This document shows positions 1 through 64,000 of a stretch of DNA of 64,000 bases, one piece after another; position 1 is the stretch's first letter; each line of letters opens with the position of its first letter. Below the pieces are notes generated by a model that ran no database searches, was not told where the DNA came from, and saw nothing but the letters and a program-made list of their open reading frames with translations. The stretch lies in assembly GCA_028693645.1 (NCBI GenBank), contig JAQUUY010000001.1, positions 30,318 to 94,317 on the forward strand, in the 5' to 3' direction. This DNA is from Eubacteriales bacterium. GTDB lineage: Bacteria > Bacillota > Clostridia > Peptostreptococcales > Anaerovoracaceae. The position numbers were made by a program, and so were the translations under genes.

Positions 1-264
1 GCACTTTCGGGGTTGGCACTTGTATATATGGCATTGGTTATGCCCGTTTTGTTCCGTTTTGGCGTCGAAAAAGGAAGACTTCTGATGATGATGCTTTTGT
101 TTGGAGCGACAGGGCTTATCGTCTATTTCTCTACAAATTCAGAAAGTCTGCCGTCGGCGCAAACGCTTAATCTGGCGGCGAAGCTTTCGCCGAGTATAGT
201 GATTGCGGTTCTTTTGACATCGTTTCTTCTTTCCAGTAAAATATATGAAAAGAGAGAATTATAA
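1..264 (+). CDS. C-terminal fragment of an integral membrane protein; the gene starts upstream of the window
   Basis: The frame is open from base 1. The translation is hydrophobic with 2-3 predicted TM helices (LALVYMALVMPVLF..., LLFGATGLIVYF, IVIAVLLTSFLL). No diagnostic motif. Confidence 0.4.
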   Translation, partial: ALSGLALVYMALVMPVLFRFGVEKGRLLMMMLLFGATGLIVYFSTNSESLPSAQTLNLAAKLSPSIVIAVLLTSFLLSSKIYEKREL

Positions 265-279
265 GCAGGGAGGGAAACC

Positions 280-948
280 ATGGATCCCGAAAAAAGAAAA
301 AACAGCACTTCCGTCTGCTATATCGTCGGAGCAGGAAGCTTTGCAGAACGCCGGATTTTGCGTGAAAGCGGAGATTATATCATTGCAGCCGACGGAGGGT
401 ATGCTCATCTGGATCGAATCGGAATCGTTCCGGATCTTCTTCTGGGAGATTTTGATTCGCTTGAAAAAATTCCCGACTTTGAGCAAATCATTCGTCTGCC
501 GAAAGAAAAAGATGACACGGATATGCTTTTTGCCGTGAAAAAAGGATATTCTTTGGGATTCCGGAAATTTGTTTTATATGGTGGAGTCGGAGGACGGCTT
601 GATCATACCTTGGCAAATATCCAGACACTTGCCTATTTATCCCAAAATGGAGCAAGCGGTTTTCTTGTTGGCGAAGGACGTGTCATTACAGCTATAACGA
701 ATGGAAAACTTGATTTTAAAAGAGAGCGAGAAGGAATCCTCTCGGTCTTTTGTCACGGAGCGGAAGCAAGAGGTGTTGAGCTTAAAGGGCTAAAGTTTCC
801 CTTAAACGATGCGGTACTTACTGCAACGATGCCTCTTGGAGTCAGCAATGAATTTATCGGAAGCGCAAGCTCGGTCTCCGTGAAAGAGGGAACCCTCCTT
901 ATTTTTTGGTCACAAGAAGAATTTTGTTATGGGGGGGAGCCCCTCTAA
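280..948 (+). CDS. thiN: thiamine diphosphokinase
   Basis: 222 aa. Motifs GDFDSL, KDDTDM and GGRLDHTLANI are typical of the TPK family. RBS GGGAGGG lies upstream. Confidence 0.85.
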   Translation: MDPEKRKNSTSVCYIVGAGSFAERRILRESGDYIIAADGGYAHLDRIGIVPDLLLGDFDSLEKIPDFEQIIRLPKEKDDTDMLFAVKKGYSLGFRKFVLYGGVGGRLDHTLANIQTLAYLSQNGASGFLVGEGRVITAITNGKLDFKREREGILSVFCHGAEARGVELKGLKFPLNDAVLTATMPLGVSNEFIGSASSVSVKEGTLLIFWSQEEFCYGGEPL

Positions 949-1052
949 AAGCTCTGTGCATTTTGTAATAATATGAAAATAAAAATGTTTAATGCCGGCT
1001 CAAAAAAGAAATAAATGGTATGATATAGAAAACACAAGCAGGAGGAAAGAAA

Positions 1053-1502
1053 ATGACAATCCGCTACGTGCATACAAATATAATTGCCAGAGACTGGAAG
1101 AGTCTTTCCCTTTTTTATCAAAAAGTATTCGGATGCAAGCCGGTACCACCGCCAAGAGATATTTGCGGGGAGTGGATTGACAAGATGACCGGAATAAAAA
1201 AAGTCCATATTACCGGAGAGCATTTAGCCTTGCCCGGATATGAGGATCCTTCGCCGACCCTTGAAATTTTCTCCTACAATACCATGGATCTAAGCAATCA
1301 CAAAAATATCAATGCAGTTGGCCTTGGTCATATTGCATTCGAAGTCGATAACATCGTCGAAACCCTTCGTAAAGTATTGACAGAAGGGGGAAGCCCACTC
1401 GGCGAGATTGTTCAGGCGGTTTATCCTGATGGGCGCACTGCCAGTTTTATGTATGTAAAAGACCCGGAAGGCAATATTATCGAATTACAAAAATGGAAAT
1501 AA
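1053..1502 (+). CDS. VOC (glyoxalase/bleomycin-resistance/dioxygenase) family protein
   Basis: 149 aa. The HIAFEVDN and DPEGNIIEL motifs are typical of the VOC fold. Strong RBS AGGAGGAAAG. Confidence 0.75.
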   Translation: MTIRYVHTNIIARDWKSLSLFYQKVFGCKPVPPPRDICGEWIDKMTGIKKVHITGEHLALPGYEDPSPTLEIFSYNTMDLSNHKNINAVGLGHIAFEVDNIVETLRKVLTEGGSPLGEIVQAVYPDGRTASFMYVKDPEGNIIELQKWK

Positions 1503-1675
1503 AACCTTCGCTTGCTTTCTTTAATTGCTTTTGATATAATCCAAAGTAATAATATATTAAACACAATAACATTCAATCTTGTATGTTATGGAAACTTTAC
1601 TATCTTAGGTGTCATGACAAATCTATTTCCAGTGTTTTCAGTTCAAATGACTTTTACTGTTGGAGCAGAAAAAAG

Positions 1676-1840
1676 ATGAATAAGACTGATGAACGGAACG
1701 ATCTGCACAATGCACAAAGAGAATTTTTGACTCAAAAGTTGAAATTTGGTATTTTAGGCCGCTTGCATGCGGACGATGCATTATCAGAACAAGACTTCCT
1801 GACAATCCTCAACGAACGAAAAAAAACGAATAGAGAATAA
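1676..1840 (+). CDS. small hypothetical protein (54 aa)
   Basis: An internal ATG of the 1583..1840 ORF is preceded by GGAG at a 10-nt spacing, and the ORF is followed by a terminator hairpin. The C-terminal half (LGRLHADDALSEQDFLTILNERKK) resembles short SHOCT-like helices. Confidence 0.35.
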   Translation: MNKTDERNDLHNAQREFLTQKLKFGILGRLHADDALSEQDFLTILNERKKTNRE

Positions 1841-1864
1841 GGCGAACGCCTGAATAAAAAAAAT

Positions 1865-1899
1865 AAGCTACCGGCAATGATACCGGCAGCTTATTCTTA
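1865..1899. terminator. bidirectional rho-independent terminator between convergent genes
   Basis: AAGCTACCGG (1865-1874) pairs with CCGGCAGCTT (1883-1892) at 9 of 10 bp. An A-run lies upstream and a T-rich tract downstream. Confidence 0.7.
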
Positions 1900-1906
1900 C
1901 GTGAAG

Positions 1907-3145
1907 TTATAGTTCGAATTCATCGGCATCGCTGTAAGCTAGCGATTTTGTTCCAAGGAGACCAACCAAGAACCCAACGATTCTACCGCCGATAAAAGCA
2001 ATCAGGACAGTAGTGACGATACCCAGAAGCTGCACACCCGCATTTCCCGTGATGAGAATGGCGGAAAGACCTCCAAGTAAGCCCGGCATACCGTGAAGAT
2101 TGTGTACTCCGCAAGTATCCGCTCCACGAATCAATCGTTCAATCTTCGGTGCAATGATGGAAAAACCACAAGTACTTAAGGTTCCGGCTGCAATACCGAG
2201 GAGTAAAGACATTCCGGGATTACCCATATCACAGGTAGATCCGATTGCGACGCCGCCGGCAAGTGCTGCGTTTGCAATATCTTCAATATCGATATGTCCT
2301 CTGATGAGTTTCGTGAAGATATATGTGGCAATCGTTGCGCCACAAAGTGCAAAAATGGTGTTGACTGCGGTCAGAACAACTCTGTCAGGGGCAACAATCG
2401 CACTGGTGAAGGAAGGCCAGAACACCCACAAGATTAAGCTGCCGAGGAGGCAAAATTGATTGCTGACAGGGTCACTTTCGCAGGAAGGTGACTCTTTGAA
2501 TTTTTTCGCGGTCGTTGCTACAAAGCCAAGTCCGAAATAGGCTCCGAAAGCATGAATCAAAACACTGCCGCCCGTATCAAGGAAACCTGCATAGTTTCCG
2601 CTTTCAAGGACAAGCCATTCATTGAAAAAATAGATTGGTACAAATAAGATGCCGAGTAGCAGATACTGATCCATTTTTAGACGGCCGAGAGGGGCGCCGA
2701 TTGTAATCAATAAGCTGGCGGCACAAAATTCAGCAAAAAGAAAGGTCTCGATACTTAAGGGAGAGCCTTCGCCTTCAAGACTTTTAATCAACATATATAC
2801 TGGGATTGCAACACTTACGACTAGGAGCGTTGCGGTGATTGAGCTGAAGCCGTGGCCTCTGACAAAGCACATGAGAAATCCGAATCCGAGAAGAAGCATG
2901 GCGAGAACGTGAATTGATCTGCCATATTGTAAGGTGTCAAAAATGGTTTGCATTTCACCCGAAAAAGAACCTTCTCCACCATTGCTTAGGGCCGCCATAT
3001 CATGTGCGACTCCTTCATTCAGCGAGGGCAAGAAGGCCAGTCCAACAAAAATAAAAAAAATGAGTGCGATTAGTAAAAAAGGAACGTTCTTTGAATTATT
3101 GTGAGGAAGCGTTCCTTCACCAGGATGTTTTGACATTGTGTTCAC
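1907..3145 (-). CDS. ammonium transporter, Rh-type signature
   Basis: 412 aa, about 11 TM helices. Contains DTGGSVLIHAFGAYFGLG and CGVHNLHGMPGLLGG. RBS GGAGTG. Confidence 0.85.
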   Translation of the reverse strand: MNTMSKHPGEGTLPHNNSKNVPFLLIALIFFIFVGLAFLPSLNEGVAHDMAALSNGGEGSFSGEMQTIFDTLQYGRSIHVLAMLLLGFGFLMCFVRGHGFSSITATLLVVSVAIPVYMLIKSLEGEGSPLSIETFLFAEFCAASLLITIGAPLGRLKMDQYLLLGILFVPIYFFNEWLVLESGNYAGFLDTGGSVLIHAFGAYFGLGFVATTAKKFKESPSCESDPVSNQFCLLGSLILWVFWPSFTSAIVAPDRVVLTAVNTIFALCGATIATYIFTKLIRGHIDIEDIANAALAGGVAIGSTCDMGNPGMSLLLGIAAGTLSTCGFSIIAPKIERLIRGADTCGVHNLHGMPGLLGGLSAILITGNAGVQLLGIVTTVLIAFIGGRIVGFLVGLLGTKSLAYSDADEFEL

Positions 3146-3429
3146 TCCTTATAAAATATTTGTCAATAATTTAACGTACGCAACTCAAACTATAACACTC
3201 GGGAGCACGTTTGTAAATGTTGGAACAGTATTTTATTAACAATCTTCCACTGAAAATTTTTCAAGGAGTAAAAAAAAACAGAAGCCTTCCTTTTTATGTA
3301 AATAGGCTAAAGTTTTTTTATAAAGAGCCGATATAAATCTAAAGGATTCTGAACACATTTATTAGTAACAAAGAAATCATAAATCTGTGGTATATTGGTT
3401 TCTTTGCAGATAGAAAGGAAGGAAAAGCT

Positions 3430-4041
3430 ATGGTAAACTCCATTGAACTGTTTCCGCAATCGCAGACCGGCTATTCCGTCAATGCCAATAAGACACCCAA
3501 GACAGAGACCGTTCCGATTGAGGCTCAAAACAGTGGGCTAAATGTAGACACTTTAGAATTGAGCAATCAAAGTGCCTCTGACAAGGTTTATACGAAAGCG
3601 GATACCAAACAGGCAGACATGACGATGATTAAAGAATTGCAGGAAGCTGCTGAATTTACGACGCGTAATCTCATGTCCTTGGTCGAAAAACTGATTTTGA
3701 AACAAACGAAACATACAAATCTTGCTTCGCTTTACGGCAAAAATCTTTCGCAAACAGAGGCAGTTACCGTTTCTCAAGCCTCTGAGTCGATTTCTGAAAC
3801 AGGCGATTTTGGTGTGGAAGCCGTTAGCGATCGCATCGTCGATTTTGCAATCAAGGTTTCCGGTGGAGACACTTCCAAATTGGAAGTGTTAAAAGGAGCA
3901 ATCCAAAAGGGATTTGAAGCTGCGGGCAAAGAATGGGGCGGAGATCTTCCCAGTATCAGCATGCAGACTTACGATAGAATCATGGAAAAGCTGGACAAAT
4001 GGGCAGGAACAGAAAAGACAGAATCGAGCAACCTCGTTTAA
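3430..4041 (+). CDS. hypothetical protein
   Basis: 203 aa, RBS AAGGAAGGAA, soluble, no TM helix or catalytic motif recognised. Followed by a strong terminator. Confidence 0.6.
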   Translation: MVNSIELFPQSQTGYSVNANKTPKTETVPIEAQNSGLNVDTLELSNQSASDKVYTKADTKQADMTMIKELQEAAEFTTRNLMSLVEKLILKQTKHTNLASLYGKNLSQTEAVTVSQASESISETGDFGVEAVSDRIVDFAIKVSGGDTSKLEVLKGAIQKGFEAAGKEWGGDLPSISMQTYDRIMEKLDKWAGTEKTESSNLV

Positions 4042-4090
4042 TTGAAACGAGTTTGCAGTGAACGATAATAACAATAATAGTAATACACAG

Positions 4091-4127
4091 GGAGTCCTTT
4101 AATCATAGATGGAAGGACTCTTTTTTT
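4091..4127 (+). terminator. rho-independent terminator
   Basis: GAGTCCTT (4092-4099) pairs with AAGGACTC (4113-4120), followed by T7. Confidence 0.8.
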
Positions 4128-4143
4128 ATGATAAAAATAACTT

Positions 4144-4159
4144 TGTTGTATTTACAACA
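4144..4159. promoter_or_regulatory. 16-bp palindrome TGTTGTA-TT-TACAACA, candidate operator
   Basis: Perfect 7+7 inverted repeat about 110 nt upstream of the 4Fe-4S protein gene. The cognate regulator is unknown. Confidence 0.25.
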
Positions 4160-4266
4160 GAAACTTCTGAAAAAAGATGATATGTTTGTAGCAGATAAGA
4201 GAGAAAAGCTTAAAACTGGGTATGAATGAATCGTTAGAATAAACGAGAAATCGGGAGGATAAAAAA

Positions 4267-4986
4267 ATGTTAAGACAAATTATAAAAATCGACGAAGAAA
4301 AATGTAACGGTTGTGGAGCTTGTGCAGAAGCCTGCCATGAAGGCGCCATCAAGATGATTGATGGAAAAGCGAAACTGATTCGTGACGACTATTGTGACGG
4401 ATTGGGGAATTGTCTCCCTGTGTGCCCGACCGGAGCAATCACTTTTGAACAAAGAGAAGCTGCAGCTTATGATGAGGCGGCAGTACTTGCCAAAAAAGAT
4501 GAAAATCTGCCCCCGCTCGCTTGCGGCTGTCCCGGGACGCATTCCAAAATGATTGATCGTGCTTGCGCTGCAGAACCACAGATGGCAAAAGTGTCTCAGG
4601 AAATGCCGATGGCTCAAAATGAAAGTACTCTTTCGCAGTGGCCGGTACAGATTAAACTCGTTCCGATAAACGCACCGTATTTTAACCAAGCAAATCTTTT
4701 GATCGCGGCCGATTGTGCTGCTTATGCCTATGGTGATTTCCATAACAAATTCATCAAAAACAGGATTACTTTAATCGGTTGTCCTAAGCTTGATGAAGGC
4801 GATTATTCAGAAAAACTGACGGCTATTCTCAGAGAAAACAACATAAAAAGTGTTACCGTTGTTAGAATGGAAGTCCCTTGCTGCGGAGGAATCGAAAATG
4901 CAGTAAAAGATGCCTTGATGAAGTGCGGAAAAATGATTCCTTGGCAGGTTGTCACGATTTCGACGGATGGAAAGATTCTGGAATAA
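4267..4986 (+). CDS. 4Fe-4S dicluster domain-containing protein
   Basis: Two ferredoxin motifs (CNGCGACAEAC and CDGLGNCLPVCP) plus a Cys-containing C-terminal domain (VPCCGG). RBS GGGAGGA. Confidence 0.8.
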   Translation: MLRQIIKIDEEKCNGCGACAEACHEGAIKMIDGKAKLIRDDYCDGLGNCLPVCPTGAITFEQREAAAYDEAAVLAKKDENLPPLACGCPGTHSKMIDRACAAEPQMAKVSQEMPMAQNESTLSQWPVQIKLVPINAPYFNQANLLIAADCAAYAYGDFHNKFIKNRITLIGCPKLDEGDYSEKLTAILRENNIKSVTVVRMEVPCCGGIENAVKDALMKCGKMIPWQVVTISTDGKILE

Positions 4987-5094
4987 AGGGCGTGTAACTT
5001 GGTATTTCTATCGAACCCCCGTTTTAATATGATATAATGAACCCATATATACTTAATGGGTCAATGATATCAAATAACGAAAGCGAGAGAATAG

Positions 5095-5583
5095 ATGGGA
5101 GTACCAAAGACAAATGCTGTTAGAATCTTAGAAGCACAGCGCATTCCGTATTCGCTAAAAACTTATGATGCGCCGGATGGATTTCTCGATGGAGTATCTG
5201 TCGCAAAGCAAGTGGGTTCCCCGGTGGAAATCGTTTTCAAAACACTGGTCACACAAGGAGCAAGCAAGGAATACTTTGTATGTGTGGTACCGGTAGCGGA
5301 GGAGCTTGATCTAAAAAAAGCGGCGAAGCATTTTGCTGAAAAAAAACTTGAGATGATTCCGGCAAAAGATATCAACCTTGTTACCGGTTATATCAAAGGA
5401 GGTTGTTCTCCGGTCGGAATGAAAAAACTATACAAAACAGCGATTGATCAGAGCGCACGTTCGCATGAACGAATTGTTGTGAGCGGCGGAAAAGTGGGAC
5501 TGCAGATGGAACTGCCGGTCTCTGATCTTATCACAATCACAAAAGCAGTTGCTTGTGATTTGATTGTGACGGATCCAATTTAA
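5095..5583 (+). CDS. ybaK: Cys-tRNA(Pro)/Cys-tRNA(Cys) deacylase, YbaK family
   Basis: 162 aa. N-terminus TNAVRILE..., with GYIKGGCSPVG typical of the YbaK/EbsC trans-editing domain. Confidence 0.8.
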   Translation: MGVPKTNAVRILEAQRIPYSLKTYDAPDGFLDGVSVAKQVGSPVEIVFKTLVTQGASKEYFVCVVPVAEELDLKKAAKHFAEKKLEMIPAKDINLVTGYIKGGCSPVGMKKLYKTAIDQSARSHERIVVSGGKVGLQMELPVSDLITITKAVACDLIVTDPI

Positions 5584-5783
5584 ATAAATCAATACAGGGA
5601 ACGCAGAGTTTGAAAGAACGAAGCGTTCCTTTGTGATTGCAGATAAATTCAAAAAGTGCTACACTAAAAACAGATGGATGATTTTGTATGATTCCACCAA
5701 TTAACGGAACACTGCACTGCTGAGATAAAGTGATAACGAGATAAACAATAGGGGAGTAATAGCTGAATAGTGGAGGGAAATCT

Positions 5784-7310
5784 ATGAATACAGTGATTAT
5801 TGGCGAAGGGAAACTAACGCTCGAAGAATTGCAAGAGGTAATTAGAGGCGGGAGTTTGATTGCTCTGTCAGAAACGGCCAAAACCTTGATGCAAAAATCG
5901 AGAGATATGGTGGAAACTTGTGTGACCGAAGAAAAGATCGTGTATGGATTAACGACCGGATTTGGCAAATTCAGCGACGTAACAATTTCCCTTGACGACA
6001 GCATTAAACTGCAAGAAAACCTTATCACAAGTCATTCTTGTGGGGTTGGTGAGCCTTTGCCAATAGAAGTTGTTCGTGCCATGATGTTGCTTCGCATCAA
6101 TGCCTTGGCCGTCGGGTATTCCGGCATTCGAATCACAACGGTCGAAACACTGCTCGAAATGCTAAATAAAGGAGTGATTCCCGTTGTCCCGTCAAAAGGA
6201 TCTCTTGGGGCAAGCGGCGATCTTGTTCCTTTGGCCCACATGAGTCTTGTTTTATTGGGCATGGGGGAAGCGTATTATCAGGGGCAAAGAATGAGCGGAC
6301 AAGAGGCAATGCAGCGTGCGGAGATTGATCCTGTCAAGCTAACCTCAAAAGAAGGGCTTGCTTTGATCAATGGGACTCCGGCGATGTGCTCTCTGGGTGC
6401 GCTTTCAGTGATTGATGCCATTACGCTCTTAAAAACCGCGGAAATCATTGCGGCCTTATCTATGGAAGCAGAAAACGGAGTCATCGATGCCATGGATGAA
6501 CGGATTCATGTTCTTCGGAGGCAACCGGGTCAGATTGTGACAGCGGAGAATATGAGACGCTTGCTTAACGGAAGCAAATATATAACAAGACAAGGCGAAA
6601 AACGAGTGCAAGACGCGTATGTGTTTCGCTGTATCCCACAGATTCATGGGGCAAGCAGAGAGGCCATTGAGTATGTGCGAACGATGATTGATCGCGAAAT
6701 GAATGCGGTCACGGATAACCCCGTTATCTTTCCGGACACAAAGGAAGCGATTTCAGGCGGGAATTTCCATGGACAGTACCTTGCTCTCGGACTTGATTTT
6801 CTGGGAATCGCCTTAGCGGAACTTGCCAATGTATCAGAACGGCGGATTGAACGCTTGGTCAACCCCGCGTTGAGCGGATTACCTGCGTTTTTGATTAAAA
6901 ACGGCGGAGTAAATTCCGGTTTAATGATTGCACAGTACACGGCGGCCTCGCTTGTTTCGGAAAACAAAGTGCTTGCTCATCCTGCCAGTGTGGATTCTAT
7001 TCCTACTTCGGCAAACCAAGAAGATCATGTCAGCATGGGAATGACCTCCGCTCGTAAAGCGCGGGAAATCCTTTTTAACGCAATCAATGTTCTTGCGATT
7101 GAGCTGCTATGCGCAGGGCAAGCAATTGAATTTCAGGGTTCCGCGGGGCTTGCACCCGCCACAGCGGCGGTGTATCATACGCTGCGAAAAGCGGTACCGC
7201 CACTTGATCAAGATCGCATCCTTTACCCGGATATCGAGCAATGCGTGCAGTTGATTTGGGACGGTACGATTTTAAAAGCGGCAGAAGCAGCAATCGGTGA
7301 ATTGAAATAA
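5784..7310 (+). CDS. hutH: histidine ammonia-lyase
   Basis: 508 aa. Carries the MIO-forming GSLGASGDLVPLAH motif. RBS GGAGGG. Confidence 0.95.
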   Translation: MNTVIIGEGKLTLEELQEVIRGGSLIALSETAKTLMQKSRDMVETCVTEEKIVYGLTTGFGKFSDVTISLDDSIKLQENLITSHSCGVGEPLPIEVVRAMMLLRINALAVGYSGIRITTVETLLEMLNKGVIPVVPSKGSLGASGDLVPLAHMSLVLLGMGEAYYQGQRMSGQEAMQRAEIDPVKLTSKEGLALINGTPAMCSLGALSVIDAITLLKTAEIIAALSMEAENGVIDAMDERIHVLRRQPGQIVTAENMRRLLNGSKYITRQGEKRVQDAYVFRCIPQIHGASREAIEYVRTMIDREMNAVTDNPVIFPDTKEAISGGNFHGQYLALGLDFLGIALAELANVSERRIERLVNPALSGLPAFLIKNGGVNSGLMIAQYTAASLVSENKVLAHPASVDSIPTSANQEDHVSMGMTSARKAREILFNAINVLAIELLCAGQAIEFQGSAGLAPATAAVYHTLRKAVPPLDQDRILYPDIEQCVQLIWDGTILKAAEAAIGELK

Positions 7311-7326
7311 GGAAATAGGAGGAAGC

Positions 7327-9357
7327 ATGTTAAACAATGAGCAAATTGCAGAGGCCATGAAAATCTGTTTATCGGGCGAACTTCCGCCGGTCAAACCTTT
7401 TGTTGAAGGGATTCGCCGAGCGCCTAAAAGAGAATTCACCTTGAATGAAAACGATACCTTGCTTGCTTTGAAAAATGCACTTCGTTATGTTCCGCCGGAA
7501 TGGCATGAGGAGTTAATTCCTGAGTTCTTGGAGGAGTTATTTAGCCGAGGCCGTATCTATGGCTATCGTTTTCGTCCGGAAGGCGAGATCAAAGCAAAAG
7601 CAATCGAGGAATACAAAGGGAACTGCATTGAGGGAAAAGCGTTTCAACTTATGATAGACAACAATCTTGATTTTGCTGTTGCCTTATATCCATATGAACT
7701 TGTTACCTATGGTGAGACCGGACAGGTTTGCCAAAACTGGATGCAATATCTTTTGCTGAAAAAATACCTTGAGGAGCTTACCGACGAGCAAACCCTGGTC
7801 GTGGCATCCGGTCATCCTTTGGGTGTATTCCGCTCTCCAAAAACTGCTTCGCGGGCAATTCTAACAAATGGCTTAATGATTGGCTTGTTTGATGACCAGG
7901 AAAACTGGCATCGTGCGGCCGCTTTGGGAGTTGCGAATTATGGACAGATGACTGCAGGCGGTTGGATGTACATCGGACCCCAAGGAATCGTTCACGGCAC
8001 CTTTAGCACTCTACTGAACGCCGGGAGAGCCAAACTTGGAATACCGGACGAAGAAGACCTCAAGGGGGTATTGTTTGTTAGCTCCGGCCTTGGCGGAATG
8101 AGTGGAGCACAGGGGAAAGCCGCGGAAATAGCGGGTGCAGTCGGACTCATTGCAGAGGTTGATGAATCGCGGATTAAGACGCGATTTGAGCAAGGATGGA
8201 TTAGCGAAATCGCAAGCTCAGAAAAAGAAGCTTTTGCTCTTGCAGAAAAACACCTTGTCCAAAAGAGTCCTGCGTCGATTGCCTACCATGGCAATATCGT
8301 CGACCTATTGGAGTATGCAGCTGCACAAGGAAAAAAAATAGCCTTGCTTTCTGATCAGACATCCTGCCATGCCGTCTATGATGGGGGCTATTGCCCGCAG
8401 GGATTATCCTTTGAAGAGCGAACCAGGCTTCTGACTGAGGATAAGGCAAGCTTTTGCAAAAAGGTGGATGCGTCTTTGAAACGTCATTTTGAAGCAATTA
8501 AGGCGTTGACTCAACAGGGGACCTACTTTTTTGATTACGGAAATAGCTTTATGAAGGCAATTTTTGATGCAGGTCAAAAGGAAATCTGTAAAAATGGAAG
8601 AGATGAGAGGGATGGCTTTGTTTTCCCATCCTACGTTGAGGATATTCTCGGTCCTCGCCTTTTTGATTATGGATATGGCCCATTTCGTTGGATTTGCCTT
8701 TCCGGAAAAAAAGAAGACTTGCATACGACGGATCAGGCAGCGATGGAGTGCATCAATCCCGAACGGAGATACCAAGATCGGGACAATTATAATTGGATTA
8801 GAGATGCAGAAAAAAATAGGCTGGTGGTGGGATCGCAGGCTCGGATTCTTTATCAGGATGCGTTTGGGAGAAGAGACATTGCGCTACGTTTTAATAAGCT
8901 TGTGCGGGACGGAGAATGTGGTCCGATTATGATGGGCCGAGATCACCATGACACCGGAGGGACGGATTCGCCTTTCCGAGAAACCTCAAATATCAAGGAC
9001 GGCAGTAATATCATGGCTGATATGGCAACGCAGGTATTCGCGGGAAACTGTGCAAGGGGAATGAGTCTTGTGGCCCTGCATAATGGCGGCGGCGTCGGAA
9101 TCGGCAAATCCATCAACGGCGGGTTTGGGATGGTTCTCGATGGCAGCGAGAGGGTAGATGAGATTTTGAAAACTGCAATGCTTTGGGATGTCATGGGCGG
9201 CGTTTCAAGAAGAGCATGGGCGAGAAATGAAAATGCCTTGGAAACCAGTGCGGATTATAATCGGAGAGAGCCGGGAAATCATATCACGCTTCCCTACTTA
9301 GCCGAGGATGAAGAGGCCTTGAGAAAGTTTGTGCATGAGGAATACGCGAAAAGGTAG
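7327..9357 (+). CDS. hutU: urocanate hydratase (long form)
   Basis: 676 aa with urocanase-like blocks (GQMTAGGWMYIGPQGIVHGT, GLGGMSGAQ). Follows hutH by 16 nt. Confidence 0.93.
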   Translation: MLNNEQIAEAMKICLSGELPPVKPFVEGIRRAPKREFTLNENDTLLALKNALRYVPPEWHEELIPEFLEELFSRGRIYGYRFRPEGEIKAKAIEEYKGNCIEGKAFQLMIDNNLDFAVALYPYELVTYGETGQVCQNWMQYLLLKKYLEELTDEQTLVVASGHPLGVFRSPKTASRAILTNGLMIGLFDDQENWHRAAALGVANYGQMTAGGWMYIGPQGIVHGTFSTLLNAGRAKLGIPDEEDLKGVLFVSSGLGGMSGAQGKAAEIAGAVGLIAEVDESRIKTRFEQGWISEIASSEKEAFALAEKHLVQKSPASIAYHGNIVDLLEYAAAQGKKIALLSDQTSCHAVYDGGYCPQGLSFEERTRLLTEDKASFCKKVDASLKRHFEAIKALTQQGTYFFDYGNSFMKAIFDAGQKEICKNGRDERDGFVFPSYVEDILGPRLFDYGYGPFRWICLSGKKEDLHTTDQAAMECINPERRYQDRDNYNWIRDAEKNRLVVGSQARILYQDAFGRRDIALRFNKLVRDGECGPIMMGRDHHDTGGTDSPFRETSNIKDGSNIMADMATQVFAGNCARGMSLVALHNGGGVGIGKSINGGFGMVLDGSERVDEILKTAMLWDVMGGVSRRAWARNENALETSADYNRREPGNHITLPYLAEDEEALRKFVHEEYAKR

Positions 9358-9443
9358 AAGTCAGGAATTCTTTCGGTTATAATAGTAAAAACAAACGGGC
9401 AATTAAGACAAGAAAAGCTTGCAGTGAAACAAGGAGGCTTATT

Positions 9444-10352
9444 ATGGCAGAATTGAAGAAAATAATGGAGTGTGTTCCCAATTTCAGCGAAGGACGCGAT
9501 CTTGCAAAGGTCGAAAAAATCGCAGATGCATTTAGAGGGAAAGAAGGAGTTCGCTTACTCGACTACTCCACAGATAAAGATCATAATCGCTGCGTTATCA
9601 CCGTTATTGGCGAGCCGGAACCGCTTGGCGAAGCAGTAATTGAAGCAATCGGGATTGCACAAAAGCTGATTGACATGAACAAGCATGACGGCCAGCATCC
9701 GAGAATGGGGGCGGCGGACGTGGTGCCGTTTATCCCCATCAAAAACGTCACCGCGGAGGATGCCGTAGCGCTTTCTCACGTCGTTGGCAAAGCAGTCGGC
9801 GAAAACTTCGGCATCCCGGTATTTCTCTACGAGAAATCCGCCACCGCCCCAAATCGTCAAAACCTTGCAGACATCAGAAGAGGTCAATTTGAGGGGCTTG
9901 AGGAAAAAATGAAAGATAAGGAGTTGTGGACTCCGGATTATGGTCCGGCCACGCCTCATAAAACCTTTGGAGCAGTTGCAGTCGGTGCCAGAATGCCGCT
10001 TTGTGCCTATAACGTTAATCTTGACACTGCAAACTTAGATATTGCAACGGCAATAGCAAAAAAAGTTCGCAATATCGGTGGTGGCCTTCATTATTGCAAA
10101 GCGATGGGTGTCGATCTAAAAGACCGCAAACAAACTCAGGTTTCAATGAATCTGACTGATTACACCAAGACAAGCATCTACAGCGCCTTTGAAATGATTC
10201 GCATGGAAGCGAGACGGTATGGGGTAAGTGTTGTTGGCAGTGAAGTCGTCGGACTGATTCCGCAACAAGCGCTGATTGACTGTGTTGAATACTACCTTCA
10301 GATTGAAGGATTTGCACCTGAACAAATCATCGAAAACCGTATCATGGAATAG
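9444..10352 (+). CDS. ftcD: glutamate formimidoyltransferase
   Basis: 302 aa. The N-terminal ECVPNFSEGRD motif is characteristic of the FT domain. Confidence 0.9.
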   Translation: MAELKKIMECVPNFSEGRDLAKVEKIADAFRGKEGVRLLDYSTDKDHNRCVITVIGEPEPLGEAVIEAIGIAQKLIDMNKHDGQHPRMGAADVVPFIPIKNVTAEDAVALSHVVGKAVGENFGIPVFLYEKSATAPNRQNLADIRRGQFEGLEEKMKDKELWTPDYGPATPHKTFGAVAVGARMPLCAYNVNLDTANLDIATAIAKKVRNIGGGLHYCKAMGVDLKDRKQTQVSMNLTDYTKTSIYSAFEMIRMEARRYGVSVVGSEVVGLIPQQALIDCVEYYLQIEGFAPEQIIENRIME

Positions 10353-10376
10353 TTTGTGCGAAAAACAGGAGGAGAA

Positions 10377-11645
10377 ATGGGCAACGTCTTATTGATCCAC
10401 GCGGAACAGCTTGTCACATGCAGCGGAATTTCAGCTAAAAAAGGTGCTGAGATGAAAAGACTGTCTGTGATTCCTGATGGTGCTGTCATGATTGAAGGAG
10501 ATACCATCAAATCGGTCGGAACAACAAGAGAACTCATCAAGCACTATGGCCCTGAAAAATGCAAAATTATCGATTGTACAGGAAAAGCAGTCCTTCCGGG
10601 CTTTGTGGATTCGCATACACATTTTATTTTTGCCGGTTATCGAGCCGAAGAATTTTCCTTGCGACTGCAGGGAATGAAGTACATTGATCTGATGCTTCGC
10701 GGCGGCGGGATTGCAGCTACTACAATGCCCACAAGAGAAGCTTCGCAAGAGGAACTGGAAGAACTGGGCGCGAAACGTCTTGCATCAATGCTTTCCTTTG
10801 GAGTCACGACGGTCGAAGGAAAAAGCGGCTATGGACTTGATTATGAAACGGAATTAAAACAATTAAGAGCGATGGACGCATTAAATGCTTCGCAGCCCAT
10901 TGATATCGTAGCAACCTATATGGGCGGACATGCTTTGCCCGAAGAATACAAAGACAATATTGAAGCATATATTGATTTTATGATTGATGAGGTATTGCCG
11001 GAAGTAAAAAAAGAAAAACTTGCTGATTTTTGTGATGTTTTTTGTGAAGCAGGTGTATTTGATCTCCAACAATCAAGGAGACTACTTGTTGCCGCAAAAA
11101 AAATGGGGTTTCAGGTTAAACTTCATGCGGATGAGATCGTTCCGCTTGGAGGAGCAGAACTCGCGGCTGAACTCTCGGCGGTATCGGCGGACCATTTGCT
11201 TAAAGCATCCGATGAGGGAATCGCACTCCTTGCAAAGGCGGGTGTCGTTGCAACGCTTCTTCCGGCTACCGCTTTTAGTTTAAAAGAGCCCTATGCGCAA
11301 GCCAGAAAAATGATTGACGCCGGTTGTGCCGTTGCGCTCGCTACGGATTTGAACCCCGGAAGCTGTTTTACGAATTCGATTCCGCTGTTATTTGCTCTTG
11401 CTACAATCCATATGGATATGACGATTGAGGAAGCTGTCACAGCCTTGACCATCAATGCCGCAGCTGCTATCGGAAAAGCAGATAAAATCGGGAGCATTGA
11501 CCCCGGAAAACTCGCTGATTTAGTCATTTTAGAATATCCCTCTTATGAATTTCTTCACTATCATTTTGCAATGAATTTGGTGGAAAAAGTCATTAAAAAA
11601 GGTAAAATCATCTATGATAAGGATTTGCTGAATAAGTTGGAATAG
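10377..11645 (+). CDS. hutI: imidazolonepropionase
   Basis: DSHTHFIFAG metal-binding motif of the amidohydrolase fold. ATG 10377 has AGGAGG 4-9 nt upstream, so I prefer it to the GTG 10356 of the ORF track. Confidence 0.92.
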   Translation: MGNVLLIHAEQLVTCSGISAKKGAEMKRLSVIPDGAVMIEGDTIKSVGTTRELIKHYGPEKCKIIDCTGKAVLPGFVDSHTHFIFAGYRAEEFSLRLQGMKYIDLMLRGGGIAATTMPTREASQEELEELGAKRLASMLSFGVTTVEGKSGYGLDYETELKQLRAMDALNASQPIDIVATYMGGHALPEEYKDNIEAYIDFMIDEVLPEVKKEKLADFCDVFCEAGVFDLQQSRRLLVAAKKMGFQVKLHADEIVPLGGAELAAELSAVSADHLLKASDEGIALLAKAGVVATLLPATAFSLKEPYAQARKMIDAGCAVALATDLNPGSCFTNSIPLLFALATIHMDMTIEEAVTALTINAAAAIGKADKIGSIDPGKLADLVILEYPSYEFLHYHFAMNLVEKVIKKGKIIYDKDLLNKLE

Positions 11646-11719
11646 TGTAATCGCAACGATAAAGATAAAGAAAGGAAAAACGGCAGGCTTTCAGAAGAGA
11701 ACTGCCGAAAAGAAAAATC

Positions 11720-12337
11720 ATGCTAAAAGACTTAACAGTAACAAGTTTTATGTCAACACTTGCCTCAAACTCTCCGGTACCCGGCGGCGGTAGTGCGGCG
11801 GCTCTGAGCGGCGCGGTAGCTGCGGGTTTGATTGCGATGGTTGCATCTTTGACCATCGACCGAAAAGGGCACGAAGAAGTCTGGGAGGAAATGAAAGCGG
11901 TTAAATCCTCCATGGAAAAGGTGGCAGAGGAGTTCTTGACACTTATGGACGAGGATGCAGAGTCTTACGCCGCAGTTATTTCCTGCTTTAAACTTCCCAA
12001 GGACAGTGAAGAAGAGAAAGCCTGCCGCAAAGAAGCAATTCGCAAAGCAACCATAAAGGCAGCGGAAGTTCCTCTTGGAATCGCCGAAAAAGCAGAGGCT
12101 TTGTTTGCTCCCGCAGAATTTGTAATTAAATGTGGAAATAAAAACGCCGTCTCCGATGGTGCGGTAGCGGCGATGAATGCAAGGACCTGTGTTCTTGCGG
12201 CCTTATATAATGTGAGAATCAATGCGGCTTCGCTTGCTGAATCAGCGGAAAAAGAGGAATTGACTGTGAAAGCAAATGCATTGGAACAATCTGCAATCGA
12301 AAAGGAAAGAGCCGTGCTAGCCTTAGTCTCTTTTTAG
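11720..12337 (+). CDS. formimidoyltetrahydrofolate cyclodeaminase / cyclohydrolase family protein
   Basis: 205 aa with LASNSPVPGGGSAAALSGA, typical of the FTCD C-terminal domain family. Confidence 0.88.
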   Translation: MLKDLTVTSFMSTLASNSPVPGGGSAAALSGAVAAGLIAMVASLTIDRKGHEEVWEEMKAVKSSMEKVAEEFLTLMDEDAESYAAVISCFKLPKDSEEEKACRKEAIRKATIKAAEVPLGIAEKAEALFAPAEFVIKCGNKNAVSDGAVAAMNARTCVLAALYNVRINAASLAESAEKEELTVKANALEQSAIEKERAVLALVSF

Positions 12338-13125
12338 GACAGTGCGACATCGAGGAACATCATCAAAAGAAAACCGGTCATAACGCTCATCGTGCCAAGA
12401 TTTGAATGTTCGCCGAGGTGGGCTTCCGGAATCAGCTCTTCTACGACGACATAAAGCATTGCACCCGCCGAAAATGATAGAATCCACGGCATGGCAGCTA
12501 AAATATTTCCTGCGGCAAGTATGGTCAAAACACCTGCCAAAGGCTCCACTAAACCTGACAACGCTCCATAAAAGAAGGCTTTCTTATTAGAAAATCCTTC
12601 TTTTTTTAATGGAAGAGAAATGGCAGCTCCTTCCGGAAAATTCTGTAGGCTCATACCAATCGCAAGAATGATTGCAGCGGACAAGGTCGCTTTTGACTGA
12701 TCTAAGGAAGCCAGAGCAAAAGCAAGCCCAACAGCCATTCCTTCGGGAATGTTATGAAGAGTCACCGCAAGTACAAGCATGGTGGTACGCTTTAGTTTGG
12801 AAGGAAGGCCTTCAGCCTCTTTGCTTCCGGGGTGCAGGTGAGGCAACAGGTGGTCAAGCAGCAATAAAAACAAAACACCGCAAGCGAAACCGCCGCAAGA
12901 AGGAAGATAGACAGGCAATCCTTGTTCTTTTGCTAATTCCATTGCAGGAAGGAGCAGCGAAAAGATAGATGCTGCAATCATGATTCCTGCGGCAAAGCCT
13001 AAAAAAACACGTTGAAGCGAAGGCTTCACCTCTCCTTTGAAAAGAAAAACGAGAGCCGCCCCCAAAACAGTAGCTAAAAAAGTACAGCCTGTTCCCAACA
13101 GAACGTAGATAATTGTCGTAGCCAA
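12334..13125 (-). CDS. zupT: ZIP family metal (zinc) transporter
   Basis: 263 aa, 8 TM helices, HNIPEGMAVG and QNFPEGAAIS motifs. TTG start with RBS AGGAGA. Confidence 0.85.
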   Translation of the reverse strand: MATTIIYVLLGTGCTFLATVLGAALVFLFKGEVKPSLQRVFLGFAAGIMIAASIFSLLLPAMELAKEQGLPVYLPSCGGFACGVLFLLLLDHLLPHLHPGSKEAEGLPSKLKRTTMLVLAVTLHNIPEGMAVGLAFALASLDQSKATLSAAIILAIGMSLQNFPEGAAISLPLKKEGFSNKKAFFYGALSGLVEPLAGVLTILAAGNILAAMPWILSFSAGAMLYVVVEELIPEAHLGEHSNLGTMSVMTGFLLMMFLDVALS

Positions 13126-13170
13126 TAATTTTCTCCTGTCAGTTTTTAAAATCTCGCCTGAATACCGCCC

Positions 13171-13881
13171 TTATAAAACGGCGGCTTCCAAGGCCAGTTT
13201 CATCATATCGGTAAAAGATTTTTCGCGTTCTTCGGCTGTCAAACGGCCGCCGGAGATAAAATGGTCACTGATAGTCACGATGGCAAGTGCTTTTGCGCCA
13301 AGTCGAGCGGCATTCATGTATAGTGCAGCGGCTTCCATCTCCACTGCCATGACACCCATCTTTGCCCAACGTTGCCACCAATCCGCTTGATCTTCGTAAA
13401 ATACATCACAGGAAACGATGTTGCCTGCATGAAGGGAAATGTTTTCTTTTTCGGAGACTTGTTTGACCTTCATCAATAAGTCGAAATCACAGCAGGGTGC
13501 AAAATTGCCGGGGAGATCATAGGTGTGCTGCCAGTTAGAATCAGTCGATGCACTGAGACCCGCAACGATATCCATTAATTTGATATTTTCATGAAAAGAT
13601 CCGGCCGATCCTACCCGAATTAGATTTCTCACGCCATATTCTTTGATGAGTTCATAACTGTAGATTCCCATCGACGGCATACCCATGCCACTGCCTTGAA
13701 CAGAGACAGGAACGCCTTTGTAGGTTCCTGTATAACCTAACATGCCTCGGATTTCGTTGTAACACTTTGGGCTTTCAAGAAATGTTTCGGCGATGAACTT
13801 TGCACGGAGAGGATCCCCAGGTAACAGAATTGATTCGGCGATATCTCCGGGTGCGGCGGCGTTGATATGTGCTGTGCTCAT
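13171..13881 (-). CDS. deoD: purine-nucleoside phosphorylase, DeoD type
   Basis: 236 aa from the internal ATG (MSTAHINAAPGD...). Contains GSGMGMPS and EMEAAALY motifs. The track's 31-aa N-terminal extension is unlikely to be real. Confidence 0.9.
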   Translation of the reverse strand: MSTAHINAAAPGDIAESILLPGDPLRAKFIAETFLESPKCYNEIRGMLGYTGTYKGVPVSVQGSGMGMPSMGIYSYELIKEYGVRNLIRVGSAGSFHENIKLMDIVAGLSASTDSNWQHTYDLPGNFAPCCDFDLLMKVKQVSEKENISLHAGNIVSCDVFYEDQADWWQRWAKMGVMAVEMEAAALYMNAARLGAKALAIVTISDHFISGGRLTAEEREKSFTDMMKLALEAAVL

Positions 13882-14065
13882 TGTATTCTTCGGTATACTG
13901 TCATAACAGCATACCACTCCTTTCCAAATAGTCTTATTGTTGATGTTATTATACCACAAGTGCCGCCGCGGCAAAAACCTGTTTTCTGCTTCCCTTTACT
14001 TGTGTTCAAAGATACGATACAATGAAACATCAAACGTTATTATTTGTTGTCCGGGGAAGGAGGGT

Positions 14066-15856
14066 ATGGTCTTATCGGCATCTGTCGAAGCCATACACAT
14101 GATCAAAATGAGTCAAAGCCTTGCCAGTCAATACTACTCTGTCAGAAATATCACTTCACTAAAAGAAATGTTGGATTCCAGCGTGGATCTCTACCGAAAA
14201 AACACCGCTTTTCTCATAAAAAAAGAAAAGGGTGGAGAATACTGCCGCATTTGTTATGAGCAACTTAAAAATGATGTGGAAGCTCTCGGAACGAAATTGT
14301 TAGATATGGGACTTCTCGGAAAGCGCATTGCTATCATTGGGGAGAACTGCTACGAATGGATTGTAGCCTATCTTGCCGTCGTAAACGGTGTCGGTGTTGT
14401 TGTCCCCTTAGATAAAGAACTAAATAAAGAAGAAATTTGCAATATTATAGATACCGCAGAATGTAATGCTGTTTTTCATACGAATACTTTCCGCGATATC
14501 TTCAAAGACCATCCGGTTGCCCATCAAATCGCTATGCGTTTGTATGGAGATCGGACGGAACTTTCGGAAGTGTTGCCGGATGAACCGGAAAAAGATGGGC
14601 TTTCAACTTGGGAGGCTCTTGTAGGTGCAGGGGAAAAGCTTGTAAGGGGCGGAGATCGCCGCTATATTGACTTTTCTTTGGATCCTGAAGAAATGCGTAT
14701 GCTCTTGTTCTCCTCGGGAACGACAGGTATGGCAAAAGGTATCATGCTTTCTCATCGAAATATCGTCAACGATATTATGGACACACGAAGAATCGTTCAT
14801 ATTAAACCCGAAGACAGGTCACTTTCTATTTTGCCAATCCATCACACCTTTGAATTGACCCTTGGGATTCTCACGCTCCTTTATTCGGGGGCGTCCATCG
14901 CTTTTTATGAGGGACTTAAATATGTTGCTAAAAATCTTGTGGAAGCGCAAGCCACGGTGCTTCTCGGAGTACCTCTGATTTTTGAGTCCATGTACAATAA
15001 AATCTGGAAGCAAGCAGCAAAGACAGGAAAAGACATCGCTTTACGAAAAGCAATCAAATTTAATCGCTTTTTAAGAGCAATGGGAATCAGTGCTGAAAGA
15101 AAGCTGTTTCATGCAATCCATGATAATTTTGGAGGAAAGCTACGGCTTTTGATTACCGGAGCCGCTGCAATTGACCCGAACGTATGTCGCGGATATGAAG
15201 ATATCGGCTTGAAAGTATTACAAGGCTATGGGCTCACGGAATGTGCTCCGCTCGTTGCGGGAACGCCTGACTTCTCTGACACCTACAAAAAAGCCGGTTC
15301 GGTTGGACCTGCACTGCCGAGTGGGCGATTAAAGATTGTCGACCCCGACGAAAACGGGATTGGAGAGATTGCGTATCAAGGGCCAAATGTTATGATTGGC
15401 TACTATAATATGCCCGAAGAAACGGCCGCCGTGCTTCATGATGGATGGTTTTTCACCGGCGATCTCGGATTTATGGACGACAAAGGCTGGCTTTATATCA
15501 CCGGAAGAAAGAAAAACGTTATTGTTACTAAAACAGGCAAAAATATATATCCCGAAGAAATCGAGCTTTATGTCAATCGCAGTCCCTACATAGAGGAATC
15601 TATGGTTTACGGAATCGATGAGGATCTCGATGAGGGAACCATCGTTGGAGTCCAGATTAAACCCGCGTATGAAGCAATCTATGAAAAATTTGGAGAAGAC
15701 TACAACGATGATCAGATTTATCAATTATTAAAAGAGGAAATTCGCGATATTAATACTTCTCTTGCTGTCTATAAAAGAATCAGAAACGTATCAATCCGCA
15801 GGGAGGACTTTATCAAAACAACGACAAAAAAGATCAAACGCCATCAAAACCTTTGA
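14066..15856 (+). CDS. AMP-dependent long-chain acyl-CoA synthetase/ligase
   Basis: AMP-binding signature FSSGTTGMAKG, plus YGLTE and GWFFTGDLG. ATG 14066 follows GGAGGG. Confidence 0.85.
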   Translation: MVLSASVEAIHMIKMSQSLASQYYSVRNITSLKEMLDSSVDLYRKNTAFLIKKEKGGEYCRICYEQLKNDVEALGTKLLDMGLLGKRIAIIGENCYEWIVAYLAVVNGVGVVVPLDKELNKEEICNIIDTAECNAVFHTNTFRDIFKDHPVAHQIAMRLYGDRTELSEVLPDEPEKDGLSTWEALVGAGEKLVRGGDRRYIDFSLDPEEMRMLLFSSGTTGMAKGIMLSHRNIVNDIMDTRRIVHIKPEDRSLSILPIHHTFELTLGILTLLYSGASIAFYEGLKYVAKNLVEAQATVLLGVPLIFESMYNKIWKQAAKTGKDIALRKAIKFNRFLRAMGISAERKLFHAIHDNFGGKLRLLITGAAAIDPNVCRGYEDIGLKVLQGYGLTECAPLVAGTPDFSDTYKKAGSVGPALPSGRLKIVDPDENGIGEIAYQGPNVMIGYYNMPEETAAVLHDGWFFTGDLGFMDDKGWLYITGRKKNVIVTKTGKNIYPEEIELYVNRSPYIEESMVYGIDEDLDEGTIVGVQIKPAYEAIYEKFGEDYNDDQIYQLLKEEIRDINTSLAVYKRIRNVSIRREDFIKTTTKKIKRHQNL

Positions 15857-15928
15857 TTTTTGAGTTGCTTGTAATTTATCCTTTGCTCGCAGAAGAGCAA
15901 GAATCCGTTTTTAAATCAAGCGCAAAAT

Positions 15929-15959
15929 AAAAAAGCTGGGAGACACTTCCAGCTTTTTT
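15929..15959. terminator. bidirectional terminator between convergent genes
   Basis: AAAAAGCTGG pairs with CCAGCTTTTT, with A and T runs on either side. Confidence 0.7.
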
Positions 15960-16018
15960 CAACGTTTTCACGTTAGTTTTGTGCATTTAACTTATACACA
16001 GGTGGGGACGGGTGAGCA

Positions 16019-16288
16019 TTATTCTGCCTTCGTTTTGTTAAAGCGCTTGGTCATTCTGGAAACTTTTCTGGAAGCTGCTTTTTTATGAACAGTTCCTTTG
16101 GCTACTGCCTGCATAAGTCTCTTTTCTGCCAAAGCTAATTTCTCTGCAGCAACAGTCGTATCTTTGTCAGCGATTGCTTTTTCAAAATTTTTGATGATCG
16201 CTTTCAAATGTGACTTGACTCTTCTGTTGGTCGCCGTCTTTTTTGCAATGACGCCGATCCGTTTTTTCGCAGATTTGATATTTGCCAT
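16019..16288 (-). CDS. rpsT: 30S ribosomal protein S20
   Basis: 89 aa. N-terminus MANIKSAKKR is diagnostic. Confidence 0.97.
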   Translation of the reverse strand: MANIKSAKKRIGVIAKKTATNRRVKSHLKAIIKNFEKAIADKDTTVAAEKLALAEKRLMQAVAKGTVHKKAASRKVSRMTKRFNKTKAE

Positions 16289-16323
16289 ATCTTCACCCCA
16301 CTTTCCTTAAACATAGCGTAATC

Positions 16324-16352
16324 AGTATACCGAAAACAGCTGGAAAATGCAA
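16324..16352 (-). promoter_or_regulatory. sigma-A type promoter for rpsT
   Basis: On the minus strand, TTGCAT, a 17-nt spacer, then TATACT. Confidence 0.5.
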
Positions 16353-16731
16353 GAAAAAGATTCTTAATTCCAGCAGAAGCATTTTTATTGCTTCCCCACA
16401 AAAATATATTTATAATCAATAGAAACGGGAGTTGTATATTTCATACGTTATATTTTGTTGATAATGAGGGATGAATCTATGAAAGATGCCGCTTCGGAAC
16501 ACAGCGCTGAATGGTTTGGCGCGCAAAGTGAGACCCCGCCGCAACTTTTGATAAAATACAGCAAATAAATTTAGCAAGAGGATTTTTATCATTTGAAAAG
16601 GAACCCATCTGCACAGCCAGGGGGAGTTTTGCATTGTCAGTGTAAGGGGAACTGTGGTACAATAACATCTGCTATATAGCTCATCAATTTGTAAACAAGG
16701 AAGAAATTTTATGTTTCTTCTAGGAGGAAAT

Positions 16732-18543
16732 ATGGATCCCTATCAGGAATCAATCAGAAATTTTTGTATCATTGCCCATATCGACCATGGCAAGTCAACC
16801 CTTGCTGATCGTATCCTTCAAAAAACCGGACTTGTTGCAGATCGCGACATGAAAGAACAATATCTGGACAATATGGATATCGAGCGTGAACGAGGAATTA
16901 CAATCAAGCTGCAGACAACGCGCTTGAAATATAAAGCCGACGACGGCAAAGAGTATATCTTTAATTTGATTGATACTCCGGGTCATGTCGATTTTACCTA
17001 TGAGGTTTCTCGCAGCCTTGCAGCCTGCGAAGGAGCCATTCTTGTTGTTGATGCAACCCAAGGCGTCGAAGCGCAGACCCTTGCCAATGTCTATTTGGCA
17101 CTCGATGAAAAGCTTGAAATCCTTCCTGTTATCAACAAAATCGATCTTCCGAGCGCAAGACCGGATGAAGTGAAACATGAAATCGAAGACATCATTGGGA
17201 TTGATGCTTCTGACGCACCATTGATTTCGGCAAAAGAGGGCCTCAATATCGAGCAGGTACTCGAAGCAATCGTAAAAATCGTTCCGCCGCCAACAGGGGA
17301 TCCCAAAGGAAAATTGAAAGCACTGATTTTTGATTCCTATTACGATAATTATAAAGGTGTCATCATTTATACGCGCGTTTTTGAAGGAACCTTGAAAAAA
17401 GGCGACATGATTCACCTTATGAATACCAAGAAAAAATACGAAGTCACGGAGGTCGGCGTCTATTCGCCCGGACCGATTCCCATCAATGAATTACGCGCCG
17501 GCGATGTCGGATATATTTGTGCCAGTATCAAACAGGTTGCAGATGCGAGAGTCGGCGACACCATCACACTTGAAAATGATCCGACAGAACATGCGCTCCC
17601 CGGATATAAGAAAATACCGTCGATGGTTTATTGTGGGCTTTATCCGGCAGACGGTGAAAAATATGAAGTCGTAAAAGATGCTTTGGAAAAGCTCCAGATT
17701 AATGATGCTGCCTTTTTCTTCGAACCTGAAACATCAACGGCTCTCGGTTTTGGTTTCCGTTGCGGCTTTCTCGGATTGCTGCACATGGAGATCATCGTGG
17801 AGCGGCTTGAGAGGGAATTCGAGATTGCCATCATAACCACTTCGCCATCTGTAATCTATAAAGTAGTTATGAATAACGGCAATATACTGATGATACAAAA
17901 TCCGTCCAATTTGCCATCAATGATGGAAATCGATCATATTGAAGAACCCATGGTCAAAGCAAACATAATGATACCGAAAGAATACGTAGGAAGCATTATG
18001 GAACTCTGCCAGGAACGCCGCGGCACGATGCTCCACATGGAATATATTACGGAAACCAGGGTACACCTTCATTATGAAATGCCTTTGAATGAAGTTATTT
18101 ATGACTTCTTTGATGCCTTGAAATCCAAAACAAGAGGCTACGGATCGCTTGACTATGAGTTTGATCATTACGAAAAATCAAATGTAGTAAAAATGGATAT
18201 TCTTTTGAACAAAGATCTGGTGGACGCCTTTTCCATGATAGTGCATGAATCAAAAGCATATCAGCGCGGGCGCTTCGTTTGTGAGAAGCTGAAAGATATC
18301 ATTCCGATGCATCAGTTTGAAGTGCCTATCCAAGCGGCCATCGGGCAAAAAGTCATTGCTCGTTCGACCGTCAGAGCCTTCCGAAAAGATGTTATCGCAA
18401 AATGCTATGGCGGAGATATCTCTCGTAAGAGAAAACTGTTGGAAAAGCAAAAGGAAGGTAAGAAGCGGATGCGTCAGTTTGGCAGCGTTGAAGTACCCCA
18501 AGAAGCATTCACAGCGGTTTTGAAATACGATGACAACAAATAA
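16732..18543 (+). CDS. lepA: translation elongation factor 4
   Basis: [19 protein letters not shown]1 motif, with full-length LepA features. ATG 16732 follows AGGAGG. Confidence 0.97.
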
Positions 18544-19735
18544 TAAGGTAATCGGACTATATCTTCATATTCCTTTTTGCATCAAAAAATGCAGGTATTG
18601 TGCTTTTTTGTCCTATGATGGGGCAAAGGAGTACAGCCTGCATTCTGTTTATGTAAAAGCATTGCTGAAAGAGATTGCACATTATGCAAAAACACAGGCA
18701 TTAAATGATTATTTGGTCGATACAATTTTTATTGGTGGCGGAACCCCTACGATTCTTGCAGCAGAAGAGATCGCGGAGATTTTGACGGCTTGCAGAAAGA
18801 GCTTTCACGTGAAGGAAGATGCTGAAATCACAATCGAATCGAATCCCGGCACTCTTACCGAGGAAAAACTCGATGCTTATCTCAAGATGGGAATCAATCG
18901 CTTAAGTATCGGCGTGCAATCGTTTGATAATCGCTTATTAGAAAGCCTTGGACGGATCCACAGCAAGGAATACTTTCTTGAAAATTACAAGAAAGCGAGA
19001 ATGGCAGGTTTTTCAAATATCAATATCGATTTAATGTTTGGCCTTCCCGAACAGTCGGAGAAGCTATGGCTTGAGACTTTGGAGCAAGCAATCGCTCTTG
19101 ATCCGGAGCACATTTCGTTCTACAGTCTGCAAATTGAGGAGGGTACTCCTTTTTATAAAATGCATCAAGAGGGGACTCTCACAGAAACCGATGATCTGAC
19201 TGATCGAAAAATGTATCGTCAGGCGATAGATAAATTAACAAAAAACGCTTATCTTCCTTATGAAATATCAAACGCCGCAAAAGCAGGTTGTCTCTCGAAG
19301 CACAATCTTAAGTATTGGTCCCTTGTCGAATATCTCGGTCTTGGCCTTGGCTCCCACTCTTATTTTCAAGGATATCGATTTAGTAATGAAACAGACCTTA
19401 CAAACTATATCGAACAATTGAACGTGCACGAAAGAACGCAGCATTTTGAGAAGCTTTTTGACCCAAAAGAAAGCCCCGTTGTCGTGTGGTCGCATAAAAA
19501 CACGAGAAAAGAGGATATTGCAGAGTATCTTTTTACCGGGCTAAGGCGTCGGGAGGGGATTTCTCGTCAAGATTTCTATGAAAGATTTGCTGTTTCTGTT
19601 GATGAACTGTTTGAAAAAGAGATCAAAGGGCATCTACAAAATGGCTTAATGGAGAATAGCTCTGATGGTGGATTCCTTCGTCTAACCGCAGACGGGGTGG
19701 ATCTTTCCAATTCTGTCATGGCTGATTTCGTTTAA
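18530..19735 (+). CDS. hemW: radical SAM heme chaperone HemW (coproporphyrinogen III oxidase-like)
   Basis: CxxxCxxC radical-SAM motif ([10 protein letters not shown]). Overlaps lepA by 14 nt. Confidence 0.9.
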
Positions 19736-19756
19736 GCCTTGCTAAGGAGGGCATCT

Positions 19757-21283
19757 ATGGAAAAATACATTATGGCGTTAGATCAGGGAACGACGAGCTC
19801 ACGTTGTATTTTGTTTGCAAAAGACGGCACACAAGCTGCGTTTGCACAAAAAGAATTTGCGCAGATCTATCCGAAGCCGGGCTGGGTCGAGCAAGATGCG
19901 ATGGAAATCTGGGGAACTCAAATGGGAGTCGCCCAAGAAGCGATGCAAACCCTCGGCGCCACCTATGAACAGATTGAAGCAATCGGAATCACAAATCAAA
20001 GAGAAACATGTATCGTTTGGGATAAAAACACCGGTAAACCTGTATACAACGCTATTGTATGGCAGTGTCGCCGCACAAGTGAGTATTGTTCGAAGCTTAA
20101 GGAACGCGGATTAACGGAACAAATTCAAAGAAAGACGGGATTGCTTCCGGATCCCTATTTTTCGGCGACCAAACTTCATTGGATCCTCGAAAACGTAAAA
20201 GATGCAAGAGAAAAGGCAGAAAACGGAGACTTGCTTTTTGGAACGGTTGATACTTGGTTGATATGGAATTTGACAAAAGGTAAGAGCCACGCAACCGATG
20301 TATCCAATGCCTCAAGGACGATGCTATATAATATCAATGATCTTACTTGGGATAAAGATCTTCTTTTAGAATTCAATATACCGCAAACGATGTTGCCGGA
20401 TGTAAAAGATACGAATGCTTTTTTTGGTGAAACGGATCCTGCCTTGTTTGGAGGAGGGATTCCCATCCTCGCTGCGGTAGGGGATCAACAGAGCGCCTTG
20501 TTTGGCCATGGTTGTGTCACGGGAGGCAGTGCAAAAAACACCTTTGGCACCGGTGGCTTTCTTTTAATGAACACCGGAGAAAACCCCGTATATTCTTCAA
20601 ATCGCTTGTTGACGACGATTGCTTGGAGAATTGACGGAAAGCTGAATTATGCGCTTGAAGGTTCTGTTTTTGTTGCCGGTGCGGCGATACAATGGCTACG
20701 CGATGAACTCAAGTTAATCGATTCTTCTCGAGAGTCTGAAGAATGTGCACTAAAAGTAAAGGATACAAACGGAGTCTATTTTGTGCCGGCATTTGTCGGG
20801 CTTGGGGCGCCTTATTGGGAAGCGGAAGCAAGAGGCAGCATTTTTGGTCTGACTCGAGGGGCAAACAAAGACCACATAATTCGTGCGACCCTTGAATCTT
20901 TGGCCTATCAAACATACGATGTTCTTCATGCGATGGAAGAAGATGCAAAACTCTCGCTAAAGATTCTAAAAACAGATGGAGGCGCGGCATCTAACCGCTT
21001 TTTGCTGCAATTTTTAGCGGATATCACGAGCGTTCCCGTGGAGCACCCAAAGAACAGCGAGCGAACTGCATTTGGCGCGGCAAAACTTGCAGGTTTAGCG
21101 AGTGGGTTTTGGATTGATTATGAAGCCAAACAAGAAAAGCTTGAAGAAGTTGAACTTTATTCTCCCGCGATTGAAGCATTGAAAAGGAAGACTCTTTTAG
21201 AGGGCTGGAAACGTGCCATTGATTGCAGCTTGTATTATGCACAGACGGCGAAGAAGGAAGGAGCGGACAGCAATGAAATTTGA
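19757..21283 (+). CDS. glpK: glycerol kinase
   Basis: N-terminus [13 protein letters not shown] of the FGGY kinase family. ATG 19757 follows AGGAGGG. Confidence 0.95.
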
Positions 21284-21575
21284 TCAAACGTATCTAAAAA
21301 TAATCAGAGAAACGCCAAGCTTTTCCTATGTGAAAAGCGATGAAGATCTTGCTTGGTTACTTAATTGCATCGACGGAGAGCTTGTTCCTGCCGAAAGCAT
21401 AAGGAAACCAGAGAACAAAAGCTTTTTCTCTGAAGATGGTTATTACTATATCCTTCTCCCTGATATGCCCAAAATCTTGAGGGTAAATGAAATGCGCGCC
21501 GGTAAGCTTTGCAGCTTTCAGTGTAAATTCCACAGAGATCTGATTGATTACATCACGGAGTGTGAAACACGATAA
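21273..21575 (+). CDS. hypothetical protein (100 aa)
   Basis: ATG 21273 overlaps the glpK stop by 11 nt, with GGAAGGAG upstream. No recognisable domain. Confidence 0.5.
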
Positions 21576-21592
21576 AAATTTGGATAAAACTG

Positions 21593-21621
21593 TTGACAAC
21601 GCTATCCTTTGGTGGTAAATT
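21593..21621 (+). promoter_or_regulatory. sigma-A promoter of the hrcA-grpE-dnaK operon
   Basis: TTGACA, a 17-nt spacer, then TAAATT, immediately upstream of CIRCE. Confidence 0.7.
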
Positions 21622-21631
21622 GAGAATGTGA

Positions 21632-21658
21632 TTAGCACTCACTTGGATAGAGTGCTAA
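21632..21658 (+). promoter_or_regulatory. CIRCE operator (HrcA binding site)
   Basis: TTAGCACTC-N9-GAGTGCTAA, a perfect match to the CIRCE consensus. Confidence 0.95.
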
Positions 21659-21676
21659 CAAAACAGGGGGCGTACA

Positions 21677-22720
21677 ATGGATCTAAATGAAAGAAAACTG
21701 AAGATACTGCATGCGATCGTATCTGATTTCATTCATTCTGCAGAACCGATCGGATCTCGCACTTTGTCTCGGAAGTATAGCATGGGCATCAGTCCGGCTA
21801 CCATTCGAAACGAAATGTCTGATCTGGAAGAGATGGGTTTTTTGACGCACCCTTACACTTCGGCGGGAAGAGTCCCTTCTTCAAAAGCGTACCGACTCTA
21901 TGTGAACGACCTGATGAAGCGCTACGAACTGTCCGATGGTGAAAAAAAGACGATTGAAGACAAACTGACCAATGGTCTTGCCGAATTTGACCGAACAATC
22001 GAACATGCCGCGAAGCTTCTGTCGGAAATGACAAATCTGATTTCCTTTGCGATTACACCAAAACAGGAAGAAGACAAATTGAAATATATCAATTTAATTC
22101 CTGTTGATGAAAACACTGTTGTGTTGATGATCGTAGCCGAAAGCGGAAAAGTCTCAAACACGGCATTGAAGCTGAAAGTTCCTTATAATGAAGAGCGCCT
22201 ATCTTTTTTAGCGAAAGTAATGACCTATAATTATAGAGGAAAAACAATCTCAAATATTATGACGATGGATATCATCAAAGACTTTGAGTCCGACATGGAA
22301 GCCTTGAGTCAACTTGCCGGGTCGATTATGCCTAAGTTTATGAACACGCTTGAGGGAATGATGGATGTCGAACTATATCTTGATGGATTGACAAACATTT
22401 TCGCAATACCGGAGTACAACGATATTGAAAGAGCAAAACTGATTCTAGAAATGTTCAACCGCAAGCAAGCCTTTACTGATTTGTTGATCAACAGAGACAG
22501 CGGAATGATCATAACGATTGGCGATGAAAACTCGGACAAAGTACTCCAAGATTGCAGCTTGATTACAGCGACCTATCGAATCAACGGAAAATTAATCGGA
22601 AAGCTTGGCGTTATTGGACCGACCAGAATGAAATACGATGAGATCACTTCGGTGATTGAATACATGACAGACAATTTAAGTACAGCATACGAACTAACTG
22701 GAGGGGAAGAGGATGAATAA
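21677..22720 (+). CDS. hrcA: heat-inducible transcription repressor HrcA
   Basis: 347 aa. N-terminal winged helix (ERKLKILHAIV...EPIGSRTL). Sits upstream of grpE. Confidence 0.95.
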   Translation: MDLNERKLKILHAIVSDFIHSAEPIGSRTLSRKYSMGISPATIRNEMSDLEEMGFLTHPYTSAGRVPSSKAYRLYVNDLMKRYELSDGEKKTIEDKLTNGLAEFDRTIEHAAKLLSEMTNLISFAITPKQEEDKLKYINLIPVDENTVVLMIVAESGKVSNTALKLKVPYNEERLSFLAKVMTYNYRGKTISNIMTMDIIKDFESDMEALSQLAGSIMPKFMNTLEGMMDVELYLDGLTNIFAIPEYNDIERAKLILEMFNRKQAFTDLLINRDSGMIITIGDENSDKVLQDCSLITATYRINGKLIGKLGVIGPTRMKYDEITSVIEYMTDNLSTAYELTGGEEDE

Positions 22721-23264
22721 GGGGCACAAAGCGGATCCGGAAGCCGATTTGAAAGAAAAGGCAGAGCATAAAAAGGGTCACGCAAAAAGTGAAAAAGAAA
22801 CAGCAGGGGAAGCAAAAGAGCCTGAAATAAAAGCAACGGAAAACGTCGAAGTGGAGGAAGAATTACAAGTGCGGTATTTAAGACTGGCCGCCGATTTTCA
22901 AAACTTTAAGCGTCGTACCGAAAAAGAAAAAAGCGACATTTATGCATTTGCCAACGAGAAACTCATGACAGAGCTGCTCGATGTAACAGATAACTTAGAA
23001 AGGGCGCTTTCAACAGCAGCACCGGACAACACCCTTGCCGAAGGAATCGATATGGTGCTAAAACAACTGAAGGGAGTATTGGAAAAAAACGGTTTAGAAG
23101 AAATCAAGGCAGACGGGGAAGCCTTTGACCCCAACTTCCATCATGCAGTCATGGTAGAGGCTGAGGAAAACCGCGAAAGTGGTGAAATCACAACTGTACT
23201 ACAAAAGGGGTATCTACTAAATAAAAAAGTAATCCGTCCGGCAATGGTCAAAGTTGCCGAGTAA
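22713..23264 (+). CDS. grpE: nucleotide exchange factor GrpE
   Basis: 183 aa, RLAADFQNFKRR motif. Overlaps hrcA by 8 nt. Confidence 0.95.
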   Translation: MNKGHKADPEADLKEKAEHKKGHAKSEKETAGEAKEPEIKATENVEVEEELQVRYLRLAADFQNFKRRTEKEKSDIYAFANEKLMTELLDVTDNLERALSTAAPDNTLAEGIDMVLKQLKGVLEKNGLEEIKADGEAFDPNFHHAVMVEAEENRESGEITTVLQKGYLLNKKVIRPAMVKVAE

Positions 23265-23314
23265 ATCAGTAAAAAACGAATCAAAAACATAACCGAACAA
23301 TAGGAGGTAACAAA

Positions 23315-25204
23315 ATGGGTAAAGTAATTGGAATCGATCTTGGAACAACAAATTCATGTGTATCTGTACTGGAAGGTGGAGATCCCGTTGTCATTCCAAA
23401 CGCAGAGGGAAACAGAACCACCCCGTCCGTCGTCGCATTTGCGAAAAACGGCGAAAGATTAGTTGGTGAAACAGCGAAACGTCAGGCCATCACAAATCCT
23501 GACAGAACCATTTCTTCAATCAAAAGACACATGGGAACGGATCACAAGGTTGAAATTGACGGAAAAAGCTACACACCGCAGGATATTTCTGCTATGATTC
23601 TTGCGAAGCTTAAGGCCGATGCAGAAGCGTATCTCGGAGAAAAAATCAGCGAAGCAGTCATTACAGTGCCTGCATATTTCACAGACAGTCAGAAACAAGC
23701 CACAAAGGATGCGGGTAAGATTGCAGGATTAGACGTTAAGAGAATCATCAACGAGCCAACGGCCGCTTCTCTTGCCTATGGTCTTGATAAAGACGCAACA
23801 CATCATAAGATCCTTGTGTATGACCTTGGAGGCGGAACCTTCGACGTATCTGTTCTCGAACTTGGCGACGGTGTTTTCGAAGTACTTGCAACCAATGGTA
23901 ACAACAAACTAGGTGGAGATGATTTTGATGATATCCTCATGAACTTTATTGCGGACAGTTTCGCAAAAGAGAACGGAGTAGATCTCAGAAAAGACAAAAT
24001 GGCACTGCAAAGACTGAAAGAAGCAGCTGAAAAAGCAAAAAAAGAACTTTCGGCATCACAGACCACCAATATCAATCTGCCGTTCATCACAGTAAACACA
24101 GATGGACCGTTGCATTTGAATATGGATATCACAAGAGCAAAATTTGATCAACTGACAGGAAGCCTTGTTGAAAAAACAATCGATCCGATGAGAAAAGCGA
24201 TGTCTGATGCAAACGTCACTACCGCTGATCTTGAAAAAGTCATCCTCGTCGGTGGATCTACCAGAATCCCCGCGGTACAGGATGCCGTAAAGAAGATCAC
24301 AGGCAAAGATCCGTTTAAGGGAATCAATCCGGACGAATGTGTAGCAATTGGTGCTGCAATCCAAGCCGGAGTCCTCACGGGCGAAGTAAAAGACGTCCTT
24401 CTTCTCGACGTTACTCCGCTTTCGCTTTCGATTGAAACTCTCGGCGGCGTTGCAACGAGATTGATCGAAAGAAACACAACCATCCCGACAAAGAAGAGCC
24501 AGACCTTCTCGACTGCGGCCGACAATCAGAGCGCTGTTGACATCCATGTTATGCAAGGCGAAAGAGAAATGGCGGCAGGAAACATCACACTTGGACGCTT
24601 CCAGCTCACAGGAATTCCGCCGGCCCCGCGTGGAGTACCGCAGATCGAAGTCACGTTTGACATCGATGCAAACGGTATCGTGAATGTCAGTGCAAAAGAT
24701 CTTGGAACCGGAAGAGAGCAAAGAATCACAATCACATCGTCCACAAAGCTCTCGGATGACGAAATCAAACAAAAGATTAAAGAAGCGGAACAGTTCGCTG
24801 ATGAAGATAAAAAGCACAAAGAAGAAGTGGAAACCAGAAATCGCGCCGAGACTCTTGTTTATGAAACAGAGAAATCTCTCAAAGATCTTGAAGGCAGCTT
24901 GAGCGAAGAAGAAAAGAGCCAAATCACTGCGGCAAAAGATGATCTGAGTCAGGCTCTCGACAATGGCACAATAGAAAGCATCAAGGAAAAAACGGAAGTT
25001 CTAACCGAGAAATTCCACACTATTTCTGCTAAAATGTATGAAAAAGCACAGCAGGCACAAGGTGGAGCTGACCCGAACATGGGCGGAGAAGGATTTGATC
25101 CGGGCAATATGGGTGGCGCAGCCGCCGATGATAATTCTTCTGCTGCAGGAGACAATGTCGTTGATGCAGACTACGAAGTAGTCGATGAAGACAAGAAAAA
25201 CTAA
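23315..25204 (+). CDS. dnaK: molecular chaperone DnaK
   Basis: [17 protein letters not shown] and the other Hsp70 signatures. Confidence 0.99.
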
Positions 25205-25231
25205 GAACTACAGAGCAAATCAATACTTATC

Positions 25232-25256
25232 TGCCGGGATCCAAAAGATCCCGGCA
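25232..25256 (+). terminator. stem-loop between dnaK and dnaJ (attenuator or processing site)
   Basis: Perfect 10-bp stem TGCCGGGATC/GATCCCGGCA with a 5-nt loop. There is no T-run, so it is not a full terminator. Confidence 0.45.
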
Positions 25257-25286
25257 AATATCATGAGTACGGGGGAATAAAGGTCA

Positions 25287-26441
25287 ATGGCAGAGAATAA
25301 AAGGGATTACTATGAAGTCTTAGGCATTCAAAAAGGCGCTAAGGAAGCAGAAATCAAATCGGCTTTTAGAAAAAAGGCGATGGAGTTTCATCCTGACCGA
25401 AACGCCGGAGACAAGACTGCCGAAGAAAAGTTTAAAGAAGTAAATGAAGCATACGAAGTCCTGTCTAACCCCCAAAAAAAAGACAAGTACGACAGATTTG
25501 GCCACGCAGGGGTCGATCCAAACGCCGGATTTAACGGCGGGGGCTTTGCAGGTGGATTCGGTGGAGGCTTCGAAGATATCTTCGGGGATCTTTTTGGTGG
25601 CATTTTTGGCGGCGGTGGTGGCGGAGGCTATGCACAGTCAAGAAGAAACGGACCGCAAAAAGGTGCCGATCTTCAAAAAAATGTTCGCATCACGTTTGAA
25701 GAAGCGGCTTTTGGTGTGAAAAAAAATATCACGCTCAACAAATACACTGCATGCAAAGACTGCGACGGTAGCGGCGCAGAAAAAGGATCTTCCAAAGCGA
25801 CTTGCCCGGTATGTAACGGAAGCGGTGAAGTCAGAACTACACAAAAAACACCTTTTGGGCAGTTTACTAATGTGCAAGCCTGTAGTCGTTGCGGCGGAAC
25901 CGGTCAAGTGATCGAAAAACCTTGCCAGACTTGCAGTGGCAGCGGGAAAGTTCGTCAACAGGTGACTATCGCTGTCGAAATTCCTGCGGGAGTGGATAAT
26001 GATTCGGTCATTTCTGTCAAAGGACAGGGGGAACCGGGAGCAAAAGGTGGACCAAACGGCGATCTTTATGTCGTCATATCGGTGGAACAACATAGATTGT
26101 TCAAGAGAAAAGGATCTGATCTCTGGTTAGAGATGCCCATTACTTTTGTACAGGCAGCTCTTGGTGATGAAATTATTGTACCGACACTGAAAGAAAAAGT
26201 GAGTTATAAAATACCCGAAGGGACACAACCGGATACCGTGTTCCGTCTCAAAGGGAAGGGCATCAAGTCACTGCGTTCCAGCAAGGTGGGAGACCTTTAT
26301 ATTAGAGTACTTCTTGAGGTTCCTACAAAGCTTTCCTCTGAGGAGAAGAAAGCACTCAAAGCTTTTGGTGATTCTCTTGCAAGTGAAAGACATGGCAATA
26401 GGAAACACTTCCTCGATACAGTGAAAGAACTGTTCAAGTAA
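25287..26441 (+). CDS. dnaJ: molecular chaperone DnaJ
   Basis: J domain with HPD, a G/F-rich region, and four CxxCxGxG zinc-finger repeats. Confidence 0.98.
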   Translation: MAENKRDYYEVLGIQKGAKEAEIKSAFRKKAMEFHPDRNAGDKTAEEKFKEVNEAYEVLSNPQKKDKYDRFGHAGVDPNAGFNGGGFAGGFGGGFEDIFGDLFGGIFGGGGGGGYAQSRRNGPQKGADLQKNVRITFEEAAFGVKKNITLNKYTACKDCDGSGAEKGSSKATCPVCNGSGEVRTTQKTPFGQFTNVQACSRCGGTGQVIEKPCQTCSGSGKVRQQVTIAVEIPAGVDNDSVISVKGQGEPGAKGGPNGDLYVVISVEQHRLFKRKGSDLWLEMPITFVQAALGDEIIVPTLKEKVSYKIPEGTQPDTVFRLKGKGIKSLRSSKVGDLYIRVLLEVPTKLSSEEKKALKAFGDSLASERHGNRKHFLDTVKELFK

Positions 26442-26455
26442 TAACGGGAGATAGT

Positions 26456-27400
26456 ATGGATTATACTGAAATTACGATCTTCACAAATAAAGAAAGCCTT
26501 GACCCGCTTTCCTGCGTCATAACTGACCTGGGAATAGCGGGTTTTGCCGTTGAAGATCCGGCCGATTTCGAAGAGCTTTTAAATAAAAAAAATGCATATG
26601 ATTGGGATTACATCAATGAGGAAATCCTTCCGCAAGAGGGCGACCCTGTTCGAATCACCCTTCATTTTGAAGACACCCTGGAGGGGATGGAACTGATGGA
26701 TCTTGTATTGGAAGAAATCAGACCATTTGATGTCGAAAAAGTAGAGATAAGAAGCGTCTCCGATAATGATTGGAAAGACAAGTGGAAGGAATACTTCAAA
26801 CCCTCCAAAGTCTCGGAACACATTGTCGTAAAACCAAGCTGGGAACCGTATGAAGCAACAAGCCCCGATGAAATGGTGATTGAAATCGATCCGGGTATGG
26901 CGTTCGGTACAGGAACGCATCCTACGACCAGTCTTTGTATCGTGTTATTAGAAAAATATATGCCTTTGGGTGGAGATGTTCTTGATGTTGGCTGTGGATC
27001 GGGTATTTTGTCGATTGCTGCCGAAAAACTTGGCGCCGGTAAGGTCCTTGGTGTCGATATCGATCCGGTGGCGGTGCAGGTTTCTTTGGAAAACGTTGCT
27101 TTAAATGAAGGGCAAAAAAAGATTGAAATTGCCTATGGAGATCTGACAAAAGGAATTTCCTATCGGGCCGACGTTGTGGTTGCAAATCTGATGGCGGATC
27201 TGGTTGTTCTTTTATCAAAAGATGTTGCGAAACACTTGAAGCCTTCGGGAATCTACATTTCTTCGGGAATTTTGATCGAAAAACAGGAAATGGTCGTAGC
27301 TGCATTAAAAGCGCAGGGCTTTGAATTACTTGAAATCTTGGAAAAGGACGAGTGGTGTGCCATTGCTGTGAAATATATCGCTGAGGGAGATCAGGCATGA
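26456..27400 (+). CDS. prmA: ribosomal protein L11 methyltransferase
   Basis: 314 aa. Contains GTGTHPTT and the SAM motif VLDVGCGSGIL. Confidence 0.93.
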   Translation: MDYTEITIFTNKESLDPLSCVITDLGIAGFAVEDPADFEELLNKKNAYDWDYINEEILPQEGDPVRITLHFEDTLEGMELMDLVLEEIRPFDVEKVEIRSVSDNDWKDKWKEYFKPSKVSEHIVVKPSWEPYEATSPDEMVIEIDPGMAFGTGTHPTTSLCIVLLEKYMPLGGDVLDVGCGSGILSIAAEKLGAGKVLGVDIDPVAVQVSLENVALNEGQKKIEIAYGDLTKGISYRADVVVANLMADLVVLLSKDVAKHLKPSGIYISSGILIEKQEMVVAALKAQGFELLEILEKDEWCAIAVKYIAEGDQA

Positions 27401-28137
27401 GCCGATTTTTTGTTGAAAACGCAATAATCAAAGAAGACCTAATTGAGATTATCGATCCTGAAGATATCAAACATATCAGCAAGGTGCTGCGCCTCCGAAT
27501 AGGAGATCAAATCGATGTTTCCGACACAGTTGCTTTTGAATATGAAACAGAAATCGTTTCCATTGAAGCAGGAGTAATCAGAGTACGCATTCTTGCCAAG
27601 CAAAGCTTTACCAGAGAGCCAAAGCTTTGGGTTTCCCTTTACCAAGGGGTTCCCAAACAGGGGAAAATGGAAGAAATCATACAGAAATCAGTTGAACTGG
27701 GTGTTCATGAAATCATACCGCTCATGACGGAACGTACTGTTGTTGATGATAAAAAAAACGTTGATAAAAAGACAGAACGTTGGCAGAGAGTATCTGCTGA
27801 GGCTGTAAAACAATGCAGACGGGGAATCATCCCCAAAATAGGGAACACGAAAAAACTAAGCGAAGCAGTCGAAGATTTTTCAACCTACGATTTGGTTCTC
27901 TTCCCTTATGAAGCAGAACAAAATCAAACAATCAAAACGGTTTTAAAATCATTGGAAACGAAACCCAAAACCATAGCATTCGTGATTGGTCCGGAAGGTG
28001 GTTTTTCAAAAGAAGAAGCGAAAACCATTATTTCTCGAGGAGGTCAATCGGTTTCACTTGGAAAAACGATACTGCGCACTGAAACGGCGGGACCGGCCAG
28101 TCTTGCAATGATTTTCTATGAGTTGGAGTTGGAATGA
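27397..28137 (+). CDS. rsmE: 16S rRNA (uracil1498-N3)-methyltransferase
   Basis: 246 aa with a SPOUT C-terminus (IGPEGGFS..., ILRTETA). ATGA overlap with prmA. Confidence 0.9.
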   Translation: MSRFFVENAIIKEDLIEIIDPEDIKHISKVLRLRIGDQIDVSDTVAFEYETEIVSIEAGVIRVRILAKQSFTREPKLWVSLYQGVPKQGKMEEIIQKSVELGVHEIIPLMTERTVVDDKKNVDKKTERWQRVSAEAVKQCRRGIIPKIGNTKKLSEAVEDFSTYDLVLFPYEAEQNQTIKTVLKSLETKPKTIAFVIGPEGGFSKEEAKTIISRGGQSVSLGKTILRTETAGPASLAMIFYELELE

Positions 28138-29483
28138 AAAAAATTGCTTTTTATACGCTTGGTTGCAAAGTCAATCAATATGAGACGCAAGCATTAAAAG
28201 AAAAATTTGTTTCCCTTGGATATGAAATCGTAGGAGAACAAGAGATTGCTGATGTTTACGTAATCAATACCTGCACTGTGACAGGACTTGCTGACAGAAA
28301 ATCAAGGCAGTATATCAGACGGATAAAAAAGAATCATCCGCAGAGCATCACTGCGGTGATAGGTTGCTATGCACAAACGCGTCCCGAGGAGGTCAAAGCC
28401 ATCGACGGAGTGGATATTGTGCTTGGAACCAATGAGAAGAATAACTTGCCGAATTATGTCGAAGCCTTTTTTGAAAATAGAGGTGAGCAACTTTCTCATA
28501 TCAAAGCCTATGAAGAACTGAACGAATACGAAGAAACCGGTGTGATTACCTCGATGGAATCGAGAACCCGGGCCTACCTCAAGATTCAAGAAGGCTGCAA
28601 TCAGTTTTGTTCTTATTGCATCATTCCTGTTGCCAGAGGAAGTATCAGAAGTCGTCGGCTGGAAGAAATAAAAAAAGAAGCAGAGAATTTGATTGCAAAG
28701 GGATTTAAAGAAATAGTAATCACTGGCATTAATACAGCACTATACGGAGCGGAAAACGTCTTGAAATCAACAGGAGAAGGCGAAGAAGCCGTTTTCGGAG
28801 TGGAGGCCGTAATTCGTTTGCTGAATGAAATCCCCGGAGAATTCAGGATACGATTGGGGTCTTTAGAACCTACCGTAATTAATGCAGCCTATGTGAAAAG
28901 ACTGCTTACCTATGAAAAACTTTGTCCACATATGCATCTATCGTTGCAAAGCGGAAGCGACAAGATTCTTTCGTTGATGAATCGCCACTATAATCGAGAG
29001 GCTTATCAAGAAATCGTCAAGGTGCTTCGCCAACATGATCCTGGTTATGGCCTGTCGACGGACATTATTGTTGGTTTTCCGGGTGAAACGGAGAATGACT
29101 TTAATGAGAGCGTTGATCTTGTTGAAAAAATCGGATACAGCAAAGTACACGTTTTCCCTTATTCTCAAAGGGAAGGGACCCGTGCGGCAGGTTTCTCAGA
29201 TCAAATCTCTCCAAAAGTGAAAAAGGAACGAGCCGCAAAATTGACGGCGAAATCAGAAGCTGCGGCCATAAAGTTCCACCAAAGTCTTTGCGGAACAACA
29301 AGAAAGGTTCTTTTTGAAGAATACAGCGAAAAGGATAGCGAAATACAAGGTTTGTCAGATAATTATATACGTATCTACTGTTCGGTAAGTGATGCTCAAA
29401 AAGCGGAAGCGCTCTTACATCGTTTCGCAGACGTCCAGCTAATCACTCCTTATAAAGATGGGATAAAAGGGGATTGCAGATAG
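28134..29483 (+). CDS. mtaB: tRNA (N6-threonylcarbamoyladenosine37-C2)-methylthiotransferase
   Basis: N-terminal UPF0004 Cys triad and radical-SAM CNQFCSYC. Occupies the position of B. subtilis yqeV. Confidence 0.9.
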   Translation: MKKIAFYTLGCKVNQYETQALKEKFVSLGYEIVGEQEIADVYVINTCTVTGLADRKSRQYIRRIKKNHPQSITAVIGCYAQTRPEEVKAIDGVDIVLGTNEKNNLPNYVEAFFENRGEQLSHIKAYEELNEYEETGVITSMESRTRAYLKIQEGCNQFCSYCIIPVARGSIRSRRLEEIKKEAENLIAKGFKEIVITGINTALYGAENVLKSTGEGEEAVFGVEAVIRLLNEIPGEFRIRLGSLEPTVINAAYVKRLLTYEKLCPHMHLSLQSGSDKILSLMNRHYNREAYQEIVKVLRQHDPGYGLSTDIIVGFPGETENDFNESVDLVEKIGYSKVHVFPYSQREGTRAAGFSDQISPKVKKERAAKLTAKSEAAAIKFHQSLCGTTRKVLFEEYSEKDSEIQGLSDNYIRIYCSVSDAQKAEALLHRFADVQLITPYKDGIKGDCR

Positions 29484-29552
29484 GGAACGAAAGGTGTATT
29501 ATGATTTGGCACGCACTTTGATGCGTAAGAGATTGGTAGGTGAAAAACAGAG

Positions 29553-29894
29553 ATGGATAATTGCATTTTTTGCAAGATTATTGACAAAGAGATTCCTGCG
29601 GATATCATTTATGAAGATGATGTAATCCTTGCATTTCATGATCTTGAACCACAGGCTCCCGTACATCTGCTTATCGTTCCGAAGAAACATCTGACATCAC
29701 TTGATGATGTTGAATTTGAGGATATCGATGCACTGGGTTGGTTGATGGCAAAGGTAAAAGATATTGCAGCTTCTCAGGGAATCGAAACCGGTTATCGTTT
29801 AGTATGTAACTGCGGTGAAGATGCCATGCAAACCGTGAAGCATTTACATTTTCATCTGCTTGGCAAGAGGAAAATGCTTTGGCCTCCGGGCTGA
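29553..29894 (+). CDS. histidine triad (HIT) nucleotide-binding protein
   Basis: 113 aa. CIFCKI N-terminus and the HLHFHLLG triad. Confidence 0.92.
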   Translation: MDNCIFCKIIDKEIPADIIYEDDVILAFHDLEPQAPVHLLIVPKKHLTSLDDVEFEDIDALGWLMAKVKDIAASQGIETGYRLVCNCGEDAMQTVKHLHFHLLGKRKMLWPPG

Positions 29895-29915
29895 GTAAAG
29901 GATAGAAATATTTGA

Positions 29916-29944
29916 CTTGATTATTAGCACATTTCTGTGTATAA
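29916..29944 (+). promoter_or_regulatory. sigma-A promoter for rpsU-yqeY
   Basis: TTGATT, a 17-nt spacer, then TATAAT. Confidence 0.55.
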
Positions 29945-30057
29945 TAGATTCGTTGTAGACTATGCCGTTCAGATTGCTTCGGCATAGTTCCAGATTAGCG
30001 GAACCCGAAGCAAAGCGCATCTTTAGTCCAAGATACGAGGGGAGGGATAAAGAAGAA

Positions 30058-30237
30058 ATGGCACAGGTCGTTGTAAGAGAAGGTGAAAACCTCGAAAGCG
30101 CTCTGAAAAGATTCAAGCGTTCATGCGCGAGAGATGGAGTGATGTCCGAACTGAGAAAGAGAGAACATTACGAAAAGCCCAGCGTGAAGAGAAAGAAAAA
30201 ATCAGAAGCAGCACGTAAAAAAGCAAAGAAATTCTAA
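30058..30237 (+). CDS. rpsU: 30S ribosomal protein S21
   Basis: 59 aa ([21 protein letters not shown]...). ATG 30058 follows GGGGAGGGA. The track's longer ORF includes the leader. Confidence 0.96.
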
Positions 30238-30276
30238 AAATGTACCAATGATTAGTTAGTAAAGAAGGTGTAGCGA

Positions 30277-30723
30277 ATGTCTCTAAAGGATAGACTGGCC
30301 GACGACTATAAGGAAGCCATGAAAGCAAAGGATGAGATTCGCAAAAATACTGTGATTTTTGCCCGTGCGGCTGTGAAGCAGTACGAGGTGGATCACAGGG
30401 TAGAGCTTGACGAAGCGGGAGTCATTGACATCCTGGCAAAGCAGATTAAAATGAGAAGAGATGCCCTCTCTGATTTTGAGAAAGCAGGACGAACGGATCT
30501 TTCAGAAGCCTACAACAAAGAAATAGACATCTTGTTGCAGTATATGCCAAAACAATTGACGGAGGAGGAGATTCTTTCAATCGTCAAGGAAGTTGCAAAA
30601 GAACTCGGACTTGAGGACGGAAAGCAAAGTATGGGGAAACTCATCGGCGCCGTGATGCCAAAGGTAAAGGGTCGTGCAGATGGCAATATCGTCAAAAAGA
30701 TTGTCGAAACTGTGCTCTCGTAG
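30277..30723 (+). CDS. yqeY: GatB/YqeY domain-containing protein
   Basis: 148 aa with a typical YqeY sequence (LKDRLADDYKEAMKAKDE...). Synteny after rpsU. Confidence 0.9.
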   Translation: MSLKDRLADDYKEAMKAKDEIRKNTVIFARAAVKQYEVDHRVELDEAGVIDILAKQIKMRRDALSDFEKAGRTDLSEAYNKEIDILLQYMPKQLTEEEILSIVKEVAKELGLEDGKQSMGKLIGAVMPKVKGRADGNIVKKIVETVLS

Positions 30724-30745
30724 CACAATACAATGTAATAACATG

Positions 30746-30775
30746 ATAACCCGGTTTTTGCCGGGTTATTTTTCT
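30746..30775 (+). terminator. rho-independent terminator
   Basis: ATAACCCGG pairs with CCGGGTTAT, followed by a T-run. Confidence 0.85.
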
Positions 30776-30848
30776 TATCTGACTTTTGCAGGCAGTGTAT
30801 CCGCTTGTAATGTTTCTTTGATTTTCGGTTGATATTCTAAAGAAACGT

Positions 30849-31922
30849 TTGATGTTTAGATGTATAGTATACTATAATGATACAATAAAACGGCAATGTG
30901 CTAAAGCGGCAGTGAAAGACCAAAGAAAGGAACTATTGCGATTGGAAACCTTAGGAACAGAAGAACTCAGAATCAAGATTGATGAAGACCTTGATGGCAA
31001 GGAATTATTCGGGAACCTTGATTTGAATTTAAAAATCCTTTGTGATTATTTCGATGTGGATATTGTCCAAAGAGAGGATCAAATCCTCATTCGAGGGGAA
31101 GCGAACGCGAAGGCGGCAGAGGTCATTGAGGAACTTCTTTCTATAATAAAAGATGGCGAAACCTTAGATGCTCAAAAGGTCAATTATGTCATTAGTTTAA
31201 AAGAAAAAGGACTGTCCTATAAAGAAAGTAAGGTCAATCGTGATGTGATTTGCTATACACACCGCGGTAAACCCGTCAAACCAAAAACCCTGGGACAGAC
31301 GGATTATGCGAAGCAAATTAAAAATACAGATATCGTCTTTGGAATCGGACCCGCGGGAACCGGCAAAACATATATCGCTGTAGCCATGGCTGTCAATGCG
31401 TTTAAGAATAAGGAAGTCGAAAAAATCGTTCTTGCAAGACCTGCGGTAGAAGCCGGAGAACGTCTGGGTTTTCTCCCGGGAGATTTGCAAGAAAAGGTTG
31501 ATCCCTATTTAACACCCTTATACGATGCGCTTTATGATATACTGGGAAGAGACAGCACTTTGCGCTTAAAAGAGAGAGAAGCGATTGAGGTCGTGCCCTT
31601 AGCCTATATGCGCGGGAGGACACTTGACAATTCTTTCATTATACTTGATGAAGCACAAAATACGACAAGAGAGCAAATGAAAATGTTTCTGACAAGACTT
31701 GGTTTTGGCTCAAAAGCCGTCATTACCGGGGACATTACACAGATTGACTTGCCTCGAGGAAAAACATCTGGGTTAATTGAAGCAACAAAGATACTGGAAG
31801 GAACTTCTGATATCGGTTTCTGCTTCTTGAAGGACTCCGATGTTGTCAGGCATCCGCTGGTGAGAAAAATCATTAACGCCTATGAAAAGTACGAAAAAGA
31901 AAATCCAAGCATCAATGAATAA
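30849..31922 (+). CDS. phoH: PhoH family ATPase
   Basis: Walker A GPAGTGKTY and a PhoH-like core. The true start is probably downstream (GTG 30912 or TTG 30936), because a TATAAT at 30874 lies inside the maximal ORF. Confidence 0.88.
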   Translation: MMFRCIVYYNDTIKRQCAKAAVKDQRKELLRLETLGTEELRIKIDEDLDGKELFGNLDLNLKILCDYFDVDIVQREDQILIRGEANAKAAEVIEELLSIIKDGETLDAQKVNYVISLKEKGLSYKESKVNRDVICYTHRGKPVKPKTLGQTDYAKQIKNTDIVFGIGPAGTGKTYIAVAMAVNAFKNKEVEKIVLARPAVEAGERLGFLPGDLQEKVDPYLTPLYDALYDILGRDSTLRLKEREAIEVVPLAYMRGRTLDNSFIILDEAQNTTREQMKMFLTRLGFGSKAVITGDITQIDLPRGKTSGLIEATKILEGTSDIGFCFLKDSDVVRHPLVRKIINAYEKYEKENPSINE

Positions 31923-31972
31923 ACTTGCATCGTTACAACAATACAATGTTATGGAAAGTAGTGGGAACGTTT

Positions 31973-32428
31973 ATGGAAATCGTATTCAGTGAAGAACGAA
32001 TGCCGGGACAACACATCGTTGACCTGATGGAAAAAGCGGGAACGCTATGTGTGCAAGCAGAAGGTATCGACTCCGAACGGGTCACTGTTTCGGTTACGTT
32101 TGTGAGTAACGAAGAGATTCGTGAACTAAACAAACTTTATCGTAGCGTTGATTCTGTGACCGATGTGCTTTCTTTTCCCCAATATGAGGACCTAATAGAG
32201 ATTCCAAAGACAGGAGAACTTTGTCTTGGAGATGTTGTGATTTGTACAGAACAAGCTCTACTTCAAGCAGATGAATATGGTCACACTCCGGATCGTGAAC
32301 TCGTTTATCTTTTTGTTCATAGCATTTGCCATCTGTTGGGTTACGACCACATGGAAGACGAAGAAAAGGAAGAGATGAGAAAACTCGAAGAAACGATTAT
32401 GAAAAAGTTGGATTTGGAAAGGGGTTAA
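31973..32428 (+). CDS. ybeY: rRNA maturation RNase YbeY
   Basis: HSICHLLGYDH zinc motif. The choice of start among the ATGs at 31925, 31946 and 31973 is uncertain. Confidence 0.9.
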   Translation: MEIVFSEERMPGQHIVDLMEKAGTLCVQAEGIDSERVTVSVTFVSNEEIRELNKLYRSVDSVTDVLSFPQYEDLIEIPKTGELCLGDVVICTEQALLQADEYGHTPDRELVYLFVHSICHLLGYDHMEDEEKEEMRKLEETIMKKLDLERG

Positions 32429-32434
32429 ATTACA

Positions 32435-32821
32435 ATGGATGAAAAAGCTCTTTTTCTGGAAGCAAAAAAAATGCTTCCTCTTGCGTATGCACCGTTTTCA
32501 AATTTTCATGTCGGCGCCGCCCTGCTGACAAAAGACGGAAAGCTTTTTACGGGGGTTAATGTAGAAAACTCTTCTTACGGAGCCACAATCTGTGCCGAGA
32601 GAACGGCCTTTGTCAAAGCGGTTTCGGAAGGCTATCGTGATTTCAGCGCGATTGCGATTGCGTCAAGTGGCGGGGAAGCACTTCCTTGTGGAATCTGCCG
32701 TCAGTTTATGTATGAATTTAATGATGATTTAAAAATTATATGCGGAGAAGATGAAAATAATCTCCATATTTATCGTTTGAATGAACTTCTCCCCGGCGGA
32801 TTTCGCTTGCGAGAAAAATAA
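32435..32821 (+). CDS. cdd: cytidine deaminase
   Basis: 128 aa. CAERTA and PCGICRQ zinc motifs. Confidence 0.95.
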   Translation: MDEKALFLEAKKMLPLAYAPFSNFHVGAALLTKDGKLFTGVNVENSSYGATICAERTAFVKAVSEGYRDFSAIAIASSGGEALPCGICRQFMYEFNDDLKIICGEDENNLHIYRLNELLPGGFRLREK

Positions 32822-32867
32822 AGAAAGGAAAAGCAGGGCTGATATAAGACGCTCTTGCAAGAATAAA

Positions 32868-33764
32868 ATGAAATCTGGATTTATTGGAATCATCGGCAGG
32901 CCAAATGTTGGAAAATCAACGTTATTAAATGCGATTCTCGGAGAAAAAATTGCGATTACAACGGATAAGCCGCAGACGACGAGAAACAGCATCCGTGGGA
33001 TTTATACGAGACTCGATGGAGCAACAGAAGGCTGCCAAATGGTCTTTATTGACACTCCTGGGATTCACAAGCCCAAAAATAAATTGGGGGCGTATATGAC
33101 GGATATGGCGCTTTCTACATTAAAAGAAGTCGATGTCATCCTTTTTCTTGTTGACAGTGATTTGTCGCAAGGTCCCGGAGATCCTTATATCGTTGAACTT
33201 TTAAAACAAACGGAAACACCAAAAATATTGATTATCAATAAAATCGATTTGCTCGAACCGGAGTATTTCCGTGCGATGTATGAGGAATACGAAGCCTTAG
33301 GTGTCTTTGACTCTATCTACGGAGTCTCGGCACTGGAAGGAAAAAATGTTCCGGCGTTGTTGGAAAAGATTGAAAGCCTTCTGGTTGAGGGACCCATGTT
33401 TTTCCCTGACTATATGGTGACGGATCATCCGGAACGTTTTATCGTTAGTGAACTGATACGTGAGAAGATATTGCTTTACCTTGAAGATGAAGTTCCGCAC
33501 GGTGTGGCCGTTGAAATCGAGAGTTACAGTGAAGAACCAAAAATCACAAAAATCGGGGCGGTAATTTACTGCGAAAAGAAATCGCACAAAGGGATTATCA
33601 TCGGAAAAGAAGGAAAAAAACTAAAAGGGATTGGGAAAAGTGCAAGGCTTGAAATCGAAGGTCTTCTCGGCACAAAAGTATTTTTAGAGATTTGGGTCAA
33701 GGTGAGAGAAAACTGGAGGAACAGCGATTTTGCTATTTCTGATTTAGGGTACAAGAAAGAATGA
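32868..33764 (+). CDS. era: GTPase Era
   Basis: GRPNVGKST G1 motif and a C-terminal KH domain. I chose the internal ATG 32868 (MKSGFIGIIG). Confidence 0.96.
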   Translation: MKSGFIGIIGRPNVGKSTLLNAILGEKIAITTDKPQTTRNSIRGIYTRLDGATEGCQMVFIDTPGIHKPKNKLGAYMTDMALSTLKEVDVILFLVDSDLSQGPGDPYIVELLKQTETPKILIINKIDLLEPEYFRAMYEEYEALGVFDSIYGVSALEGKNVPALLEKIESLLVEGPMFFPDYMVTDHPERFIVSELIREKILLYLEDEVPHGVAVEIESYSEEPKITKIGAVIYCEKKSHKGIIIGKEGKKLKGIGKSARLEIEGLLGTKVFLEIWVKVRENWRNSDFAISDLGYKKE

Positions 33765-33771
33765 GCAATCG

Positions 33772-34512
33772 ATGATTACGGAGTCGGAAGGCATCGTTCT
33801 AAAGCAAGTCAAAACAGTTGGCGGCAGAAGGATGATTGTACTATTGACCAAGCGTTTCGGAAAGATTAGCGCGGGAACATCCATTGACGAAAAGGGAAAG
33901 AACCGTTCCGCTCTTGCTTTGCGTCCTTTTACTTACGGAAAGTATGAGCTATATAAGAATGCGGATAATTTTCATTTGAATGTCGGTGAAACGATTGCAA
34001 GTCATTATGGAATCGGCGGAGATGTGGATAAGTATATGGCCGCATCCTATGTGATGGAATTTACCGAAAAGCTCGCAGTCGAAGGAATGGTCTGTACGGA
34101 ACTTTTTCGTCTCTTGTCAGACTTCCTTGATATCATCGAACGTAGGACTAAGAAATTCGGGATTCTTGTAATTGCGTATATACTGAAAGCACTAAAAATA
34201 TCGGGGCATGCTCCGATACTGGAAGCCTGTGTCAGGTGTGGAAAAAGAGAAGCGTTAAATAGTATTGATATAAAAGAAGGAGGAATCCTTTGCGGAGAAT
34301 GCAGAAACTCTGCAAACTCTAATGAACGATTGATTTATGATGTGGAATTTGATATAGTTAATGCGCTGAGGTATCTGACGGATCAGCCGCTGCATAAGCT
34401 GGAACGTCTTGCTTTGGATGATGCTACGCTTGAAAGTCTTTGGCGAATCATGAAAGCGTATCTTTCCTATCATTTAGAAATCAGCGGGCTAAAGAGTGAG
34501 GAATTCCTGTAA
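33772..34512 (+). CDS. recO: DNA repair protein RecO
   Basis: 246 aa, CxxC...CxxC zinc finger (CVRCGK...CGEC). Synteny after era. Confidence 0.92.
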   Translation: MITESEGIVLKQVKTVGGRRMIVLLTKRFGKISAGTSIDEKGKNRSALALRPFTYGKYELYKNADNFHLNVGETIASHYGIGGDVDKYMAASYVMEFTEKLAVEGMVCTELFRLLSDFLDIIERRTKKFGILVIAYILKALKISGHAPILEACVRCGKREALNSIDIKEGGILCGECRNSANSNERLIYDVEFDIVNALRYLTDQPLHKLERLALDDATLESLWRIMKAYLSYHLEISGLKSEEFL

Positions 34513-34565
34513 ATCATTGAAACAGTTATCTCATCAATGAACGAAAAGGAGAAAGGGGTATCATT

Positions 34566-35183
34566 ATGGAAATCACATTAGAAAAAATTGAGCTTGTTAA
34601 GGATAGAACCGGCGTAAGCTACAAAGAGGCAAAAGAAGCACTCGAAGAGGCTGAAGGAAGTGTTGTCGACGCAATCATCAGCATTGAAGAATTGATTGAT
34701 ATCAAGGCTAAAAGCCGTCTTGGAGAGCATGGCGCGCATCTTATTGATAAAATCAAGGCGGCGGTCACAAAAGGAAATGTTTCGAAAGTAATCGTAAAAA
34801 AAGACGAAGAAGTGCTGCTCAATCTCCCGGTAAATATCGGAATTATTGGAACAGTGCTTGCTCCTTGGGCAGCAGTTGCCGGAGTCATCGCTGTTTTTGG
34901 GACGAAATGTACTGTGGAACTGGTCAAAGAAGACGGTGAGATTATTGAAGTGAGTGACATCGCAGCAGATAAGATCGAAGAAGTCGTTGAAAAAGGTTCT
35001 ATCCTTGCCGAAGAAGTTAAAAACAAAGGCATGGATGTCTTTGACAGTGTAAAAACAAAAGCAGGGGATGCGATTAATAAAGCAAAAAAAGAAGATTTTG
35101 AATGTGCCTGCGGAAGTGACAAAGAATGTGACGAAAACTGCACTTGCGGTTGTTCCGGAGAAACCTCGGAAAAAGAACTCTAA
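34566..35183 (+). CDS. DUF4342-like protein with an EF-Ts/UBA-like N-terminus and a Cys-rich acidic tail
   Basis: 205 aa. N-terminus VKDRTGVSYKEAKEALEEAEGSVVDAI, a central hydrophobic segment, and the tail ECACGSDKECDENCTCGCSGE. Confidence 0.65.
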   Translation: MEITLEKIELVKDRTGVSYKEAKEALEEAEGSVVDAIISIEELIDIKAKSRLGEHGAHLIDKIKAAVTKGNVSKVIVKKDEEVLLNLPVNIGIIGTVLAPWAAVAGVIAVFGTKCTVELVKEDGEIIEVSDIAADKIEEVVEKGSILAEEVKNKGMDVFDSVKTKAGDAINKAKKEDFECACGSDKECDENCTCGCSGETSEKEL

Positions 35184-35247
35184 AGACACACAAAATATAT
35201 CGTTTCGAAAAAGCAAAATATTATGAGATGGAGTTAACGTTAAGAGT

Positions 35248-36651
35248 ATGAGCAAAGAATTTTCATTGGATATCATTGTGGCCCTGGCAAAATCCAGAGG
35301 CTTTGTTTTCCCCGGTTCTGAAATTTATGGCGGTCTTGCAAACACGTGGGATTATGGCCCGATCGGTGTGGAACTGAAAAACAACGTAAAAAAAGCATGG
35401 TGGAAAAAGTTCATTCAGGAATCAAAATACAACGTAGGTCTTGATGCCGCCATTTTGATGAACCCAAAAGCTTGGGTCGCATCCGGCCATGTGGGTGGTT
35501 TTTCCGACCCCCTGATCGATTGTAAAAAGTGTCAGTCTCGCTTTCGCGCCGATAAAATCATAGAAGATTACATGAAAGAAAAAGAAGGCGTGACGGCAAC
35601 GGTAGATGGCTGGTCCAACGAAAAATTGGAAGCATATATTGTCGATGAAAAAATCCCTTGCCCCGAATGTGGGCAGAGCGAATTTACTTCCATTCGAAAA
35701 TTTAATCTTATGTTCAAAACCTTCCAAGGCGTAACAGAAGATTCAAAAGCGGAAATCTTTTTACGTCCGGAAACAGCACAAGGAATTTTCGTAAATTTCA
35801 AAAACGTTGCCAGAACGACAAGAAAAAAGATGCCGTTTGGAATCGGACAAATTGGAAAGTCTTTCAGAAACGAGATTACTCCCGGTAATTTCACTTTCCG
35901 TACGAGAGAATTTGAACAGATGGAGCTTGAGTTTTTCTGTAAGCCCGGTACGGACATGGAATGGTTCCTATATTGGAAGGATTATTGTGTCAACTGGCTT
36001 TCTTCGCTTGGAATGAACATGGAGCATATCAAACTTCGTGATCATGAAGCAGAAGAACTTTCCCATTACAGCAATGCAACGACCGACATCGAATATCACT
36101 TCCCGTTTGGATGGGGCGAATTGTGGGGTATCGCTGATCGTACCGACTTTGATTTAAAACAGCATATTGAACATTCGGGACAAGATATGTCTTATCTTGA
36201 TCCGGAAACAAATGAGAAATATGTACCTTATTGCATAGAACCATCCTTAGGTGCTGATCGAGTGACTTTGGCATTTCTCTGTGATGCTTATGATGAAGAG
36301 ATTCTTACCGATGCGAACGGAAAAGAAGATAAGAGAGTCGTTATGCGATTCCATCCCGCATTGGCACCGTTTAAAGCTGCTGTTCTTCCCCTTACAAAAA
36401 AACAATGTGAGGCTGCAGAAGCATTACATGAAGAACTCTCAAAATATTATATGACAGACTATGATGTTCCCGGAAGTATCGGAAAACGCTATAGAAGGCA
36501 AGACGAAACCGGAACACCATATTGCATTACAGTCGATTTTGAAACAGCAGAAGATAATTCCGTTACCGTTCGGGACAGAGATACGATGGAACAAATTCGT
36601 ATCCCCATTACCGATTTAAAAAAATATCTTGATGAGAAGCTAATGTTTTAG
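35248..36651 (+). CDS. glyQS: glycine--tRNA ligase (single-chain, alpha2 type)
   Basis: 467 aa with class II aaRS motifs ([21 protein letters not shown]). Confidence 0.96.
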
Positions 36652-36667
36652 GAGGACTATCAAAAAA

Positions 36668-39298
36668 ATGGGCAAAAAGTATGTGTACTTATTTCAAGAA
36701 GGAAACGGATCGATGCGAGAATTGCTTGGCGGTAAAGGAGCAAATCTGGCGGAGATGACAAATCTCGGGATGCCTGTACCACAAGGCTTTACGATTACCA
36801 CAGAAGCCTGTACTCAATACTATATTGATGGGGAAACGATCAACGAATCGATTCGTTCTGAAATCATGGAGTACGTTAAGGAACTCGAAAAGATTACAGG
36901 GAAAAAATTCGGAGATACAATTAATCCGTTGCTTGTCTCTGTTCGATCCGGATCTAGAGCATCCATGCCGGGAATGATGGATACGATTCTAAATCTCGGT
37001 CTCAATGACGAGGTAACAGCCGCTTTTGCTCATAAAACAAATAATGCCCGCTTTGCGTATGACTCCTATAGGCGTTTTATTCAAATGTATTCCGATGTCG
37101 TTATGGAAGTCGGAAAAGCATATTTTGAAAAACTGATTGATGCAATGAAAGAAAAGAGAGGTGTCAAACTTGACACTGAACTTTCTGCTGATGATTTGAA
37201 AGAATTGGCACAGCAGTTTAAAGATGCTTACAAAGAAAAGATTGGTGAGGAATTCCCAAATAATGCGGTTGATCAGCTTTTTGGCGCAATCAAAGCGGTC
37301 TTCCGTTCTTGGGATAACCCGAGAGCAGTCTACTACAGACGCATGAATGATATTCCTTCTGATTGGGGAACGGCAGTAAACGTTCAGTCAATGGTCTTTG
37401 GAAACATGGGTGAAACATCGGGAACCGGTGTTGCCTTTTCGAGAAGCCCTTCGACAGGAGAGCCTAAACTCTACGGAGAATTCCTTATGAATGCCCAGGG
37501 CGAAGACGTTGTTGCCGGTATTCGTACTCCGCAGACAATCGATCAACTAAAAGAAACAAATCCAGTGGTATACGAAGAATTCTACAAAATCGTATACACT
37601 TTGGAAAAACATTATAAAGATATGCAAGATATGGAGTTTACGATTGAAGAAGGAAAACTCTATATGCTTCAAACCAGAAACGGAAAGAGAACCGCCGCTG
37701 CTGCACTTAAGATAGCCTGCGATCTTGTTGATGAAGGCTTGATTACAGAAAAAGAAGCAGTGTTAATGATCAATCCAAAGCAGCTTGATGCCTTGTTGCA
37801 TCCGCAATTTGACCCGAACGCCTTAAAGGCCGCAACCGTCATTGGAACCGGACTGCCGGCTTCTCCGGGAGCCGCTTGCGGAAAAGTCGCTTTTACAGCA
37901 GAAGATGCAACAGCGATGGCAAAAAAAGGTGCAGATGTTATTCTTGTTCGTCTTGAGACTTCACCCGAAGACATCGAAGGGATGCATTTTTCACAAGGTA
38001 TCTTGACCGTCAGAGGCGGAATGACTTCTCATGCGGCTGTTGTCGCTCGCGGAATGGGAACCTGCTGTGTTTCCGGCTGTGGCGATATTAAAGTAGATGA
38101 AGCAAACAAAGTCTTTACTCTCGGTGGGAAAACATTCCACGAGGGCGATTATATTTCGCTTGATGGATCCAACGGGAAAATCTATGGGGAAGAGATTGAT
38201 ACAATCGATGCCTCAATCTCAGGTGAATTTGGACGCCTTATGAGTTGGGCTGATCAGTTCAGAACCTTGAAAATCCGCACAAATGCTGATACTCCGCATG
38301 ATGCAGCGCAAGCCGCAAAGTTTGGTGCAGAAGGAATTGGTCTTTGCAGAACAGAGCACATGTTCTTTGACGCCGCAAGAATCGCTGCGATGAGAGAAAT
38401 GATCGTATCAAAGAGCGAAGCCCAAAGAAGAACAGCACTCGCTAAATTGCTTCCGATGCAAAGAAGTGATTTTGAAGGCATTTACGAAGCGATGCAAGGC
38501 TTCCCTGTAACCATTCGTTTCCTTGATCCTCCGCTACATGAATTCCTGCCAACGGAAGAAGATGATATTCAGGCGCTTGCAAAAGACATGAACATGAAAG
38601 TGGAGGATTTAAAAGCAGTCATTGTTTCTCTCCATGAATTCAATCCGATGATGGGACACAGAGGTTGCCGTTTGAGCGTTTCTTATCCGGAGATCGCAGA
38701 AATGCAAACAACGGCTGTCATCGAAGCGGCAATCAATGTTCAAAAGAAGCATAGCGATTGGAAGATGGTTCCGGAAATCATGATTCCGCTTATCGGTGAG
38801 TTAAAAGAACTCGCATATGTTAAGAATATCGTTGTGGAAACCGCGGATAAGATTATTGCCAAAGCAGGGATTGAAATGAAATACCTTGTCGGAACGATGA
38901 TTGAAATTCCAAGAGCGGCTTTGACTGCTGATGAGATTGCCAAGGAAGCTGAATTTTTCTCCTTTGGAACGAATGATCTTACACAAATGACCTTTGGGTT
39001 CAGCCGTGATGATGCAGGATCCTTCCTCGGCGCGTATTATGAGAAAAAAATCTACGAAAGCGATCCGTTTGCAAAATTAGACCAGAATGGTGTCGGAAAA
39101 CTTGTCAAAATGGCAGTTGAACTTGGCCAAAAGACAAGACCTGATATCAAACTCGGTATTTGCGGAGAACATGGCGGAGATCCTTCCTCCATCGAATTCT
39201 GCCACAATGCAGGTCTCCATTATGTCTCTTGTTCGCCCTTCCGTGTTCCGATTGCAAGACTTGCAGCGGCACAATCCGCAATCAAAGCGGCAAAATAG
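36668..39298 (+). CDS. ppdK: pyruvate, phosphate dikinase
   Basis: 876 aa. Phosphohistidine motif GGMTSHAAVVARG and a PEP-utilising C-terminus. Confidence 0.98.
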   Translation: MGKKYVYLFQEGNGSMRELLGGKGANLAEMTNLGMPVPQGFTITTEACTQYYIDGETINESIRSEIMEYVKELEKITGKKFGDTINPLLVSVRSGSRASMPGMMDTILNLGLNDEVTAAFAHKTNNARFAYDSYRRFIQMYSDVVMEVGKAYFEKLIDAMKEKRGVKLDTELSADDLKELAQQFKDAYKEKIGEEFPNNAVDQLFGAIKAVFRSWDNPRAVYYRRMNDIPSDWGTAVNVQSMVFGNMGETSGTGVAFSRSPSTGEPKLYGEFLMNAQGEDVVAGIRTPQTIDQLKETNPVVYEEFYKIVYTLEKHYKDMQDMEFTIEEGKLYMLQTRNGKRTAAAALKIACDLVDEGLITEKEAVLMINPKQLDALLHPQFDPNALKAATVIGTGLPASPGAACGKVAFTAEDATAMAKKGADVILVRLETSPEDIEGMHFSQGILTVRGGMTSHAAVVARGMGTCCVSGCGDIKVDEANKVFTLGGKTFHEGDYISLDGSNGKIYGEEIDTIDASISGEFGRLMSWADQFRTLKIRTNADTPHDAAQAAKFGAEGIGLCRTEHMFFDAARIAAMREMIVSKSEAQRRTALAKLLPMQRSDFEGIYEAMQGFPVTIRFLDPPLHEFLPTEEDDIQALAKDMNMKVEDLKAVIVSLHEFNPMMGHRGCRLSVSYPEIAEMQTTAVIEAAINVQKKHSDWKMVPEIMIPLIGELKELAYVKNIVVETADKIIAKAGIEMKYLVGTMIEIPRAALTADEIAKEAEFFSFGTNDLTQMTFGFSRDDAGSFLGAYYEKKIYESDPFAKLDQNGVGKLVKMAVELGQKTRPDIKLGICGEHGGDPSSIEFCHNAGLHYVSCSPFRVPIARLAAAQSAIKAAK

Positions 39299-39354
39299 AC
39301 ATAGAGCAGTTGCTCTGTGAGGACAAGAAACAGATTGTGAATTGCGAATTATTT

Positions 39355-39385
39355 GGGGGCGGAGCGATCCGTCCCCGTTTTTTTG
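39355..39385 (+). terminator. rho-independent terminator of ppdK
   Basis: GGGGGCGGA pairs with TCCGTCCCC (one G-U pair), followed by T7. Confidence 0.75.
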
Positions 39386-39437
39386 ATTTTCGGCTGAATT
39401 TTATTCGTAAAACAGCTGATAATTATTCAGAATCAGT

Positions 39438-39466
39438 TTGCATTTATGCAGCATATTTGATAGTAT
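39438..39466 (+). promoter_or_regulatory. sigma-A promoter for pyc
   Basis: TTGCAT, a 17-nt spacer, then TAGTAT. Confidence 0.5.
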
Positions 39467-39496
39467 ATTGTTTAAAAAAAGAATGGAGAACAAAAA

Positions 39497-42400
39497 TTGA
39501 AACCATTTAAAAGAGTCCTTGTGGCAAACCGCGGAGAAATCGCGATTCGCGTGTTTCGGGCTTGCAAAGAGCTTGGAATCCGTACCGTTGCGATCTATTC
39601 AGAAGAAGATCAATATGCTTTGTTTCGAACAAAAGCAGATGAATCATATAAAATTGGAAACGGGAAATCCGCTGTTGATGCTTATTTGGGAATTGGTGAA
39701 ATCATTGAGCTGGCAAAAGCAAAAGGGGTCGATGCCATTCATCCCGGCTATGGTTTCTTATCCGAAAACACTGACTTTGCAAGACTTTGCGAGGAAGCAG
39801 GTATTGTTTTTATCGGGCCAACCTATGAAATGATGGAACAGCTCGGAGACAAGGTTACCTCGAAACTTGTCGCGGCAAAGGTCGGAGTTCCAACGATCCC
39901 CGGTGTAGAAAAAGTAATTGCCTCAGAAAAAGAAGCTCTCGAATATGCCGCATTTTGTGGATATCCTGTCATGCTTAAGGCTTCGGCCGGTGGCGGTGGG
40001 CGCGGAATGCGTGTCGTCAGAGACGAAAAAGACCTGATTGCGGAATTCAGAAGCGCAAGCAGTGAAGCCGGAAAAGCATTCGGAATCGATGCGATATTTA
40101 TTGAAAAATATATTGAACATCCAAAACATATTGAAGTCCAGATTCTCGGCGATAATTACGGTGGACTCGTGCATCTTTATGAGCGTGATTGCTCCGTACA
40201 GAGACGTCATCAAAAAGTAGTTGAAATGTCACCGGCACTTTGCCTTTCAGAAGAACAAAGACAAAGAATTTGTGCAGATGCTTTGAAAATTGCGGGAGCA
40301 GTGAGCTATCGAAACGCCGGAACTGTAGAATTCCTTCTTGACCAAGAAGGGAATCACTATTTTATTGAGATGAATCCAAGAATTCAGGTTGAACACACCG
40401 TGAGTGAAATGGTGACTGGGATTGACATCGTTCAGTCTCAGATTCTCATCGCCCAAGGCTATCCACTTTCCTCTGATAAAGTAAATATCAAGGGTCAGGA
40501 ATCGATTGTGCCTAATGGCTATTCTATCCAATGTCGTATCACAACAGAAGATCCGGAAAACGGCTTCGCTCCTGATACGGGAACCTTGGATGTCTACCGG
40601 ACCGGCTCGGGCTTTGGCATTCGTCTTGACGGAGGAAACGGATTTACCGGCGCAAAGATTACCCCTTATTATGACAGCCTGCTTGTTAAGGTGACTTCAT
40701 GGGCGCGCACCTTTGAAGATGCAATCGAAAAATCAGCAAGAGCTTTGGATGAAATCAAAATCAAAGGAGTGAAAACAAACATTGGCTTTCTTCTTAATGT
40801 TTTGAATCACCCTGTTTTTCGTGCGGGCCAATGCAATACCGGTTTTATCGGTGAGCATCCCGAACTCTTTGAAATCAAGGCAAGCGTAGATAAAGAATTG
40901 AAGCTGATTCGTTTTCTCGGAGAAAAAGCGGTCAATGAGCACCATGAGAACAAACCGCAATTCAATATTCCTTATGTGCCGGATCTTTCGGATCGTGGTA
41001 CAAAACCCGGAAGCAAGCAGCTTCTTGACGAATTGGGGCCAAAGAAACTTTCTTCTTGGATACTCGGGCAAAAGCAGCTACTGATTACCGATGCCACGAT
41101 GCGCGACGCACAACAATCTCTGATGGCAACAAGACTCAGAACTATTGACATGCAACGAATTGCGCCTGCAATGTCAAAATTGGCAGGAGATCTCTTTTCG
41201 ATTGAGTTATGGGGCGGAGCGACGTTTGATGTTGCCTATCGCTTTTTAAATGAATCTCCTTGGGAGCGATTGGCAGTTCTTCGTGAGAGTATTCCAAACG
41301 TCATGTTTCAAATGCTTCTTCGCGGTGCAAATGCTGTCGGTTATAAAAACTATCCGGATAATGTCGTTAAACGCTTTATAAAAGAAGCAGCAGCATCCGG
41401 AATCGATGTTTTCAGAATTTTTGATTCCTTAAACTGGAATGAAGGAATGGTTGTATCGATTGATGAAGTTCTCAGTCAAAACAAAGTGGCTGAGGTTGCC
41501 CTTTGTTATACAGGGGATATCCTTGATAAGTCAAAGAATAAATATGATTTGGCATATTATGTCCGAAAAGCAAAAGAAATCGAAAAGATGGGGGCACATA
41601 TTTTATGCATTAAAGATATGTCGAGCCTCTTGAAACCAATGGCAGCGTATGATTTGATAAAAGCACTTAAGAACGAAGTATCAATTCCGGTGCATCTGCA
41701 TACCCACGACACCAGCGGTAACGGTGGAGCAACACTGATGATGGCGGCGATGGCCGGCGTAGACATTGTTGATGCGGCATTTAGCAGTATGGCAGGGCTC
41801 ACGAGTCAACCATCCTTAAACTCTCTTGTTGCGGCACTGAAAAATACGGAACGCGACACACTCCTTTCCCAGGATGATTTGCAAGCGATTTCAAACTATT
41901 GGAGTGATGTTAGACCTGTTTATCAGCAATTTGAATCTGAACTCAAAGCAGGAACCGCGGAAATCTATAAATATGAGATTCCAGGAGGACAGTATTCCAA
42001 TCTGAAACCTCAGGTTGAAAGCTTTGGACTGGGGCATAAATTTGAAGATGTAAAAGAAATGTTCAAAAATGTAAACGAGATGCTCGGGGATATCGTAAAA
42101 GTTACGCCATCGTCGAAGGCGGTCGGAGACATGTCAATCTTTATGGTGCAAAATGAACTGACGGCAGAAAACATTTATGACAAGGCAAAAGATATGGATT
42201 TCCCGGATTCCATTGTATCCTATTTCGAAGGTATGATGGGTCAGCCCGAAGGTGGATTCCCCGAAAAACTGCAAAACCTTGTCTTGAAAGGAAAAACTCC
42301 GATTACCGGAAGACCGGGAGAACTGCTTCCCGATGAAGATTTTGATTCAATCAAAGAGTATCTTGAAAAAACGTATCAGATTGAAGCGAATGAGCAGGAA

Positions 42401-42931
42401 CTCCTAAGCTATGCTCTCTATCCGAAGGTGTTTGAGGATTACCAAAAGAAACTCGTAAAAGAAGGATCCTTCCGTTATATGGGAAGCGACGTTTTCTTCC
42501 ATGGCCTTCGCGAAGGTGAAATCTGCGAGGTCAAGATAGCAGAAGGAAAAGTACTCGTCCTGAAATTAGTAGAAGTCGGCAGCCTCAACGAAGAAGGAAA
42601 CCGTTCTGTTGTCTTTGAAATCAACGGAAACAGAAGAGCGGCACAGATTAAAGATAAGAATGCCGAAAGAACTATGACCTTGCAAACGACTCTGCTTGCA
42701 GACACGGACGATCCTACACAGGTCGGAGCAAATATTTCCGGGAATGTAGTGAAAATCTTTGTCAAAGAGGGTGAACAAGTCGAAGAAGGACAACCGCTTG
42801 CTGTCTTGGAAGCGATGAAAATGGAAACCAATATTCTTTCCCCGATGAAAGGCATATTGAAAGAACTCTGTGTAAAAGAAGGCGCGCAGGTAGCTGCCGG
42901 CGAACTTGTAGCCAAACTTTCGTATGAGTAA
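39497..42931 (+). CDS. pyc: pyruvate carboxylase
   Basis: 1144 aa with biotin carboxylase, carboxyltransferase and biotinyl (EAMKMET) domains. TTG start after GGAGA. Confidence 0.98.
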   Translation: MKPFKRVLVANRGEIAIRVFRACKELGIRTVAIYSEEDQYALFRTKADESYKIGNGKSAVDAYLGIGEIIELAKAKGVDAIHPGYGFLSENTDFARLCEEAGIVFIGPTYEMMEQLGDKVTSKLVAAKVGVPTIPGVEKVIASEKEALEYAAFCGYPVMLKASAGGGGRGMRVVRDEKDLIAEFRSASSEAGKAFGIDAIFIEKYIEHPKHIEVQILGDNYGGLVHLYERDCSVQRRHQKVVEMSPALCLSEEQRQRICADALKIAGAVSYRNAGTVEFLLDQEGNHYFIEMNPRIQVEHTVSEMVTGIDIVQSQILIAQGYPLSSDKVNIKGQESIVPNGYSIQCRITTEDPENGFAPDTGTLDVYRTGSGFGIRLDGGNGFTGAKITPYYDSLLVKVTSWARTFEDAIEKSARALDEIKIKGVKTNIGFLLNVLNHPVFRAGQCNTGFIGEHPELFEIKASVDKELKLIRFLGEKAVNEHHENKPQFNIPYVPDLSDRGTKPGSKQLLDELGPKKLSSWILGQKQLLITDATMRDAQQSLMATRLRTIDMQRIAPAMSKLAGDLFSIELWGGATFDVAYRFLNESPWERLAVLRESIPNVMFQMLLRGANAVGYKNYPDNVVKRFIKEAAASGIDVFRIFDSLNWNEGMVVSIDEVLSQNKVAEVALCYTGDILDKSKNKYDLAYYVRKAKEIEKMGAHILCIKDMSSLLKPMAAYDLIKALKNEVSIPVHLHTHDTSGNGGATLMMAAMAGVDIVDAAFSSMAGLTSQPSLNSLVAALKNTERDTLLSQDDLQAISNYWSDVRPVYQQFESELKAGTAEIYKYEIPGGQYSNLKPQVESFGLGHKFEDVKEMFKNVNEMLGDIVKVTPSSKAVGDMSIFMVQNELTAENIYDKAKDMDFPDSIVSYFEGMMGQPEGGFPEKLQNLVLKGKTPITGRPGELLPDEDFDSIKEYLEKTYQIEANEQELLSYALYPKVFEDYQKKLVKEGSFRYMGSDVFFHGLREGEICEVKIAEGKVLVLKLVEVGSLNEEGNRSVVFEINGNRRAAQIKDKNAERTMTLQTTLLADTDDPTQVGANISGNVVKIFVKEGEQVEEGQPLAVLEAMKMETNILSPMKGILKELCVKEGAQVAAGELVAKLSYE

Positions 42932-42966
42932 GCAAAGAAGTAAGTAAAGAATAAAGCGAGATATAA

Positions 42967-43004
42967 AAGAAACGATTCTTGGAAACGGGGGTCGTTTCTT
43001 TTTG
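42967..43004 (+). terminator. rho-independent terminator of pyc
   Basis: AAGAAACGA pairs with TCGTTTCTT (9 bp), followed by a T-run. Confidence 0.6.
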
Positions 43005-43025
43005 TCGTTTTGTCGAAAATTGTCG
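43003..43025 (+). repeat. three direct TGTCG repeats (8- and 10-bp register)
   Basis: TGTCG occurs at 43003, 43011 and 43021, directly upstream of the putative -35 of the pilus operon. Confidence 0.5.
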
Positions 43026-43036
43026 ATTGTTAATAA

Positions 43037-43065
43037 TTGTAATTAAAACATATTAAAGGTAAAAT
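43037..43065 (+). promoter_or_regulatory. putative sigma-A promoter of the Tad-like operon
   Basis: TTGTAA, a 17-nt spacer, then TAAAAT. Confidence 0.4.
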
Positions 43066-43111
43066 ATAACAAACAAGCGAATTCGATGTTCCGAACAGCG
43101 AGGTGATAGAA

Positions 43112-44248
43112 ATGGAAAAAATTAAGCTTCTAATCATAAGTGAGGATTCGGAATATGCGGTGGCTCTCAGCAGATTACTCAGCATAAAATATGATTGCTT
43201 TCGTATTGACATCAAATCAGGAAAAACGAACACTGCAAGTATCGAAAAATGCAGATCCGCATTCTATGATTTGCTCCTTTATGACAGGTGCGATGAGGCT
43301 TATGAGCAAAGTCTTTTATCTGAAGATCAATCAAAATGTGTATTACTTACAGAGGAAGAATCCTTCTTCAGGAAAGACGAAAATGACGAAGATTCAAATA
43401 ATAAGAAAGATAAAAAACAAGAGCAACTGATTTATAAGTATGCCGGAGCAGACAAAATTGCTTCTGATTTACAGCTGTTTTATATGGAAGCAACGGGAAA
43501 AACGAAAAAAACTACTTTGGGGACGGGGGCGGAGCTAATCTTGTTTTCAGGAGCGGCCGGAAATGTCGGAAAAACAGCGCTCTGCATTGCAACTGCAAGG
43601 GAATTGGCTGAATTTCATAGAAAAAAAGTACTGCTCTTGTCTTTTGAATCCCCCGAATCGTTTGGTTTTTATTTAGACGAAGAAGGGAAAGGTCGAGGGT
43701 TAAATGAATACTTATACTACTTGTTTGCAAAATATAAACAATATTCTCCGATTGATCCCGCTGCCTTTCTGACGCATGATCGATTTGCCGTTGACTACTT
43801 CCGCCCCGGGAACAGTATAAATGAACTCATCGAGCTGAGCCTTGCCGATTTGAGAGATTTATTAGCTTCCGTAGCCAACTTCAAAGCGTATGAATATATT
43901 TGCTGTGATGTGTCTTGTTTCTCATTAAAAAAGTATTTTGAACTCTTATCTTTGGCAGACAGAATCATTCATATCGACGATGGTTCTCCTCTTTCCATTT
44001 ACAAAAATGAGGCGCTGCTGAATGCATACTATTTAGCGACGGAGGAAGAGAATTCTGATCGCCTGATAAGGGTGAGGAACAAATGGCAAGAACGAAAGGC
44101 GTCTTCTGTTGAAAACAATATAGATTTGTTTATCGAATATGATCCGGAAAGCTTTCGAGCGACGACAGTCGGTCTTGAAATCGAAATGGACCGGTGTTTT
44201 GGATTGGGGGTCAAAAAGCTTGCAGAAAAAATCCGAAGACAGATATGA
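43112..44248 (+). CDS. TadZ/CpaE-like pilus assembly protein (receiver-like N-domain plus ParA/MinD-like ATPase domain)
   Basis: 378 aa from ATG 43112 (RBS GAGGTG). The N-terminus KIKLLIISEDSEY...YDLLLYD resembles a receiver fold. The P-loop is FSGAAGNVGKTALC. The gene sits directly before cpaF. Confidence 0.6.
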   Translation: MEKIKLLIISEDSEYAVALSRLLSIKYDCFRIDIKSGKTNTASIEKCRSAFYDLLLYDRCDEAYEQSLLSEDQSKCVLLTEEESFFRKDENDEDSNNKKDKKQEQLIYKYAGADKIASDLQLFYMEATGKTKKTTLGTGAELILFSGAAGNVGKTALCIATARELAEFHRKKVLLLSFESPESFGFYLDEEGKGRGLNEYLYYLFAKYKQYSPIDPAAFLTHDRFAVDYFRPGNSINELIELSLADLRDLLASVANFKAYEYICCDVSCFSLKKYFELLSLADRIIHIDDGSPLSIYKNEALLNAYYLATEEENSDRLIRVRNKWQERKASSVENNIDLFIEYDPESFRATTVGLEIEMDRCFGLGVKKLAEKIRRQI

Positions 44249-45443
44249 TACCGTAAGTACGCTAAAAGAAATAACCGAAAATGTAAGAGCTGTTATCAAC
44301 AGCAAAGATCAAAAATTGACCGATGCGGAAGTACTTGATTTGATCGAAGCCTTTGTTTTAAAAGACAGTAGAACCCAAGTCTGCTCTTATCAAACGAAAG
44401 GTGATGTGATTAGCAGCGTTTTTAATGCAACAAGAAAAGAATTAGACCTTTTACAACCCTATGCCGATGATCGAGAAGTCAGTGAAATCATGGTCAATGG
44501 AATTGAAGGTATTTTTATTGAAAAGAAAGGAAAGATTGAACGTCTTTCGAAGAATTTCGAGACAAAAGAAGAACTAGAAGAAATTATAAGACGTTTGGCC
44601 GGAAAGGTTCATCGAGAGATAAATGAGCTGAACCCCATTGTTGATGCAAGAATGGAAGATGGCTCAAGAATTCATGCCGTTTACAAAAATGTTGCGCTCA
44701 ATGGACCAATTCTAACGATTCGGCGTTTCCCAGAAAAGAAGATTAGTATGAGCGAGCTCATTGAATATGGAAGTATCACAGAGGAAGCGGCTTTGTTTCT
44801 TAAGCAATTAGTCATTGCGGGCTATAATATCTTCATCTCCGGAGGAACCAGCTCAGGGAAAACGACGTTTCTCAATGTGTTGTCGAATTATATTCCCAAA
44901 GAAGAACGTGTCATCGTCATAGAAGATTCAGCGGAGCTTCAGATTATGGAAATAGAAAACCTTGTGCGAATGGAAAGCAGAAATGCAAATGTACAAGGCA
45001 AAGGAGAAGTTTCAATCCGACAATTGATTAAAGCAAGCTTAAGAATGCGTCCGGATCGCATCATTGTTGGTGAAGTGAGAGGGCCGGAAGTCCTTGATAT
45101 GATACAGGCGATGAATACCGGGCATGATGGATCTCTCTCAACCGGCCATGGTAATTCACCGGTTGGGATGCTGACAAGACTTGAAACGATGTATCTGATG
45201 GCAGCAGAATTTCCGATTGAAGCTATCAGAAATCAAATTGCAGAAGCCATTGATATCATTGTGCACCTCGGTAGAACCCCGGACCGTGGAAGAAAAGTTC
45301 TTGAAATCATTGAACTGGCCGGAATCGAAAATGGAAAAATCAGAGTGAATACCTTGTTTTCTTATACGAATGCCGCAGGCTTAAAAGCCACAGGGAACAA
45401 GCTTTCAAATCAAAGCAAACTGGAACGAAAGGGGATGATATAA
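44139..45443 (+). CDS. cpaF: CpaF/TadA family secretion ATPase
   Basis: Walker A GGTSSGKTTFLN, Walker B VIVIEDSAEL, and a His box GHDGSLSTGHGNS. The start is uncertain: ATG 44139 overlaps the upstream gene by 110 nt, and TTG 44220 follows GGGGG. Confidence 0.9.
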   Translation: MIRKAFERRQSVLKSKWTGVLDWGSKSLQKKSEDRYDTVSTLKEITENVRAVINSKDQKLTDAEVLDLIEAFVLKDSRTQVCSYQTKGDVISSVFNATRKELDLLQPYADDREVSEIMVNGIEGIFIEKKGKIERLSKNFETKEELEEIIRRLAGKVHREINELNPIVDARMEDGSRIHAVYKNVALNGPILTIRRFPEKKISMSELIEYGSITEEAALFLKQLVIAGYNIFISGGTSSGKTTFLNVLSNYIPKEERVIVIEDSAELQIMEIENLVRMESRNANVQGKGEVSIRQLIKASLRMRPDRIIVGEVRGPEVLDMIQAMNTGHDGSLSTGHGNSPVGMLTRLETMYLMAAEFPIEAIRNQIAEAIDIIVHLGRTPDRGRKVLEIIELAGIENGKIRVNTLFSYTNAAGLKATGNKLSNQSKLERKGMI

Positions 45444-45445
45444 GG

Positions 45446-46189
45446 ATGCCTACGTATGATCGATACGTGCTTTCCAAACAAGAAAAACTAAGGTACTTTT
45501 GTATCTGTTGCCCGTTGATAAGCGGTATTTCTTATCTGTTTTATCATAGCATTATATTTTGTATTCTCTTGCCGCTCCTTTCGATACCGGGTCAGCGAAA
45601 GTACGAAGCGTACTTGATCAGCCGTCAAAAAAAAGAATTGTCAAAGCAATTCCGAGATCTTCTCTACTCACTCTCTGCTTCTTTTTCCGCATCAAAGCAG
45701 ATGAAAGAGGCATTGAAGGAATCTTTGCCGGTTTTACTACTCCTTTACGGAGAAAATTCACTCTTGATAAAAGAAATATCACAGATTGTCAGAAAAATGG
45801 AAGAAAGTCGTGATTCGGAAGAATCCTTGCTCTCAGATTTCGCAGAAAGAAGCGCCGATGGAGAAATTCAAAGTTTTGTTGATGTCTATCTTATCTGCAG
45901 AAAATCCGGTGGCAATCTGATACAAGTGATTTCAAAAACAGTGGAGGTATTGATTGAAAAACTGGACATCACTCGGGAAATACAAAAGATGACGGCGCAA
46001 AAACGTTTTGAATCAATGATTATCACGGCAATCCCGCTCTTAATGTTGCTCTTTCTTCAATGTTCCAGCCCTGATTTTACTGCCGTGCTTTATGAAACGC
46101 TCGCAGGTCGGCTGTTGATGACCCTTGCACTTTTGGGAACGGTAGTAGCTTCTTGTTGGAGCAGAAAAATTACGGAAATTGACTTTTAG
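45446..46189 (+). CDS. tadB: TadB-like type II secretion system F-family membrane protein
   Basis: 247 aa with an N-terminal TM helix, a cytoplasmic helical T2SSF-like domain and C-terminal TM helices. Lies 2 nt after cpaF. Confidence 0.7.
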   Translation: MPTYDRYVLSKQEKLRYFCICCPLISGISYLFYHSIIFCILLPLLSIPGQRKYEAYLISRQKKELSKQFRDLLYSLSASFSASKQMKEALKESLPVLLLLYGENSLLIKEISQIVRKMEESRDSEESLLSDFAERSADGEIQSFVDVYLICRKSGGNLIQVISKTVEVLIEKLDITREIQKMTAQKRFESMIITAIPLLMLLFLQCSSPDFTAVLYETLAGRLLMTLALLGTVVASCWSRKITEIDF

Positions 46190-46219
46190 CGATATTCTTA
46201 GAAAAAGGGGGAATCTCAA

Positions 46220-47596
46220 TTGCTGAGAAGCAAGGCTTTTATAAAAAGCGGCATTCAATATTTTGAGAAGCTTGATCGATTTTTACCTTTTGATCTCTGC
46301 GGTAAAAAAGAAAAAATGCAGGAATTGTTCGGAAAGCGATATTGGCGAAAAGATACCGAAAGAATCGTCAAGGAAACTCGTCAAAAAACAGCGGGAGCAT
46401 ATCTGCTTCTTATCAGCCTTCTCCTTATTTTGATTTTTTTCTTTGCAATCTCTGCCTTGCAGCAAGGGGAAGAAGTGAAAACCATTTCAAGGCCGGAGTA
46501 TGGTGAACCGGTCAAAACGGAGCGGCTTTTCGCAAGAATGGAATATGACGGAAAAATTTTGGAGAAAGAAACAAAAGTAAAAGTGCTTCCGCAAGTTCGT
46601 TCAGTCCATGCAACGGAAAAAGCACTTGAACAATTTGAACAGGATTTGGAAATCAAAATTCTTGGGAAAAACAAAGATATCAAACACGTGTGCACGGATC
46701 TTTTCCTGTTTACAAAAGAAGAAGGAAGTGATGTCGCTATAGAATGGTTTTCCAATAAGCCGGAGTTACTTTCTCGAGAAGGAAAGGTTGATACGATTTT
46801 AGCCAAGGGGAAAGAACAAAATGTCGAATTAACAGCCGTGTATTCTTTGGGGGAGATAGAGAGAAAAATCACGTTTCCCGTTCATATTACGGATGGAGAG
46901 AAAGCAAATGATAAAACAACTTTAGAAGAGCGTCTGTCAAATGCAATCGAGAATGTTGAAGAAGGGCCGGCGGTCGGAACGCGCTTGACTTTGCCGAAAA
47001 CTCTTGGTGAAGAAGTCAGGATTCGTTGGATTGAAAAGGAAAAGAACCCTTTACCGGAATTGTTGCTGTTGTTCGTTGTTGTTTTTGGAATCATCTATCG
47101 TCTTCGTTATAAAACCGCAGAAAATGAAGTGAAAACGGATCAGAAAGCAATTTTAAATGATCTTCCCGATTTTACGAATAAATTGCTTCTCCTTCTTTCT
47201 GCAGGGCTTGTAAGCGAATCTGCGATTCGGAAAATCACAACTGATTATAGAAAACGGTGTTCAACAAAACAAAAACCCTTGTACGAAGGCTTTTGTGAGA
47301 TTGAACAACGAATGCAGTTGACAAATGCATCGTTTCTAAAAGAATTTAGTGATTTTGCTCAAAAAAGCGGAGTTAGAGAGCTGATTCGTTTGCAGACAAT
47401 CATTTCCGAAAACATGTACATTGGAAACAGTTTGAGTGAAAAACTTGAAACAGAAGCAGCAATGCTTTGGTTTTATAAGAAGAAGAGCGTGGAGGAAAGA
47501 GGGCAACTTGCGGAAACAAAACTCACATTTCCGCTGTTACTTCAGCTCATAATTCTAATGGTGATTACGTTGGCACCTGTGTTTTTGAAGCTTTAG
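46220..47596 (+). CDS. tadC: TadC-like T2SSF-family membrane protein with a large extracytoplasmic insertion
   Basis: 458 aa. TM helix at aa 58-80, a roughly 200-aa soluble domain, TM helix at aa 279-293, then a T2SSF-like helical domain (ILNDLPDFTNKLLLLLSAGL...) and a C-terminal TM helix. TTG start after AGGGGG. Confidence 0.65.
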   Translation: MLRSKAFIKSGIQYFEKLDRFLPFDLCGKKEKMQELFGKRYWRKDTERIVKETRQKTAGAYLLLISLLLILIFFFAISALQQGEEVKTISRPEYGEPVKTERLFARMEYDGKILEKETKVKVLPQVRSVHATEKALEQFEQDLEIKILGKNKDIKHVCTDLFLFTKEEGSDVAIEWFSNKPELLSREGKVDTILAKGKEQNVELTAVYSLGEIERKITFPVHITDGEKANDKTTLEERLSNAIENVEEGPAVGTRLTLPKTLGEEVRIRWIEKEKNPLPELLLLFVVVFGIIYRLRYKTAENEVKTDQKAILNDLPDFTNKLLLLLSAGLVSESAIRKITTDYRKRCSTKQKPLYEGFCEIEQRMQLTNASFLKEFSDFAQKSGVRELIRLQTIISENMYIGNSLSEKLETEAAMLWFYKKKSVEERGQLAETKLTFPLLLQLIILMVITLAPVFLKL

Positions 47597-47605
47597 GACA
47601 TTGCT

Positions 47606-47809
47606 TTGAATAGTAAAATAAGAAGGGAGAAGTACGGACTCGTAGGTACCGTGCATGAAAAAATGATGAAAAACAGCAAAAAAGGAATGGAAATGGTGCA
47701 GGTGGCAATTTTGATTGCTATTGCAGTGGCTTTAGGATTGATTTTCAGAGAGAGGATAATGGACTTTGTTGATGCGACATTTGACGGGCTGTCCTCTTCG
47801 GGATTTTAA
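47606..47809 (+). CDS. flp: Flp-type (type IVb/class III signal) pilin
   Basis: A short basic leader ...NSKKG is followed by MEMVQVAILIAIAVALGLIF and a short tail, giving a mature size of about 40 aa. The start is ambiguous (TTG 47606 or ATG 47663). Confidence 0.7.
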   Translation: MNSKIRREKYGLVGTVHEKMMKNSKKGMEMVQVAILIAIAVALGLIFRERIMDFVDATFDGLSSSGF

Positions 47810-48090
47810 TGAGTTGCTGCTTTCGTTTCTTCTCTCACTGTAAGACTAAAAAAGGAGCGGTTATGATTGAGGCAGCGTTAGTATTACCTCTGTCGATTTT
47901 TCTTATAATGGGGTTATTTACTCTTGCGCTTCATTATCATGAACAAGCAGTGCAACAAACAGAGGAGTATTGTCAAGTGAGACAAGAAGCAAAGGTAGAG
48001 GGAAAAACCGATTTGCGTGAAGCAGAATTTGTTACGAGAATTGATTTCCTGCAAGAAGTGGTCGACGGAAAGGAAAAGAAAAGTGATTAA
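47809..48090 (+). CDS. TadE-like pseudopilin
   Basis: 93 aa. TKKG/AVMIEAALVLPLSIFL matches the TadE N-terminal motif with Glu at +5. TAATG overlap with flp. Confidence 0.65.
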   Translation: MSCCFRFFSHCKTKKGAVMIEAALVLPLSIFLIMGLFTLALHYHEQAVQQTEEYCQVRQEAKVEGKTDLREAEFVTRIDFLQEVVDGKEKKSD

Positions 48091-49414
48091 GAATAACAAA
48101 AAAGGATCGGTACCTGTCTTTTTGGGAACCATCTTGCTTTCTTTTCTTCTCGTAGTAGCGATTTTGATGGAATCAGCAGTCGGTATCGTAGGGAGAGGGT
48201 ATGCAGATGGTGTTTTGAATCTGGCAGGACGTTCGATCCTTTCCGAATATGACAGACATTTGAAGGAAGACTATGGACTGTTTGCTGTTTTGATGGACGC
48301 AGAAGAAGCAGAAAAAAAGCTGACTTATTATTCGAATGAAAGCTTTGACTCTCATTTTGGATATACCGATTTGTTTTCACTTTCTCTCGAAGAGGTGAGG
48401 GTTGATTTTTCAAGTTACCCATTGAGCAATCCCGATCGCCTTGAAAAACAGATTATGGAATACATGGAGTTCCGAATCGTAAGTGAGGGAATCACGGCAC
48501 TTGATCTGTTGGAAAATCCAAAAAAACTTGATTGCTACTGCGATAAAAAAACAGAAGCAAAGAGCAGCGCCTTGAAAGTGGAGCGTGATTTAAAAAATCA
48601 ACAGATAATAAAGGGGCTTCCTTCCCATGTACTCAAAAATGAGTTTGATTTCACTTCGGCTCTTCCTCAGAACTTTAATATGAAGAAACTGCTTCATATT
48701 ACGAAAGATAGCATCAGTTTGAACCTCTATATACTAAAATGTTTTCGCCATCAATTAGATGACGAAGATTGGAACAATACCTTTTTTGCAAACGAGGTCG
48801 AATATATTTTGTGTGGAAGTGAAAGTGACAGTCGAAACAGAACGCTTGTAAAAGCAAGCTTGCTTGTCTTGAGAACCGGAATTGATCTTGCCCATATTTA
48901 CACTGATCCTCTAAAACGCCAAAGTATTTTGACCGTTGCGGCACTTGTTTTCCCAGGAGCCGCTGCTCCGGCGGCAGCAATTTTGATTGCTATCGGATGG
49001 GCCGCAGCAGAAGCGGCGAATGACCTTGGGCGCCTTGCGAAAGGAGATCGTGTCCCTTTATATAAAACGACTGCTGATTGGATGATTGATCTGGACAGTC
49101 TTCTTGAGAAGAAAGAAGAAAAAACAACCATGAAGAGACAAACTGCCGGAATCGTTATTTTGAAACCGGAATCGACAGGTCTTGATTATGAAAATTATTT
49201 ATTCTTGCTACTTTGTTTTAAAAGCAGAGAAACAAAGCTGTTTCGAATTATGGATTTAATACAGATCAACATGAAAGGAAACTATTATTCCGATTTCCTC
49301 CTATCTCATTGTTACGGCGGAATCGATTTTGTTTGCCGTATTGAACGAAAAAACAGCTTCTTGCCATTCGGTTCCTTGCGAAAAGGAGTTTTTTATGAAA
49401 GTCATGTTTACTAA
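48083..49414 (+). CDS. TadG-like pilus-associated protein
   Basis: 443 aa from GTG 48083, which overlaps the upstream stop (GTGATTAA). The N-terminus NKKGSVPVFLGTILLSFLLVVAILMESAV resembles the TadG-type N-terminal helix, followed by a large soluble domain with an internal hydrophobic stretch. Confidence 0.6.
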   Translation: MIKNNKKGSVPVFLGTILLSFLLVVAILMESAVGIVGRGYADGVLNLAGRSILSEYDRHLKEDYGLFAVLMDAEEAEKKLTYYSNESFDSHFGYTDLFSLSLEEVRVDFSSYPLSNPDRLEKQIMEYMEFRIVSEGITALDLLENPKKLDCYCDKKTEAKSSALKVERDLKNQQIIKGLPSHVLKNEFDFTSALPQNFNMKKLLHITKDSISLNLYILKCFRHQLDDEDWNNTFFANEVEYILCGSESDSRNRTLVKASLLVLRTGIDLAHIYTDPLKRQSILTVAALVFPGAAAPAAAILIAIGWAAAEAANDLGRLAKGDRVPLYKTTADWMIDLDSLLEKKEEKTTMKRQTAGIVILKPESTGLDYENYLFLLLCFKSRETKLFRIMDLIQINMKGNYYSDFLLSHCYGGIDFVCRIERKNSFLPFGSLRKGVFYESHVY

Positions 49415-50222
49415 GTGGAGACGAAGAAAAAGGGGATCTGCTATCGTCGAGGCAGCTTTGTTTCTTCCATTTTTCCTTTTGGCTTTGCTTTCTCTGATCC
49501 TAATCATTCGTTTGGTGAGTGTAGAAGGAAGCATGATGGAAATCTGCACAAAAGAAGCGCAGATAGTAGCGAAGGAAGCATATTTAACGAATTTGCCGGA
49601 GATACCCGAGGGAGTTGAAAAAAACATCGTTGGTGGTTTGGCTCATGGGACGCTTATGAAGCTTCGTATACGCCAAGCGGTAGACAGTAAAGAGAAACTG
49701 CCCTTATCGGAGTTGCGGCTGCAGAGTTTCTTCTATTTGTTTTCGGCACATGAGACAGATTCGCTGATACGACCATCATTTACTTACCAAAGCAGCATTC
49801 CTTTGCCGGGCGGATTTGGGCGAACAATTAAATTTAAACGCGTCTTTTTGTTTCGTGCGTTTGTGGGATCTGTCGGCATGAATTCTGCAATGGGTTTTAC
49901 TGAAATGGAAAAAGAAGAAAGCTCCGAGCTGGTATCTATCTTTCCTCGTGCGGGGAAACGGTATCATAAAAAAAATTGCAAGGTAATTACTGTTTATCCG
50001 ATAGAAACCTTATTAACAAATGCAGTACAGCGGAAATACAGTCCATGTTCACTTTGCAAACCAAATGAGAACGCGTTTGGCAGCAAGGTGTATCTTTTTC
50101 CGGAAAGCGGTGAAGTTTTTCATCGTGAAAATTGTGTGCTTGTAAAACGCTATGTGACTGAAATTGAAAAACAGGAAGCAATCAAGAAAGGTTACAGTCC
50201 CTGTAAATTATGCGGAGGATGA
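49395..50222 (+). CDS. TadE-like pseudopilin fused to two C-terminal H-C-C-C zinc-binding modules
   Basis: 275 aa from ATG 49395 (RBS AAAGGAG). RKRG/SAIVEAALFLPFFLL has Glu at +5. The C-terminus carries YHKKNC-x22-YSPCSLC and FHRENC-x22-YSPCKLC. Confidence 0.6.
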   Translation: MKVMFTKWRRRKRGSAIVEAALFLPFFLLALLSLILIIRLVSVEGSMMEICTKEAQIVAKEAYLTNLPEIPEGVEKNIVGGLAHGTLMKLRIRQAVDSKEKLPLSELRLQSFFYLFSAHETDSLIRPSFTYQSSIPLPGGFGRTIKFKRVFLFRAFVGSVGMNSAMGFTEMEKEESSELVSIFPRAGKRYHKKNCKVITVYPIETLLTNAVQRKYSPCSLCKPNENAFGSKVYLFPESGEVFHRENCVLVKRYVTEIEKQEAIKKGYSPCKLCGG

Positions 50223-50223
50223 T

Positions 50224-50943
50224 ATGTTTAAGCTTGAGGAACTAAAGAAAGAAGAAATTGGCGGACGGCTTGTTTTGTCAATCGAAAACACGAAAGACTG
50301 GCCTCCGGTGTATCAGAAGCGAGTCTTGGAAAAAGGTTGCAAAGGGCTTTTGCAAATGACTTTTCTTGAGATCGAAGAGAATTGCAGGATTTACTATCAA
50401 GTGGATTCCTATAAACCATTCACGGATTACTTAGAGAGTTTGTTTTCGAACAAACGCGAACTTCACTCAAATCCAACAAGAGAAATCCTTCGTATTCTGA
50501 TAGATGTGCTGTCTTGTGTCTTAGATGCCGAAGATTGTTTGCTCTTTGTTGAAGCATTCGCCTTTAACAAGGATACCATCTTTGTCCATATTGATACGAA
50601 AGAAGTGCGGCTTGCCTATTTACCAACAACGAAAGCAGGGCAGACCGGCAATCCTTTTTTGAAAGAGCTGATTGAAGCAATCTCCAACCAATATCAGGAG
50701 GAACAATGGCAGTCTTGCGCTCAAGAATTGCTATGTGAAATCGAGCAAAAGAACAAAGGATCTCTTGAACTCATCAAATGGTTTAGAGAGAAAGCTCGAG
50801 ATTTGCATCTTCGTGGTTGGCCAAACGAAGAACTTGAAAGAAGTGTGGAGGGGGAAGTAGATAATTCCTTTGAAATCGCTGTCGATTGCCCAGAAAAAGC
50901 GGAGAAGAAAAGAAGCGTTTTCTCTTTTGATAAAAGAAAATAA
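50224..50943 (+). CDS. hypothetical soluble protein, last gene of the Tad-like operon
   Basis: 239 aa from ATG 50224 (RBS GGAGGA), starting 1 nt after the upstream stop. No TM helix and no motif recognised. Confidence 0.55.
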   Translation: MFKLEELKKEEIGGRLVLSIENTKDWPPVYQKRVLEKGCKGLLQMTFLEIEENCRIYYQVDSYKPFTDYLESLFSNKRELHSNPTREILRILIDVLSCVLDAEDCLLFVEAFAFNKDTIFVHIDTKEVRLAYLPTTKAGQTGNPFLKELIEAISNQYQEEQWQSCAQELLCEIEQKNKGSLELIKWFREKARDLHLRGWPNEELERSVEGEVDNSFEIAVDCPEKAEKKRSVFSFDKRK

Positions 50944-50944
50944 T

Positions 50945-50966
50945 AAGCCGGGCAAAAGCCCGGCTT
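50945..50966. terminator. bidirectional terminator hairpin
   Basis: AAGCCGGGC-AAAA-GCCCGGCTT, a perfect 9-bp stem. A T-rich tract follows on the minus-strand side. Confidence 0.75.
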
Positions 50967-50992
50967 GATTACGATGTTTGTGATACTTCTGA

Positions 50993-51160
50993 CTAACGAT
51001 CAGTTCTGACCTGTCTTCTTTCGTTCTTTTTTCTGTCTCTGCAATCCTTACATCTTTTTGGTTCGTTATCAAAACCTTTTTCCTTGTAGAACTCCTGCTC
51101 ACCTGCTGTAAACACGAATTCTGCGCCGCAATCCTGACATACGAGTGTTTTGTCTTCCAT
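50993..51160 (-). CDS. small zinc-ribbon protein (55 aa), not in the ORF track
   Basis: My translation: MEDKTLVCQDCGAEFVFTAGEQEFYKEKGFDNEPKRCKDCRDRKKNERRQVRTDR. RBS GGAGGA lies 10 nt upstream. CxxC...CxxC motif. Confidence 0.8.
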   Translation of the reverse strand: MEDKTLVCQDCGAEFVFTAGEQEFYKEKGFDNEPKRCKDCRDRKKNERRQVRTDR

Positions 51161-51424
51161 TGGTTCTTATCCTCCATAATACTTAGATGATTTTTTTTAA
51201 TATTTAAAATAGGATAATGGAGTCGACTTCCAAAATGATGATCGGACCATTGGGTATTTTAAATATCACAACCTAATTATATAGCGGTAGGGACTAATTG
51301 TCTATAATAAAAAGGTAAAATTGTGTATAAATTTTGAAAAATCTCATTATTTAATAATACTCTTGTTTTCTTCGGCTCTTATTGTGACACAATGGCAAAA
51401 CACCTTGCTTTTATAGGGGGCAGA

Positions 51425-51453
51425 TTGTTATTTTTTGCTTGCAATGATATAAT
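51425..51453 (+). promoter_or_regulatory. sigma-A promoter for the 51.5-kb operon
   Basis: TTGTTA, a 17-nt spacer, then TATAAT. The -10 is embraced by the inverted repeat CTTGCA...TGCAAG. Confidence 0.55.
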
Positions 51454-51507
51454 GCAAGGGTCGAAAAAATGTAATCTATTGAAACTGAAAAGTCAAGTTG
51501 GGATAAG

Positions 51508-52416
51508 ATGCTCGGATACATCGTTCCGGATAAGCCGGAATTAAAAATAAAAGAATATGATCTCTATTCCGGTTATTATTGTGGAATCTGCAAATCAATC
51601 GCAAGGAGATATGGGCAAGTGCCACGATTGGTATTGAACTACGATTCTGTTTTGCTTGCCTTGGTCATTTCTTCTCTTTTTGACGAACAGGAAAAGGCTT
51701 CGTTAGAACGTTGCCCCGTACATCCTTTGAAAAAAAGATTGATTGTGGCAGATCAACAGGGGATTGATTATGCAGCGGATATGATGCTCTTACTTGCTTA
51801 TTTTAAAGTACAAGATGATCTTCTCGATGAGCGGAATCTAAAGTCAGGGCTTGCTTCGTTTGCCTTGTCCGGAACTTTTAAAAAACTACTGAAAAAGTAT
51901 CCGGAGAAATGTATAATAGTCGAAGAAAACCTTGAAACGCTACATCGGCTGGAAAAAGAAAATTGTCCCTCTTTGGATCAAGCGGCAGAACCTTTTGCCA
52001 AATTGATGGAGGAAATTTTTGCAGAGAAAGAAGTTTCGCGAACAAAGGAAACCGGCGAAACGCTCAAACGAATCGGCTATCACATTGGGAAATGGATTTA
52101 CCTCATTGATGCGTTTGACGATATCGAAGAGAACAAGAAAAATGGCACGTACAATCCACTTCTTGCCGCTGAGATGAAACAAAAACACCTTGGCGAGAAA
52201 GCGGAAGCAACGAGTGTTGCAGGATTGCGAGAGGAGATACGACCGAGGATTGAATTCAATCTTCTCTACTATCTCGCAGAACTCGGTGCTGCTTGGGAAT
52301 CATTGGACAGAAAGAAAAATCAATCATTGATTGATAACATTATTTACATGGGGCTGTTACGAAAAACGGAACAGGTATTACAGAAAGGAACAACTAAAAA
52401 TGCAGAATCCGTATGA
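51508..52416 (+). CDS. uncharacterised protein (probably DUF5685-type) with isoprenoid-synthase-like Asp-rich motifs
   Basis: 302 aa. N-terminal YCGICKS...RCPVHP, plus QDDLLDE (aa ~102) and DAFDDIEENKKNGTYNPL (aa ~201). Composition suggests an all-helical protein. Confidence 0.6.
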   Translation: MLGYIVPDKPELKIKEYDLYSGYYCGICKSIARRYGQVPRLVLNYDSVLLALVISSLFDEQEKASLERCPVHPLKKRLIVADQQGIDYAADMMLLLAYFKVQDDLLDERNLKSGLASFALSGTFKKLLKKYPEKCIIVEENLETLHRLEKENCPSLDQAAEPFAKLMEEIFAEKEVSRTKETGETLKRIGYHIGKWIYLIDAFDDIEENKKNGTYNPLLAAEMKQKHLGEKAEATSVAGLREEIRPRIEFNLLYYLAELGAAWESLDRKKNQSLIDNIIYMGLLRKTEQVLQKGTTKNAESV

Positions 52417-52972
52417 GGTATTGGGAATCAAAGAGGGAGCAACAAAAGAAGAGATTAAAGCGGCTTATCGCGAACAGGTAAAGAAGTACCATCCGGATCG
52501 TCATCAAGACAATCCTTTGTACGAATTAGCCGAAGAAAAGCTTCAGGAAATCAATGAAGCATACGAAACGCTTACGAAAGATGGCGGAAACAGAACGTAT
52601 CGAAGCGGGACCGCCGGACCGGGTCAAACGCAAGATCTCCGCCAAGTGCGAGTATATATTGATAAGGGAAATCTGGGCGCAGCAGAAGCTGAATTGAATC
52701 GCAGTTCCATCAGAAACGCAGAGTGGTTTTATCTCTCTGGAATTTTATCGATGAGAAAAGGTTGGTATGATGATGCGATAAATAACATTCAGACAGCCTG
52801 CAGCATGGAACCTGCCAATTATGAATACCGAAATGCCATGAATAGCATGATGCAAACCTCGCAGGGCTACAGAACAACAGCCAACAATCGCGGTTACTCT
52901 AATTCGAATGATGAATTATGCAGAATGCTGCAATGTTATTGCTGTGCGGATGCACTTTGTGATTGTATGTAA
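52400..52972 (+). CDS. J-domain protein with a TPR-like middle and a C-terminal cysteine string
   Basis: 190 aa from ATG 52400. J domain YEVLGI...KKYHPDRH. The tail is CRMLQCYCCADALCDCM. Overlaps the upstream gene by 17 nt. Confidence 0.8.
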   Translation: MQNPYEVLGIKEGATKEEIKAAYREQVKKYHPDRHQDNPLYELAEEKLQEINEAYETLTKDGGNRTYRSGTAGPGQTQDLRQVRVYIDKGNLGAAEAELNRSSIRNAEWFYLSGILSMRKGWYDDAINNIQTACSMEPANYEYRNAMNSMMQTSQGYRTTANNRGYSNSNDELCRMLQCYCCADALCDCM

Positions 52973-52987
52973 CTCGTAGGAGAACCC

Positions 52988-53524
52988 ATGATAAGAAAAA
53001 AAAGTCCGGCCGCAAAATTGTCTTTTGGGGGAATCATGTTAGGACTATCATGGATTACCCTGTTTTTTGCTGCCTTCATTCCGGGAATGGAATTAACTCT
53101 TTTTTCGTTGTGTACGTTTTATGTGGTCCTCGTCGTTGGTGTGACATCCGTGGTTAATGGGTGGATTCTATATGCGGCGACCTGTCTTTTGGTACTTGTA
53201 ATGATACCGGACAAAATCGCGATTCTTCCGTATGTGTTTTTCTTTGGATTATACGGGCTTGTGAAGTTTTATATTGAAAGAATCAGGAAAACGCCGATAG
53301 AGTATCTGCTGAAACTCCTATTCTTTAACCTTTCTTGGGGCATCACTATTTTTGTATTTAAGAGTGCCTTTCTATCAAATATTGGACTGCCTGATCTTCC
53401 GGTCGCTGCTCTTGTAGTCGGAGCGCAGTTTATGTTCGTTCTCTACGATCAAATATTAACAAGGCTTTACAGCTATTTTCATAGGCGCTTTGGCCGACTG
53501 ATTGAAGGAAGGATGTTTAGATGA
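52988..53524 (+). CDS. polytopic membrane protein of unknown function
   Basis: 178 aa, about 5 TM helices. RBS AGGAGA. ATGA-coupled to rarA. Confidence 0.6.
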   Translation: MIRKKSPAAKLSFGGIMLGLSWITLFFAAFIPGMELTLFSLCTFYVVLVVGVTSVVNGWILYAATCLLVLVMIPDKIAILPYVFFFGLYGLVKFYIERIRKTPIEYLLKLLFFNLSWGITIFVFKSAFLSNIGLPDLPVAALVVGAQFMFVLYDQILTRLYSYFHRRFGRLIEGRMFR

Positions 53525-54807
53525 TCCCCTTATCGACGCGGATGCGACCGACTGATCTGGATGGTTTTTACGGGCAAGAACACTTTATTTATAAAGGGTC
53601 CTTGCTTTATAATGCAATCAAAAATAAGACCTTTGATTCTGCGATTTTTTTTGGACCTTCCGGCACAGGCAAAACCACACTGGCGCGATTGATTGCGAAG
53701 GAGATGGATTCTGATTTTTATGAACTCAATGCTTCTACCTGTGGAATCAAAGAACTCAAAGAAATTCTTGAAAAAAGCAAGGATCGTTTATTTGGATTTC
53801 AAAAAGAACAGACCTATCTGTACATCGATGAATTTCATCGTTGGAATAAATTGCAACAGGATTCGCTTCTGAAAGCCTTGGAAGAGGGCATCGTTCGTTT
53901 TATCGGAAGCACAACAGAGAATCCATATTTCTCGGTCAACAATGCGATACTGAGCCGCGTTCGTTCTATTTACGAATTCAAAAAACTGAAACCCGAAGAC
54001 CTCTACCTGATTATGGTAAATGCCTTGCAGAACAAAGAAAGAGGCTTAGGAAAACAAGATCTTTCGTTTGAGAAAGAGGCACTTAGGGCACTTTCTGAAA
54101 TGTCAGCCGGTGATGCACGCATTGCCTTGGATACGCTTGGTTTTATCGCAGATAATCTGCCACTCGGGGCGCGGATTGAACTATCCACAATTGGCGAAGC
54201 GATGCAAAAGCAGACTCAATTCTATGACAAAAAAGAAGACAAATATAATTTGTTATCTGCACTTCAAAAGTCGATTAGAGGAAGTGATCCCGATGCGGCG
54301 ATTCATTATCTCGCCCGTCTTCTTGATGGAGGAGCAGACGTCGTGATGGTGGGGCGAAGGCTTCTGGTGATTGCCAGCGAAGATATCGGAATGGCATATC
54401 CTCAGGCAATCAGTATCGTCACTGCCTGCGTGCAGGCCGCACAAATGGTAGGCTTGCCGGAAGCAAGGATTAATCTTTCACAAGCGGTCATCCTATTGGC
54501 ATCTTGTCCTAAAAGCAATTCCACGATTATCGCAATTGATAGTGCCACAAACGATCTTCATAAGAAAAACATCGATGACATACCCAATCATTTGAAAGAT
54601 GCGCATTATGCAGGCGCTGAAAAAAGAGGGCTTGGATTGACGTATCAATACCCGCACGCCTTTGGTGGATATGTGAAACAACAATATCTGCCTGACAATC
54701 TTCACCGCGAAGGGGTGAGGTATTATGCACCGACAGAAAACGGAAAAGAAGGGTCCTTTAAAAGATTTCTTGAAAGTTTGAGAAAGAGTGTGGAACATGA
54801 AGATTAA
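53521..54807 (+). CDS. rarA: replication-associated recombination protein A
   Basis: 428 aa. Walker A GPSGTGKTTLA and a MgsA C-terminal domain. Confidence 0.93.
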   Translation: MIPLSTRMRPTDLDGFYGQEHFIYKGSLLYNAIKNKTFDSAIFFGPSGTGKTTLARLIAKEMDSDFYELNASTCGIKELKEILEKSKDRLFGFQKEQTYLYIDEFHRWNKLQQDSLLKALEEGIVRFIGSTTENPYFSVNNAILSRVRSIYEFKKLKPEDLYLIMVNALQNKERGLGKQDLSFEKEALRALSEMSAGDARIALDTLGFIADNLPLGARIELSTIGEAMQKQTQFYDKKEDKYNLLSALQKSIRGSDPDAAIHYLARLLDGGADVVMVGRRLLVIASEDIGMAYPQAISIVTACVQAAQMVGLPEARINLSQAVILLASCPKSNSTIIAIDSATNDLHKKNIDDIPNHLKDAHYAGAEKRGLGLTYQYPHAFGGYVKQQYLPDNLHREGVRYYAPTENGKEGSFKRFLESLRKSVEHED

Positions 54808-56908
54808 AATCGCGGAGCATGCGGGTTTTTGCTTTGGAGTAAAAGAAGCGTTGGAAAAAACCAAAAAAACGATTGAACAGAACAAAGGAAAAGATATTAA
54901 AATATATACCTGTGGACCTTTAATCCATAACCGGACGGTAACCGGAGAACTGCGTGAGCAAGGGGTGGTCGAAATCGAATCCCCCGCAGAAGCAGAACGG
55001 GGTTCTATCGTGATTGTGCGTTCTCATGGCGAACCGGAACGATTTTACCAACAAGCAAAAGACCGAGAACTTTGCATTGTAGATGCCACGTGTCCTTTTG
55101 TATCGAAAATTCATGATCTTGTGCGAGAAGCCTCCTTAAAAGGGCGTAATGTCATTGTTGTTGGTGATGCCACACATCCGGAAGTCATTGGAACGACAGG
55201 CTGGGCAGGAGATCATTGTCTTGTGATTGATACTCTCGAAATGGCAAAGAAAATAGAGTTGGATCATATCACGCTTGTTGCGCAGACGACGATTACCGAA
55301 GAATTATGGAAAAGCATTGCGGACTGTTTTATGAAAAACAAAGAAGATGTCATTGCGCTTCACACGATTTGCAATGCGACGACAGAACGGCAGAGAAGCT
55401 GCGAAAATCTTGCAAAAGAATCGGATGCTATGATTGTAATCGGTGATCCCAAAAGCGCGAATTCGACTAAACTTTACGAAATTGCATCTAAATACTGCGA
55501 AAAAACACATTTTGTAGACACTCCGGCAGATTTACCATTGAAAGAATTGGCAAAGTGCGATACAATAGGAGTTGCGGCAGGAGCTTCAACTCCTGAACGT
55601 ATAATTAAGGAGGTTATTGCTACCATGAGTGAAATTTTCACTGAAAAAGAATTAAAGTCCCAAGACGCTGCAGTAAATACCGCAGTCGAGGATGACGAAG
55701 AAGAAGAATTTAACATGATGCACGAGTTCATGGAACAGATCGATAAGTCTCTCAGATTGCCAAATCGCGGAGAAATCGTCGAAGGTGAAATCGTACAGGT
55801 CACAAGCAGGGAAATCGTTGTAAATCTCGGATGTAAAAAAGATGGCATCATTCCCAAAGATGAGCTCGTTCTCGAAGGTGAACAGGATCTAAACGTTCTT
55901 TATAAAGAAGGCGATGTGATTCAGGCAAAAGTCATCAAGACAGACGACGGCGACGGAAATATCCTTTTGTCGCGTAAAAAGCTCGAGGTCATAGAGCATT
56001 GGGACGAAATCAATGATGCACTTGACAATAAATTAGTTGTAAACGCGAAAGTCGTCAAAGAAGTCAAAGGCGGCGTCATCGCGATGTACAAAGAAGTCTC
56101 CGGCTTTATCCCGATGTCGCAGCTTTCCGACAAATTTGTCGAAAAAGCAGACGAATTCATTGGAAAGACATTGCCGGTCAAAGTCAGTCGTGTTGATCAA
56201 AAGAGAAACAAGGCTGTATTCTCACACAAAGCTTATCTTGCAGAAGAGAAGCAAAAGAAAGTCCAGGAAATCTGGGATGCTCTCAGTGTGGGAGATGTTG
56301 TTGAAGGTGTCGTAATGCGCTTTACCGATTACGGTGCGTTTGTAGACATCGGCGGACTTGACGGACTTCTTCATATTTCGGAAATTTCTTGGGGCAAGCT
56401 AAAGCACCCACAGGAAGCTCTTGAAATCGGAGAAAAAGTCCAGGTCAAAATCCTGTCAATGAACAGCGAAAAAGGAAAGATCTCGCTTGGTCTCAAGCAG
56501 AACCAACCGGAACCTTGGATGATTATCGATGAGAAATATCAAATCGGACAGGTCATTGAAGGCAAAGTAGTTCAGATCAAAGAATATGGTGCTTTTGTAG
56601 AACTCGAGCCGGGTCTTGATGGACTTGTACATATTTCGGAGATTGCTCACAAGCGTGTTACAAACATTGCTGATGAACTTACTGTCGGACAGGAAGTTCA
56701 GGCTAAGATCCTTGAAATCGACAAAGAGAGAAGAAGAATCAGTCTTTCTATCAAAGAAACCATTGAGCCTTCCCTTTTCGATGAAGCAGCAGAAACTGTT
56801 GAAAATGCAGTAGAAGCAGCAACAGATGCGGTGAAAGAAGTAGCTGAAACCGTAGCTGATAAAATCGAAGAGATCGTTGAAGATGTCAAAGAAAAGATCG
56901 AAGACTAG
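54797..56908 (+). CDS. ispH: bifunctional 4-hydroxy-3-methylbut-2-enyl diphosphate reductase / ribosomal protein S1 fusion
   Basis: The N-terminal ~280 aa is IspH (HAGFCFGV, conserved Cys). It is followed by four S1 repeats (GEIVEGEIV..., GDVVEGVV..., GQVIEGKVV...). Confidence 0.92.
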   Translation: MKIKIAEHAGFCFGVKEALEKTKKTIEQNKGKDIKIYTCGPLIHNRTVTGELREQGVVEIESPAEAERGSIVIVRSHGEPERFYQQAKDRELCIVDATCPFVSKIHDLVREASLKGRNVIVVGDATHPEVIGTTGWAGDHCLVIDTLEMAKKIELDHITLVAQTTITEELWKSIADCFMKNKEDVIALHTICNATTERQRSCENLAKESDAMIVIGDPKSANSTKLYEIASKYCEKTHFVDTPADLPLKELAKCDTIGVAAGASTPERIIKEVIATMSEIFTEKELKSQDAAVNTAVEDDEEEEFNMMHEFMEQIDKSLRLPNRGEIVEGEIVQVTSREIVVNLGCKKDGIIPKDELVLEGEQDLNVLYKEGDVIQAKVIKTDDGDGNILLSRKKLEVIEHWDEINDALDNKLVVNAKVVKEVKGGVIAMYKEVSGFIPMSQLSDKFVEKADEFIGKTLPVKVSRVDQKRNKAVFSHKAYLAEEKQKKVQEIWDALSVGDVVEGVVMRFTDYGAFVDIGGLDGLLHISEISWGKLKHPQEALEIGEKVQVKILSMNSEKGKISLGLKQNQPEPWMIIDEKYQIGQVIEGKVVQIKEYGAFVELEPGLDGLVHISEIAHKRVTNIADELTVGQEVQAKILEIDKERRRISLSIKETIEPSLFDEAAETVENAVEAATDAVKEVAETVADKIEEIVEDVKEKIED

Positions 56909-56928
56909 TAGTAGTTGAAAAGCAAAAG

Positions 56929-56976
56929 CGAGCTGCTTCGGCGAAGAGGAATTCTCTTCGTTGAAGCAGCTCTTTT
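56929..56976 (+). terminator. compound rho-independent terminator
   Basis: Outer stem GAGCTGCTTC/GAAGCAGCTC and inner stem CGAAGAG/CTCTTCG, followed by TTTT. Confidence 0.8.
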
Positions 56977-56995
56977 GGATTGGTATGGTGCATAA

Positions 56996-57493
56996 ATGAA
57001 AAATATCATTATGATTGGAATGCCCGGCTGCGGAAAAAGCACGGTTGGGGTTATCCTCGCAAAGACTCTCGGCAAGAATTTTCTTGATACCGACCTTTTG
57101 ATTCAGATAAGGGAAGGTGACTTGTTGCAAAATCTTATCGACAGGAAAGGTATGGATGTTTTTCTCGCAGCGGAAGAAAAAGCTTTACTTTCAATTGAAA
57201 GTGAAGATACCGTGATTGCAACAGGCGGAAGTGCGGTTTACAGTGATATAGCAATGAAATACCTTTCGACAATAGGGACTATCGTTTATCTGGAACTTTC
57301 CTATGAAACGATTTGTCAACGCCTCGATAACATCAATACTCGGGGAATTGCCATGGGAGAAGGCGAGACGCTTAAAAACTTATATGAAAAAAGGATACCA
57401 CTGTACGAGACGTACGCTGATATCCGTGTGAATGTTGAAGGCTTGAATGTCGAAAAAAGCGTCGAAGCTATTATTTCAGAGCTTCTGCAATGA
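56996..57493 (+). CDS. aroK: shikimate kinase
   Basis: 165 aa. Walker A GMPGCGKSTVG. Confidence 0.92.
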   Translation: MKNIIMIGMPGCGKSTVGVILAKTLGKNFLDTDLLIQIREGDLLQNLIDRKGMDVFLAAEEKALLSIESEDTVIATGGSAVYSDIAMKYLSTIGTIVYLELSYETICQRLDNINTRGIAMGEGETLKNLYEKRIPLYETYADIRVNVEGLNVEKSVEAIISELLQ

Positions 57494-59165
57494 TTTCCTC
57501 TGCATTTTTGATTGTGGTTTCCGTAATGTTCATACCGCCCAAGAGGCGCGCGATTTCATTGGTTTTTCCGTTTTGATCAAGGGCCGTAACGCGACTTTCG
57601 GTACGCTCTCCGTGCTCTTCTTTTAAAATTTGATAATGATGGTCAGAAAAAGCAGCAATTTGTGCAAGATGAGTGATGCAAATCACTTGATGCTTGTCGG
57701 AAAGCTGTTTTAATTTTTTGCCAACAACACTTGCCGTCAAACCGCTGATGCCGCTGTCAATTTCATCAAATAGCATCGTCGGAATTCCGGCATAATCACC
57801 AATTACCGACTTGAATGCTAACATGATTCGCGAAATCTCTCCACCGGAAGCAACTTTCACTAAAGGTTTCGGAAATTCTCCTTTGTTAGTAATCAACAAG
57901 AATTCTACGGTATCGATGCCGTTTTCCGTAAAATAAAAAGTTCCGGGCGCAGTCTCTTTGAACTCTACAAACAGCTTTGCATCCTTGAAATGCAATTCTT
58001 CTAATTCTCTTGTAATCTGCGCCTCCATTTTGAGTGAAACTTGTTTTCTTGCTTCGCTTAGAGCAGAAGAAGAAGTTTGGAGTTTTTTTTCTTGCTCCGC
58101 AAGTTTTTCTCGAAGAGTAGCGATTAGCTCATCCGAATTTTCAATATTCGAAAGCTTTTCGATTAGCTCTTCTTTATATTCCAAAACCTTTTCCAAAGAT
58201 CCACCGTATTTTTTCTTCAGATTGCTCAAAAGGTCCAAACGTTGAATGGTTTGGTCAAGATCTTCGGTGGAATAGGACACGGAGTCCTTGGCAGTGCGAA
58301 TCTTTGCGCGCAATTCTTCTAATTTATAAAAACAGTCGGACAGTTCCTCTGAGAAACCTTTTATTTCTTGAGAAAAGGCGGCAGCTTCCTCGATGAGCTG
58401 CAGGGAACGTCCTAATCCATCGATGGCAGAAGGGTTAGATCCTCCTTCAAAGAGGAGCAGGTATGTTTCTGACAGTCTGTTGAAAATCAATTCACTGTTT
58501 TGGATCACGGAAAGTCGGTCACTCAGTTCGGTGTCTTCGTCCGGAATTGGAGCTGCTGCTTGAATTTCAGATAGTTCAAAACGCATAAAATCAGCTTGTC
58601 TGGCATTTTCCGATTGGCTTTTTACCAAGAGGTCAAGCTGCTGTTTTACTTTTGAAAATGATTGATAGTCCTCAGATACACTTGCTTTTAGCGTAGTAAT
58701 CAATGAGCCGCCGAAGGAGTCAAGAAAAACAATGTGTTGTTCGGGATCGAGCAAAGACTGATGGTCGTATTGACCGTGAATGTCGGCAATTTTTTTGCAT
58801 AACTTCGATAGAAAGGAAACAGAAACGAGTGTTCCGTTCAGACGACATGTGTTTCGACCTTCGGACTGAATTTCTCTGGAAATATCCAGTGCAATTTCAC
58901 TTCCCTCAACTTCAAAACCATTTTCTTTGAGCATTAAAAGAACTTCGCTATCACTTGTGACAGCAGAAAGTTCAATGATTGCTTTTTCTTTTCCACTTCG
59001 TACATAGGCGGTATCGGCACGACTGCCAAGGGCAAGACTGATTGCCTCAATCAAGATTGATTTTCCGGCGCCGGTTTCTCCGGTAAAGATATGAAAGCCT
59101 TGATGAAAATCAAGGCTGACAGAATCGATAATAGCAAAATCTTTGATGGATAGACGGGTGAGCAT
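57471..59165 (-). CDS. recN: DNA repair protein RecN
   Basis: SMC-like protein with N-terminal GETGAGKS, coiled coils and a C-terminal signature. I prefer ATG 59165 (RBS GAGGTG) to GTG 59177. Confidence 0.95.
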   Translation of the reverse strand: MLTRLSIKDFAIIDSVSLDFHQGFHIFTGETGAGKSILIEAISLALGSRADTAYVRSGKEKAIIELSAVTSDSEVLLMLKENGFEVEGSEIALDISREIQSEGRNTCRLNGTLVSVSFLSKLCKKIADIHGQYDHQSLLDPEQHIVFLDSFGGSLITTLKASVSEDYQSFSKVKQQLDLLVKSQSENARQADFMRFELSEIQAAAPIPDEDTELSDRLSVIQNSELIFNRLSETYLLLFEGGSNPSAIDGLGRSLQLIEEAAAFSQEIKGFSEELSDCFYKLEELRAKIRTAKDSVSYSTEDLDQTIQRLDLLSNLKKKYGGSLEKVLEYKEELIEKLSNIENSDELIATLREKLAEQEKKLQTSSSALSEARKQVSLKMEAQITRELEELHFKDAKLFVEFKETAPGTFYFTENGIDTVEFLLITNKGEFPKPLVKVASGGEISRIMLAFKSVIGDYAGIPTMLFDEIDSGISGLTASVVGKKLKQLSDKHQVICITHLAQIAAFSDHHYQILKEEHGERTESRVTALDQNGKTNEIARLLGGMNITETTIKNAEEIIAEALK

Positions 59166-59187
59166 AAAACACCTCACTTAAAAAACG

Positions 59188-59637
59188 TTATTTAATCATC
59201 TCCGTGAATTGGTTTACTAAAGCCGGTACGTTTTCGGGATCGTTTGCAACGAGGAAAATGGTATTATCTCCGGCAATCGAACCGATAATGTTGGGAAAGT
59301 TCATACTGTCGATGGCTTCACCGGCTGCATTGGCACAACCCGACAAGGTTTTAATTACAATGATGTTTCCGGAAGCCCCGACGGTCTTGATTGTTTCTTT
59401 GAAAATGGTGATGAATCGATCCGAAAGGGGTTGATCCTGATTAACGCCGACTGTATATTTATATCGTCCACTCGGAGATAAGGTTTTAATCAGTTGCAGC
59501 TCTTTGATATCGCGTGAAATCGTAGCTTGAGTCACTGTGTAACCGCTTTTTTTCAGCAGATCCACAAGTTTGTCCTGTGTTTCAACTTCATAAGTATTGA
59601 TAAGATCCAAAATCTTATTTTGCCTGGAATATCTCAT
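59188..59637 (-). CDS. argR: arginine repressor
   Basis: 149 aa. Winged helix (TQATISRDIKEL) and a C-terminal oligomerisation domain (GTIAGDNTIF-like). The argR-recN order matches B. subtilis ahrC-recN. Confidence 0.95.
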   Translation of the reverse strand: MRYSRQNKILDLINTYEVETQDKLVDLLKKSGYTVTQATISRDIKELQLIKTLSPSGRYKYTVGVNQDQPLSDRFITIFKETIKTVGASGNIIVIKTLSGCANAAGEAIDSMNFPNIIGSIAGDNTIFLVANDPENVPALVNQFTEMIK

Positions 59638-59724
59638 ACTGTCCTCCGAATAGAGTGGGAGTTGTTTTACTCCACTATTATGAATAATTATAACTACTAT
59701 TTTGACATTATAACATACATCATT

Positions 59725-59753
59725 TGGACATAAAAGAGGAAATATGCTATAAT
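59725..59753 (+). promoter_or_regulatory. sigma-A promoter for ruvCAB
   Basis: TGGACA, a 17-nt spacer, then TATAAT. Confidence 0.5.
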
Positions 59754-59831
59754 ATTCATGCTTGTATATTTAATATACACACTCAAAAACATATATATAC
59801 AAATGCCCGCATAATGATAGGAGTAAAAAGC

Positions 59832-60326
59832 ATGAGGATCTTAGGGATCGACCCGGGATATGCGATTATGGGTTATGGTATCGTCGACCTCAAAGGGAAT
59901 CGTTTTTCTGTTTGCGGTTACGGTGCGGTAACGACCGAAGCAAAAGAAGAAATGCCCAGTCGCTTAAAACAGCTCTATTTTGAGCTGATGCAAATACTCG
60001 AGGAGTACAGACCCGATGTTGTCTCCATTGAAGAACTTTTTTTCAATAAAAACACAAAAACAGCTTTGATGGTCGGACAGGCACGCGGCGTAGCAATATT
60101 AGCCTGCGCAAATTCAGGCATTGAAATTTTTGAATATACTCCATTACAAATCAAACAAGGACTTGTCGGTTATGGCAGAGCAGAAAAAATACAGGTACAG
60201 CAAATGGTAAAAACACTGTTGAACCTATCTGAGATTCCAAAACCCGATGATGTGGCGGATGCTCTCGCCGCCGCGATTTGTCATGGACATTCCTCGAATT
60301 ACCATAAGCGTCTTGTTGGGAAATAA
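59832..60326 (+). CDS. ruvC: crossover junction endodeoxyribonuclease RuvC
   Basis: 164 aa from the internal ATG ([11 protein letters not shown]...). The track ORF's upstream extension runs through the promoter region. Confidence 0.93.
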
Positions 60327-60351
60327 AATATAAGGATAAAAGGAGCAAAAA

Positions 60352-60954
60352 ATGCTGCATTATTTAAAGGGAAGCTTGACGATGACCTTTGAAGGCGGTC
60401 TTGTGGTTGAGGCCGCAGGAGTCGGTTACATGGTCTACGTCCCCGAAAACTCGATTTTATATCAAAAAATAGGCTGTGATGACGTTCTTGTCTATACGGT
60501 GATGATCCTTAGAGAAGACGATGTCAGCCTTTATGGCTTTGCGGACAAAGAATCCCTTGAGATGTTCCAAAAGCTCAAGACGGTAAATGGTGTCGGCGCC
60601 AAAGCGGCGTTAGCTGTCCTTTCTGCAATGCCGCTCGATCAGGTGCAAAAGGCAATCATATTTGAGGATCCAGATACGCTAACTCGTGCGAACGGAATCG
60701 GCAAAAAGACAGCACAAAGAATTGTTCTCGAATTGAAAGAGAAAGTGGGAACTATTGGCGGGTTGCCCGAACAGGCCGGAACCGAATCGGCAGGACCTTC
60801 GTCCAATACAAAGAAAGAAGAAGCTGCAGATGCTCTCGTGAGCTTAGGATACAGCAGAAGTGAGGCAATGACAGCACTTCTTGGAATCGATGCGGAGGGA
60901 CTTTCCGCAGAGGAATATATCAAAAAAGCACTTCGCGGCATCTCGACAAGATAA
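60352..60954 (+). CDS. ruvA: Holliday junction branch migration protein RuvA
   Basis: 200 aa with HhH motifs (VNGVGAKAALAVL, ANGIGKKTAQRI). Confidence 0.95.
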   Translation: MLHYLKGSLTMTFEGGLVVEAAGVGYMVYVPENSILYQKIGCDDVLVYTVMILREDDVSLYGFADKESLEMFQKLKTVNGVGAKAALAVLSAMPLDQVQKAIIFEDPDTLTRANGIGKKTAQRIVLELKEKVGTIGGLPEQAGTESAGPSSNTKKEEAADALVSLGYSRSEAMTALLGIDAEGLSAEEYIKKALRGISTR

Positions 60955-60972
60955 GAAAGAGAGAATAAAGGC

Positions 60973-62001
60973 ATGGAGCTTTCGGAACGTATCACAGAAA
61001 CCGGAATGAAACACGAAGAAGAGGAAATCGAAACATCTCTTCGCCCAAAACACTTTCAGGAGTACATCGGACAAAAAACAGTGACCGATAATTTGAAAGT
61101 ATATATTGAAGCTGCCCGCATGCGAAACGAACCGCTTGATCATGTCTTGTTTTACGGGCCGCCGGGACTTGGAAAAACGACCTTGGCTGGTATTATCGCC
61201 AAGGAACTGGGTGTTGATCTTCGGATTACTTCTGGTCCCGCTATCGAGAGAGCAGGGGATTTGGCAGCAATCCTCACTAATTTGAACGAACATGATGTTC
61301 TCTTTATCGATGAGATTCATCGGCTGAACCGTTCCATCGAGGAAGTTCTCTATTCTGCTATGGAAGATTTCGGTCTTGATCTTATTATAGGGAAAGGCCC
61401 GTCGGCTCGTTCCATTCGAATCGATATTGCAAAATTCACCTTGATTGGTGCCACGACGCGTGCAGGAAGTCTTTCGGCTCCGCTTCGAGATCGCTTTGGG
61501 GTTGTCAGCAAGTTTGAAATGTATACCGTGGACGAACTCGCACGCATCATTCGTCGTTCTGCTGAAATCCTTGCTATCAAAATTGACGAAGAATCTTTGC
61601 TTGAACTTGCGAGAAGATCAAGAGGAACACCTCGTGTGGCAAATCGTTTGCTCAAACGAGTCAGAGATTTTTGCCAAGTCAAGGGTAGCGGTGAAATTGA
61701 TCTTGATATCACGAATAAAACCTTGAGAGCACTTGGAATTGACGAGCGAGGCCTTGAAAGCCTTGACAGAGAAATTCTCACTATGATTATCGAACGCTTT
61801 CACGGCGGTCCGGTTGGGATTGACACGATTGCGGCAGCGATTGGCGAAGAAAGAGTCACGATTGAAGATCTATATGAGCCTTATTTAATTCAGAGCGGTT
61901 TTTTACACAGAACGCAAAAGGGCAGAATGGTTTCCGAGGAAGCGTATTCCCATCTTGGACTTGTCGTTCCCGGGAGTGAGCAACTGAGCCTCGAAAAGTA
62001 A
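60973..62001 (+). CDS. ruvB: Holliday junction branch migration DNA helicase RuvB
   Basis: 342 aa. Walker [12 protein letters not shown] and Walker B LFIDEIH. Confidence 0.98.
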
Positions 62002-62036
62002 TCTGAGCAGAATAAAAACATAAGTGAGGACTTATT

Positions 62037-63434
62037 ATGGTGGTTAAGAAGATATTTAATTTAGCCCTTGGCAGAAGGTTGATTTTGTTTTCAACCTTGC
62101 TATTGCTGCTTTTCGGCACAACAAGCTTGGCGTTTGCCTTCACCTTGCCACAACATGTCTCCGTGGGGCTATATTTCTCCGGTACCGCTCTCACTTCTTG
62201 CAGACTCGAATCGAAAGAAGGCTTTTTACTTGGGAATGTGACGGATGAGGGGTTCTCGGGAACACTTCCTTTGCCTGCGTATACCGTCCTGATTGGGACG
62301 GTTGAGCATGACAGCCTAGTTCTGAGAGATGAAGACGGCGTTTTGATTTCTTCTGACATCGGAAGCCGCGGTTGTGTCATGCCGGCTGATTATGAAACGG
62401 GCGGAACGATAAAGATTCAAGAAAAGGAGTACCGTGGCGGAGTCATTTTTAAAGAAAACAGCAGTGATATGCTAACCGTCATCAATTATGTCTCGCTGGA
62501 AGAATATCTTTACGGAGTAGTGCATCTGGAAATGAGTCAGAGCAATCCGCTGGAAGCATTGAAAGCACAAGCAGTAACGGCAAGAAACTTTGCGGCGGCG
62601 AACCTCGAAAAGCATAGTGATTTGGGTTTTGATCTTTGCAATACGACAAATTGCCAGGTTTATGGCGGCTGTGCCGCAGAGTATGATAGTACAAATAAAG
62701 CGGTCGACGAAACTGCCGGATTACTAATTTGGTCAAACAAGGAACCGGTCGCTGTTTACTATCACAAGAACAGCGGAGGGCATACACAAAGTATCGAAGA
62801 TGTATGGTCTTATCCGCAACCACATCTTATTGGCGTAGATGACCCCCATTCGCCGAATTACCCATGGACGGCGACTCTTACTTTTGATACAATAGCACAA
62901 AAGCTTTCTCAGGCCGGATCTGACATCGGGGAGGTCGAATCCTTACAGATTACAGAGAGAAATGCGGCAGGTGCCGTATCAAAACTAACGATTAAAGGAA
63001 GCAAAGGCACAAAAATGCTTGAAAAAGAAAAAATCCGAACGGTCTTTGGCACCACGTTGATTCGGTCGAGGATGTTTGATTTTGGCAGCACTTATCAGGG
63101 AACGGCTCTGACGGTCTCGCTTAACCTCAAAGGCCTAACTACCCAGAAAGCAGCAGGAGATACCATCTATGTGATGGGAGCTTCCGGCAAAGCGACAGCA
63201 CTCTCAAAAAGCTCTCTTTATGTTAGCAACGGTATCACGAAGATTGCAAGCGGAGAGCAAGCAAATGTAAATGCAGATACTGAAATAGAAACGTCGGGAA
63301 CGGTCGTTATTTCGGGTCTTGGATACGGACATGGAGTTGGTATGTCACAAGATGGCGCGATTCAAATGGCCAAAGACGGTTTTGCTTTTGACGATATTTT
63401 AGAATTTTATTTTACTGATATCGAAATACGATAA
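62037..63434 (+). CDS. SpoIID/LytB domain-containing protein
   Basis: 465 aa with an N-terminal signal/TM helix. Contains VTARNFA, CNTTNCQVY and YHKNSGGHT, typical of the SpoIID amidase-enhancer domain. Confidence 0.85.
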   Translation: MVVKKIFNLALGRRLILFSTLLLLLFGTTSLAFAFTLPQHVSVGLYFSGTALTSCRLESKEGFLLGNVTDEGFSGTLPLPAYTVLIGTVEHDSLVLRDEDGVLISSDIGSRGCVMPADYETGGTIKIQEKEYRGGVIFKENSSDMLTVINYVSLEEYLYGVVHLEMSQSNPLEALKAQAVTARNFAAANLEKHSDLGFDLCNTTNCQVYGGCAAEYDSTNKAVDETAGLLIWSNKEPVAVYYHKNSGGHTQSIEDVWSYPQPHLIGVDDPHSPNYPWTATLTFDTIAQKLSQAGSDIGEVESLQITERNAAGAVSKLTIKGSKGTKMLEKEKIRTVFGTTLIRSRMFDFGSTYQGTALTVSLNLKGLTTQKAAGDTIYVMGASGKATALSKSSLYVSNGITKIASGEQANVNADTEIETSGTVVISGLGYGHGVGMSQDGAIQMAKDGFAFDDILEFYFTDIEIR

Positions 63435-63451
63435 AATATAAGAGGAATTAA

Positions 63452-64000
63452 TGCACATCAACGATTTTAATTATCATTTGCCGGAAGAACTGATTGCACA
63501 GTATCCTTCTGACCAAAGAGATCATTCGAGACTGCTTGTTGTAGATCGAAAAACAGGAAAGACAGAACACAGACATTTTTATGATATCTTGGAGTATTTG
63601 CATGAGGGTGATTGCCTTGTGATGAACAACTCCAAAGTACTTCCGGCTCGTCTGTTCGGAGTCAAAGCCATGACGGGAGCGAAGATCGAATTTTTATTGA
63701 TCAAAAGGAAGGACGGCGATATCTGGGAATCCATGGTAAAGCCCGGCAAGAAACTAAAGCCGGGAGACCGTGTCGTTTTTTCCGAGACTCCGCCGCTTTC
63801 GGCGGAGATTTTGGATTTTGGAGAAGAAGGAACGCGTATGGTTCGCTTTGATTATGACAAGTCGAACGCTTCTTTTCTTGAACTCCTTGATCAACTGGGG
63901 ACGATGCCGCTTCCTCCTTACATCAATCGCAGCAGTGAGGAAGAAGATAAAAAAAGATATCAAACGGTCTATAATGACAGCGCCAAAGAAGGCTCTGTCG
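63452..64000 (+). CDS. queA: tRNA preQ1(34) S-adenosylmethionine ribosyltransferase-isomerase (N-terminal part, runs off the window)
   Basis: My translation: MHINDFNYHLPEELIAQYPSDQRDHSRLLVV...PLPPYI. RBS AAGAGGA. Open to base 64000. Absent from the ORF track because there is no stop in the window. Confidence 0.93.

Follow-up and report, generated by a model that had tools for sequence, protein, structure and literature searches.

Tad operons of Firmicutes have already been surveyed (PMC3244431, PMC6668835), and Imam et al. [quoted passage not shown] An earlier note on the DNA analysed here described the Firmicute systems as essentially uncharacterised, which is correct for function, as there is no functional study of a Firmicute Tad pilus (PMC6916266), but overlooks these surveys and the solved structure of Eubacterium rectale TadZ (PDB 3FKQ). 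A monoderm Tad system can manage with one ATPase, a pair of platform proteins, a pilin together with two minor pilins, either TadZ or TadG, and a prepilin peptidase which may be unlinked (PMC6916266); an unlinked peptidase is already known from the monoderm Bifidobacterium breve, where it is encoded at a separate locus (PMC6916266).

The window (the whole 64-kb stretch of DNA that was analysed, from an uncultured Clostridia-class bacterium) contains nine co-directional and closely coupled genes at 43112–50943, which very probably constitute a working operon for a monoderm Tad (type IVc) pilus lacking a secretin and represent a distinct, vertically inherited subtype. The operon is real, conserved and vertically inherited, and is an uncharacterised variant of a known machine. 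It shares with the tad locus of B. breve UCC2003 and the Flp/tad loci of Micrococcus luteus the absence of a secretin, RcpB/C and TadD, and has in common with them two TadE/F-type minor pilins, a TadB and TadC pair, one CpaF/TadA ATPase and TadZ; the pilin is also very small in both B. breve (44 residues) and the window (40). It differs from the Actinobacterial systems in having a pilin that belongs to Pfam Flp1_like rather than Flp_Fap, with Gln-Val in place of Glu-Tyr at +5/+6, in a fixed core-genome position where theirs is island-like, and in four conserved extras: a pseudopilin-like DUF5702 protein, a TadE protein with two His-Cys3 modules, a DUF6382 protein, and an aBig_2 insertion in TadC. 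The Caulobacter crescentus Cpa and Aggregatibacter actinomycetemcomitans Tad systems share the CpaF motor (8RKD, 1.4e-78), the TadB/TadC pair, TadZ, TadE-type pseudopilins with the G/xxxxE motif, and the order ATPase, platform, platform. In contrast to these diderm systems, the window operon has no secretin RcpA/CpaC, RcpB, RcpC/CpaB, TadD, linked TadV/CpaA or homolog of TadG (Pfam ‘Tad’), and its pilin genes come after those for the machinery. The literature we found names neither DUF5702 nor Flp1_like, and mentions DUF6382 for type VII secretion (T7SS) alone.

Nine plus-strand ORFs span 43103–50943 in the ORF list of the window, and gene starts were chosen by ribosome-binding sites, giving the same starts as an independent gene call on an identical contig. 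The successive intergenic gaps are −29, +2, +30, +69, −1, −8, −20 and +1 nt, so that the tight coupling noted earlier is upheld but not the range of −110 to +30 nt, the former value having arisen because the longest possible ORF was taken for gene 2; the −29 overlap between genes 1 and 2 is seen again in two of the related loci (L002 and L003). The operon is flanked by hairpins. Upstream, a terminator-like hairpin on the plus strand (42965–43002; a 17-pair stem followed by a T run) begins 34 nt past the pyc stop codon (42931) and closes the pyc transcription unit. A consensus scan of the following plus-strand region (43002–43037) found TTGTCG at 43002, 43010 and 43020, and the second of these, as a −35-like element, is separated by a 16-nt spacer from a −10-like AATAAT (43032–43037). 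The sole well-conserved part of the pyc–tadZ spacer in L002 and L003 is the block TTGTCGAAAA(T/A)TGTCGA(A/T)TG..AATAAT, and we infer that this region acts as a promoter. Downstream, a GC-rich palindromic hairpin (50945–50966; nine pairs, seven of them G-C) lies directly 3′ of the last stop codon and separates the operon from a convergent minus-strand gene for a 55-aa zinc-ribbon protein (50993–51160); because only the minus strand carries its T run, termination of the plus-strand operon here is a tentative reading.

The first four genes encode the motor, its platform and TadZ. Gene 1 (43112–44248, +; 378 aa), with the ribosome-binding site GAGGTG upstream of its ATG, has an N-terminal receiver-like domain and an atypical ParA/MinD-type P-loop domain, and is a clear homolog of E. 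rectale TadZ over both: the top match of a profile built from five orthologues was PDB 3FKQ (E=1.5e-26, residues 3–319), followed by MinD and Soj, which bears out the TadZ/CpaE-like assignment. Orthologues match AAA_31 (2e-8) and, weakly, TadZ-like_ARD, and the Lys of the P-loop GNVGKT is replaced in orthologues by Ile, Cys or Val. Gene 2 (44220–45443, +; 407 aa; TTG start, with the longest ORF running from 44139) encodes a CpaF/TadA-family hexameric secretion ATPase, as had been proposed, with matches to Pfam T2SSE (1.6e-50) and to an NCBIfam TadA-family model (5.5e-83, under that model's cut-off). Its closest solved relative is Caulobacter CpaF (8RKD, 1.4e-78, compared to 4e-39 for FlaI), the translation contains Walker A (GGTSSGKTT), Walker B (IEDSAEL) and His box (NTGHDGS) motifs, and identity to orthologues is 63–86%. 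The TadB-like and TadC-like assignments of the next two genes also passed profile tests. Gene 3 (45446–46189, +; 247 aa, three hydrophobic segments) matches T2SSF at 3.2e-8 (34 bits against a cut-off of 25.2 bits), while gene 4 (46220–47596, +; 458 aa), which has a good ribosome-binding site ahead of its TTG, scores only 0.039 in the window copy, with T2SSF matched in six of eight orthologues (best 2.2e-8). Gene 4 carries in addition an Ig-like aBig_2 domain (2.2e-11, residues 140–223; matched in five of the eight orthologues) which is extracytoplasmic and inserted between membrane segments 1 and 2.

A search of all six frames of the window for [KR][KR]G ahead of a hydrophobic stretch free of charged residues gave exactly four occurrences, all of them the N-termini of the consecutive operon genes 5–8, which is more than chance. 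Their products would therefore be class-III prepilins whose (K/R)(K/R)G leaders are cut by a presumed peptidase. Gene 5 (47666–47809, +; alternative starts 47663 or 47606) specifies the leader MKNSKKG, kept with an in-frame start in six loci, and a 40-aa mature pilin beginning MEMVQVAILIAIAVALGLIF... with 55–90% identity to orthologues. The Flp-type label is right in that this is a pilin, matching Flp1_like at 6.5e-8 (32.3 bits, slightly below the 33.5-bit cut-off; the precomputed listing for an identical protein gives this family, unmarked), but it falls outside the canonical Flp_Fap family. Positions +5/+6 are Gln-Val in place of the Glu-Tyr of canonical Flp, with a Glu at +2, and the assembly role of Glu5 would need another solution in this major pilin. 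Both TadE-like assignments are sustained. Gene 6 (47809–48090, +; 93 aa) encodes a small TadE-type pseudopilin with the N-terminus KTKKG/AVMIEAALVLP (cleavage point after Gly, Glu at +5) and a TadE score of 22.9 bits, which equals the Pfam cut-off (orthologues score 24.1, over the cut-off, 18.9 and 14.7 bits). Gene 8 (49395–50222, +; 275 aa) begins RKRG/SAIVEAALFLP, again with the cleavage point after Gly and Glu at +5, and ends in two His-Cys3 modules which putatively bind zinc; TadE is matched in 15 of 107 family representatives.

Across these 107 representatives hardly any variation occurs in the Gly at −1 or the Glu at +5, G14, E19, H191 and C195 show little or none, and C218/C221, H243/C247 and C270/C273 never vary. 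The family search returned 1902 matches, 170 at E<1e-30, and proteins of this type, combining TadE with two invariant His-Cys3 modules, form at least 170 distinct 50%-identity clusters. The structural model (pLDDT 90) has a long pilin-like N-terminal helix and a beta-sheet core, and no PDB match was found by fold or by sequence. The modules bear on the idea, which we regard as unlikely, that the filament serves mainly for DNA uptake as in M. luteus, with the His-Cys3 modules as an extracellular DNA receptor. Flp/Tad pili mediate transformation in that monoderm (PMC6916266, citing Angelov 2015), and the cassette, in its fixed housekeeping slot, behaves like part of the core genome and unlike a mobile ‘colonization island’. 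Some gene 8 relatives also match the DNA-binding Ada metal-binding domain (Ada_Zn_binding in 14/107, best E=5.1e-7), but the resemblance in the window protein is limited to the C-terminal CxxC part (E about 1e-3, below cut-off), the zinc-module profile did not recover any Ada structure, and comEA, comEC and dprA are absent by Pfam listings from the window and related loci. Zinc knuckles are, moreover, often purely structural.

Gene 7 (48083–49414, +; 443 aa) occupies the TadG position, which together with its pilin-like N-terminus is the only ground for the earlier label TadG-like; homology does not bear this out, as the protein is a DUF5702 member (4.6e-50; 86 homologs found) with no Tad/TadG Pfam match. 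The leader and N-terminal helix (IKNNKKG/SVPVFLG..., cleavage point after Gly) are pilin-like, and the leader DNA of genes 7 and 5 is 82% identical over 28 nt. The AlphaFold2 model (pLDDT 86.7, pTM 0.85) has a helix at 6–53 followed by a large, mostly helical globule for which no fold match was found in the PDB (best E=3.6). Gene 9 (50224–50943, +; 239 aa), previously a soluble unknown, indeed has no membrane helices and can now be identified as a DUF6382 protein (3.5e-13), a predicted cytoplasmic accessory. It closes the cassette in every locus examined and evolves fast (21–49% identity to orthologues). DUF6382 is the known cytoplasmic N-terminus of the T7SS components TseJ and TsfJ (PMC11217815), and is thus common to gene 9 and the T7SSe/T7SSf systems of Bacillota with their DUF6382–FHA proteins and TsfV, a TadZ-like receiver domain fused to AAA+; unlike TseJ/TsfJ, gene 9 has neither an FHA domain nor membrane helices, and no T7SS genes (EssC, WXG100) are near it. 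DUF6382 is predicted to be cytoplasmic in T7SS, where the locus also encodes a TadZ-like receiver domain (PMC11217815), and from the co-occurrence in two unrelated machines we infer that DUF6382 may be a partner of TadZ.

This link to secretion raises the question of a short pseudopilus piston exporting proteins through the wall, a monoderm analogue of type II secretion or of the Tad-like Kil system and not a long adhesive fibre. All but one of the four pilin-like proteins are minor or pseudopilins bearing large domains, Myxococcus has repurposed Tad-like systems for contact-dependent killing (PMC8460266, PMC12075869), and Garrett et al. find other Tad components at T7SSg and T7SSh loci and DUF6382 otherwise known only from T7SS components (PMC11217815). 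Against this, the 40-residue major pilin is extremely conserved across deep divergence, as is typical of a structural fibre subunit, and none of the loci examined has a linked gene that is a candidate for a substrate or toxin, which makes a piston very improbable.

The earlier note was also accurate about the missing parts, and no product of the nine genes has a Pfam match to a secretin, RcpB/C, TadD or Peptidase_A24. Elsewhere the window has just three multi-pass membrane ORFs, for an ammonium transporter, a ZIP transporter and an unassigned 178-aa protein in which a conserved Asp pair was not found. The search for a prepilin peptidase came up empty in the 64-kb window, in a few additional kb on the source contigs and within 10 kb of the seven distinct related loci, and tadV is never linked in any of these loci, in contrast to most Gram-positive tad loci. 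The operon could on these grounds be an inactive remnant, kept by chance and unable to work for want of a peptidase, but this reading is strongly disfavoured and we give it next to no credence. The family is very widespread, and none of the nine ORFs is broken, either in the window or in relatives with only 67–89% identity in the flanking housekeeping genes, pyc and rarA; the catalytic motifs are conserved, as are the leader Gly, Glu+5 and all eight zinc ligands.

The cassette occupies the same slot, from ppdK/pyc to rarA, in all seven related loci. L002, L003/L004, L006 and L007 have the nine genes intact with order and chromosomal slot unchanged, and there is no sign of the decay that the earlier note had raised as a test, while L008, L009 and L010 have eight linked genes, with TadZ detached in L008 and L010. 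Among the carriers are Anaerovorax odorimutans and MAGs with the labels Oscillospiraceae, Bacilli and Clostridiales, and no homolog of gene 7 (DUF5702) or gene 8 was found on 72,556 plasmids. The cassette thus appears to be under purifying selection and to have descended vertically, as a subtype probably common in the Anaerovoracaceae (Family XIII) and neighbouring Clostridia, and the ‘unusual composition’ once attributed to this genome is the standard make-up of a widespread clade.

For the secretin-less Tad pilus that we favour, we suggest that transcription would start from the conserved sigma-A-like promoter right after the pyc terminator, yielding four class-III prepilins, namely the Flp1_like major pilin of gene 5 and the minor or pseudopilins of genes 6 (small TadE), 7 (DUF5702) and 8 (TadE with the paired His-Cys3 modules), whose leaders an unlinked A24 prepilin peptidase would cut after the Gly of the observed motif. 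By homology, a CpaF hexamer on the TadB/TadC platform, positioned by TadZ, would drive pilin polymerisation and, as in Caulobacter, probably retraction too. On the model of other type IV filaments, the three minor pilins may form a priming or tip complex, with the helical DUF5702 domain and zinc modules as the exposed, probably ligand-binding parts. More speculatively, the extracytoplasmic Ig-like domain of TadC may prop the filament base in the cell wall and stand in for the missing RcpC/secretin parts, and DUF6382 might act on TadZ or the ATPase from the cytoplasm, as an adaptor or regulator. The roles suggested for DUF5702, the zinc modules, aBig_2 and DUF6382 are drawn entirely from position, topology and analogy, and adhesion, aggregation or colonisation is taken as the default biological role.

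A repeat search of the flanks was empty, in agreement with the earlier note. It should be noted that the operon nevertheless differs from its surroundings in GC content (0.402 compared to 0.428 in the flanks) and slightly in codon usage (cosine 0.972 against 0.987 ± 0.004 for controls); the compositional break, reported before as not obvious, is therefore mild and not absent.

The operon proposed in the earlier note, nine tightly coupled genes for a Tad/Flp-like pilus, was confirmed, and its interpretation as a Tad-type pilus operon is supported with the corrections given below. Nine forward-strand ORFs lie between pyc (39497–42931) and a convergent gene for a 55 aa zf_Tbcl zinc-ribbon protein (50993–51160, minus strand), and encode TadZ (gene 1, 43112–44248), a CpaF/TadA ATPase (gene 2, 44220–45443), a TadB-like protein (gene 3, 45446–46189), a TadC-like protein carrying an aBig_2 domain (gene 4, 46220–47596), a Flp1_like pilin (gene 5, 47666–47809), a small TadE protein (gene 6, 47809–48090), a DUF5702 protein (gene 7, 48083–49414), a TadE-type protein with two additional modules (gene 8, 49395–50222) and a DUF6382 protein (gene 9, 50224–50943). 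Spacings between successive genes are −29, +2, +30, +69, −1, −8, −20 and +1 nt. Start codons were chosen using ribosome-binding sites and match an independent gene call on an identical metagenomic contig (L001) except for genes 5 and 6, whose starts we set against that call to keep conserved leaders.

A terminator-like hairpin (42965–43002) closes the pyc unit, with a sigma-70-like TTGTCG-16-AATAAT sequence downstream of it (43010–43037), and a GC-rich hairpin (50945–50966) abuts the last stop codon of the operon. When two relatives were compared, the TTGTCG...AATAAT block was the only well-conserved part of an otherwise diverged pyc–tadZ spacer. No Rfam match near threshold was found for a riboswitch or small RNA upstream of or inside the operon. 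We note that TTGTCG occurs three times here (at 43002, 43010 and 43020, spanning 43002–43026), with the copies 8 and 10 nt apart, and that two copies are kept upstream of tadZ in L002 and L003, two of the related loci, as TTGTCGAAAA(T/A)TGTCGA. These repeats could be a candidate operator for a regulator, instead of or besides a −35 element.

The core machinery is homologous to that of known Tad systems. Gene 1 alone produced only weak P-loop matches, and a profile of five orthologues matched the Eubacterium rectale TadZ structure (PDB 3FKQ, E = 1.5e-26) over both domains, with MinD and Soj as the next matches. The 3FKQ alignment spans the receiver-like domain and the atypical ParA/MinD ATPase domain, in agreement with the original TadZ assignment, and the variation of the Walker A lysine among orthologues is expected from the atypical TadZ P-loop. 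Gene 2 (T2SSE, 1.6e-50) belongs to the CpaF/TadA clade as proposed, with Caulobacter CpaF the closest solved structure (1.4e-78), well ahead of FlaI (4e-39) and VirB11. Genes 3 and 4 were correctly recognised as the TadB/TadC pair and are adjacent single-T2SSF platform paralogues: gene 3 scores above the cut-off (3.2e-8), and the C-terminal T2SSF match of gene 4, weak in the window copy (0.039), is found in six of eight orthologues (best 2.2e-8). Gene 4 also has an aBig_2 Ig-like domain (2.2e-11) placed between membrane segments 1 and 2, and returned nothing in a PDB sequence search.

Prepilin motifs are found at the N-termini of genes 5–8 (KNSKKG|MEMVQVAIL, KTKKG|AVMIEAAL, KNNKKG|SVPVFLG and RKRG|SAIVEAAL, respectively). 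When every open frame of 45 codons or more in a six-frame translation of the window was scanned for [KR][KR]G with an uncharged hydrophobic stretch behind it, exactly these four sites and no others were recovered. All six loci keep the gene 5 leader, MKNSKKG, together with an in-frame start, which in L006 (a 205-kb contig) is a TTG preceded by a strong ribosome-binding site. Over 28 nt, the DNA encoding the leaders of genes 5 and 7 shows 82% identity. On this evidence the system clearly offers a class-III (A24) prepilin peptidase four substrates. The designation of gene 5 as a Flp-type pilin holds for its size (a mature pilin of 40 aa), its short basic leader ending in Gly and its match to Flp1_like (PF16982, 6.5e-8, 32.3 bits against a cut-off of 33.5 bits), but not for the canonical family or motif, as there was no match to Pfam Flp_Fap (PF04964) at E ≤ 1 and residues +5/+6 following the Gly (MEMVQV) are Gln-Val rather than the Glu-Tyr of canonical Flp (G|xxxxEY). 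Gene 6 matches TadE (PF07811) at the Pfam cut-off (22.9 bits), and its L006 orthologue scores 24.1 bits.

It should be noted that some gene callers mistake the Lys-Lys-Gly codons, AAAAAAGGA, for a ribosome-binding site and so start genes 5 and 6 past the leader; the leaderless pilins that would result are ruled out by the conserved leader and in-frame start. These codons (47678–47686 and 47848–47856) misled the automatic caller for the pilin in L006 and for TadE on L001, and such leader-skipping starts are likely to be a systematic annotation error for prepilin genes of this type.

Gene 7 had been described as TadG-like, and this description has to be withdrawn in the sense of homology. The protein matches DUF5702 only (4.6e-50), with no match to the Pfam 'Tad' domain of TadG (PF13400) at E ≤ 1, and its AlphaFold2 model (pLDDT 86.7, pTM 0.85), in which a 48-residue N-terminal helix is set on a large, mostly helical domain, found no significant fold match in PDB. 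What it has in common with TadG is gene position and a pilin-like N-terminus, so that the name reflects no more than an analogy of position. Most of the named DUF5702 relatives come from Anaerovoracaceae/Family XIII (Lentihominibacter, Copromorpha and Anaerovorax).

Gene 8 belongs to a large family. Word-indexed homology searches found just five proteins for gene 8 (and one for gene 9), whereas an exhaustive profile search brought the gene 8 relatives to 1902, with 170 of the 50%-identity representatives at E < 1e-30, and nearly all are 240–290 aa with full-length matches. Although the window copy scores only 15.1 bits for TadE, 15 of 107 family members match, and with gene 6 at the cut-off and its orthologue above it, both proteins can be accepted as TadE-type pseudopilins with G|xxxxE, as first suggested. 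Across the 107 representatives C218/C221 and H243/C247/C270/C273 never vary, and the cleavage Gly, Glu+5, H191 and C195 vary hardly or not at all; this conserved set defines two His-Cys3 modules of about 50 residues each (consensus VYVFPxxGxxYHxxxC...YxPCxxC). The modules are putatively zinc-binding and may be related to the Ada zinc domain: Ada metal-binding matches at E < 0.01 occur in 14 of the 107 (best 5.1e-7), and the window copy scores 19.7 bits against a 23-bit cut-off for PF02805, over profile positions 48–62 only. The link is a weak one because a module-only profile found no Ada chain in PDB, and the first ligand is His rather than the Cys of the Ada type. The AlphaFold2 model (pLDDT 90) has a long N-terminal helix, a second helix and a beta-sheet in a pilin-like arrangement, followed by two small modules; it found no significant fold match in PDB, and PDB sequence searches of gene 8 and of the modules were empty. 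We also observed a 404 aa protein (P0193) in the representative search in which a TadC-like N-terminal part is joined to the C-terminal zinc-module half of this family, and this may be a genuine fusion or else an artefact of assembly or of a frameshift.

Gene 9 matches DUF6382 (3.5e-13) and returned nothing from a PDB sequence search. In the literature searched, DUF6382 appears solely as the N-terminal, cytoplasmic domain of the Clostridial type VII secretion proteins TseJ and TsfJ, and one system bearing these proteins also encodes a TadZ-like receiver-domain protein (PMC11217815). From this co-occurrence, a DUF6382–TadZ partnership is possible.

The components listed as missing in the earlier note are indeed absent by Pfam from the nine products. 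None matches the secretin RcpA/CpaC, RcpB, RcpC/CpaB or TadD, as expected for a monoderm, so that these absences are compatible with membership of the monoderm form (PMC6916266). Similarly, no A24 peptidase was found among the nine products, elsewhere in the window, in a few further kb of the source contigs or within the 10-kb flanks of seven distinct related loci. Judged from these loci and flanks, the peptidase appears to be systematically unlinked in this subtype, and Bifidobacterium breve provides a precedent (PMC6916266); in contrast, most Gram-positive tad loci are said to carry tadV (PMC3244431). The three multi-pass membrane ORFs in the window that might have hidden a cryptic prepilin peptidase are an ammonium transporter, a ZIP transporter and an unassigned 178 aa protein which lacks the conserved Asp pair and GxGD motif and is syntenic in relatives, with a DUF308 protein in its place in more distant loci.

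The same nine-gene order is found in the same slot in L002 (an 'Oscillospiraceae' MAG), L003/L004 (one locus on two metagenome contigs), L006 and L007 (Anaerovorax odorimutans reads), where ppdK/pyc lie on one side and the zinc-ribbon gene, DUF5685, DnaJ, membrane protein, rarA and ispH-S1 genes on the other. In the more distant L008 (a 'Bacilli' MAG), L009 and L010 eight linked genes are still beside rarA, and L008 and L010 also have a TadZ orthologue at a distance of a few kb (hhalign E = 1.5e-22 and 1.4e-33). Identity between window proteins and orthologues is 63–86% for CpaF, 55–90% for the Flp1_like pilin, 33–65% for DUF5702, 30–64% for gene 8, 30–48% for TadZ and 21–49% for DUF6382, and 79–88% and 67–89% for the flanking pyc and rarA. 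A scan of GTDB species genomes using a DUF5702 alignment and narrow peptide patterns recovered one locus only, identical to L002, and the wider distribution comes from protein searches. The earlier note's statement that flanking repeats are lacking stands, but GC content is not quite level and drops 2.6 points below that of the flanks. Neither repeats nor PLSDB plasmid homologues of genes 7 and 8 were found, and the GC shift is slight and the slot fixed, unlike the mobile 'widespread colonization island'; together these features suggest that the cassette is an old, vertically inherited core-genome trait which has not decayed. Such a fixed position departs from the common view of tad loci as islands that move horizontally.

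The best-supported reading is of a secretin-less type IVc pilus machine, in which four prepilins would be processed by an unlinked A24 peptidase and the 40-residue pilin polymerised by CpaF on TadB/TadC, with positioning by TadZ. The three minor pilins would form a priming or tip complex, probably exposing the DUF5702 domain and the zinc modules. We infer roles for the aBig_2 domain and DUF6382, as we do filament formation itself, and adhesion or colonisation would be the default function by analogy. The main rival function is DNA uptake, as known from Micrococcus luteus; the Ada-like modules and an inheritance like that of housekeeping genes make it slightly more attractive, though competence genes are not linked. 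A bolder proposal, which we regard as improbable, is that the cassette is not an adhesion pilus but a Tad-derived machine, ancient and part of the core genome in Family XIII and related Clostridia, whose primary task is a different one, for example DNA capture or the sensing of another extracellular ligand; the two invariant His-Cys3 putative zinc modules of a minor pilin would serve as the receptor, DUF6382 would act with TadZ as a cytoplasmic control module that Clostridial type VII secretion systems also use, and Gln+5 would imply Glu5-independent assembly.

Returning to the type IVc pilus machine, the locus is a member of the Tad/type IVc class, within which it represents a distinct and coherent subtype that is so far undescribed. 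It is marked by a Flp1_like pilin with Gln+5, a DUF5702 pseudopilin-like protein, a TadE protein with two His-Cys3 modules and DUF6382, as well as by an often present aBig_2 domain in TadC, no linked peptidase and the fixed chromosomal slot. Firmicute Tad systems had been called essentially uncharacterised, and this is true of function, which has been studied for no Firmicute Tad pilus; characterised monoderm Tad pili come from Actinobacteria (PMC6916266). However, surveys have covered tad operons and report them as most widespread in Clostridia, some with 'Flp-like' pilins that lack Tyr+6 (PMC3244431; PMC6668835), and a Firmicute TadZ structure has been solved. DUF5702 and Flp1_like were not mentioned in the literature searched. 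Monoderm Tad machines have been highlighted in reviews as perhaps the smallest machinery that can assemble a type IV pilus (PMC6916266). This compact nine-protein subtype is widespread, judged by DUF5702 homologues and by the zinc-module pseudopilin, which forms at least 170 clusters at 50% identity. Among the relatives are gut-associated members of Anaerovoracaceae, such as Lentihominibacter and Copromorpha, and a cultured species, Anaerovorax odorimutans, and the subtype is therefore open to experiment. A system context is gained for Flp1_like pilins and for three families whose function is not known, namely DUF5702, DUF6382 and the unnamed TadE-2xHCCC family. This is a well-supported extension of a known class that does not overturn current understanding and would not surprise a specialist, and provides a solid and useful opening into Firmicute Tad biology.

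Some variation was seen in and around the cassette. In L009 two minus-strand genes (6450–9247) interrupt it between tadC and flp, encoding a Na/Ala symporter and a 408 aa protein with no Pfam match which is not TadZ-like (hhalign E = 0.53), and the machinery and pilin halves can thus be transcribed separately. A ClpP-family (CLP_protease) gene and a small divergent PRC-barrel gene are found directly upstream of tadZ in L006 (4029–5071) and L007 (3754–4874); neither occurs in the window, in which tadZ comes directly after pyc. Forward-strand genes for DUF5685 (51508–52416), a DnaJ-domain protein (52331–52972) and a small membrane protein (52988–53524) lie upstream of rarA, the last being about 170–180 aa with six predicted segments in the window copy. 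This triad and the zinc-ribbon gene are syntenic with the cassette in L002, L006 and L007, and L003 reaches the zinc-ribbon gene only.

Follow-up and report, generated by a model that had tools for sequence, protein, structure and literature searches.

A predicted Tad minor pilin carrying two ADA_N-like zinc modules in tandem

Main finding

Within the window, i.e., the whole stretch of 64,000 nucleotides of DNA analysed here, a Tad/Flp pilus operon includes a gene whose product is, very likely, a Tad minor pilin bearing exported, zinc-stabilised ADA_N-like modules. The new element is the tandem fusion of the ADA_N-like module to a Tad minor pilin. The broader reading, in which its product is a modular minor pilin belonging to a type IVc (Tad/Flp) pilus and its modules capture a ligand, is considered probable. 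DNA is put forward as this ligand with more reserve, on the basis of domain co-occurrence and of the basic charge of module 1.

The gene and its tad operon

According to Pfam matches, the operon (Table 1) contains, in this order, genes for a ParA/TadZ-like protein, the CpaF ATPase, a TadB-like protein, a TadC-like protein with an aBig_2 insert and the Flp pilin, followed by a short TadE-like protein, a DUF5702 (TadG-like) protein, the zinc-module pilin and a DUF6382 protein. There is an overlap of 20 nt between the stop of the DUF5702 gene and the start of the zinc-module pilin gene, and the gene calls of the orthologues in two related loci (L001 and L002) agree with that of the window. The same gene order was found in these two loci and in 80 genome loci, with the DUF5702 gene placed directly upstream of the pilin gene in 77 of the 80, Flp in 71, TadC in 67, TadB in 63 and CpaF in 61. 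In the window as in the 80 loci, the gene lies in a tad operon (CpaF/TadA, TadB, TadC, Flp), as expected for a TadE-like pseudopilin. A Peptidase_A24 gene (54.3 bits) was found on another contig (C168) of the same genome, and a prepilin peptidase of this type, with its gene outside the operon on other parts of the genome, would cleave the leader. The TANB77 pilus locus (PMC11680825) was set aside, being a different gene cluster.

Table 1. Position in the window of the operon, the gene and the segments of its predicted product.
Feature	Position	Strand	Basis or remark
Tad/Flp pilus operon, ParA/TadZ-like to DUF6382	43103..50943	+	Pfam matches
Ribosome-binding site AAAGGAG	49382..49388	+	6 nt 5' of ATG; read from sequence
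Gene of probable modular TadE-type minor pilin, 275 aa (P0001)	49395..50222	+	Start = ATG at 49395
Basic leader peptide, residues 1–14, ending at Gly14	49395..49436	+	Predicted prepilin-peptidase cleavage site
Hydrophobic alpha-1N segment, residues 15–40 (Glu19 at +5, Pro25)	49437..49514	+	Alignment, Pfam, AF2
Pilin-like body, residues 41–165	49515..49889	+	AF2 model
Acidic linker, residues 166–178	49890..49928	+	Mean net charge -2.9 over 139 relatives
ADA_N-like module 1, residues 179–223	49929..50063	+	Profile matches, ligand alignment, repeat alignment
Module 1 putative ligands: H191 (49965–49967), C195 (49977–49979), C218 (50046–50048), C221 (50055–50057)		+	
ADA_N-like module 2, residues 231–275	50085..50219	+	90.9% match to Ada N-terminal profile
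Module 2 putative ligands: H243 (50121–50123), C247 (50133–50135), C270 (50202–50204), C273 (50211–50213)		+	

Prepilin signal and pilin body

The N-terminus had been described as TadE-like in an earlier, sequence-only reading of this DNA, and both the synteny of the tad operon and the family alignment (139 sequences, 24–64% identity) bear this description out. Indeed, G14, at the -1 position, is kept in 130/139 relatives, E19 (+5) in 129/139, with Asp in 9, and P25 in all of the 139; the mean net charge of the leader over the same relatives is +3.2. A basic leader ending in Gly, a Glu at +5 and then a hydrophobic helix are all present, as in prepilin-type signals, where this helix measures about 20 residues, and the positive charges preceding the G(-1)/E(+5) motif lead to a predicted N-in, C-out topology. 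The window protein matches the TadE Pfam family PF07811 weakly, over residues 14–43 and with 15.3 bits (cut-off 22.9), and 20 of the 139 relatives match it at E<=0.01. No match to PF07963 (N_methyl) was obtained for the window protein in the Pfam search, nor any in the whole-genome search of G000. To judge from these motifs, the pilin export signal is of the Flp/TadE type and not of the N_methyl type.

The AF2 model of the whole protein (pLDDT 90.6, pTM 0.70) consists of a long N-terminal helix and a sheet, then two beta-beta-alpha-beta-alpha modules. The helix spans residues 13–65, and the pilin body is made of the remainder of alpha-1, a second helix (76–100) and three long beta-strands (104–150).

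Layout and conservation of the tandem modules

The open reading frame with the C-terminus described at 49938–50219, corresponding to residues 182–275, is present, and the tandem H-C-C-C modules claimed for it are confirmed by comparison of the two repeats, which align without gaps with 16/42 identities (38%; pairwise E=5e-13). When family profiles were built for each of them, repeat 1 matched repeat 2 with 98.9% probability (E=1e-17). Both modules fit H-x3-C-x22-C-x2-C, that is the Ada-type layout X-x3-C ... C-x2-C with His replacing the first Cys. The formula originally written for the repeats was right in the ligand pattern but misplaced the x22 before 'YSPC', since 22 is the Cys-to-Cys spacing (C195–C218 and C247–C270), with Y-S-P included.

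The 139-sequence alignment shows no variation at C218, C221, H243, C247, C270 and C273, and 138 of the sequences retain H191 and C195. Two ligand sets were found in 147/154 relatives. Conservation of the repeats in orthologues, one of the points on which the sequence-only reading had made its claim depend, was seen at every genome locus, with both modules present in 80/80. The conservation of repeats and ligands is far beyond chance. The modules differ in charge over the 139 relatives, module 1 being basic (mean net charge +4.9) and module 2 near neutral (+0.5). Displayed outside the cell, each of the two modules would be folded round one structural Zn2+.

Kinship with Ada and with single-copy exported modules

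A resemblance to the Ada metal-binding domain, and to similar small domains of secreted Firmicute proteins, had also been suggested, and both parts of this suggestion hold, the first as a weak Pfam match and in the profile comparison of module 2. The window protein matches Ada_Zn_binding (PF02805) at E=8.6e-4, with 19.7 bits against a cut-off of 23, and 17 of the 139 relatives match it at E<=0.01 (best E=5.1e-7). Against a reference profile of 14 Ada/AdaA sequences, module 2 scored 90.9% probability (E=1e-6) with the four ligands in register, the profile–profile pairs being H243=C38, C247=C42, C270=C69 and C273=C72. Module 1 scored 54.5% with the ligands out of register and is tied to Ada via module 2, because the profiles of the two modules match at 98.9%.

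A single-copy version of the module, scoring 99.2% against module 2, 98.3% against module 1 and 95.9%, over 18 columns, against the Ada/AdaA profile, forms the C-terminus of Clostridial lipoproteins, ComEC-like MBL nucleases, staphylococcal-type nucleases and ChW wall proteins, some of which have precomputed PF02805 matches. These single-copy modules (mean net charge +3.9) are located behind lipoboxes, signal peptides or TM anchors, the small lipoproteins being built of a lipobox, a Pro/Thr-rich spacer and the module. Co-occurring domains are ComEC-like MBL domains (the C-terminal part of TIGR00361), ChW repeats, Cu_amine_oxidN1 and SH3-type domains. MBL or ComEC-type domains occur in 27 of 32 larger carriers and SNase domains in 4, the remaining one being without a Pfam match, and SNase domains were found in 3/114 small carriers, in a census seeded with the modules of one lipoprotein and one MBL protein and hence biased towards their near relatives. 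Homology of the two modules to each other and to the single-copy exported module is strongly supported by these profile comparisons, and a more distant homology to the Ada zinc domain is probable.

The single-copy module is the 'ADA_N-like' domain, an ECOD X-group described in 2025 as typical of secreted Gram-positive proteins and without an assigned function (Pei et al. 2025, PMC12353581). The examples given there are the C-termini of C. difficile Cwp27 and of a ComEC/Rec2-family MBL protein, and M. tuberculosis ArfC; co-occurrence with CW_binding_2 and LGFP is also reported. Tandem modules on a Tad pilin are not among the architectures listed in the section consulted, and our literature searches on DUF5702 with TadE, or on Ada-like secreted zinc modules, retrieved nothing beyond this ECOD paper.

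No significant structural neighbour was retrieved from the PDB. Chance matches were all that phmmer and hmmsearch returned for the C-terminus, the full family profile and the C-terminal profile. Foldseek recovered nothing significant, and not Ada, with either the full AF2 model or the C-terminal model, the top match being a RING-H2 domain (E=0.4).

Extent of the family

A word-based homologue search found 4 relatives only, and the large family emerged from an exhaustive profile search, with 1902 relatives at E<1e-3 and 170 clusters at E<1e-30, nearly all 240–300 aa long and matched full-length. Among the bacteria with an orthologue is Anaerovorax odorimutans DSM 5092, which can be cultivated (locus L042). 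No NCBIfam family matches the zinc-module pilin, and this large family is without a Pfam or NCBIfam model.

Possible task of the modules

The pilin module would be incorporated in the pilus, where its likeliest place is a tip or priming complex formed with the short TadE-like and DUF5702 proteins, and the task of the zinc modules may be ligand capture. Ada's zinc domain binds the DNA backbone. Since, in addition, the module occurs on secreted ComEC-type MBL proteins and staphylococcal-type nucleases, and module 1 is basic, extracellular DNA or a similar phosphodiester polyanion appears the likeliest single ligand. The pilus would then tether cells to extracellular DNA in biofilms, or pass DNA to ComEA/ComEC.

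A less favoured but still credible alternative is that nucleic acid is not involved and that the modules, stabilised by zinc, have a structural role or bind proteins or glycans. They would then hold the minor-pilin complex together (DUF5702, short TadE-like) or bind a surface ligand of the host or the environment, of the mucin or polysaccharide type, zinc replacing the disulfides that are unreliable outside the cell for strict anaerobes. The near neutrality of module 2 and the constant pairing with the DUF5702 gene (77/80) are in accordance with this, as are the packing of the modules in the AF2 model, whose overall confidence is moderate (pTM 0.70), the adhesion modules for proteins or glycans that modular pilins usually bear (PMC8179133, PMC9934059) and the lack of an assigned function for the ADA_N-like domain in PMC12353581. 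It leaves unexplained, however, both the recurrence of the module on secreted MBL/ComEC-type proteins and SNase nucleases and the probable homology to a domain that binds the DNA backbone.

The strongest form of the DNA reading, with the Tad/Flp pilus as a DNA-capturing filament and the tandem modules as a DNA receptor feeding ComEA/ComEC, seems rather unlikely. Transformation of Micrococcus luteus requires tad genes (PMC4322843), and genes for ComEC, ComEA-like and DprA proteins were found in 5/5 genomes of the window's family, of which 4 are without N_methyl prepilins and have the Tad CpaF as their sole strong T2SSE-family match. The argument that these bacteria have no type IV filament other than Tad, which would hence be their competence pilus, was nevertheless dropped as support, the pattern not being specific to the carriers: N_methyl pilins are present in 4/9 Anaerovoracaceae-like carriers, and N_methyl prepilins in 5/13 carrier genomes, against a background of 146/294 in Clostridia overall. 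If the proposal were true, the Tad system would be the competence pilus of lineages without ComG or a type IVa pilus, and the ADA_N-like domain class would be an extracellular DNA-backbone clamp.

There is a small chance that the modules bind anionic wall polymers (teichoic acids or peptidoglycan-linked polymers), so as to anchor the pilus, or the complex that primes it, or to guide it across the thick wall, and that the module is likewise a wall-retention tag on lipoproteins and exo-enzymes. Module 1 and the single-copy modules carry a basic charge, the small lipoproteins carry the module on a spacer behind a lipobox, and the co-occurrence with wall-binding domains (ChW, and also SH3-type and Cu_amine_oxidN1; CW_binding_2 and LGFP according to PMC12353581) fits a wall-polymer ligand equally well. 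Yet proteins that already have wall-binding repeats would need no second anchor, and a module placed at the far C-terminal end of a pilin should move with the filament, away from the wall.

Finally, it is most improbable that the protein is not exported, its N-terminal helix being a membrane anchor and its zinc modules cytoplasmic (nucleic-acid-binding or regulatory, or an Ada-like alkylation sensor or methyl acceptor), for although zinc sites rich in Cys are usually cytoplasmic, as Ada itself is, the leader is positive before a G(-1)/E(+5) prepilin motif, homologous modules stand behind lipoboxes and signal peptides, and the first ligand, aligned with Ada Cys38, is always His in the pilin modules. 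In the Ada–DNA structure of 2005 Cys38 is reportedly the methyl-accepting thiolate. The counterpart of Ada Cys69 is conserved in the pilin modules; for Ada, PMC12353581 names Cys69 instead of Cys38, and sensing of alkylated DNA is speculated upon there. The sequence-only reading had kept the cytoplasm-facing orientation as an option and had considered a zinc module on an exported protein unexpected. Both views call for adjustment, since the ADA_N-like domain has been published as a domain of secreted Gram-positive proteins, so that an exported zinc module is normal for it and a cytoplasm-facing one unlikely.

Significance

To our knowledge, very little work exists on the Tad pili of Gram-positive anaerobes. 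This family offers a testable handle on them, namely a conserved minor pilin whose sole add-on is two small zinc modules of a kind that recurs on nucleases exported from the cell. Should the modules bind DNA, the ADA_N-like class would gain a function, the 'modular pilin' principle would reach from type IVa to type IVc pili, and a route for attachment to, or uptake of, extracellular DNA would be outlined in anaerobes that abound in gut and rumen (Anaerovoracaceae, Mogibacterium and relatives). Should they not bind it, the family would be a clean case of predicted extracytoplasmic Cys3His zinc sites in anaerobes.

Comparison with known systems

The modules share with the N-terminal zinc domain of E. 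coli Ada (PF02805; PDB 1EYF, 1U8B) the X-x3-C ... C-x2-C layout and the G-[YF]-x-P-C-x-x-C motif. They differ from it in having His and not Cys as first ligand, in their length (~45 aa versus ~75 aa) and in their C-terminal, predicted extracytoplasmic location without HTH or methyltransferase domains; furthermore, the pilin module stays below the Pfam cut-off and Ada was not recovered by Foldseek. Like the secreted ADA_N-like proteins (PMC12353581), the pilin is predicted to be exported and ends in a small zinc module remotely homologous to the Ada N-terminus, but here the module is doubled in tandem and fused to a Tad minor pilin; the link between the two is provided by the single-copy modules.

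As regards the proposed role, the nearest analogues would be the DNA-binding minor pilins Neisseria ComP, Legionella FimT and Thermus ComZ (PMC4906244, PMC8897410, PMC6561018), since a low-abundance pilin might similarly lend DNA binding to the filament. These proteins, however, bind DNA by electropositive surfaces of the pilin fold or by a beta-solenoid and not by zinc modules, and we infer a likeness of role only.

The TadE/TadF pseudopilins of Tad (type IVc) pili have the same G(-1)/E(+5) leader, hydrophobic helix and position after the Flp gene, and lack the 110-aa C-terminal extension with its two zinc modules. The modular type IV pilins, such as PilB with a vWA module and PilC with a lectin module in Streptococcus sanguinis (PMC8179133, PMC9934059), resemble the present protein in carrying a grafted module, probably exposed at the tip, on a short linker. 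Indeed, the window protein combines a pilin, a short linker and a domain that is found outside pili, on nucleases, lipoproteins and wall proteins. The published census of modular pilins was restricted to the type IVa N_methyl (IPR012902) signal (PMC8179133, PMC9934059), whereas here the signal is of the Tad/TadE type and the graft is a pair of zinc modules.

Organisation of the gene and of the Tad/Flp operon

P0001, the TadE-type minor pilin under study, is a product of 275 residues, with a 20-nt overlap between the start of its gene and the stop of the gene before it. The sequence-only reading had proposed tandem H-C-C-C zinc modules at 49938-50219, a region corresponding to residues 182-275. 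The presence of two such repeats was confirmed by a gapless alignment with 38% identity (pairwise E=5e-13), each repeat carrying His-x3-Cys-x22-Cys-x2-Cys. The repeat formula first given was otherwise right, but its 22 residues count the spacing from one Cys to the next, with Y-S-P already among them.

Features of the Tad/Flp locus (window positions) and of P0001 (residues)
Feature	Position	Strand	Remark
Tad/Flp operon	43103-50943	+	Nine genes, P0001 gene eighth; Pfam matches
TadC-like platform protein	46220-47596		aBig_2 at residues 140-223
AAAGGAG site	49382-49388	+	Upstream of the P0001 start
P0001 start	ATG 49395	+	Judged the biologically sensible start, 6 bases after AAAGGAG
Module 1	179-223	+	Pairwise alignment; H191, C195, C218, C221
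Module 2	231-275	+	Pairwise alignment; H243, C247, C270, C273
CxxC...CxxC protein	50993-51160	-	55 aa, just past the operon

The operon encodes, in order, ParA/TadZ-like, CpaF (T2SSE match, E=1.6e-50), TadB-like, TadC-like, Flp1-like pilin, 93-aa TadE-like, DUF5702 (E=4.6e-50, Pfam), P0001 and DUF6382 proteins, an order repeated around two orthologues (L001 and L002). The aBig_2 ('atrophied bacterial Ig') match of the TadC-like protein lies between its transmembrane parts and recurs faintly at these two loci, where the small CxxC...CxxC protein also has an equivalent with a zf_Tbcl Pfam match. No prepilin peptidase gene is encoded within the window operon; a Peptidase_A24 gene (54.3 bits, 236-aa ORF) was found on a different contig of the same genome assembly (1.68 Mb, 89% complete).

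Synteny was sampled at 80 loci of GTDB species genomes, many from rumen, gut and digesters, labelled as Anaerovoracaceae/Eubacteriales Family XIII, Anaerovorax, Mogibacterium, Aminipila and uncultured 'Oscillospiraceae' or Clostridiales. The DUF5702 gene lies directly upstream of the pilin gene in 77 of them, the remaining 3 having almost no upstream flank, and Flp, TadC and CpaF genes are nearby in 71, 67 and 61 of the 80, respectively.

Conservation of the family

A word-based search retrieved only 4 relatives of P0001, all with both ligand sets. An exhaustive search by profile, run against 1.84 billion representative proteins, gave 1902 relatives at E<1e-3, of which 434 passed E<1e-10 and 170 passed E<1e-30, the best 150 being nearly all of 240-300 aa and matched over the full length; both ligand sets were present in 147/154 family sequences. 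An alignment of 139 sequences (24-64% identity to P0001) shows no variation at C218, C221, H243, C247, C270 or C273, and 138 of the sequences retain H191 and C195; conservation exceeds 90% for the F-P-x-x-G-x-x-Y-H motif and for the G-Y that precedes the last Cys pair. Lack of the repeats in orthologues had been named among the findings that would count against the modules; both are present in 80/80 loci, and conservation on this scale indicates that the tandem zinc-ligand repeats are a real, selected feature. The Pfam and NCBIfam libraries hold no model for the family. Among 300 sampled Clostridia genomes, full-length matches cluster in two families, that of the window (4/4) and one other (9/9), with partial matches, to the N-terminus or a single module, scattered widely. 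The architecture is widely conserved in anaerobic Clostridia.

The pilin part

The leader is basic (mean net charge +3.2 in 139 relatives) and is followed by Gly14 (130/139), Glu19 at +5 (129/139, Asp in 9), an invariant Pro25 and a hydrophobic stretch, which by residue pattern is the Flp/TadE class III signal. The earlier description as a TadE-like pseudopilin is upheld by the G14/E19 signal and by tad operon membership, although the Pfam TadE model scores below threshold (residues 14-43, 15.3 against 22.9 bits; E<=0.01 in 20/139 relatives). The AlphaFold2 model from the 139-sequence alignment (pLDDT 90.6, pTM 0.70) shows a long helix (13-65) and a second one (76-100), three long strands (104-150) and two small beta-beta-alpha-beta-alpha units. 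Since Foldseek found no significant neighbour of this model in the PDB, the body can be called pilin-like by predicted topology, not by a match. Other Clostridial families contain ORFs of 330-530 aa (for example G231:C43, G206:C47 and G257:C1:1554828) that lack zinc modules but match the profile over its first ~90 positions, the TadE-like leader and helix, suggesting that the same pilin module carries other, larger C-terminal domains there.

Relation of the modules to Ada

The likeness to Ada proposed from the sequence found support in module 2. Pfam Ada_Zn_binding matched P0001 below its cut-off (E=8.6e-4, 19.7 against 23 bits) and 17/139 relatives at E<=0.01 (best 5.1e-7). For comparison by hhalign, one profile each was made from 40 sequences of module 1, from 41 of module 2 and from the Ada/AdaA N-termini of E. 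coli and 13 Bacillota. The two modules aligned with each other at 98.9% (E=1e-17), and module 2 with Ada at 90.9% (E=1e-6) with all four ligands in register (H243=C38, C247=C42, C270=C69, C273=C72). Module 1 reached 54.5% out of ligand register, thus its homology with Ada rests on transitivity via module 2.

The first ligand is always Cys in Ada (Cys38), whereas the aligned ligand is always His in pilin and single-copy modules. In the 2005 Ada-DNA structure the thiolate that accepts the methyl group is reportedly that of Cys38, in which case suicide demethylation would not be conserved in these modules. Cys69 is named instead in PMC12353581, and its equivalent is conserved here.

Single-copy modules in other exported proteins

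Similar small domains had been anticipated on secreted Firmicute proteins, and they were found on lipoproteins and on MBL/ComEC-like, SNase and ChW proteins. In the 300 Clostridia genomes single modules occur in unrelated ORFs; the 15 fetched each have one at the extreme C-terminus (T-V-Y-I-T-x-x-G-x-K-Y-H-x-x-G-C ... G-Y-x-P-C-x-x-C-x-P) and begin with lipoboxes (L-S-G-C, F-A-G-C), signal peptides or membrane anchors. This class matched module 2 of the pilin at 99.2% and module 1 at 98.3%. Four of the 15 have metallo-beta-lactamase (MBL) folds matching the C-terminal nuclease part of ComEC/Rec2 (TIGR00361, E ~1e-42), one of 1085 aa has six ChW repeats, Cu_amine_oxidN1 is a further partner, and small lipoproteins show Pro/Thr-rich spacers and no other domain. 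L019, L020, L027, L031 and L032 are free-standing, membrane-anchored or secreted MBL proteins with one terminal module, matching TIGR00361 at positions ~437-663, the C-terminal nuclease domain.

Region-restricted searches were run twice on 5.8 billion proteins; they were seeded and are skewed towards proteins closely related to the two seeds. They gave 114 small carriers, all unnamed (SNase domains in 3, Cu_amine_oxidN1 in 7, precomputed PF02805 matches in some), and 32 larger ones (27 MBL, 4 SNase, 1 without Pfam match). Several of the MBL carriers are named 'ComEC/Rec2 family competence protein' and one SNase carrier micrococcal nuclease; the SNase link appears in both searches. L018, L022, L032 and relatives represent a large unnamed set of small Clostridial lipoproteins of ~100-270 aa, in which a lipobox is followed by a spacer rich in Pro, Thr and Ser and by a single module at the C-terminus; one seed gave 114 clusters. 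A six-frame search of the window's genome (89% complete) with the 94-aa C-terminus (E<=10) returned the pilin gene itself only, making the pilin the sole detectable carrier of the module there; in many other Clostridia, several proteins carry one module each.

Discussion

The comparisons establish or strongly support the prepilin-type signal, the operon membership, the homology of the two modules, each with its invariant Cys3His set, and their relationship to an extracytoplasmic module class. Pei et al. 2025 (PMC12353581) term this class 'ADA_N-like domains', remote homologues of the Ada zinc domain mostly at C-termini of Gram-positive proteins, such as Cwp27 (CW_binding_2) and a signal-peptide-bearing ComEC/Rec2-family protein in C. 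difficile, and ArfC and an LGFP-repeat protein in M. tuberculosis; their function, according to these authors, remains to be determined. Since the class is thus described on secreted proteins, it is no surprise to meet such a zinc module on a protein that is exported, contrary to the sequence-only reading, and the alternative given there, of a protein that stays facing the cytoplasm, is unlikely. In its other points that reading is supported.

The A24 peptidase would process the leader, P0001 would join the short TadE-like and DUF5702 proteins in a tip or priming complex, and each module would hold one structural zinc. As ligand we favour, most speculatively, DNA or a similar phosphodiester polyanion, because the module is appended to two unrelated secreted nuclease families, the domain in Ada binds to the backbone of DNA, both module 1 and the single modules have a basic character (mean net charge +4.9 and +3.9), and DNA-binding minor pilins and Tad-dependent transformation have precedents (PMC4906244, PMC8897410, PMC6561018, PMC4322843). 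Against DNA stand the near-neutral charge of module 2, the co-occurrence of the module with wall-binding domains, and the failure of the phyletic test of Tad as sole filament for DNA uptake. ComEC, a ComEA-like gene and DprA are present in 5/5 genomes of the window's family; N_methyl prepilins are absent in 4 (G000, G001, G077, G163), where Tad CpaF is the only strong T2SSE-family match. Such absence is not specific to carriers, since only 5/9 carriers of the second family lack them, as do about half of sampled Clostridia (prepilins in 146/294), and it was dropped as support for Tad-based DNA uptake.

No description of a tandem ADA_N-like fusion to a Tad minor pilin was found in the literature searched. 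The value of the fusion lies in a prediction of function that can be tested, both for an orphan domain and for the Tad pili of Gram-positive bacteria. The 'modular pilins' concept was set up for N_methyl pilins of type IVa pili, and its census (PMC8179133) comprises these without TadE-type proteins, whereas P0001 is of the TadE type: a new architecture from known parts, a TadE-type minor pilin and the ADA_N-like module.

Follow-up and report, generated by a model that had tools for sequence, protein, structure and literature searches.

We report here a conserved module of three genes, found in hundreds of Clostridia species and encoded on the forward strand of the window (the whole stretch of DNA analysed, 64,000 nucleotides from a Eubacteriales bacterium), which brings together a protein predicted to adopt the fold of class I isoprenoid synthases, a J-domain co-chaperone ending in a string of cysteines and a polytopic membrane protein. 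Gene 1 (51508-52416, 302 aa) belongs to the Pfam family DUF5685 (PF18937), gene 2 (52400-52972, 190 aa) encodes a class C J-domain protein, and gene 3 (52988-53524, 178 aa; hereafter G3) encodes the membrane protein, which is without a Pfam family. The trio is a real module, conserved far beyond chance, and we regard it as one functional unit whose products are made in fixed proportion through translational coupling. It constitutes an undescribed system, open to experimental test, and our best guess for its function, a tentative one, is that the trans-IDS-like enzyme alkylates (prenylates) the terminal cysteine of the J-protein tail.

The case for a module comes from gene neighbourhoods. The J gene stands directly after the DUF5685 gene in 78 of 80 species-level genomes, and G3 is next in order in 70 of the 74 genomes with room for it; a reciprocal scan of metagenomes, which started from the J-protein tail, found DUF5685 upstream in 60 of 62 cases and G3 downstream in 65 of 71. 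When the genes of the 80 loci were clustered, the only families common to most of them were DUF5685 (78 loci), the J-protein (71) and G3 (66), the next family being present in 24. The start of the J gene overlaps the DUF5685 stop codon in 65 of 78 loci, the overlap being exactly 17 nt long in 46, and order, orientation and overlaps are kept in 70/74 genomes, at identities as low as 36%, while the flanks vary from clade to clade. The co-occurrence on which the initial annotation had made its proposal depend is borne out across Clostridia, where the three genes are found together, in order and mostly overlapping, and the idea that three unrelated genes lie side by side by chance is effectively refuted by these neighbourhood data, the changing flanks and the concurring reciprocal scan included. 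Among the variable flanking genes, envelope and lipid functions recur (a PgsA-like gene in 19 loci, and also Asp23, SPOR-domain and acyl-CoA ligase genes), and IspH adjoins the trio in the window's clade.

In the window, all the gene coordinates and junctions that had been annotated were recovered: gene 2 begins at an ATG at 52400 (a start at which the homologues begin MQNPYE) and overlaps gene 1 by 17 nt, a 15-nt gap separates genes 2 and 3, with an AGGAGA Shine-Dalgarno sequence ahead of gene 3, and gene 3 runs into rarA through an ATGA overlap. The remaining features of the region are local ones, outside the conserved unit. The rarA/mgsA gene (53521-54807, forward strand), encoding an AAA+ recombination factor (Pfam MgsA_C, E 5e-62, and AAA), had been presented as linked to the trio and turns out to lie downstream of it in only about 9 of 80 related loci, being a neighbour in the closest clade only. 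The sigma-70-like promoter candidate (51425-51453, forward strand), thought to be shared by the three genes, is indeed there, with a -35 element TTGTTA (51425-51430), a spacer of 17 and a TG-extended -10 element TATAAT (51448-51453), and agrees with the consensus at 10 of 12 positions; taken alone, this match is weak, because 12 promoter-like sites were observed in 50900-55000 and shuffled sequences have a mean of 9.0. The inverted repeat described around the -10 element (51438-51458; arms CTTGCA at 51438-51443 and TGCAAG at 51453-51458) exists as well, with a length of only 6 bp, which is within chance. In an alignment of nine upstream regions, neither the promoter nor the repeat was conserved in the eight closest relatives, and no conserved regulatory element was seen; given its short arms and lack of conservation, the repeat is probably fortuitous. 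Rfam gave no match within the window, and a defence-system origin of the trio was rejected, with no PADLOC match.

The product of gene 1 matches the DUF5685 profile over its entire length (positions 1-272 of 272; E 6e-91, 305 bits, cut-off 26.7), as do all 54 of its diverse relatives. This family comprises 4,742 clusters at 50% identity and appears limited to anaerobic Clostridia. The AF2 model of the protein (pLDDT 85, pTM 0.86) was compared with the PDB using Foldseek, and the top 50 matches were all trans-IDS or MoeN5 prenyltransferases (best values: TMq up to 0.64, prob 1.0, E about 1e-3), in agreement with the likeness to class I isoprenoid enzymes that had been proposed. At the sequence level, the link to trans-IDS is below significance: among the 54 members, DUF5685 is the sole Pfam match, with neither PF00348 (polyprenyl_synt) nor the ComQ model found at E<=10, and a PDB profile search with gene 1 returned noise only. 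Nevertheless, the prenyl-diphosphate-binding-type motifs noted previously can be placed with hhalign, in which gene 1 is collinear with E. coli IspB (E 0.09, sub-significant and in register; the comparison with IspA, E 0.38, is uninformative). The first Asp-rich motif (D103-D104-x-x-D107, at the end of helix 84-108) falls on the FARM, DDVVD in IspB, and the second (D201-A-x-D204-D205, followed by xxxN/D209, in the stretch LGKWIYLID201AxDD205) on the SARM, with a compact spacing of 98 residues between the two.

In 398 DUF5685 members, residues D103, D107, D201, D205, N216, E149, C25, C28 and C69 are conserved at 99-100% (within the first motif, D103 at 100%, D104 at 74% and D107 at 99%), which therefore argues that the active site is intact, not vestigial. 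The D201/D205/(D/N)209 triad, with its i, i+4, i+8 periodicity, is similar to the NSE/DTE motif known from terpene synthases. The second Asp of the SARM is replaced by A202 (Ala in 99% of the members), Y198 in the preceding stretch W196-I-Y198-L-I-D201 is 98% conserved, and DUF5685 lacks the Gln that Trp prenyltransferases conserve immediately ahead of the SARM (PMC13290415). The invariant Ala and the absent Gln together suggest that the acceptor site is altered from those of IPP synthases and Trp prenyltransferases alike. Based on the predicted structure, gene 1 belongs to the class I isoprenoid-synthase superfamily, from whose other members it has diverged while retaining the putative Asp residues of the Mg2+/diphosphate cluster. 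An elaboration at the N-terminus, formed in the model by a helix plus a beta-hairpin, carries a putative Cys3(His) site (C25, C28, C69, H72), whose three Cys are invariant and whose fourth candidate ligand varies (His in 82%, Asn in 12% of the 398 members); this apparent ligand set is a family-specific gain of DUF5685. The long members of the family (335-409 aa) contain low-complexity insertions and, in a search for Rosetta-stone fusions, no J domains. The DUF5685 positions which track the type of J-protein tail (A or B, see below) were also sought by mutual information; the top positions follow clade splits only and were left unused, because they are inseparable from phylogeny.

Gene 2 encodes a J domain with its HPD motif (residues 3-62, nucleotides 52406-52585; Pfam DnaJ, E 2e-19), whose H31, P32 and D33 occur in every one of 33 homologues. 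Past this domain come a G/S/N-rich linker, one TPR with a capping helix (about residues 104-150) and a GYR..RGY segment; the C-terminal half has TPR profile matches in the PDB, where the Cys tail has no sequence match. The HscB models align with no more than the J domain, at scores far under the cut-off, and the HscB C-terminal helical domain is missing; no isc genes adjoin the trio. The cell's DnaK is encoded in the window, at 23315-25204, together with GrpE and DnaJ. The protein ends in an acidic, Cys-rich tail (residues 174-190, CRMLQCYCCADALCDCM, forward strand 52919-52969) with six cysteines (C174, 179, 181, 182, 187 and 189) and the terminus CDCM. This cysteine-string architecture, correctly recognized at the outset, generalizes to the family: 157 homologues have 3-9 Cys (mean 6.5) in their last 20 residues, and in 155 of them the final Cys is followed by 0-1 residues, even though the sequences differ greatly from clade to clade. 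In the same 20 residues, there is a mean of 3.0 Asp/Glu versus 0.2 Lys/Arg, for a net charge of about -3. In 60 of 78 J-proteins, Cys is confined to the tail. Tail positions C174, C179, C182, D184, C187, D188 and C189 are invariant in 33 homologues, the spacing and neighbours of the cysteines are well conserved within each clade (e.g. CECxGGDLIxCC), and tail types A and B share the core C-x2-C-[AS]-D-x2-C-[DE]-C. Trp is absent from type A tails, including that of the window, and Cys is the sole universally conserved nucleophile. The J homologues are 62-86% identical (among the 120 matches listed), against 51-73% for full-length DUF5685 homologues.

G3 had been described as a five-TM protein; our prediction gives six helices, with both termini rich in Arg and Lys, so that a six-helix N-in/C-in topology is more likely. 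Its invariant residues (K93, E97, K109 and D154) are placed near the cytoplasmic face. The best AF2 model has a pLDDT of 79.5 and the other four 50-70, one of the five being confident, and the sole confident Foldseek matches of this model are TmRibU chains (TM 0.56-0.62, prob 0.94-1.0, with weak E values of 0.08-0.6), so the predicted fold is weakly ECF-S-component-like. None of 31 G3 members matches a Pfam family, those of the S-components included, and the conserved neighbourhood of the trio holds no ECF genes. Given its size (about 180 aa) and the original five-TM assignment, G3 was also considered as an ICMT or a CPBP CaaX protease and rejected, with no Pfam match and with Foldseek returning ECF S-components as its only confident matches; this unlikeness leaves no CaaX-like processing pathway evident.

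In the mechanism that we tentatively favour, DUF5685 would bind and ionise an allylic prenyl diphosphate, with a cysteine thiolate as acceptor, at the very C-terminal end of the J-protein whose gene overlaps that of the enzyme. A zinc ion in the Cys3 site may activate this thiol in the manner of farnesyltransferase, MetE and MetH, and the basic pocket which in true synthases binds IPP could draw in the acidic tail. Once S-prenylated, the J-protein would move to the membrane, beside the six-helix G3 with its charged residues near the cytoplasmic face, and its HPD-containing J domain would recruit the cell's DnaK to a membrane-bound client, making it a functional analogue of the lipidated cysteine-string proteins of eukaryotes. 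It is conceivable, if somewhat doubtful, that this would be the first bacterial case of protein S-prenylation, with a trans-IDS-fold Zn-thiolate enzyme lipidating the Cys string of a co-chaperone and turning it into a membrane-tethered recruiter of DnaK. With similar reserve, the S-prenylated J-protein might be seen as a prokaryotic counterpart of CaaX/Rab prenylation and of the cysteine-string protein combined, in a housekeeping role across Clostridia. In favour of prenylation are the neighbourhood data, the conserved Asp motifs and Foldseek matches of the enzyme, the constant position of the last Cys in a tail that holds the only cysteines of most J-proteins, the precedent of ComQ, PalQ and ChrPC, and, as context, the DnaK, GrpE and DnaJ genes of the window and the envelope or lipid genes near the loci. 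Several observations count against prenylation: the acidic tail is unlike known lipid-anchored segments and closer to a metal site; the clade-wise conserved Cys spacing and flanks suggest a folded metal-binding knuckle; 1:1 translational coupling to a substrate would be unusual for a catalyst; G3 is unlike ICMT and CPBP; and the sequence match to trans-IDS is sub-significant. Moreover, the trans-IDS-like peptide prenyltransferases characterised so far all target Trp, and none Cys (PMC13290415).

The initial annotation, whose suggestion that the first protein lipidates or otherwise modifies the tail is still a hypothesis, also named a metal or Fe-S site as an equal alternative, and the acidity of the tail suits such a site just as well. 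An unmodified, metal-binding tail is a possibility that we take seriously while holding it to be improbable as it stands. The tail would bind Zn or an Fe-S cluster, and the Cys3 site of DUF5685 would be a second metal site. As for the roles of the proteins, it is about equally doubtful that the J-protein and DnaK are dedicated to maturing or holding DUF5685, in the way that HscB and HscA serve IscU; the J-protein could instead, with no better prospects, be a metallochaperone like SlyD, with its Cys/His/acidic tail, or share with DUF5685 a cluster that bridges both proteins. J-proteins with Cys metal sites are common (the DnaJ zinc fingers, HscB, Dph4, DnaJ-Fer). A Cys-rich, acidic tail almost without basic residues, the Cys spacing conserved within clades and the core shared by types A and B all fit such a site, while a ligand set in which three Cys are fixed and the fourth position varies is classic for Zn or for a [4Fe-4S] cluster that leaves one iron free; additionally, DUF5685 is seemingly restricted to anaerobic Clostridia, and a stoichiometric complex would suit the translational coupling. 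Metal binding nevertheless leaves unexplained the isoprenoid fold of the partner with its intact Mg/diphosphate site, the location of the last Cys 0-1 residues from the C-terminus in 155 of 157 tails and the membrane protein in the unit; the number and positions of the cysteines, at 3-9 per 20 residues depending on the clade, are looser than in typical cluster motifs, the resemblance to HscB stops at a J domain below cut-off, and the tail found no PDB sequence counterpart.

Alternatively, DUF5685 might make or process a membrane isoprenoid lipid (by chain elongation, head-to-head coupling, cyclisation or hydrolysis of a prenyl diphosphate), which we judge rather unlikely; it is just as unlikely that the J-protein then brings DnaK to fold, stabilise or regulate DUF5685 and that G3 binds, flips or receives the product. 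The class I fold and the catalytic Asp motifs, including the NSE/DTE-like triad, the predicted, weakly S-component-like (i.e. small-ligand-binding) fold of G3, and the lipid genes recurring nearby, with IspH adjoining the module in the window's clade, all fit a small-molecule product, and the action of the plant DnaJ-like Orange protein on phytoene synthase is a precedent (PMC5025653). With such a product, however, the Cys tail at the terminus, the most striking of the conserved features, and the Cys3 site of the enzyme would be left without a function, the polar residues conserved in G3 appear to lie at the cytoplasmic helix ends and not in the outer ligand pocket of S-components, and the G3 fold match is itself weak, with E values no better than 0.08 and a single confident model. 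A last alternative, very improbable, is signalling of the ComQXP kind, in which the tail would be prenylated, cut off and exported to act as a pheromone or RiPP-like peptide, and G3 would be its exporter or its receptor. The order of enzyme, overlapping gene and membrane protein does parallel that of comQ-comX-comP (PMC4008528, PMC5331326), but the "precursor" would be a fully conserved J-domain/TPR protein, better conserved than the enzyme, neither a kinase or regulator nor a protease or ABC exporter belongs to the conserved unit, the setting is of the housekeeping type, and, where ComX varies with the pherotype, the tail stays conserved from one species to the next.

The initial annotation spoke of an undescribed module, and we likewise found no literature on the trio, with the qualification that gene 1 already has a Pfam entry as DUF5685. 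The sole mention of DUF5685 found is its listing in C. difficile R20291 by an in-silico study of 2022, and no mention of PF18937 was found; our search also returned nothing published on cysteine-string J-proteins of bacteria, or on Cys prenylation in bacteria by trans-IDS-like enzymes. If DUF5685 modifies the J-protein tail, prenylation of protein cysteines would no longer be restricted to eukaryotes, the trans-IDS-like prenyltransferases, now sought as biocatalysts, would gain a new acceptor chemistry, and a route of Clostridia Hsp70 to the membrane would be shown. If the tail binds metal, the trio would be a new Hsp70-dependent system for metal or Fe-S handling in anaerobes without HscBA. 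Either way, a family with thousands of members gains a fold, a probable active site and two obligate partners, in organisms that include gut commensals and pathogens.

Compared with known systems, DUF5685 shares with IspA, IspB and HepT (PF00348) the predicted fold and the FARM/SARM-equivalent Asp residues in register. It differs from the PF00348 synthases in having no significant sequence match to them, a D-A-x-D-D SARM, the compact motif spacing, an additional N-terminal CxxC...C..H hairpin module and an obligate linkage to a J-protein. The J-protein resembles those of the HscB-HscA-IscU, CbpA-CbpM, DjlA and Or-PSY systems in being a class C J-protein specialised to a client or location and encoded with a partner; unlike in all of these, the partners are an isoprenoid-fold enzyme and an S-component-like protein, and a Cys string is present at the terminus. 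G3 shares with ECF S-components such as RibU a length of about 175 aa, a predicted set of six helices and an inferred N-in/C-in topology, and departs from them in having its charged residues on the cytoplasmic side, no family match and no linked ECF module.

As for eukaryotic lipidation, gene 2 shares with DNAJC5/CSP-alpha, which recruits Hsp70 to the membrane, a J-domain HPD motif and a dense Cys string. The string of DNAJC5 is central, has hydrophobic/basic flanks and is palmitoylated by DHHC enzymes, whereas that of gene 2 is C-terminal and acidic, comes after a TPR and has an enzyme of the isoprenoid fold as its partner; the homology between the two proteins is shown for the J domain only. 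The placement of the last J-protein Cys within 0-1 residues of the end is like that in CaaX/Rab prenylation, and the C-x-C-hydrophobic and CC endings resemble the CXC and CC of Rab proteins. A Zn-thiolate chemistry of the FTase type is plausible for DUF5685, in spite of a predicted class I synthase fold unlike the alpha-alpha barrel heterodimer of FTase and GGTase-I/II, and the trio, in contrast to the CaaX pathway with Rce1 and ICMT, is without an ICMT- or CPBP-like partner.

The closest parallel is with ComQ, PalQ and ChrPC, trans-IDS-like enzymes which prenylate adjacently encoded peptides, with a terminal acceptor residue being required in PalQ (PMC13290415). As in ComQ/ComX, PalQ and the P domain of ChrPC, the gene for an enzyme of about 300 aa with an isoprenoid-synthase fold precedes that for the candidate substrate, which adjoins or overlaps it, the SARM/IPP site is altered, and the acceptor would be C-terminal; the enzyme gene adjoins the J gene as the genes of those enzymes adjoin those of their substrates, with the J-protein as the presumed substrate. 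The differences are that the acceptor would be Cys and not Trp, with no Gln ahead of the SARM, that the candidate substrate is a 190-aa co-chaperone and not a short secreted peptide, that DUF5685 carries its extra Cys3(His) site, and that the module is class-wide and housekeeping-like and not a quorum-sensing or natural-product locus. Overall, the first two genes would make up a pair of the ComQ/ComX type, in which the substrate would be a whole co-chaperone and the acceptor a Cys in place of a Trp.

The DUF5685 gene (gene 1; 51508-52416, + strand, 302 aa), the J-protein gene (gene 2; 52400-52972, +, 190 aa, with its ATG start at 52400) and the membrane-protein gene (gene 3; 52988-53524, +, 178 aa) form a module, stoichiometrically co-expressed and co-inherited. 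In a scan with one genome per species, at least 597 species had a DUF5685 relative, and the best 80 (36-73% identity) were analysed. ORF clustering of these 80 loci placed DUF5685 in 78, the J-protein in 71 and gene 3 in 66, the next commonest family being MutS2 (24/80). With HMMs, the J gene lies directly 3' of DUF5685 in 78 of the 80 loci, and gene 3 comes after the J gene in 70 of the 74 loci with room. Reciprocally, a metagenome scan that took the TPR-plus-tail half of type B J-proteins (one of the two main tail types) as its seed found DUF5685 upstream in 60/62 loci with room and gene 3 downstream in 65/71, so that the co-occurrence proposed in the initial annotation is borne out. Counted from the conserved M.NPYE, the J gene begins before the end of the DUF5685 stop in 65 of 78 loci, and in 46 the overlap is exactly 17 nt. 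The genomes with trio loci include Anaerovoracaceae, Oscillospiraceae, Hungateiclostridiaceae, Ruminiclostridium, Lutispora, Brassicibacter, Petroclostridium and Clostridium sensu stricto, and the flanks comprise several unrelated contexts: DnaE-MtrB-thioesterase-PgsA-like genes upstream with MutS2 and acyl-CoA ligase downstream, Asp23 upstream, a convergent ClpB downstream, or Tad-pilus genes upstream with SPOR-rarA-IspH downstream. A chance adjacency of the three genes is very unlikely. The exceptions to the DUF5685-J pairing are a contig end and locus L065 (6001-7811), the sole one with room where the J gene does not come after DUF5685; there the DUF5685 ORF starts late (229 aa, without the CxxC region), has a lactate/malate dehydrogenase-like gene after it and may be a decaying copy.

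In the window, the gene 2 start indicated by its homologues gives the 17-nt overlap with gene 1; a longer, TTG-initiated ORF at 52331 was rejected as the start, since 33 homologues begin with MQNPYE. The 15-nt gap between genes 2 and 3 carries AGGAGA, and the gene 3 stop shares an ATGA overlap with the start of rarA (53521-54807, +; Pfam MgsA_C, E 5e-62). The two overlaps, the 15-nt gap and a promoter-like TTGTTA-17-TATAAT site had been described previously and all agree with the ORF map and sequence; the site (51425-51453, a sequence match) also has a TG extension. The inverted repeat said to embrace the -10 (CTTGCA/TGCAAG) is present, but it is only 6 bp long, and upstream-region comparison found no counterpart of it or of the promoter even in the closest relatives, in several of which an upstream same-strand gene abuts DUF5685. 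Likewise, rarA does follow the trio here, but lies 3' of it in only about 9 of the 80 loci, each of which belongs to the 10 closest. We regard rarA, promoter and repeat as incidental to the trio. In this genome the trio needs its own promoter, because a gene on the opposite strand, for a 55-aa treble-clef zinc protein (50993-51160, -; Pfam zf_Tbcl, E 8e-26), sits just upstream; a terminator-like hairpin lies at 50945-50966.

Directly after rarA lies a gene for IspH (LytB) fused to four S1 RNA-binding domains (54788-56908, +, 706 aa); IspH, the last MEP-pathway enzyme, is thus two genes from the isoprenoid-fold DUF5685. In 11 related loci a member of the same family comes after the module, with no gene between it and the J gene in L029 or gene 3 in L058. 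Upstream, a same-strand run (43103-50943, +) resembles a Tad/Flp-type pilus cluster, with a T2SSE ATPase (44139-45443, +), DUF5702 (48017-49414, +), a TadE-like N-terminus (49329-50222, +) and DUF6382 (50164-50943, +); in the closest relatives, too, the trio has related families (c20-c23) ahead of it. A CDP-alcohol phosphatidyltransferase gene (PgsA-like, 186 aa) lies immediately upstream of DUF5685 in 19 loci (L008, L014, L015, L018-L021, L026, L027, L033-L035, L037, L040, L041, L043, L044, L066), preceded by 4HBT thioesterase, the TRAP protein MtrB and DnaE; this phospholipid-synthesis neighbour recurs in one clade only. In 13 loci, in one clade (L025, L036, L042, L046, L048, L052, L055, L067, L068 and others), clpB is convergent right downstream of gene 3, a second Hsp70-system component adjoining the module, which may be coincidence. 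Elsewhere in the window, an ORF run (5784-12337, +) resembles, by eye, a histidine-utilisation cluster (ammonia-lyase-like, 508 aa; urocanase-sized, 676; formimidoyltransferase-like, 302; imidazolonepropionase-like, 429; cyclodeaminase-like, 205).

Gene 1 matches Pfam DUF5685 over its full length (E 6e-91), a family of 4,742 clusters at 50% identity (exhaustive HMMER search, E<=1e-3), and no sequence relationship beyond it was found in Pfam, NCBIfam or PDB. Its AlphaFold2 model (45 homologues as input) is a confident one (pLDDT 85, pTM 0.86), all-alpha save for a beta-hairpin at residues 63-81, and the top 50 Foldseek matches in the PDB are all trans-isoprenyl diphosphate synthases (hexaprenyl, octaprenyl, FPP, GGPP, solanesyl) or the prenyltransferase MoeN5, the best being E. 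coli octaprenyl diphosphate synthase (TM 0.64, probability 1.0). The profile alignment with E. coli IspB (E 0.09) is below significance alone, yet collinear, placing YAAD..L.Y.KL.D103D..D107E over the first Asp-rich motif (FARM, LLHDDVVDES) and LGKWIYLID201A.DD205 over the second (SARM, LGTAFQLIDDLLD). By predicted fold and motif register, the protein is thus a member of the class I isoprenoid synthase superfamily, in keeping with the initial annotation. Among 398 members, D103, D107, D201, D205, E149, G194 and N216 are 99-100% conserved, D/N209 closes an i, i+4, i+8 acidic triad, and the SARM has an invariant Ala as its second residue. Three cysteines are also invariant: C25 and C28 form a CxxC where the first helix begins, and C69 belongs to the hairpin. 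Position 72 is His in 82% and Asn in 12%. We conclude that gene 1 probably encodes a live enzyme of this superfamily with a predicted Mg/diphosphate site, an apparently altered second-substrate site and an added, predicted metal site of three cysteines and an exchangeable ligand. Conservation begins at residue one (residues 1-13, 51508-51546, M-x-G-Y-x-x-P-x-K-P-E-L-K; Gly3 97%, Tyr4 95%); this stretch, unstructured and of lower confidence in the model, may form a lid or interaction peptide.

Gene 2 encodes a bona fide class C J-domain protein (DnaJ domain, E 2e-19, HPD invariant), which shows no homology to the cysteine-string protein (CSP) beyond the J domain. The domain is followed by a low-complexity G/S/N linker, a single TPR with capping helix (genuine, as its profile matches are consensus TPR proteins, DNAJC3 and MamA), a conserved GYR..RGY segment and the tail, CRMLQCYCCADALCDCM. 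In 157 homologues, the final 20 residues contain a mean of 6.5 Cys, 3.0 Asp/Glu and 0.2 Lys/Arg, and in 155 of these proteins the last Cys either ends the chain or has a single residue after it; 60 of 78 J-proteins have no Cys outside this acidic string. The two main tail types, ...QCYCCAD.LCDC[IFMV] and ...WC[SA]DCCCEC.GGDLI.CC, share by eye a core C-x2-C-[AS]-D-x2-C-[DE]-C. A DnaK partner exists, since a canonical hrcA-grpE-dnaK-dnaJ operon (21677-26441, +; Pfam HrcA, GrpE, HSP70, DnaJ+DnaJ_CXXCXGXG+DnaJ_C) lies about 26 kb upstream, and the cysteine-tail protein is therefore a second, specialised J-protein.

Gene 3 encodes a small polytopic membrane protein of no described family: it matched no Pfam family and has only nine detectable word-indexed homologues, but a neighbour-derived HMM recovers it in most related loci. 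Five transmembrane segments had been assigned to it; the best AlphaFold2 model (pLDDT 79.5, the other four being poor) has six helices. Arg and Lys are plentiful at both termini and in the loop between helices 4 and 5, suggesting an N-in/C-in topology by the positive-inside rule. Foldseek gave high-probability matches only to the riboflavin ECF S-component TmRibU (four chains; TM 0.56-0.62, E 0.08-0.6). The invariant polar residues K93, E97, K109 and D154, intact in the window, are found in helices 4-6 towards their cytoplasmic ends, and would thus better suit docking of a cytosolic partner than an outward ligand pocket. ICMT or CPBP protease identity was rejected, as there is no likeness to either. 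Residue 52 in helix 2 (consensus ...iiE.G.k...), Glu in 90% of 60 homologues, is Val here (53141-53143).

How the three proteins connect we can only infer. The reading that we favour, tentatively, takes the J-protein tail as acceptor substrate of DUF5685: the Asp/Mg site would ionise a prenyl diphosphate, and the attack on it would come from a Zn-activated terminal thiolate of the tail, which, being acidic, would fill the basic pocket used for IPP in canonical synthases. The product would be a lipid-tethered J-protein acting with the gene 3 protein at the membrane, a functional analogue of the eukaryotic cysteine-string protein, and there is a realistic, if minor, chance that it is the first system known to S-prenylate a protein in bacteria. 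The main evidence against prenylation is twofold: the tail is acidic, and its spacing is conserved clade by clade. Both fit a metal or Fe-S site in the tail, a possible, if doubtful, alternative that the initial annotation had allowed; in the enzyme, three cysteines plus a variable ligand are equally typical of a [4Fe-4S] cluster in anaerobes. Rather unlikely is a small-molecule isoprenoid enzyme with the J-protein as its private chaperone and the gene 3 protein binding the lipid product, for which plant Orange with phytoene synthase is a comparable pair, but which leaves the tail without explanation.

For prenylation of the tail, the closest precedents to DUF5685 with its adjacent J gene are ComQ, PalQ and ChrPC, trans-IDS-like enzymes which prenylate peptides encoded alongside (review PMC13290415); PalQ requires a terminal acceptor, since the residue must insert deeply (PMC13290415). 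All characterised members of this kind target Trp (PMC13290415), and a Cys-directed, protein-directed member would therefore be new. Unlike them, the DUF5685/J pair has neither an acceptor Trp nor a Gln before the SARM; unlike canonical trans-IDS, DUF5685 has an altered SARM and no sequence-model match, so that it falls outside both groups. A ComX-like pheromone role is very unlikely. In line with the initial annotation, which knew of no experimental work, no paper on the module was found in the searched literature, which names DUF5685 once, in a domain list for hypothetical proteins of C. difficile R20291. The known kinds to which we relate the trio are specialised J-protein/partner operons and trans-IDS-like modifying enzymes; the module itself is widespread, wholly uncharacterised and mechanistically suggestive.
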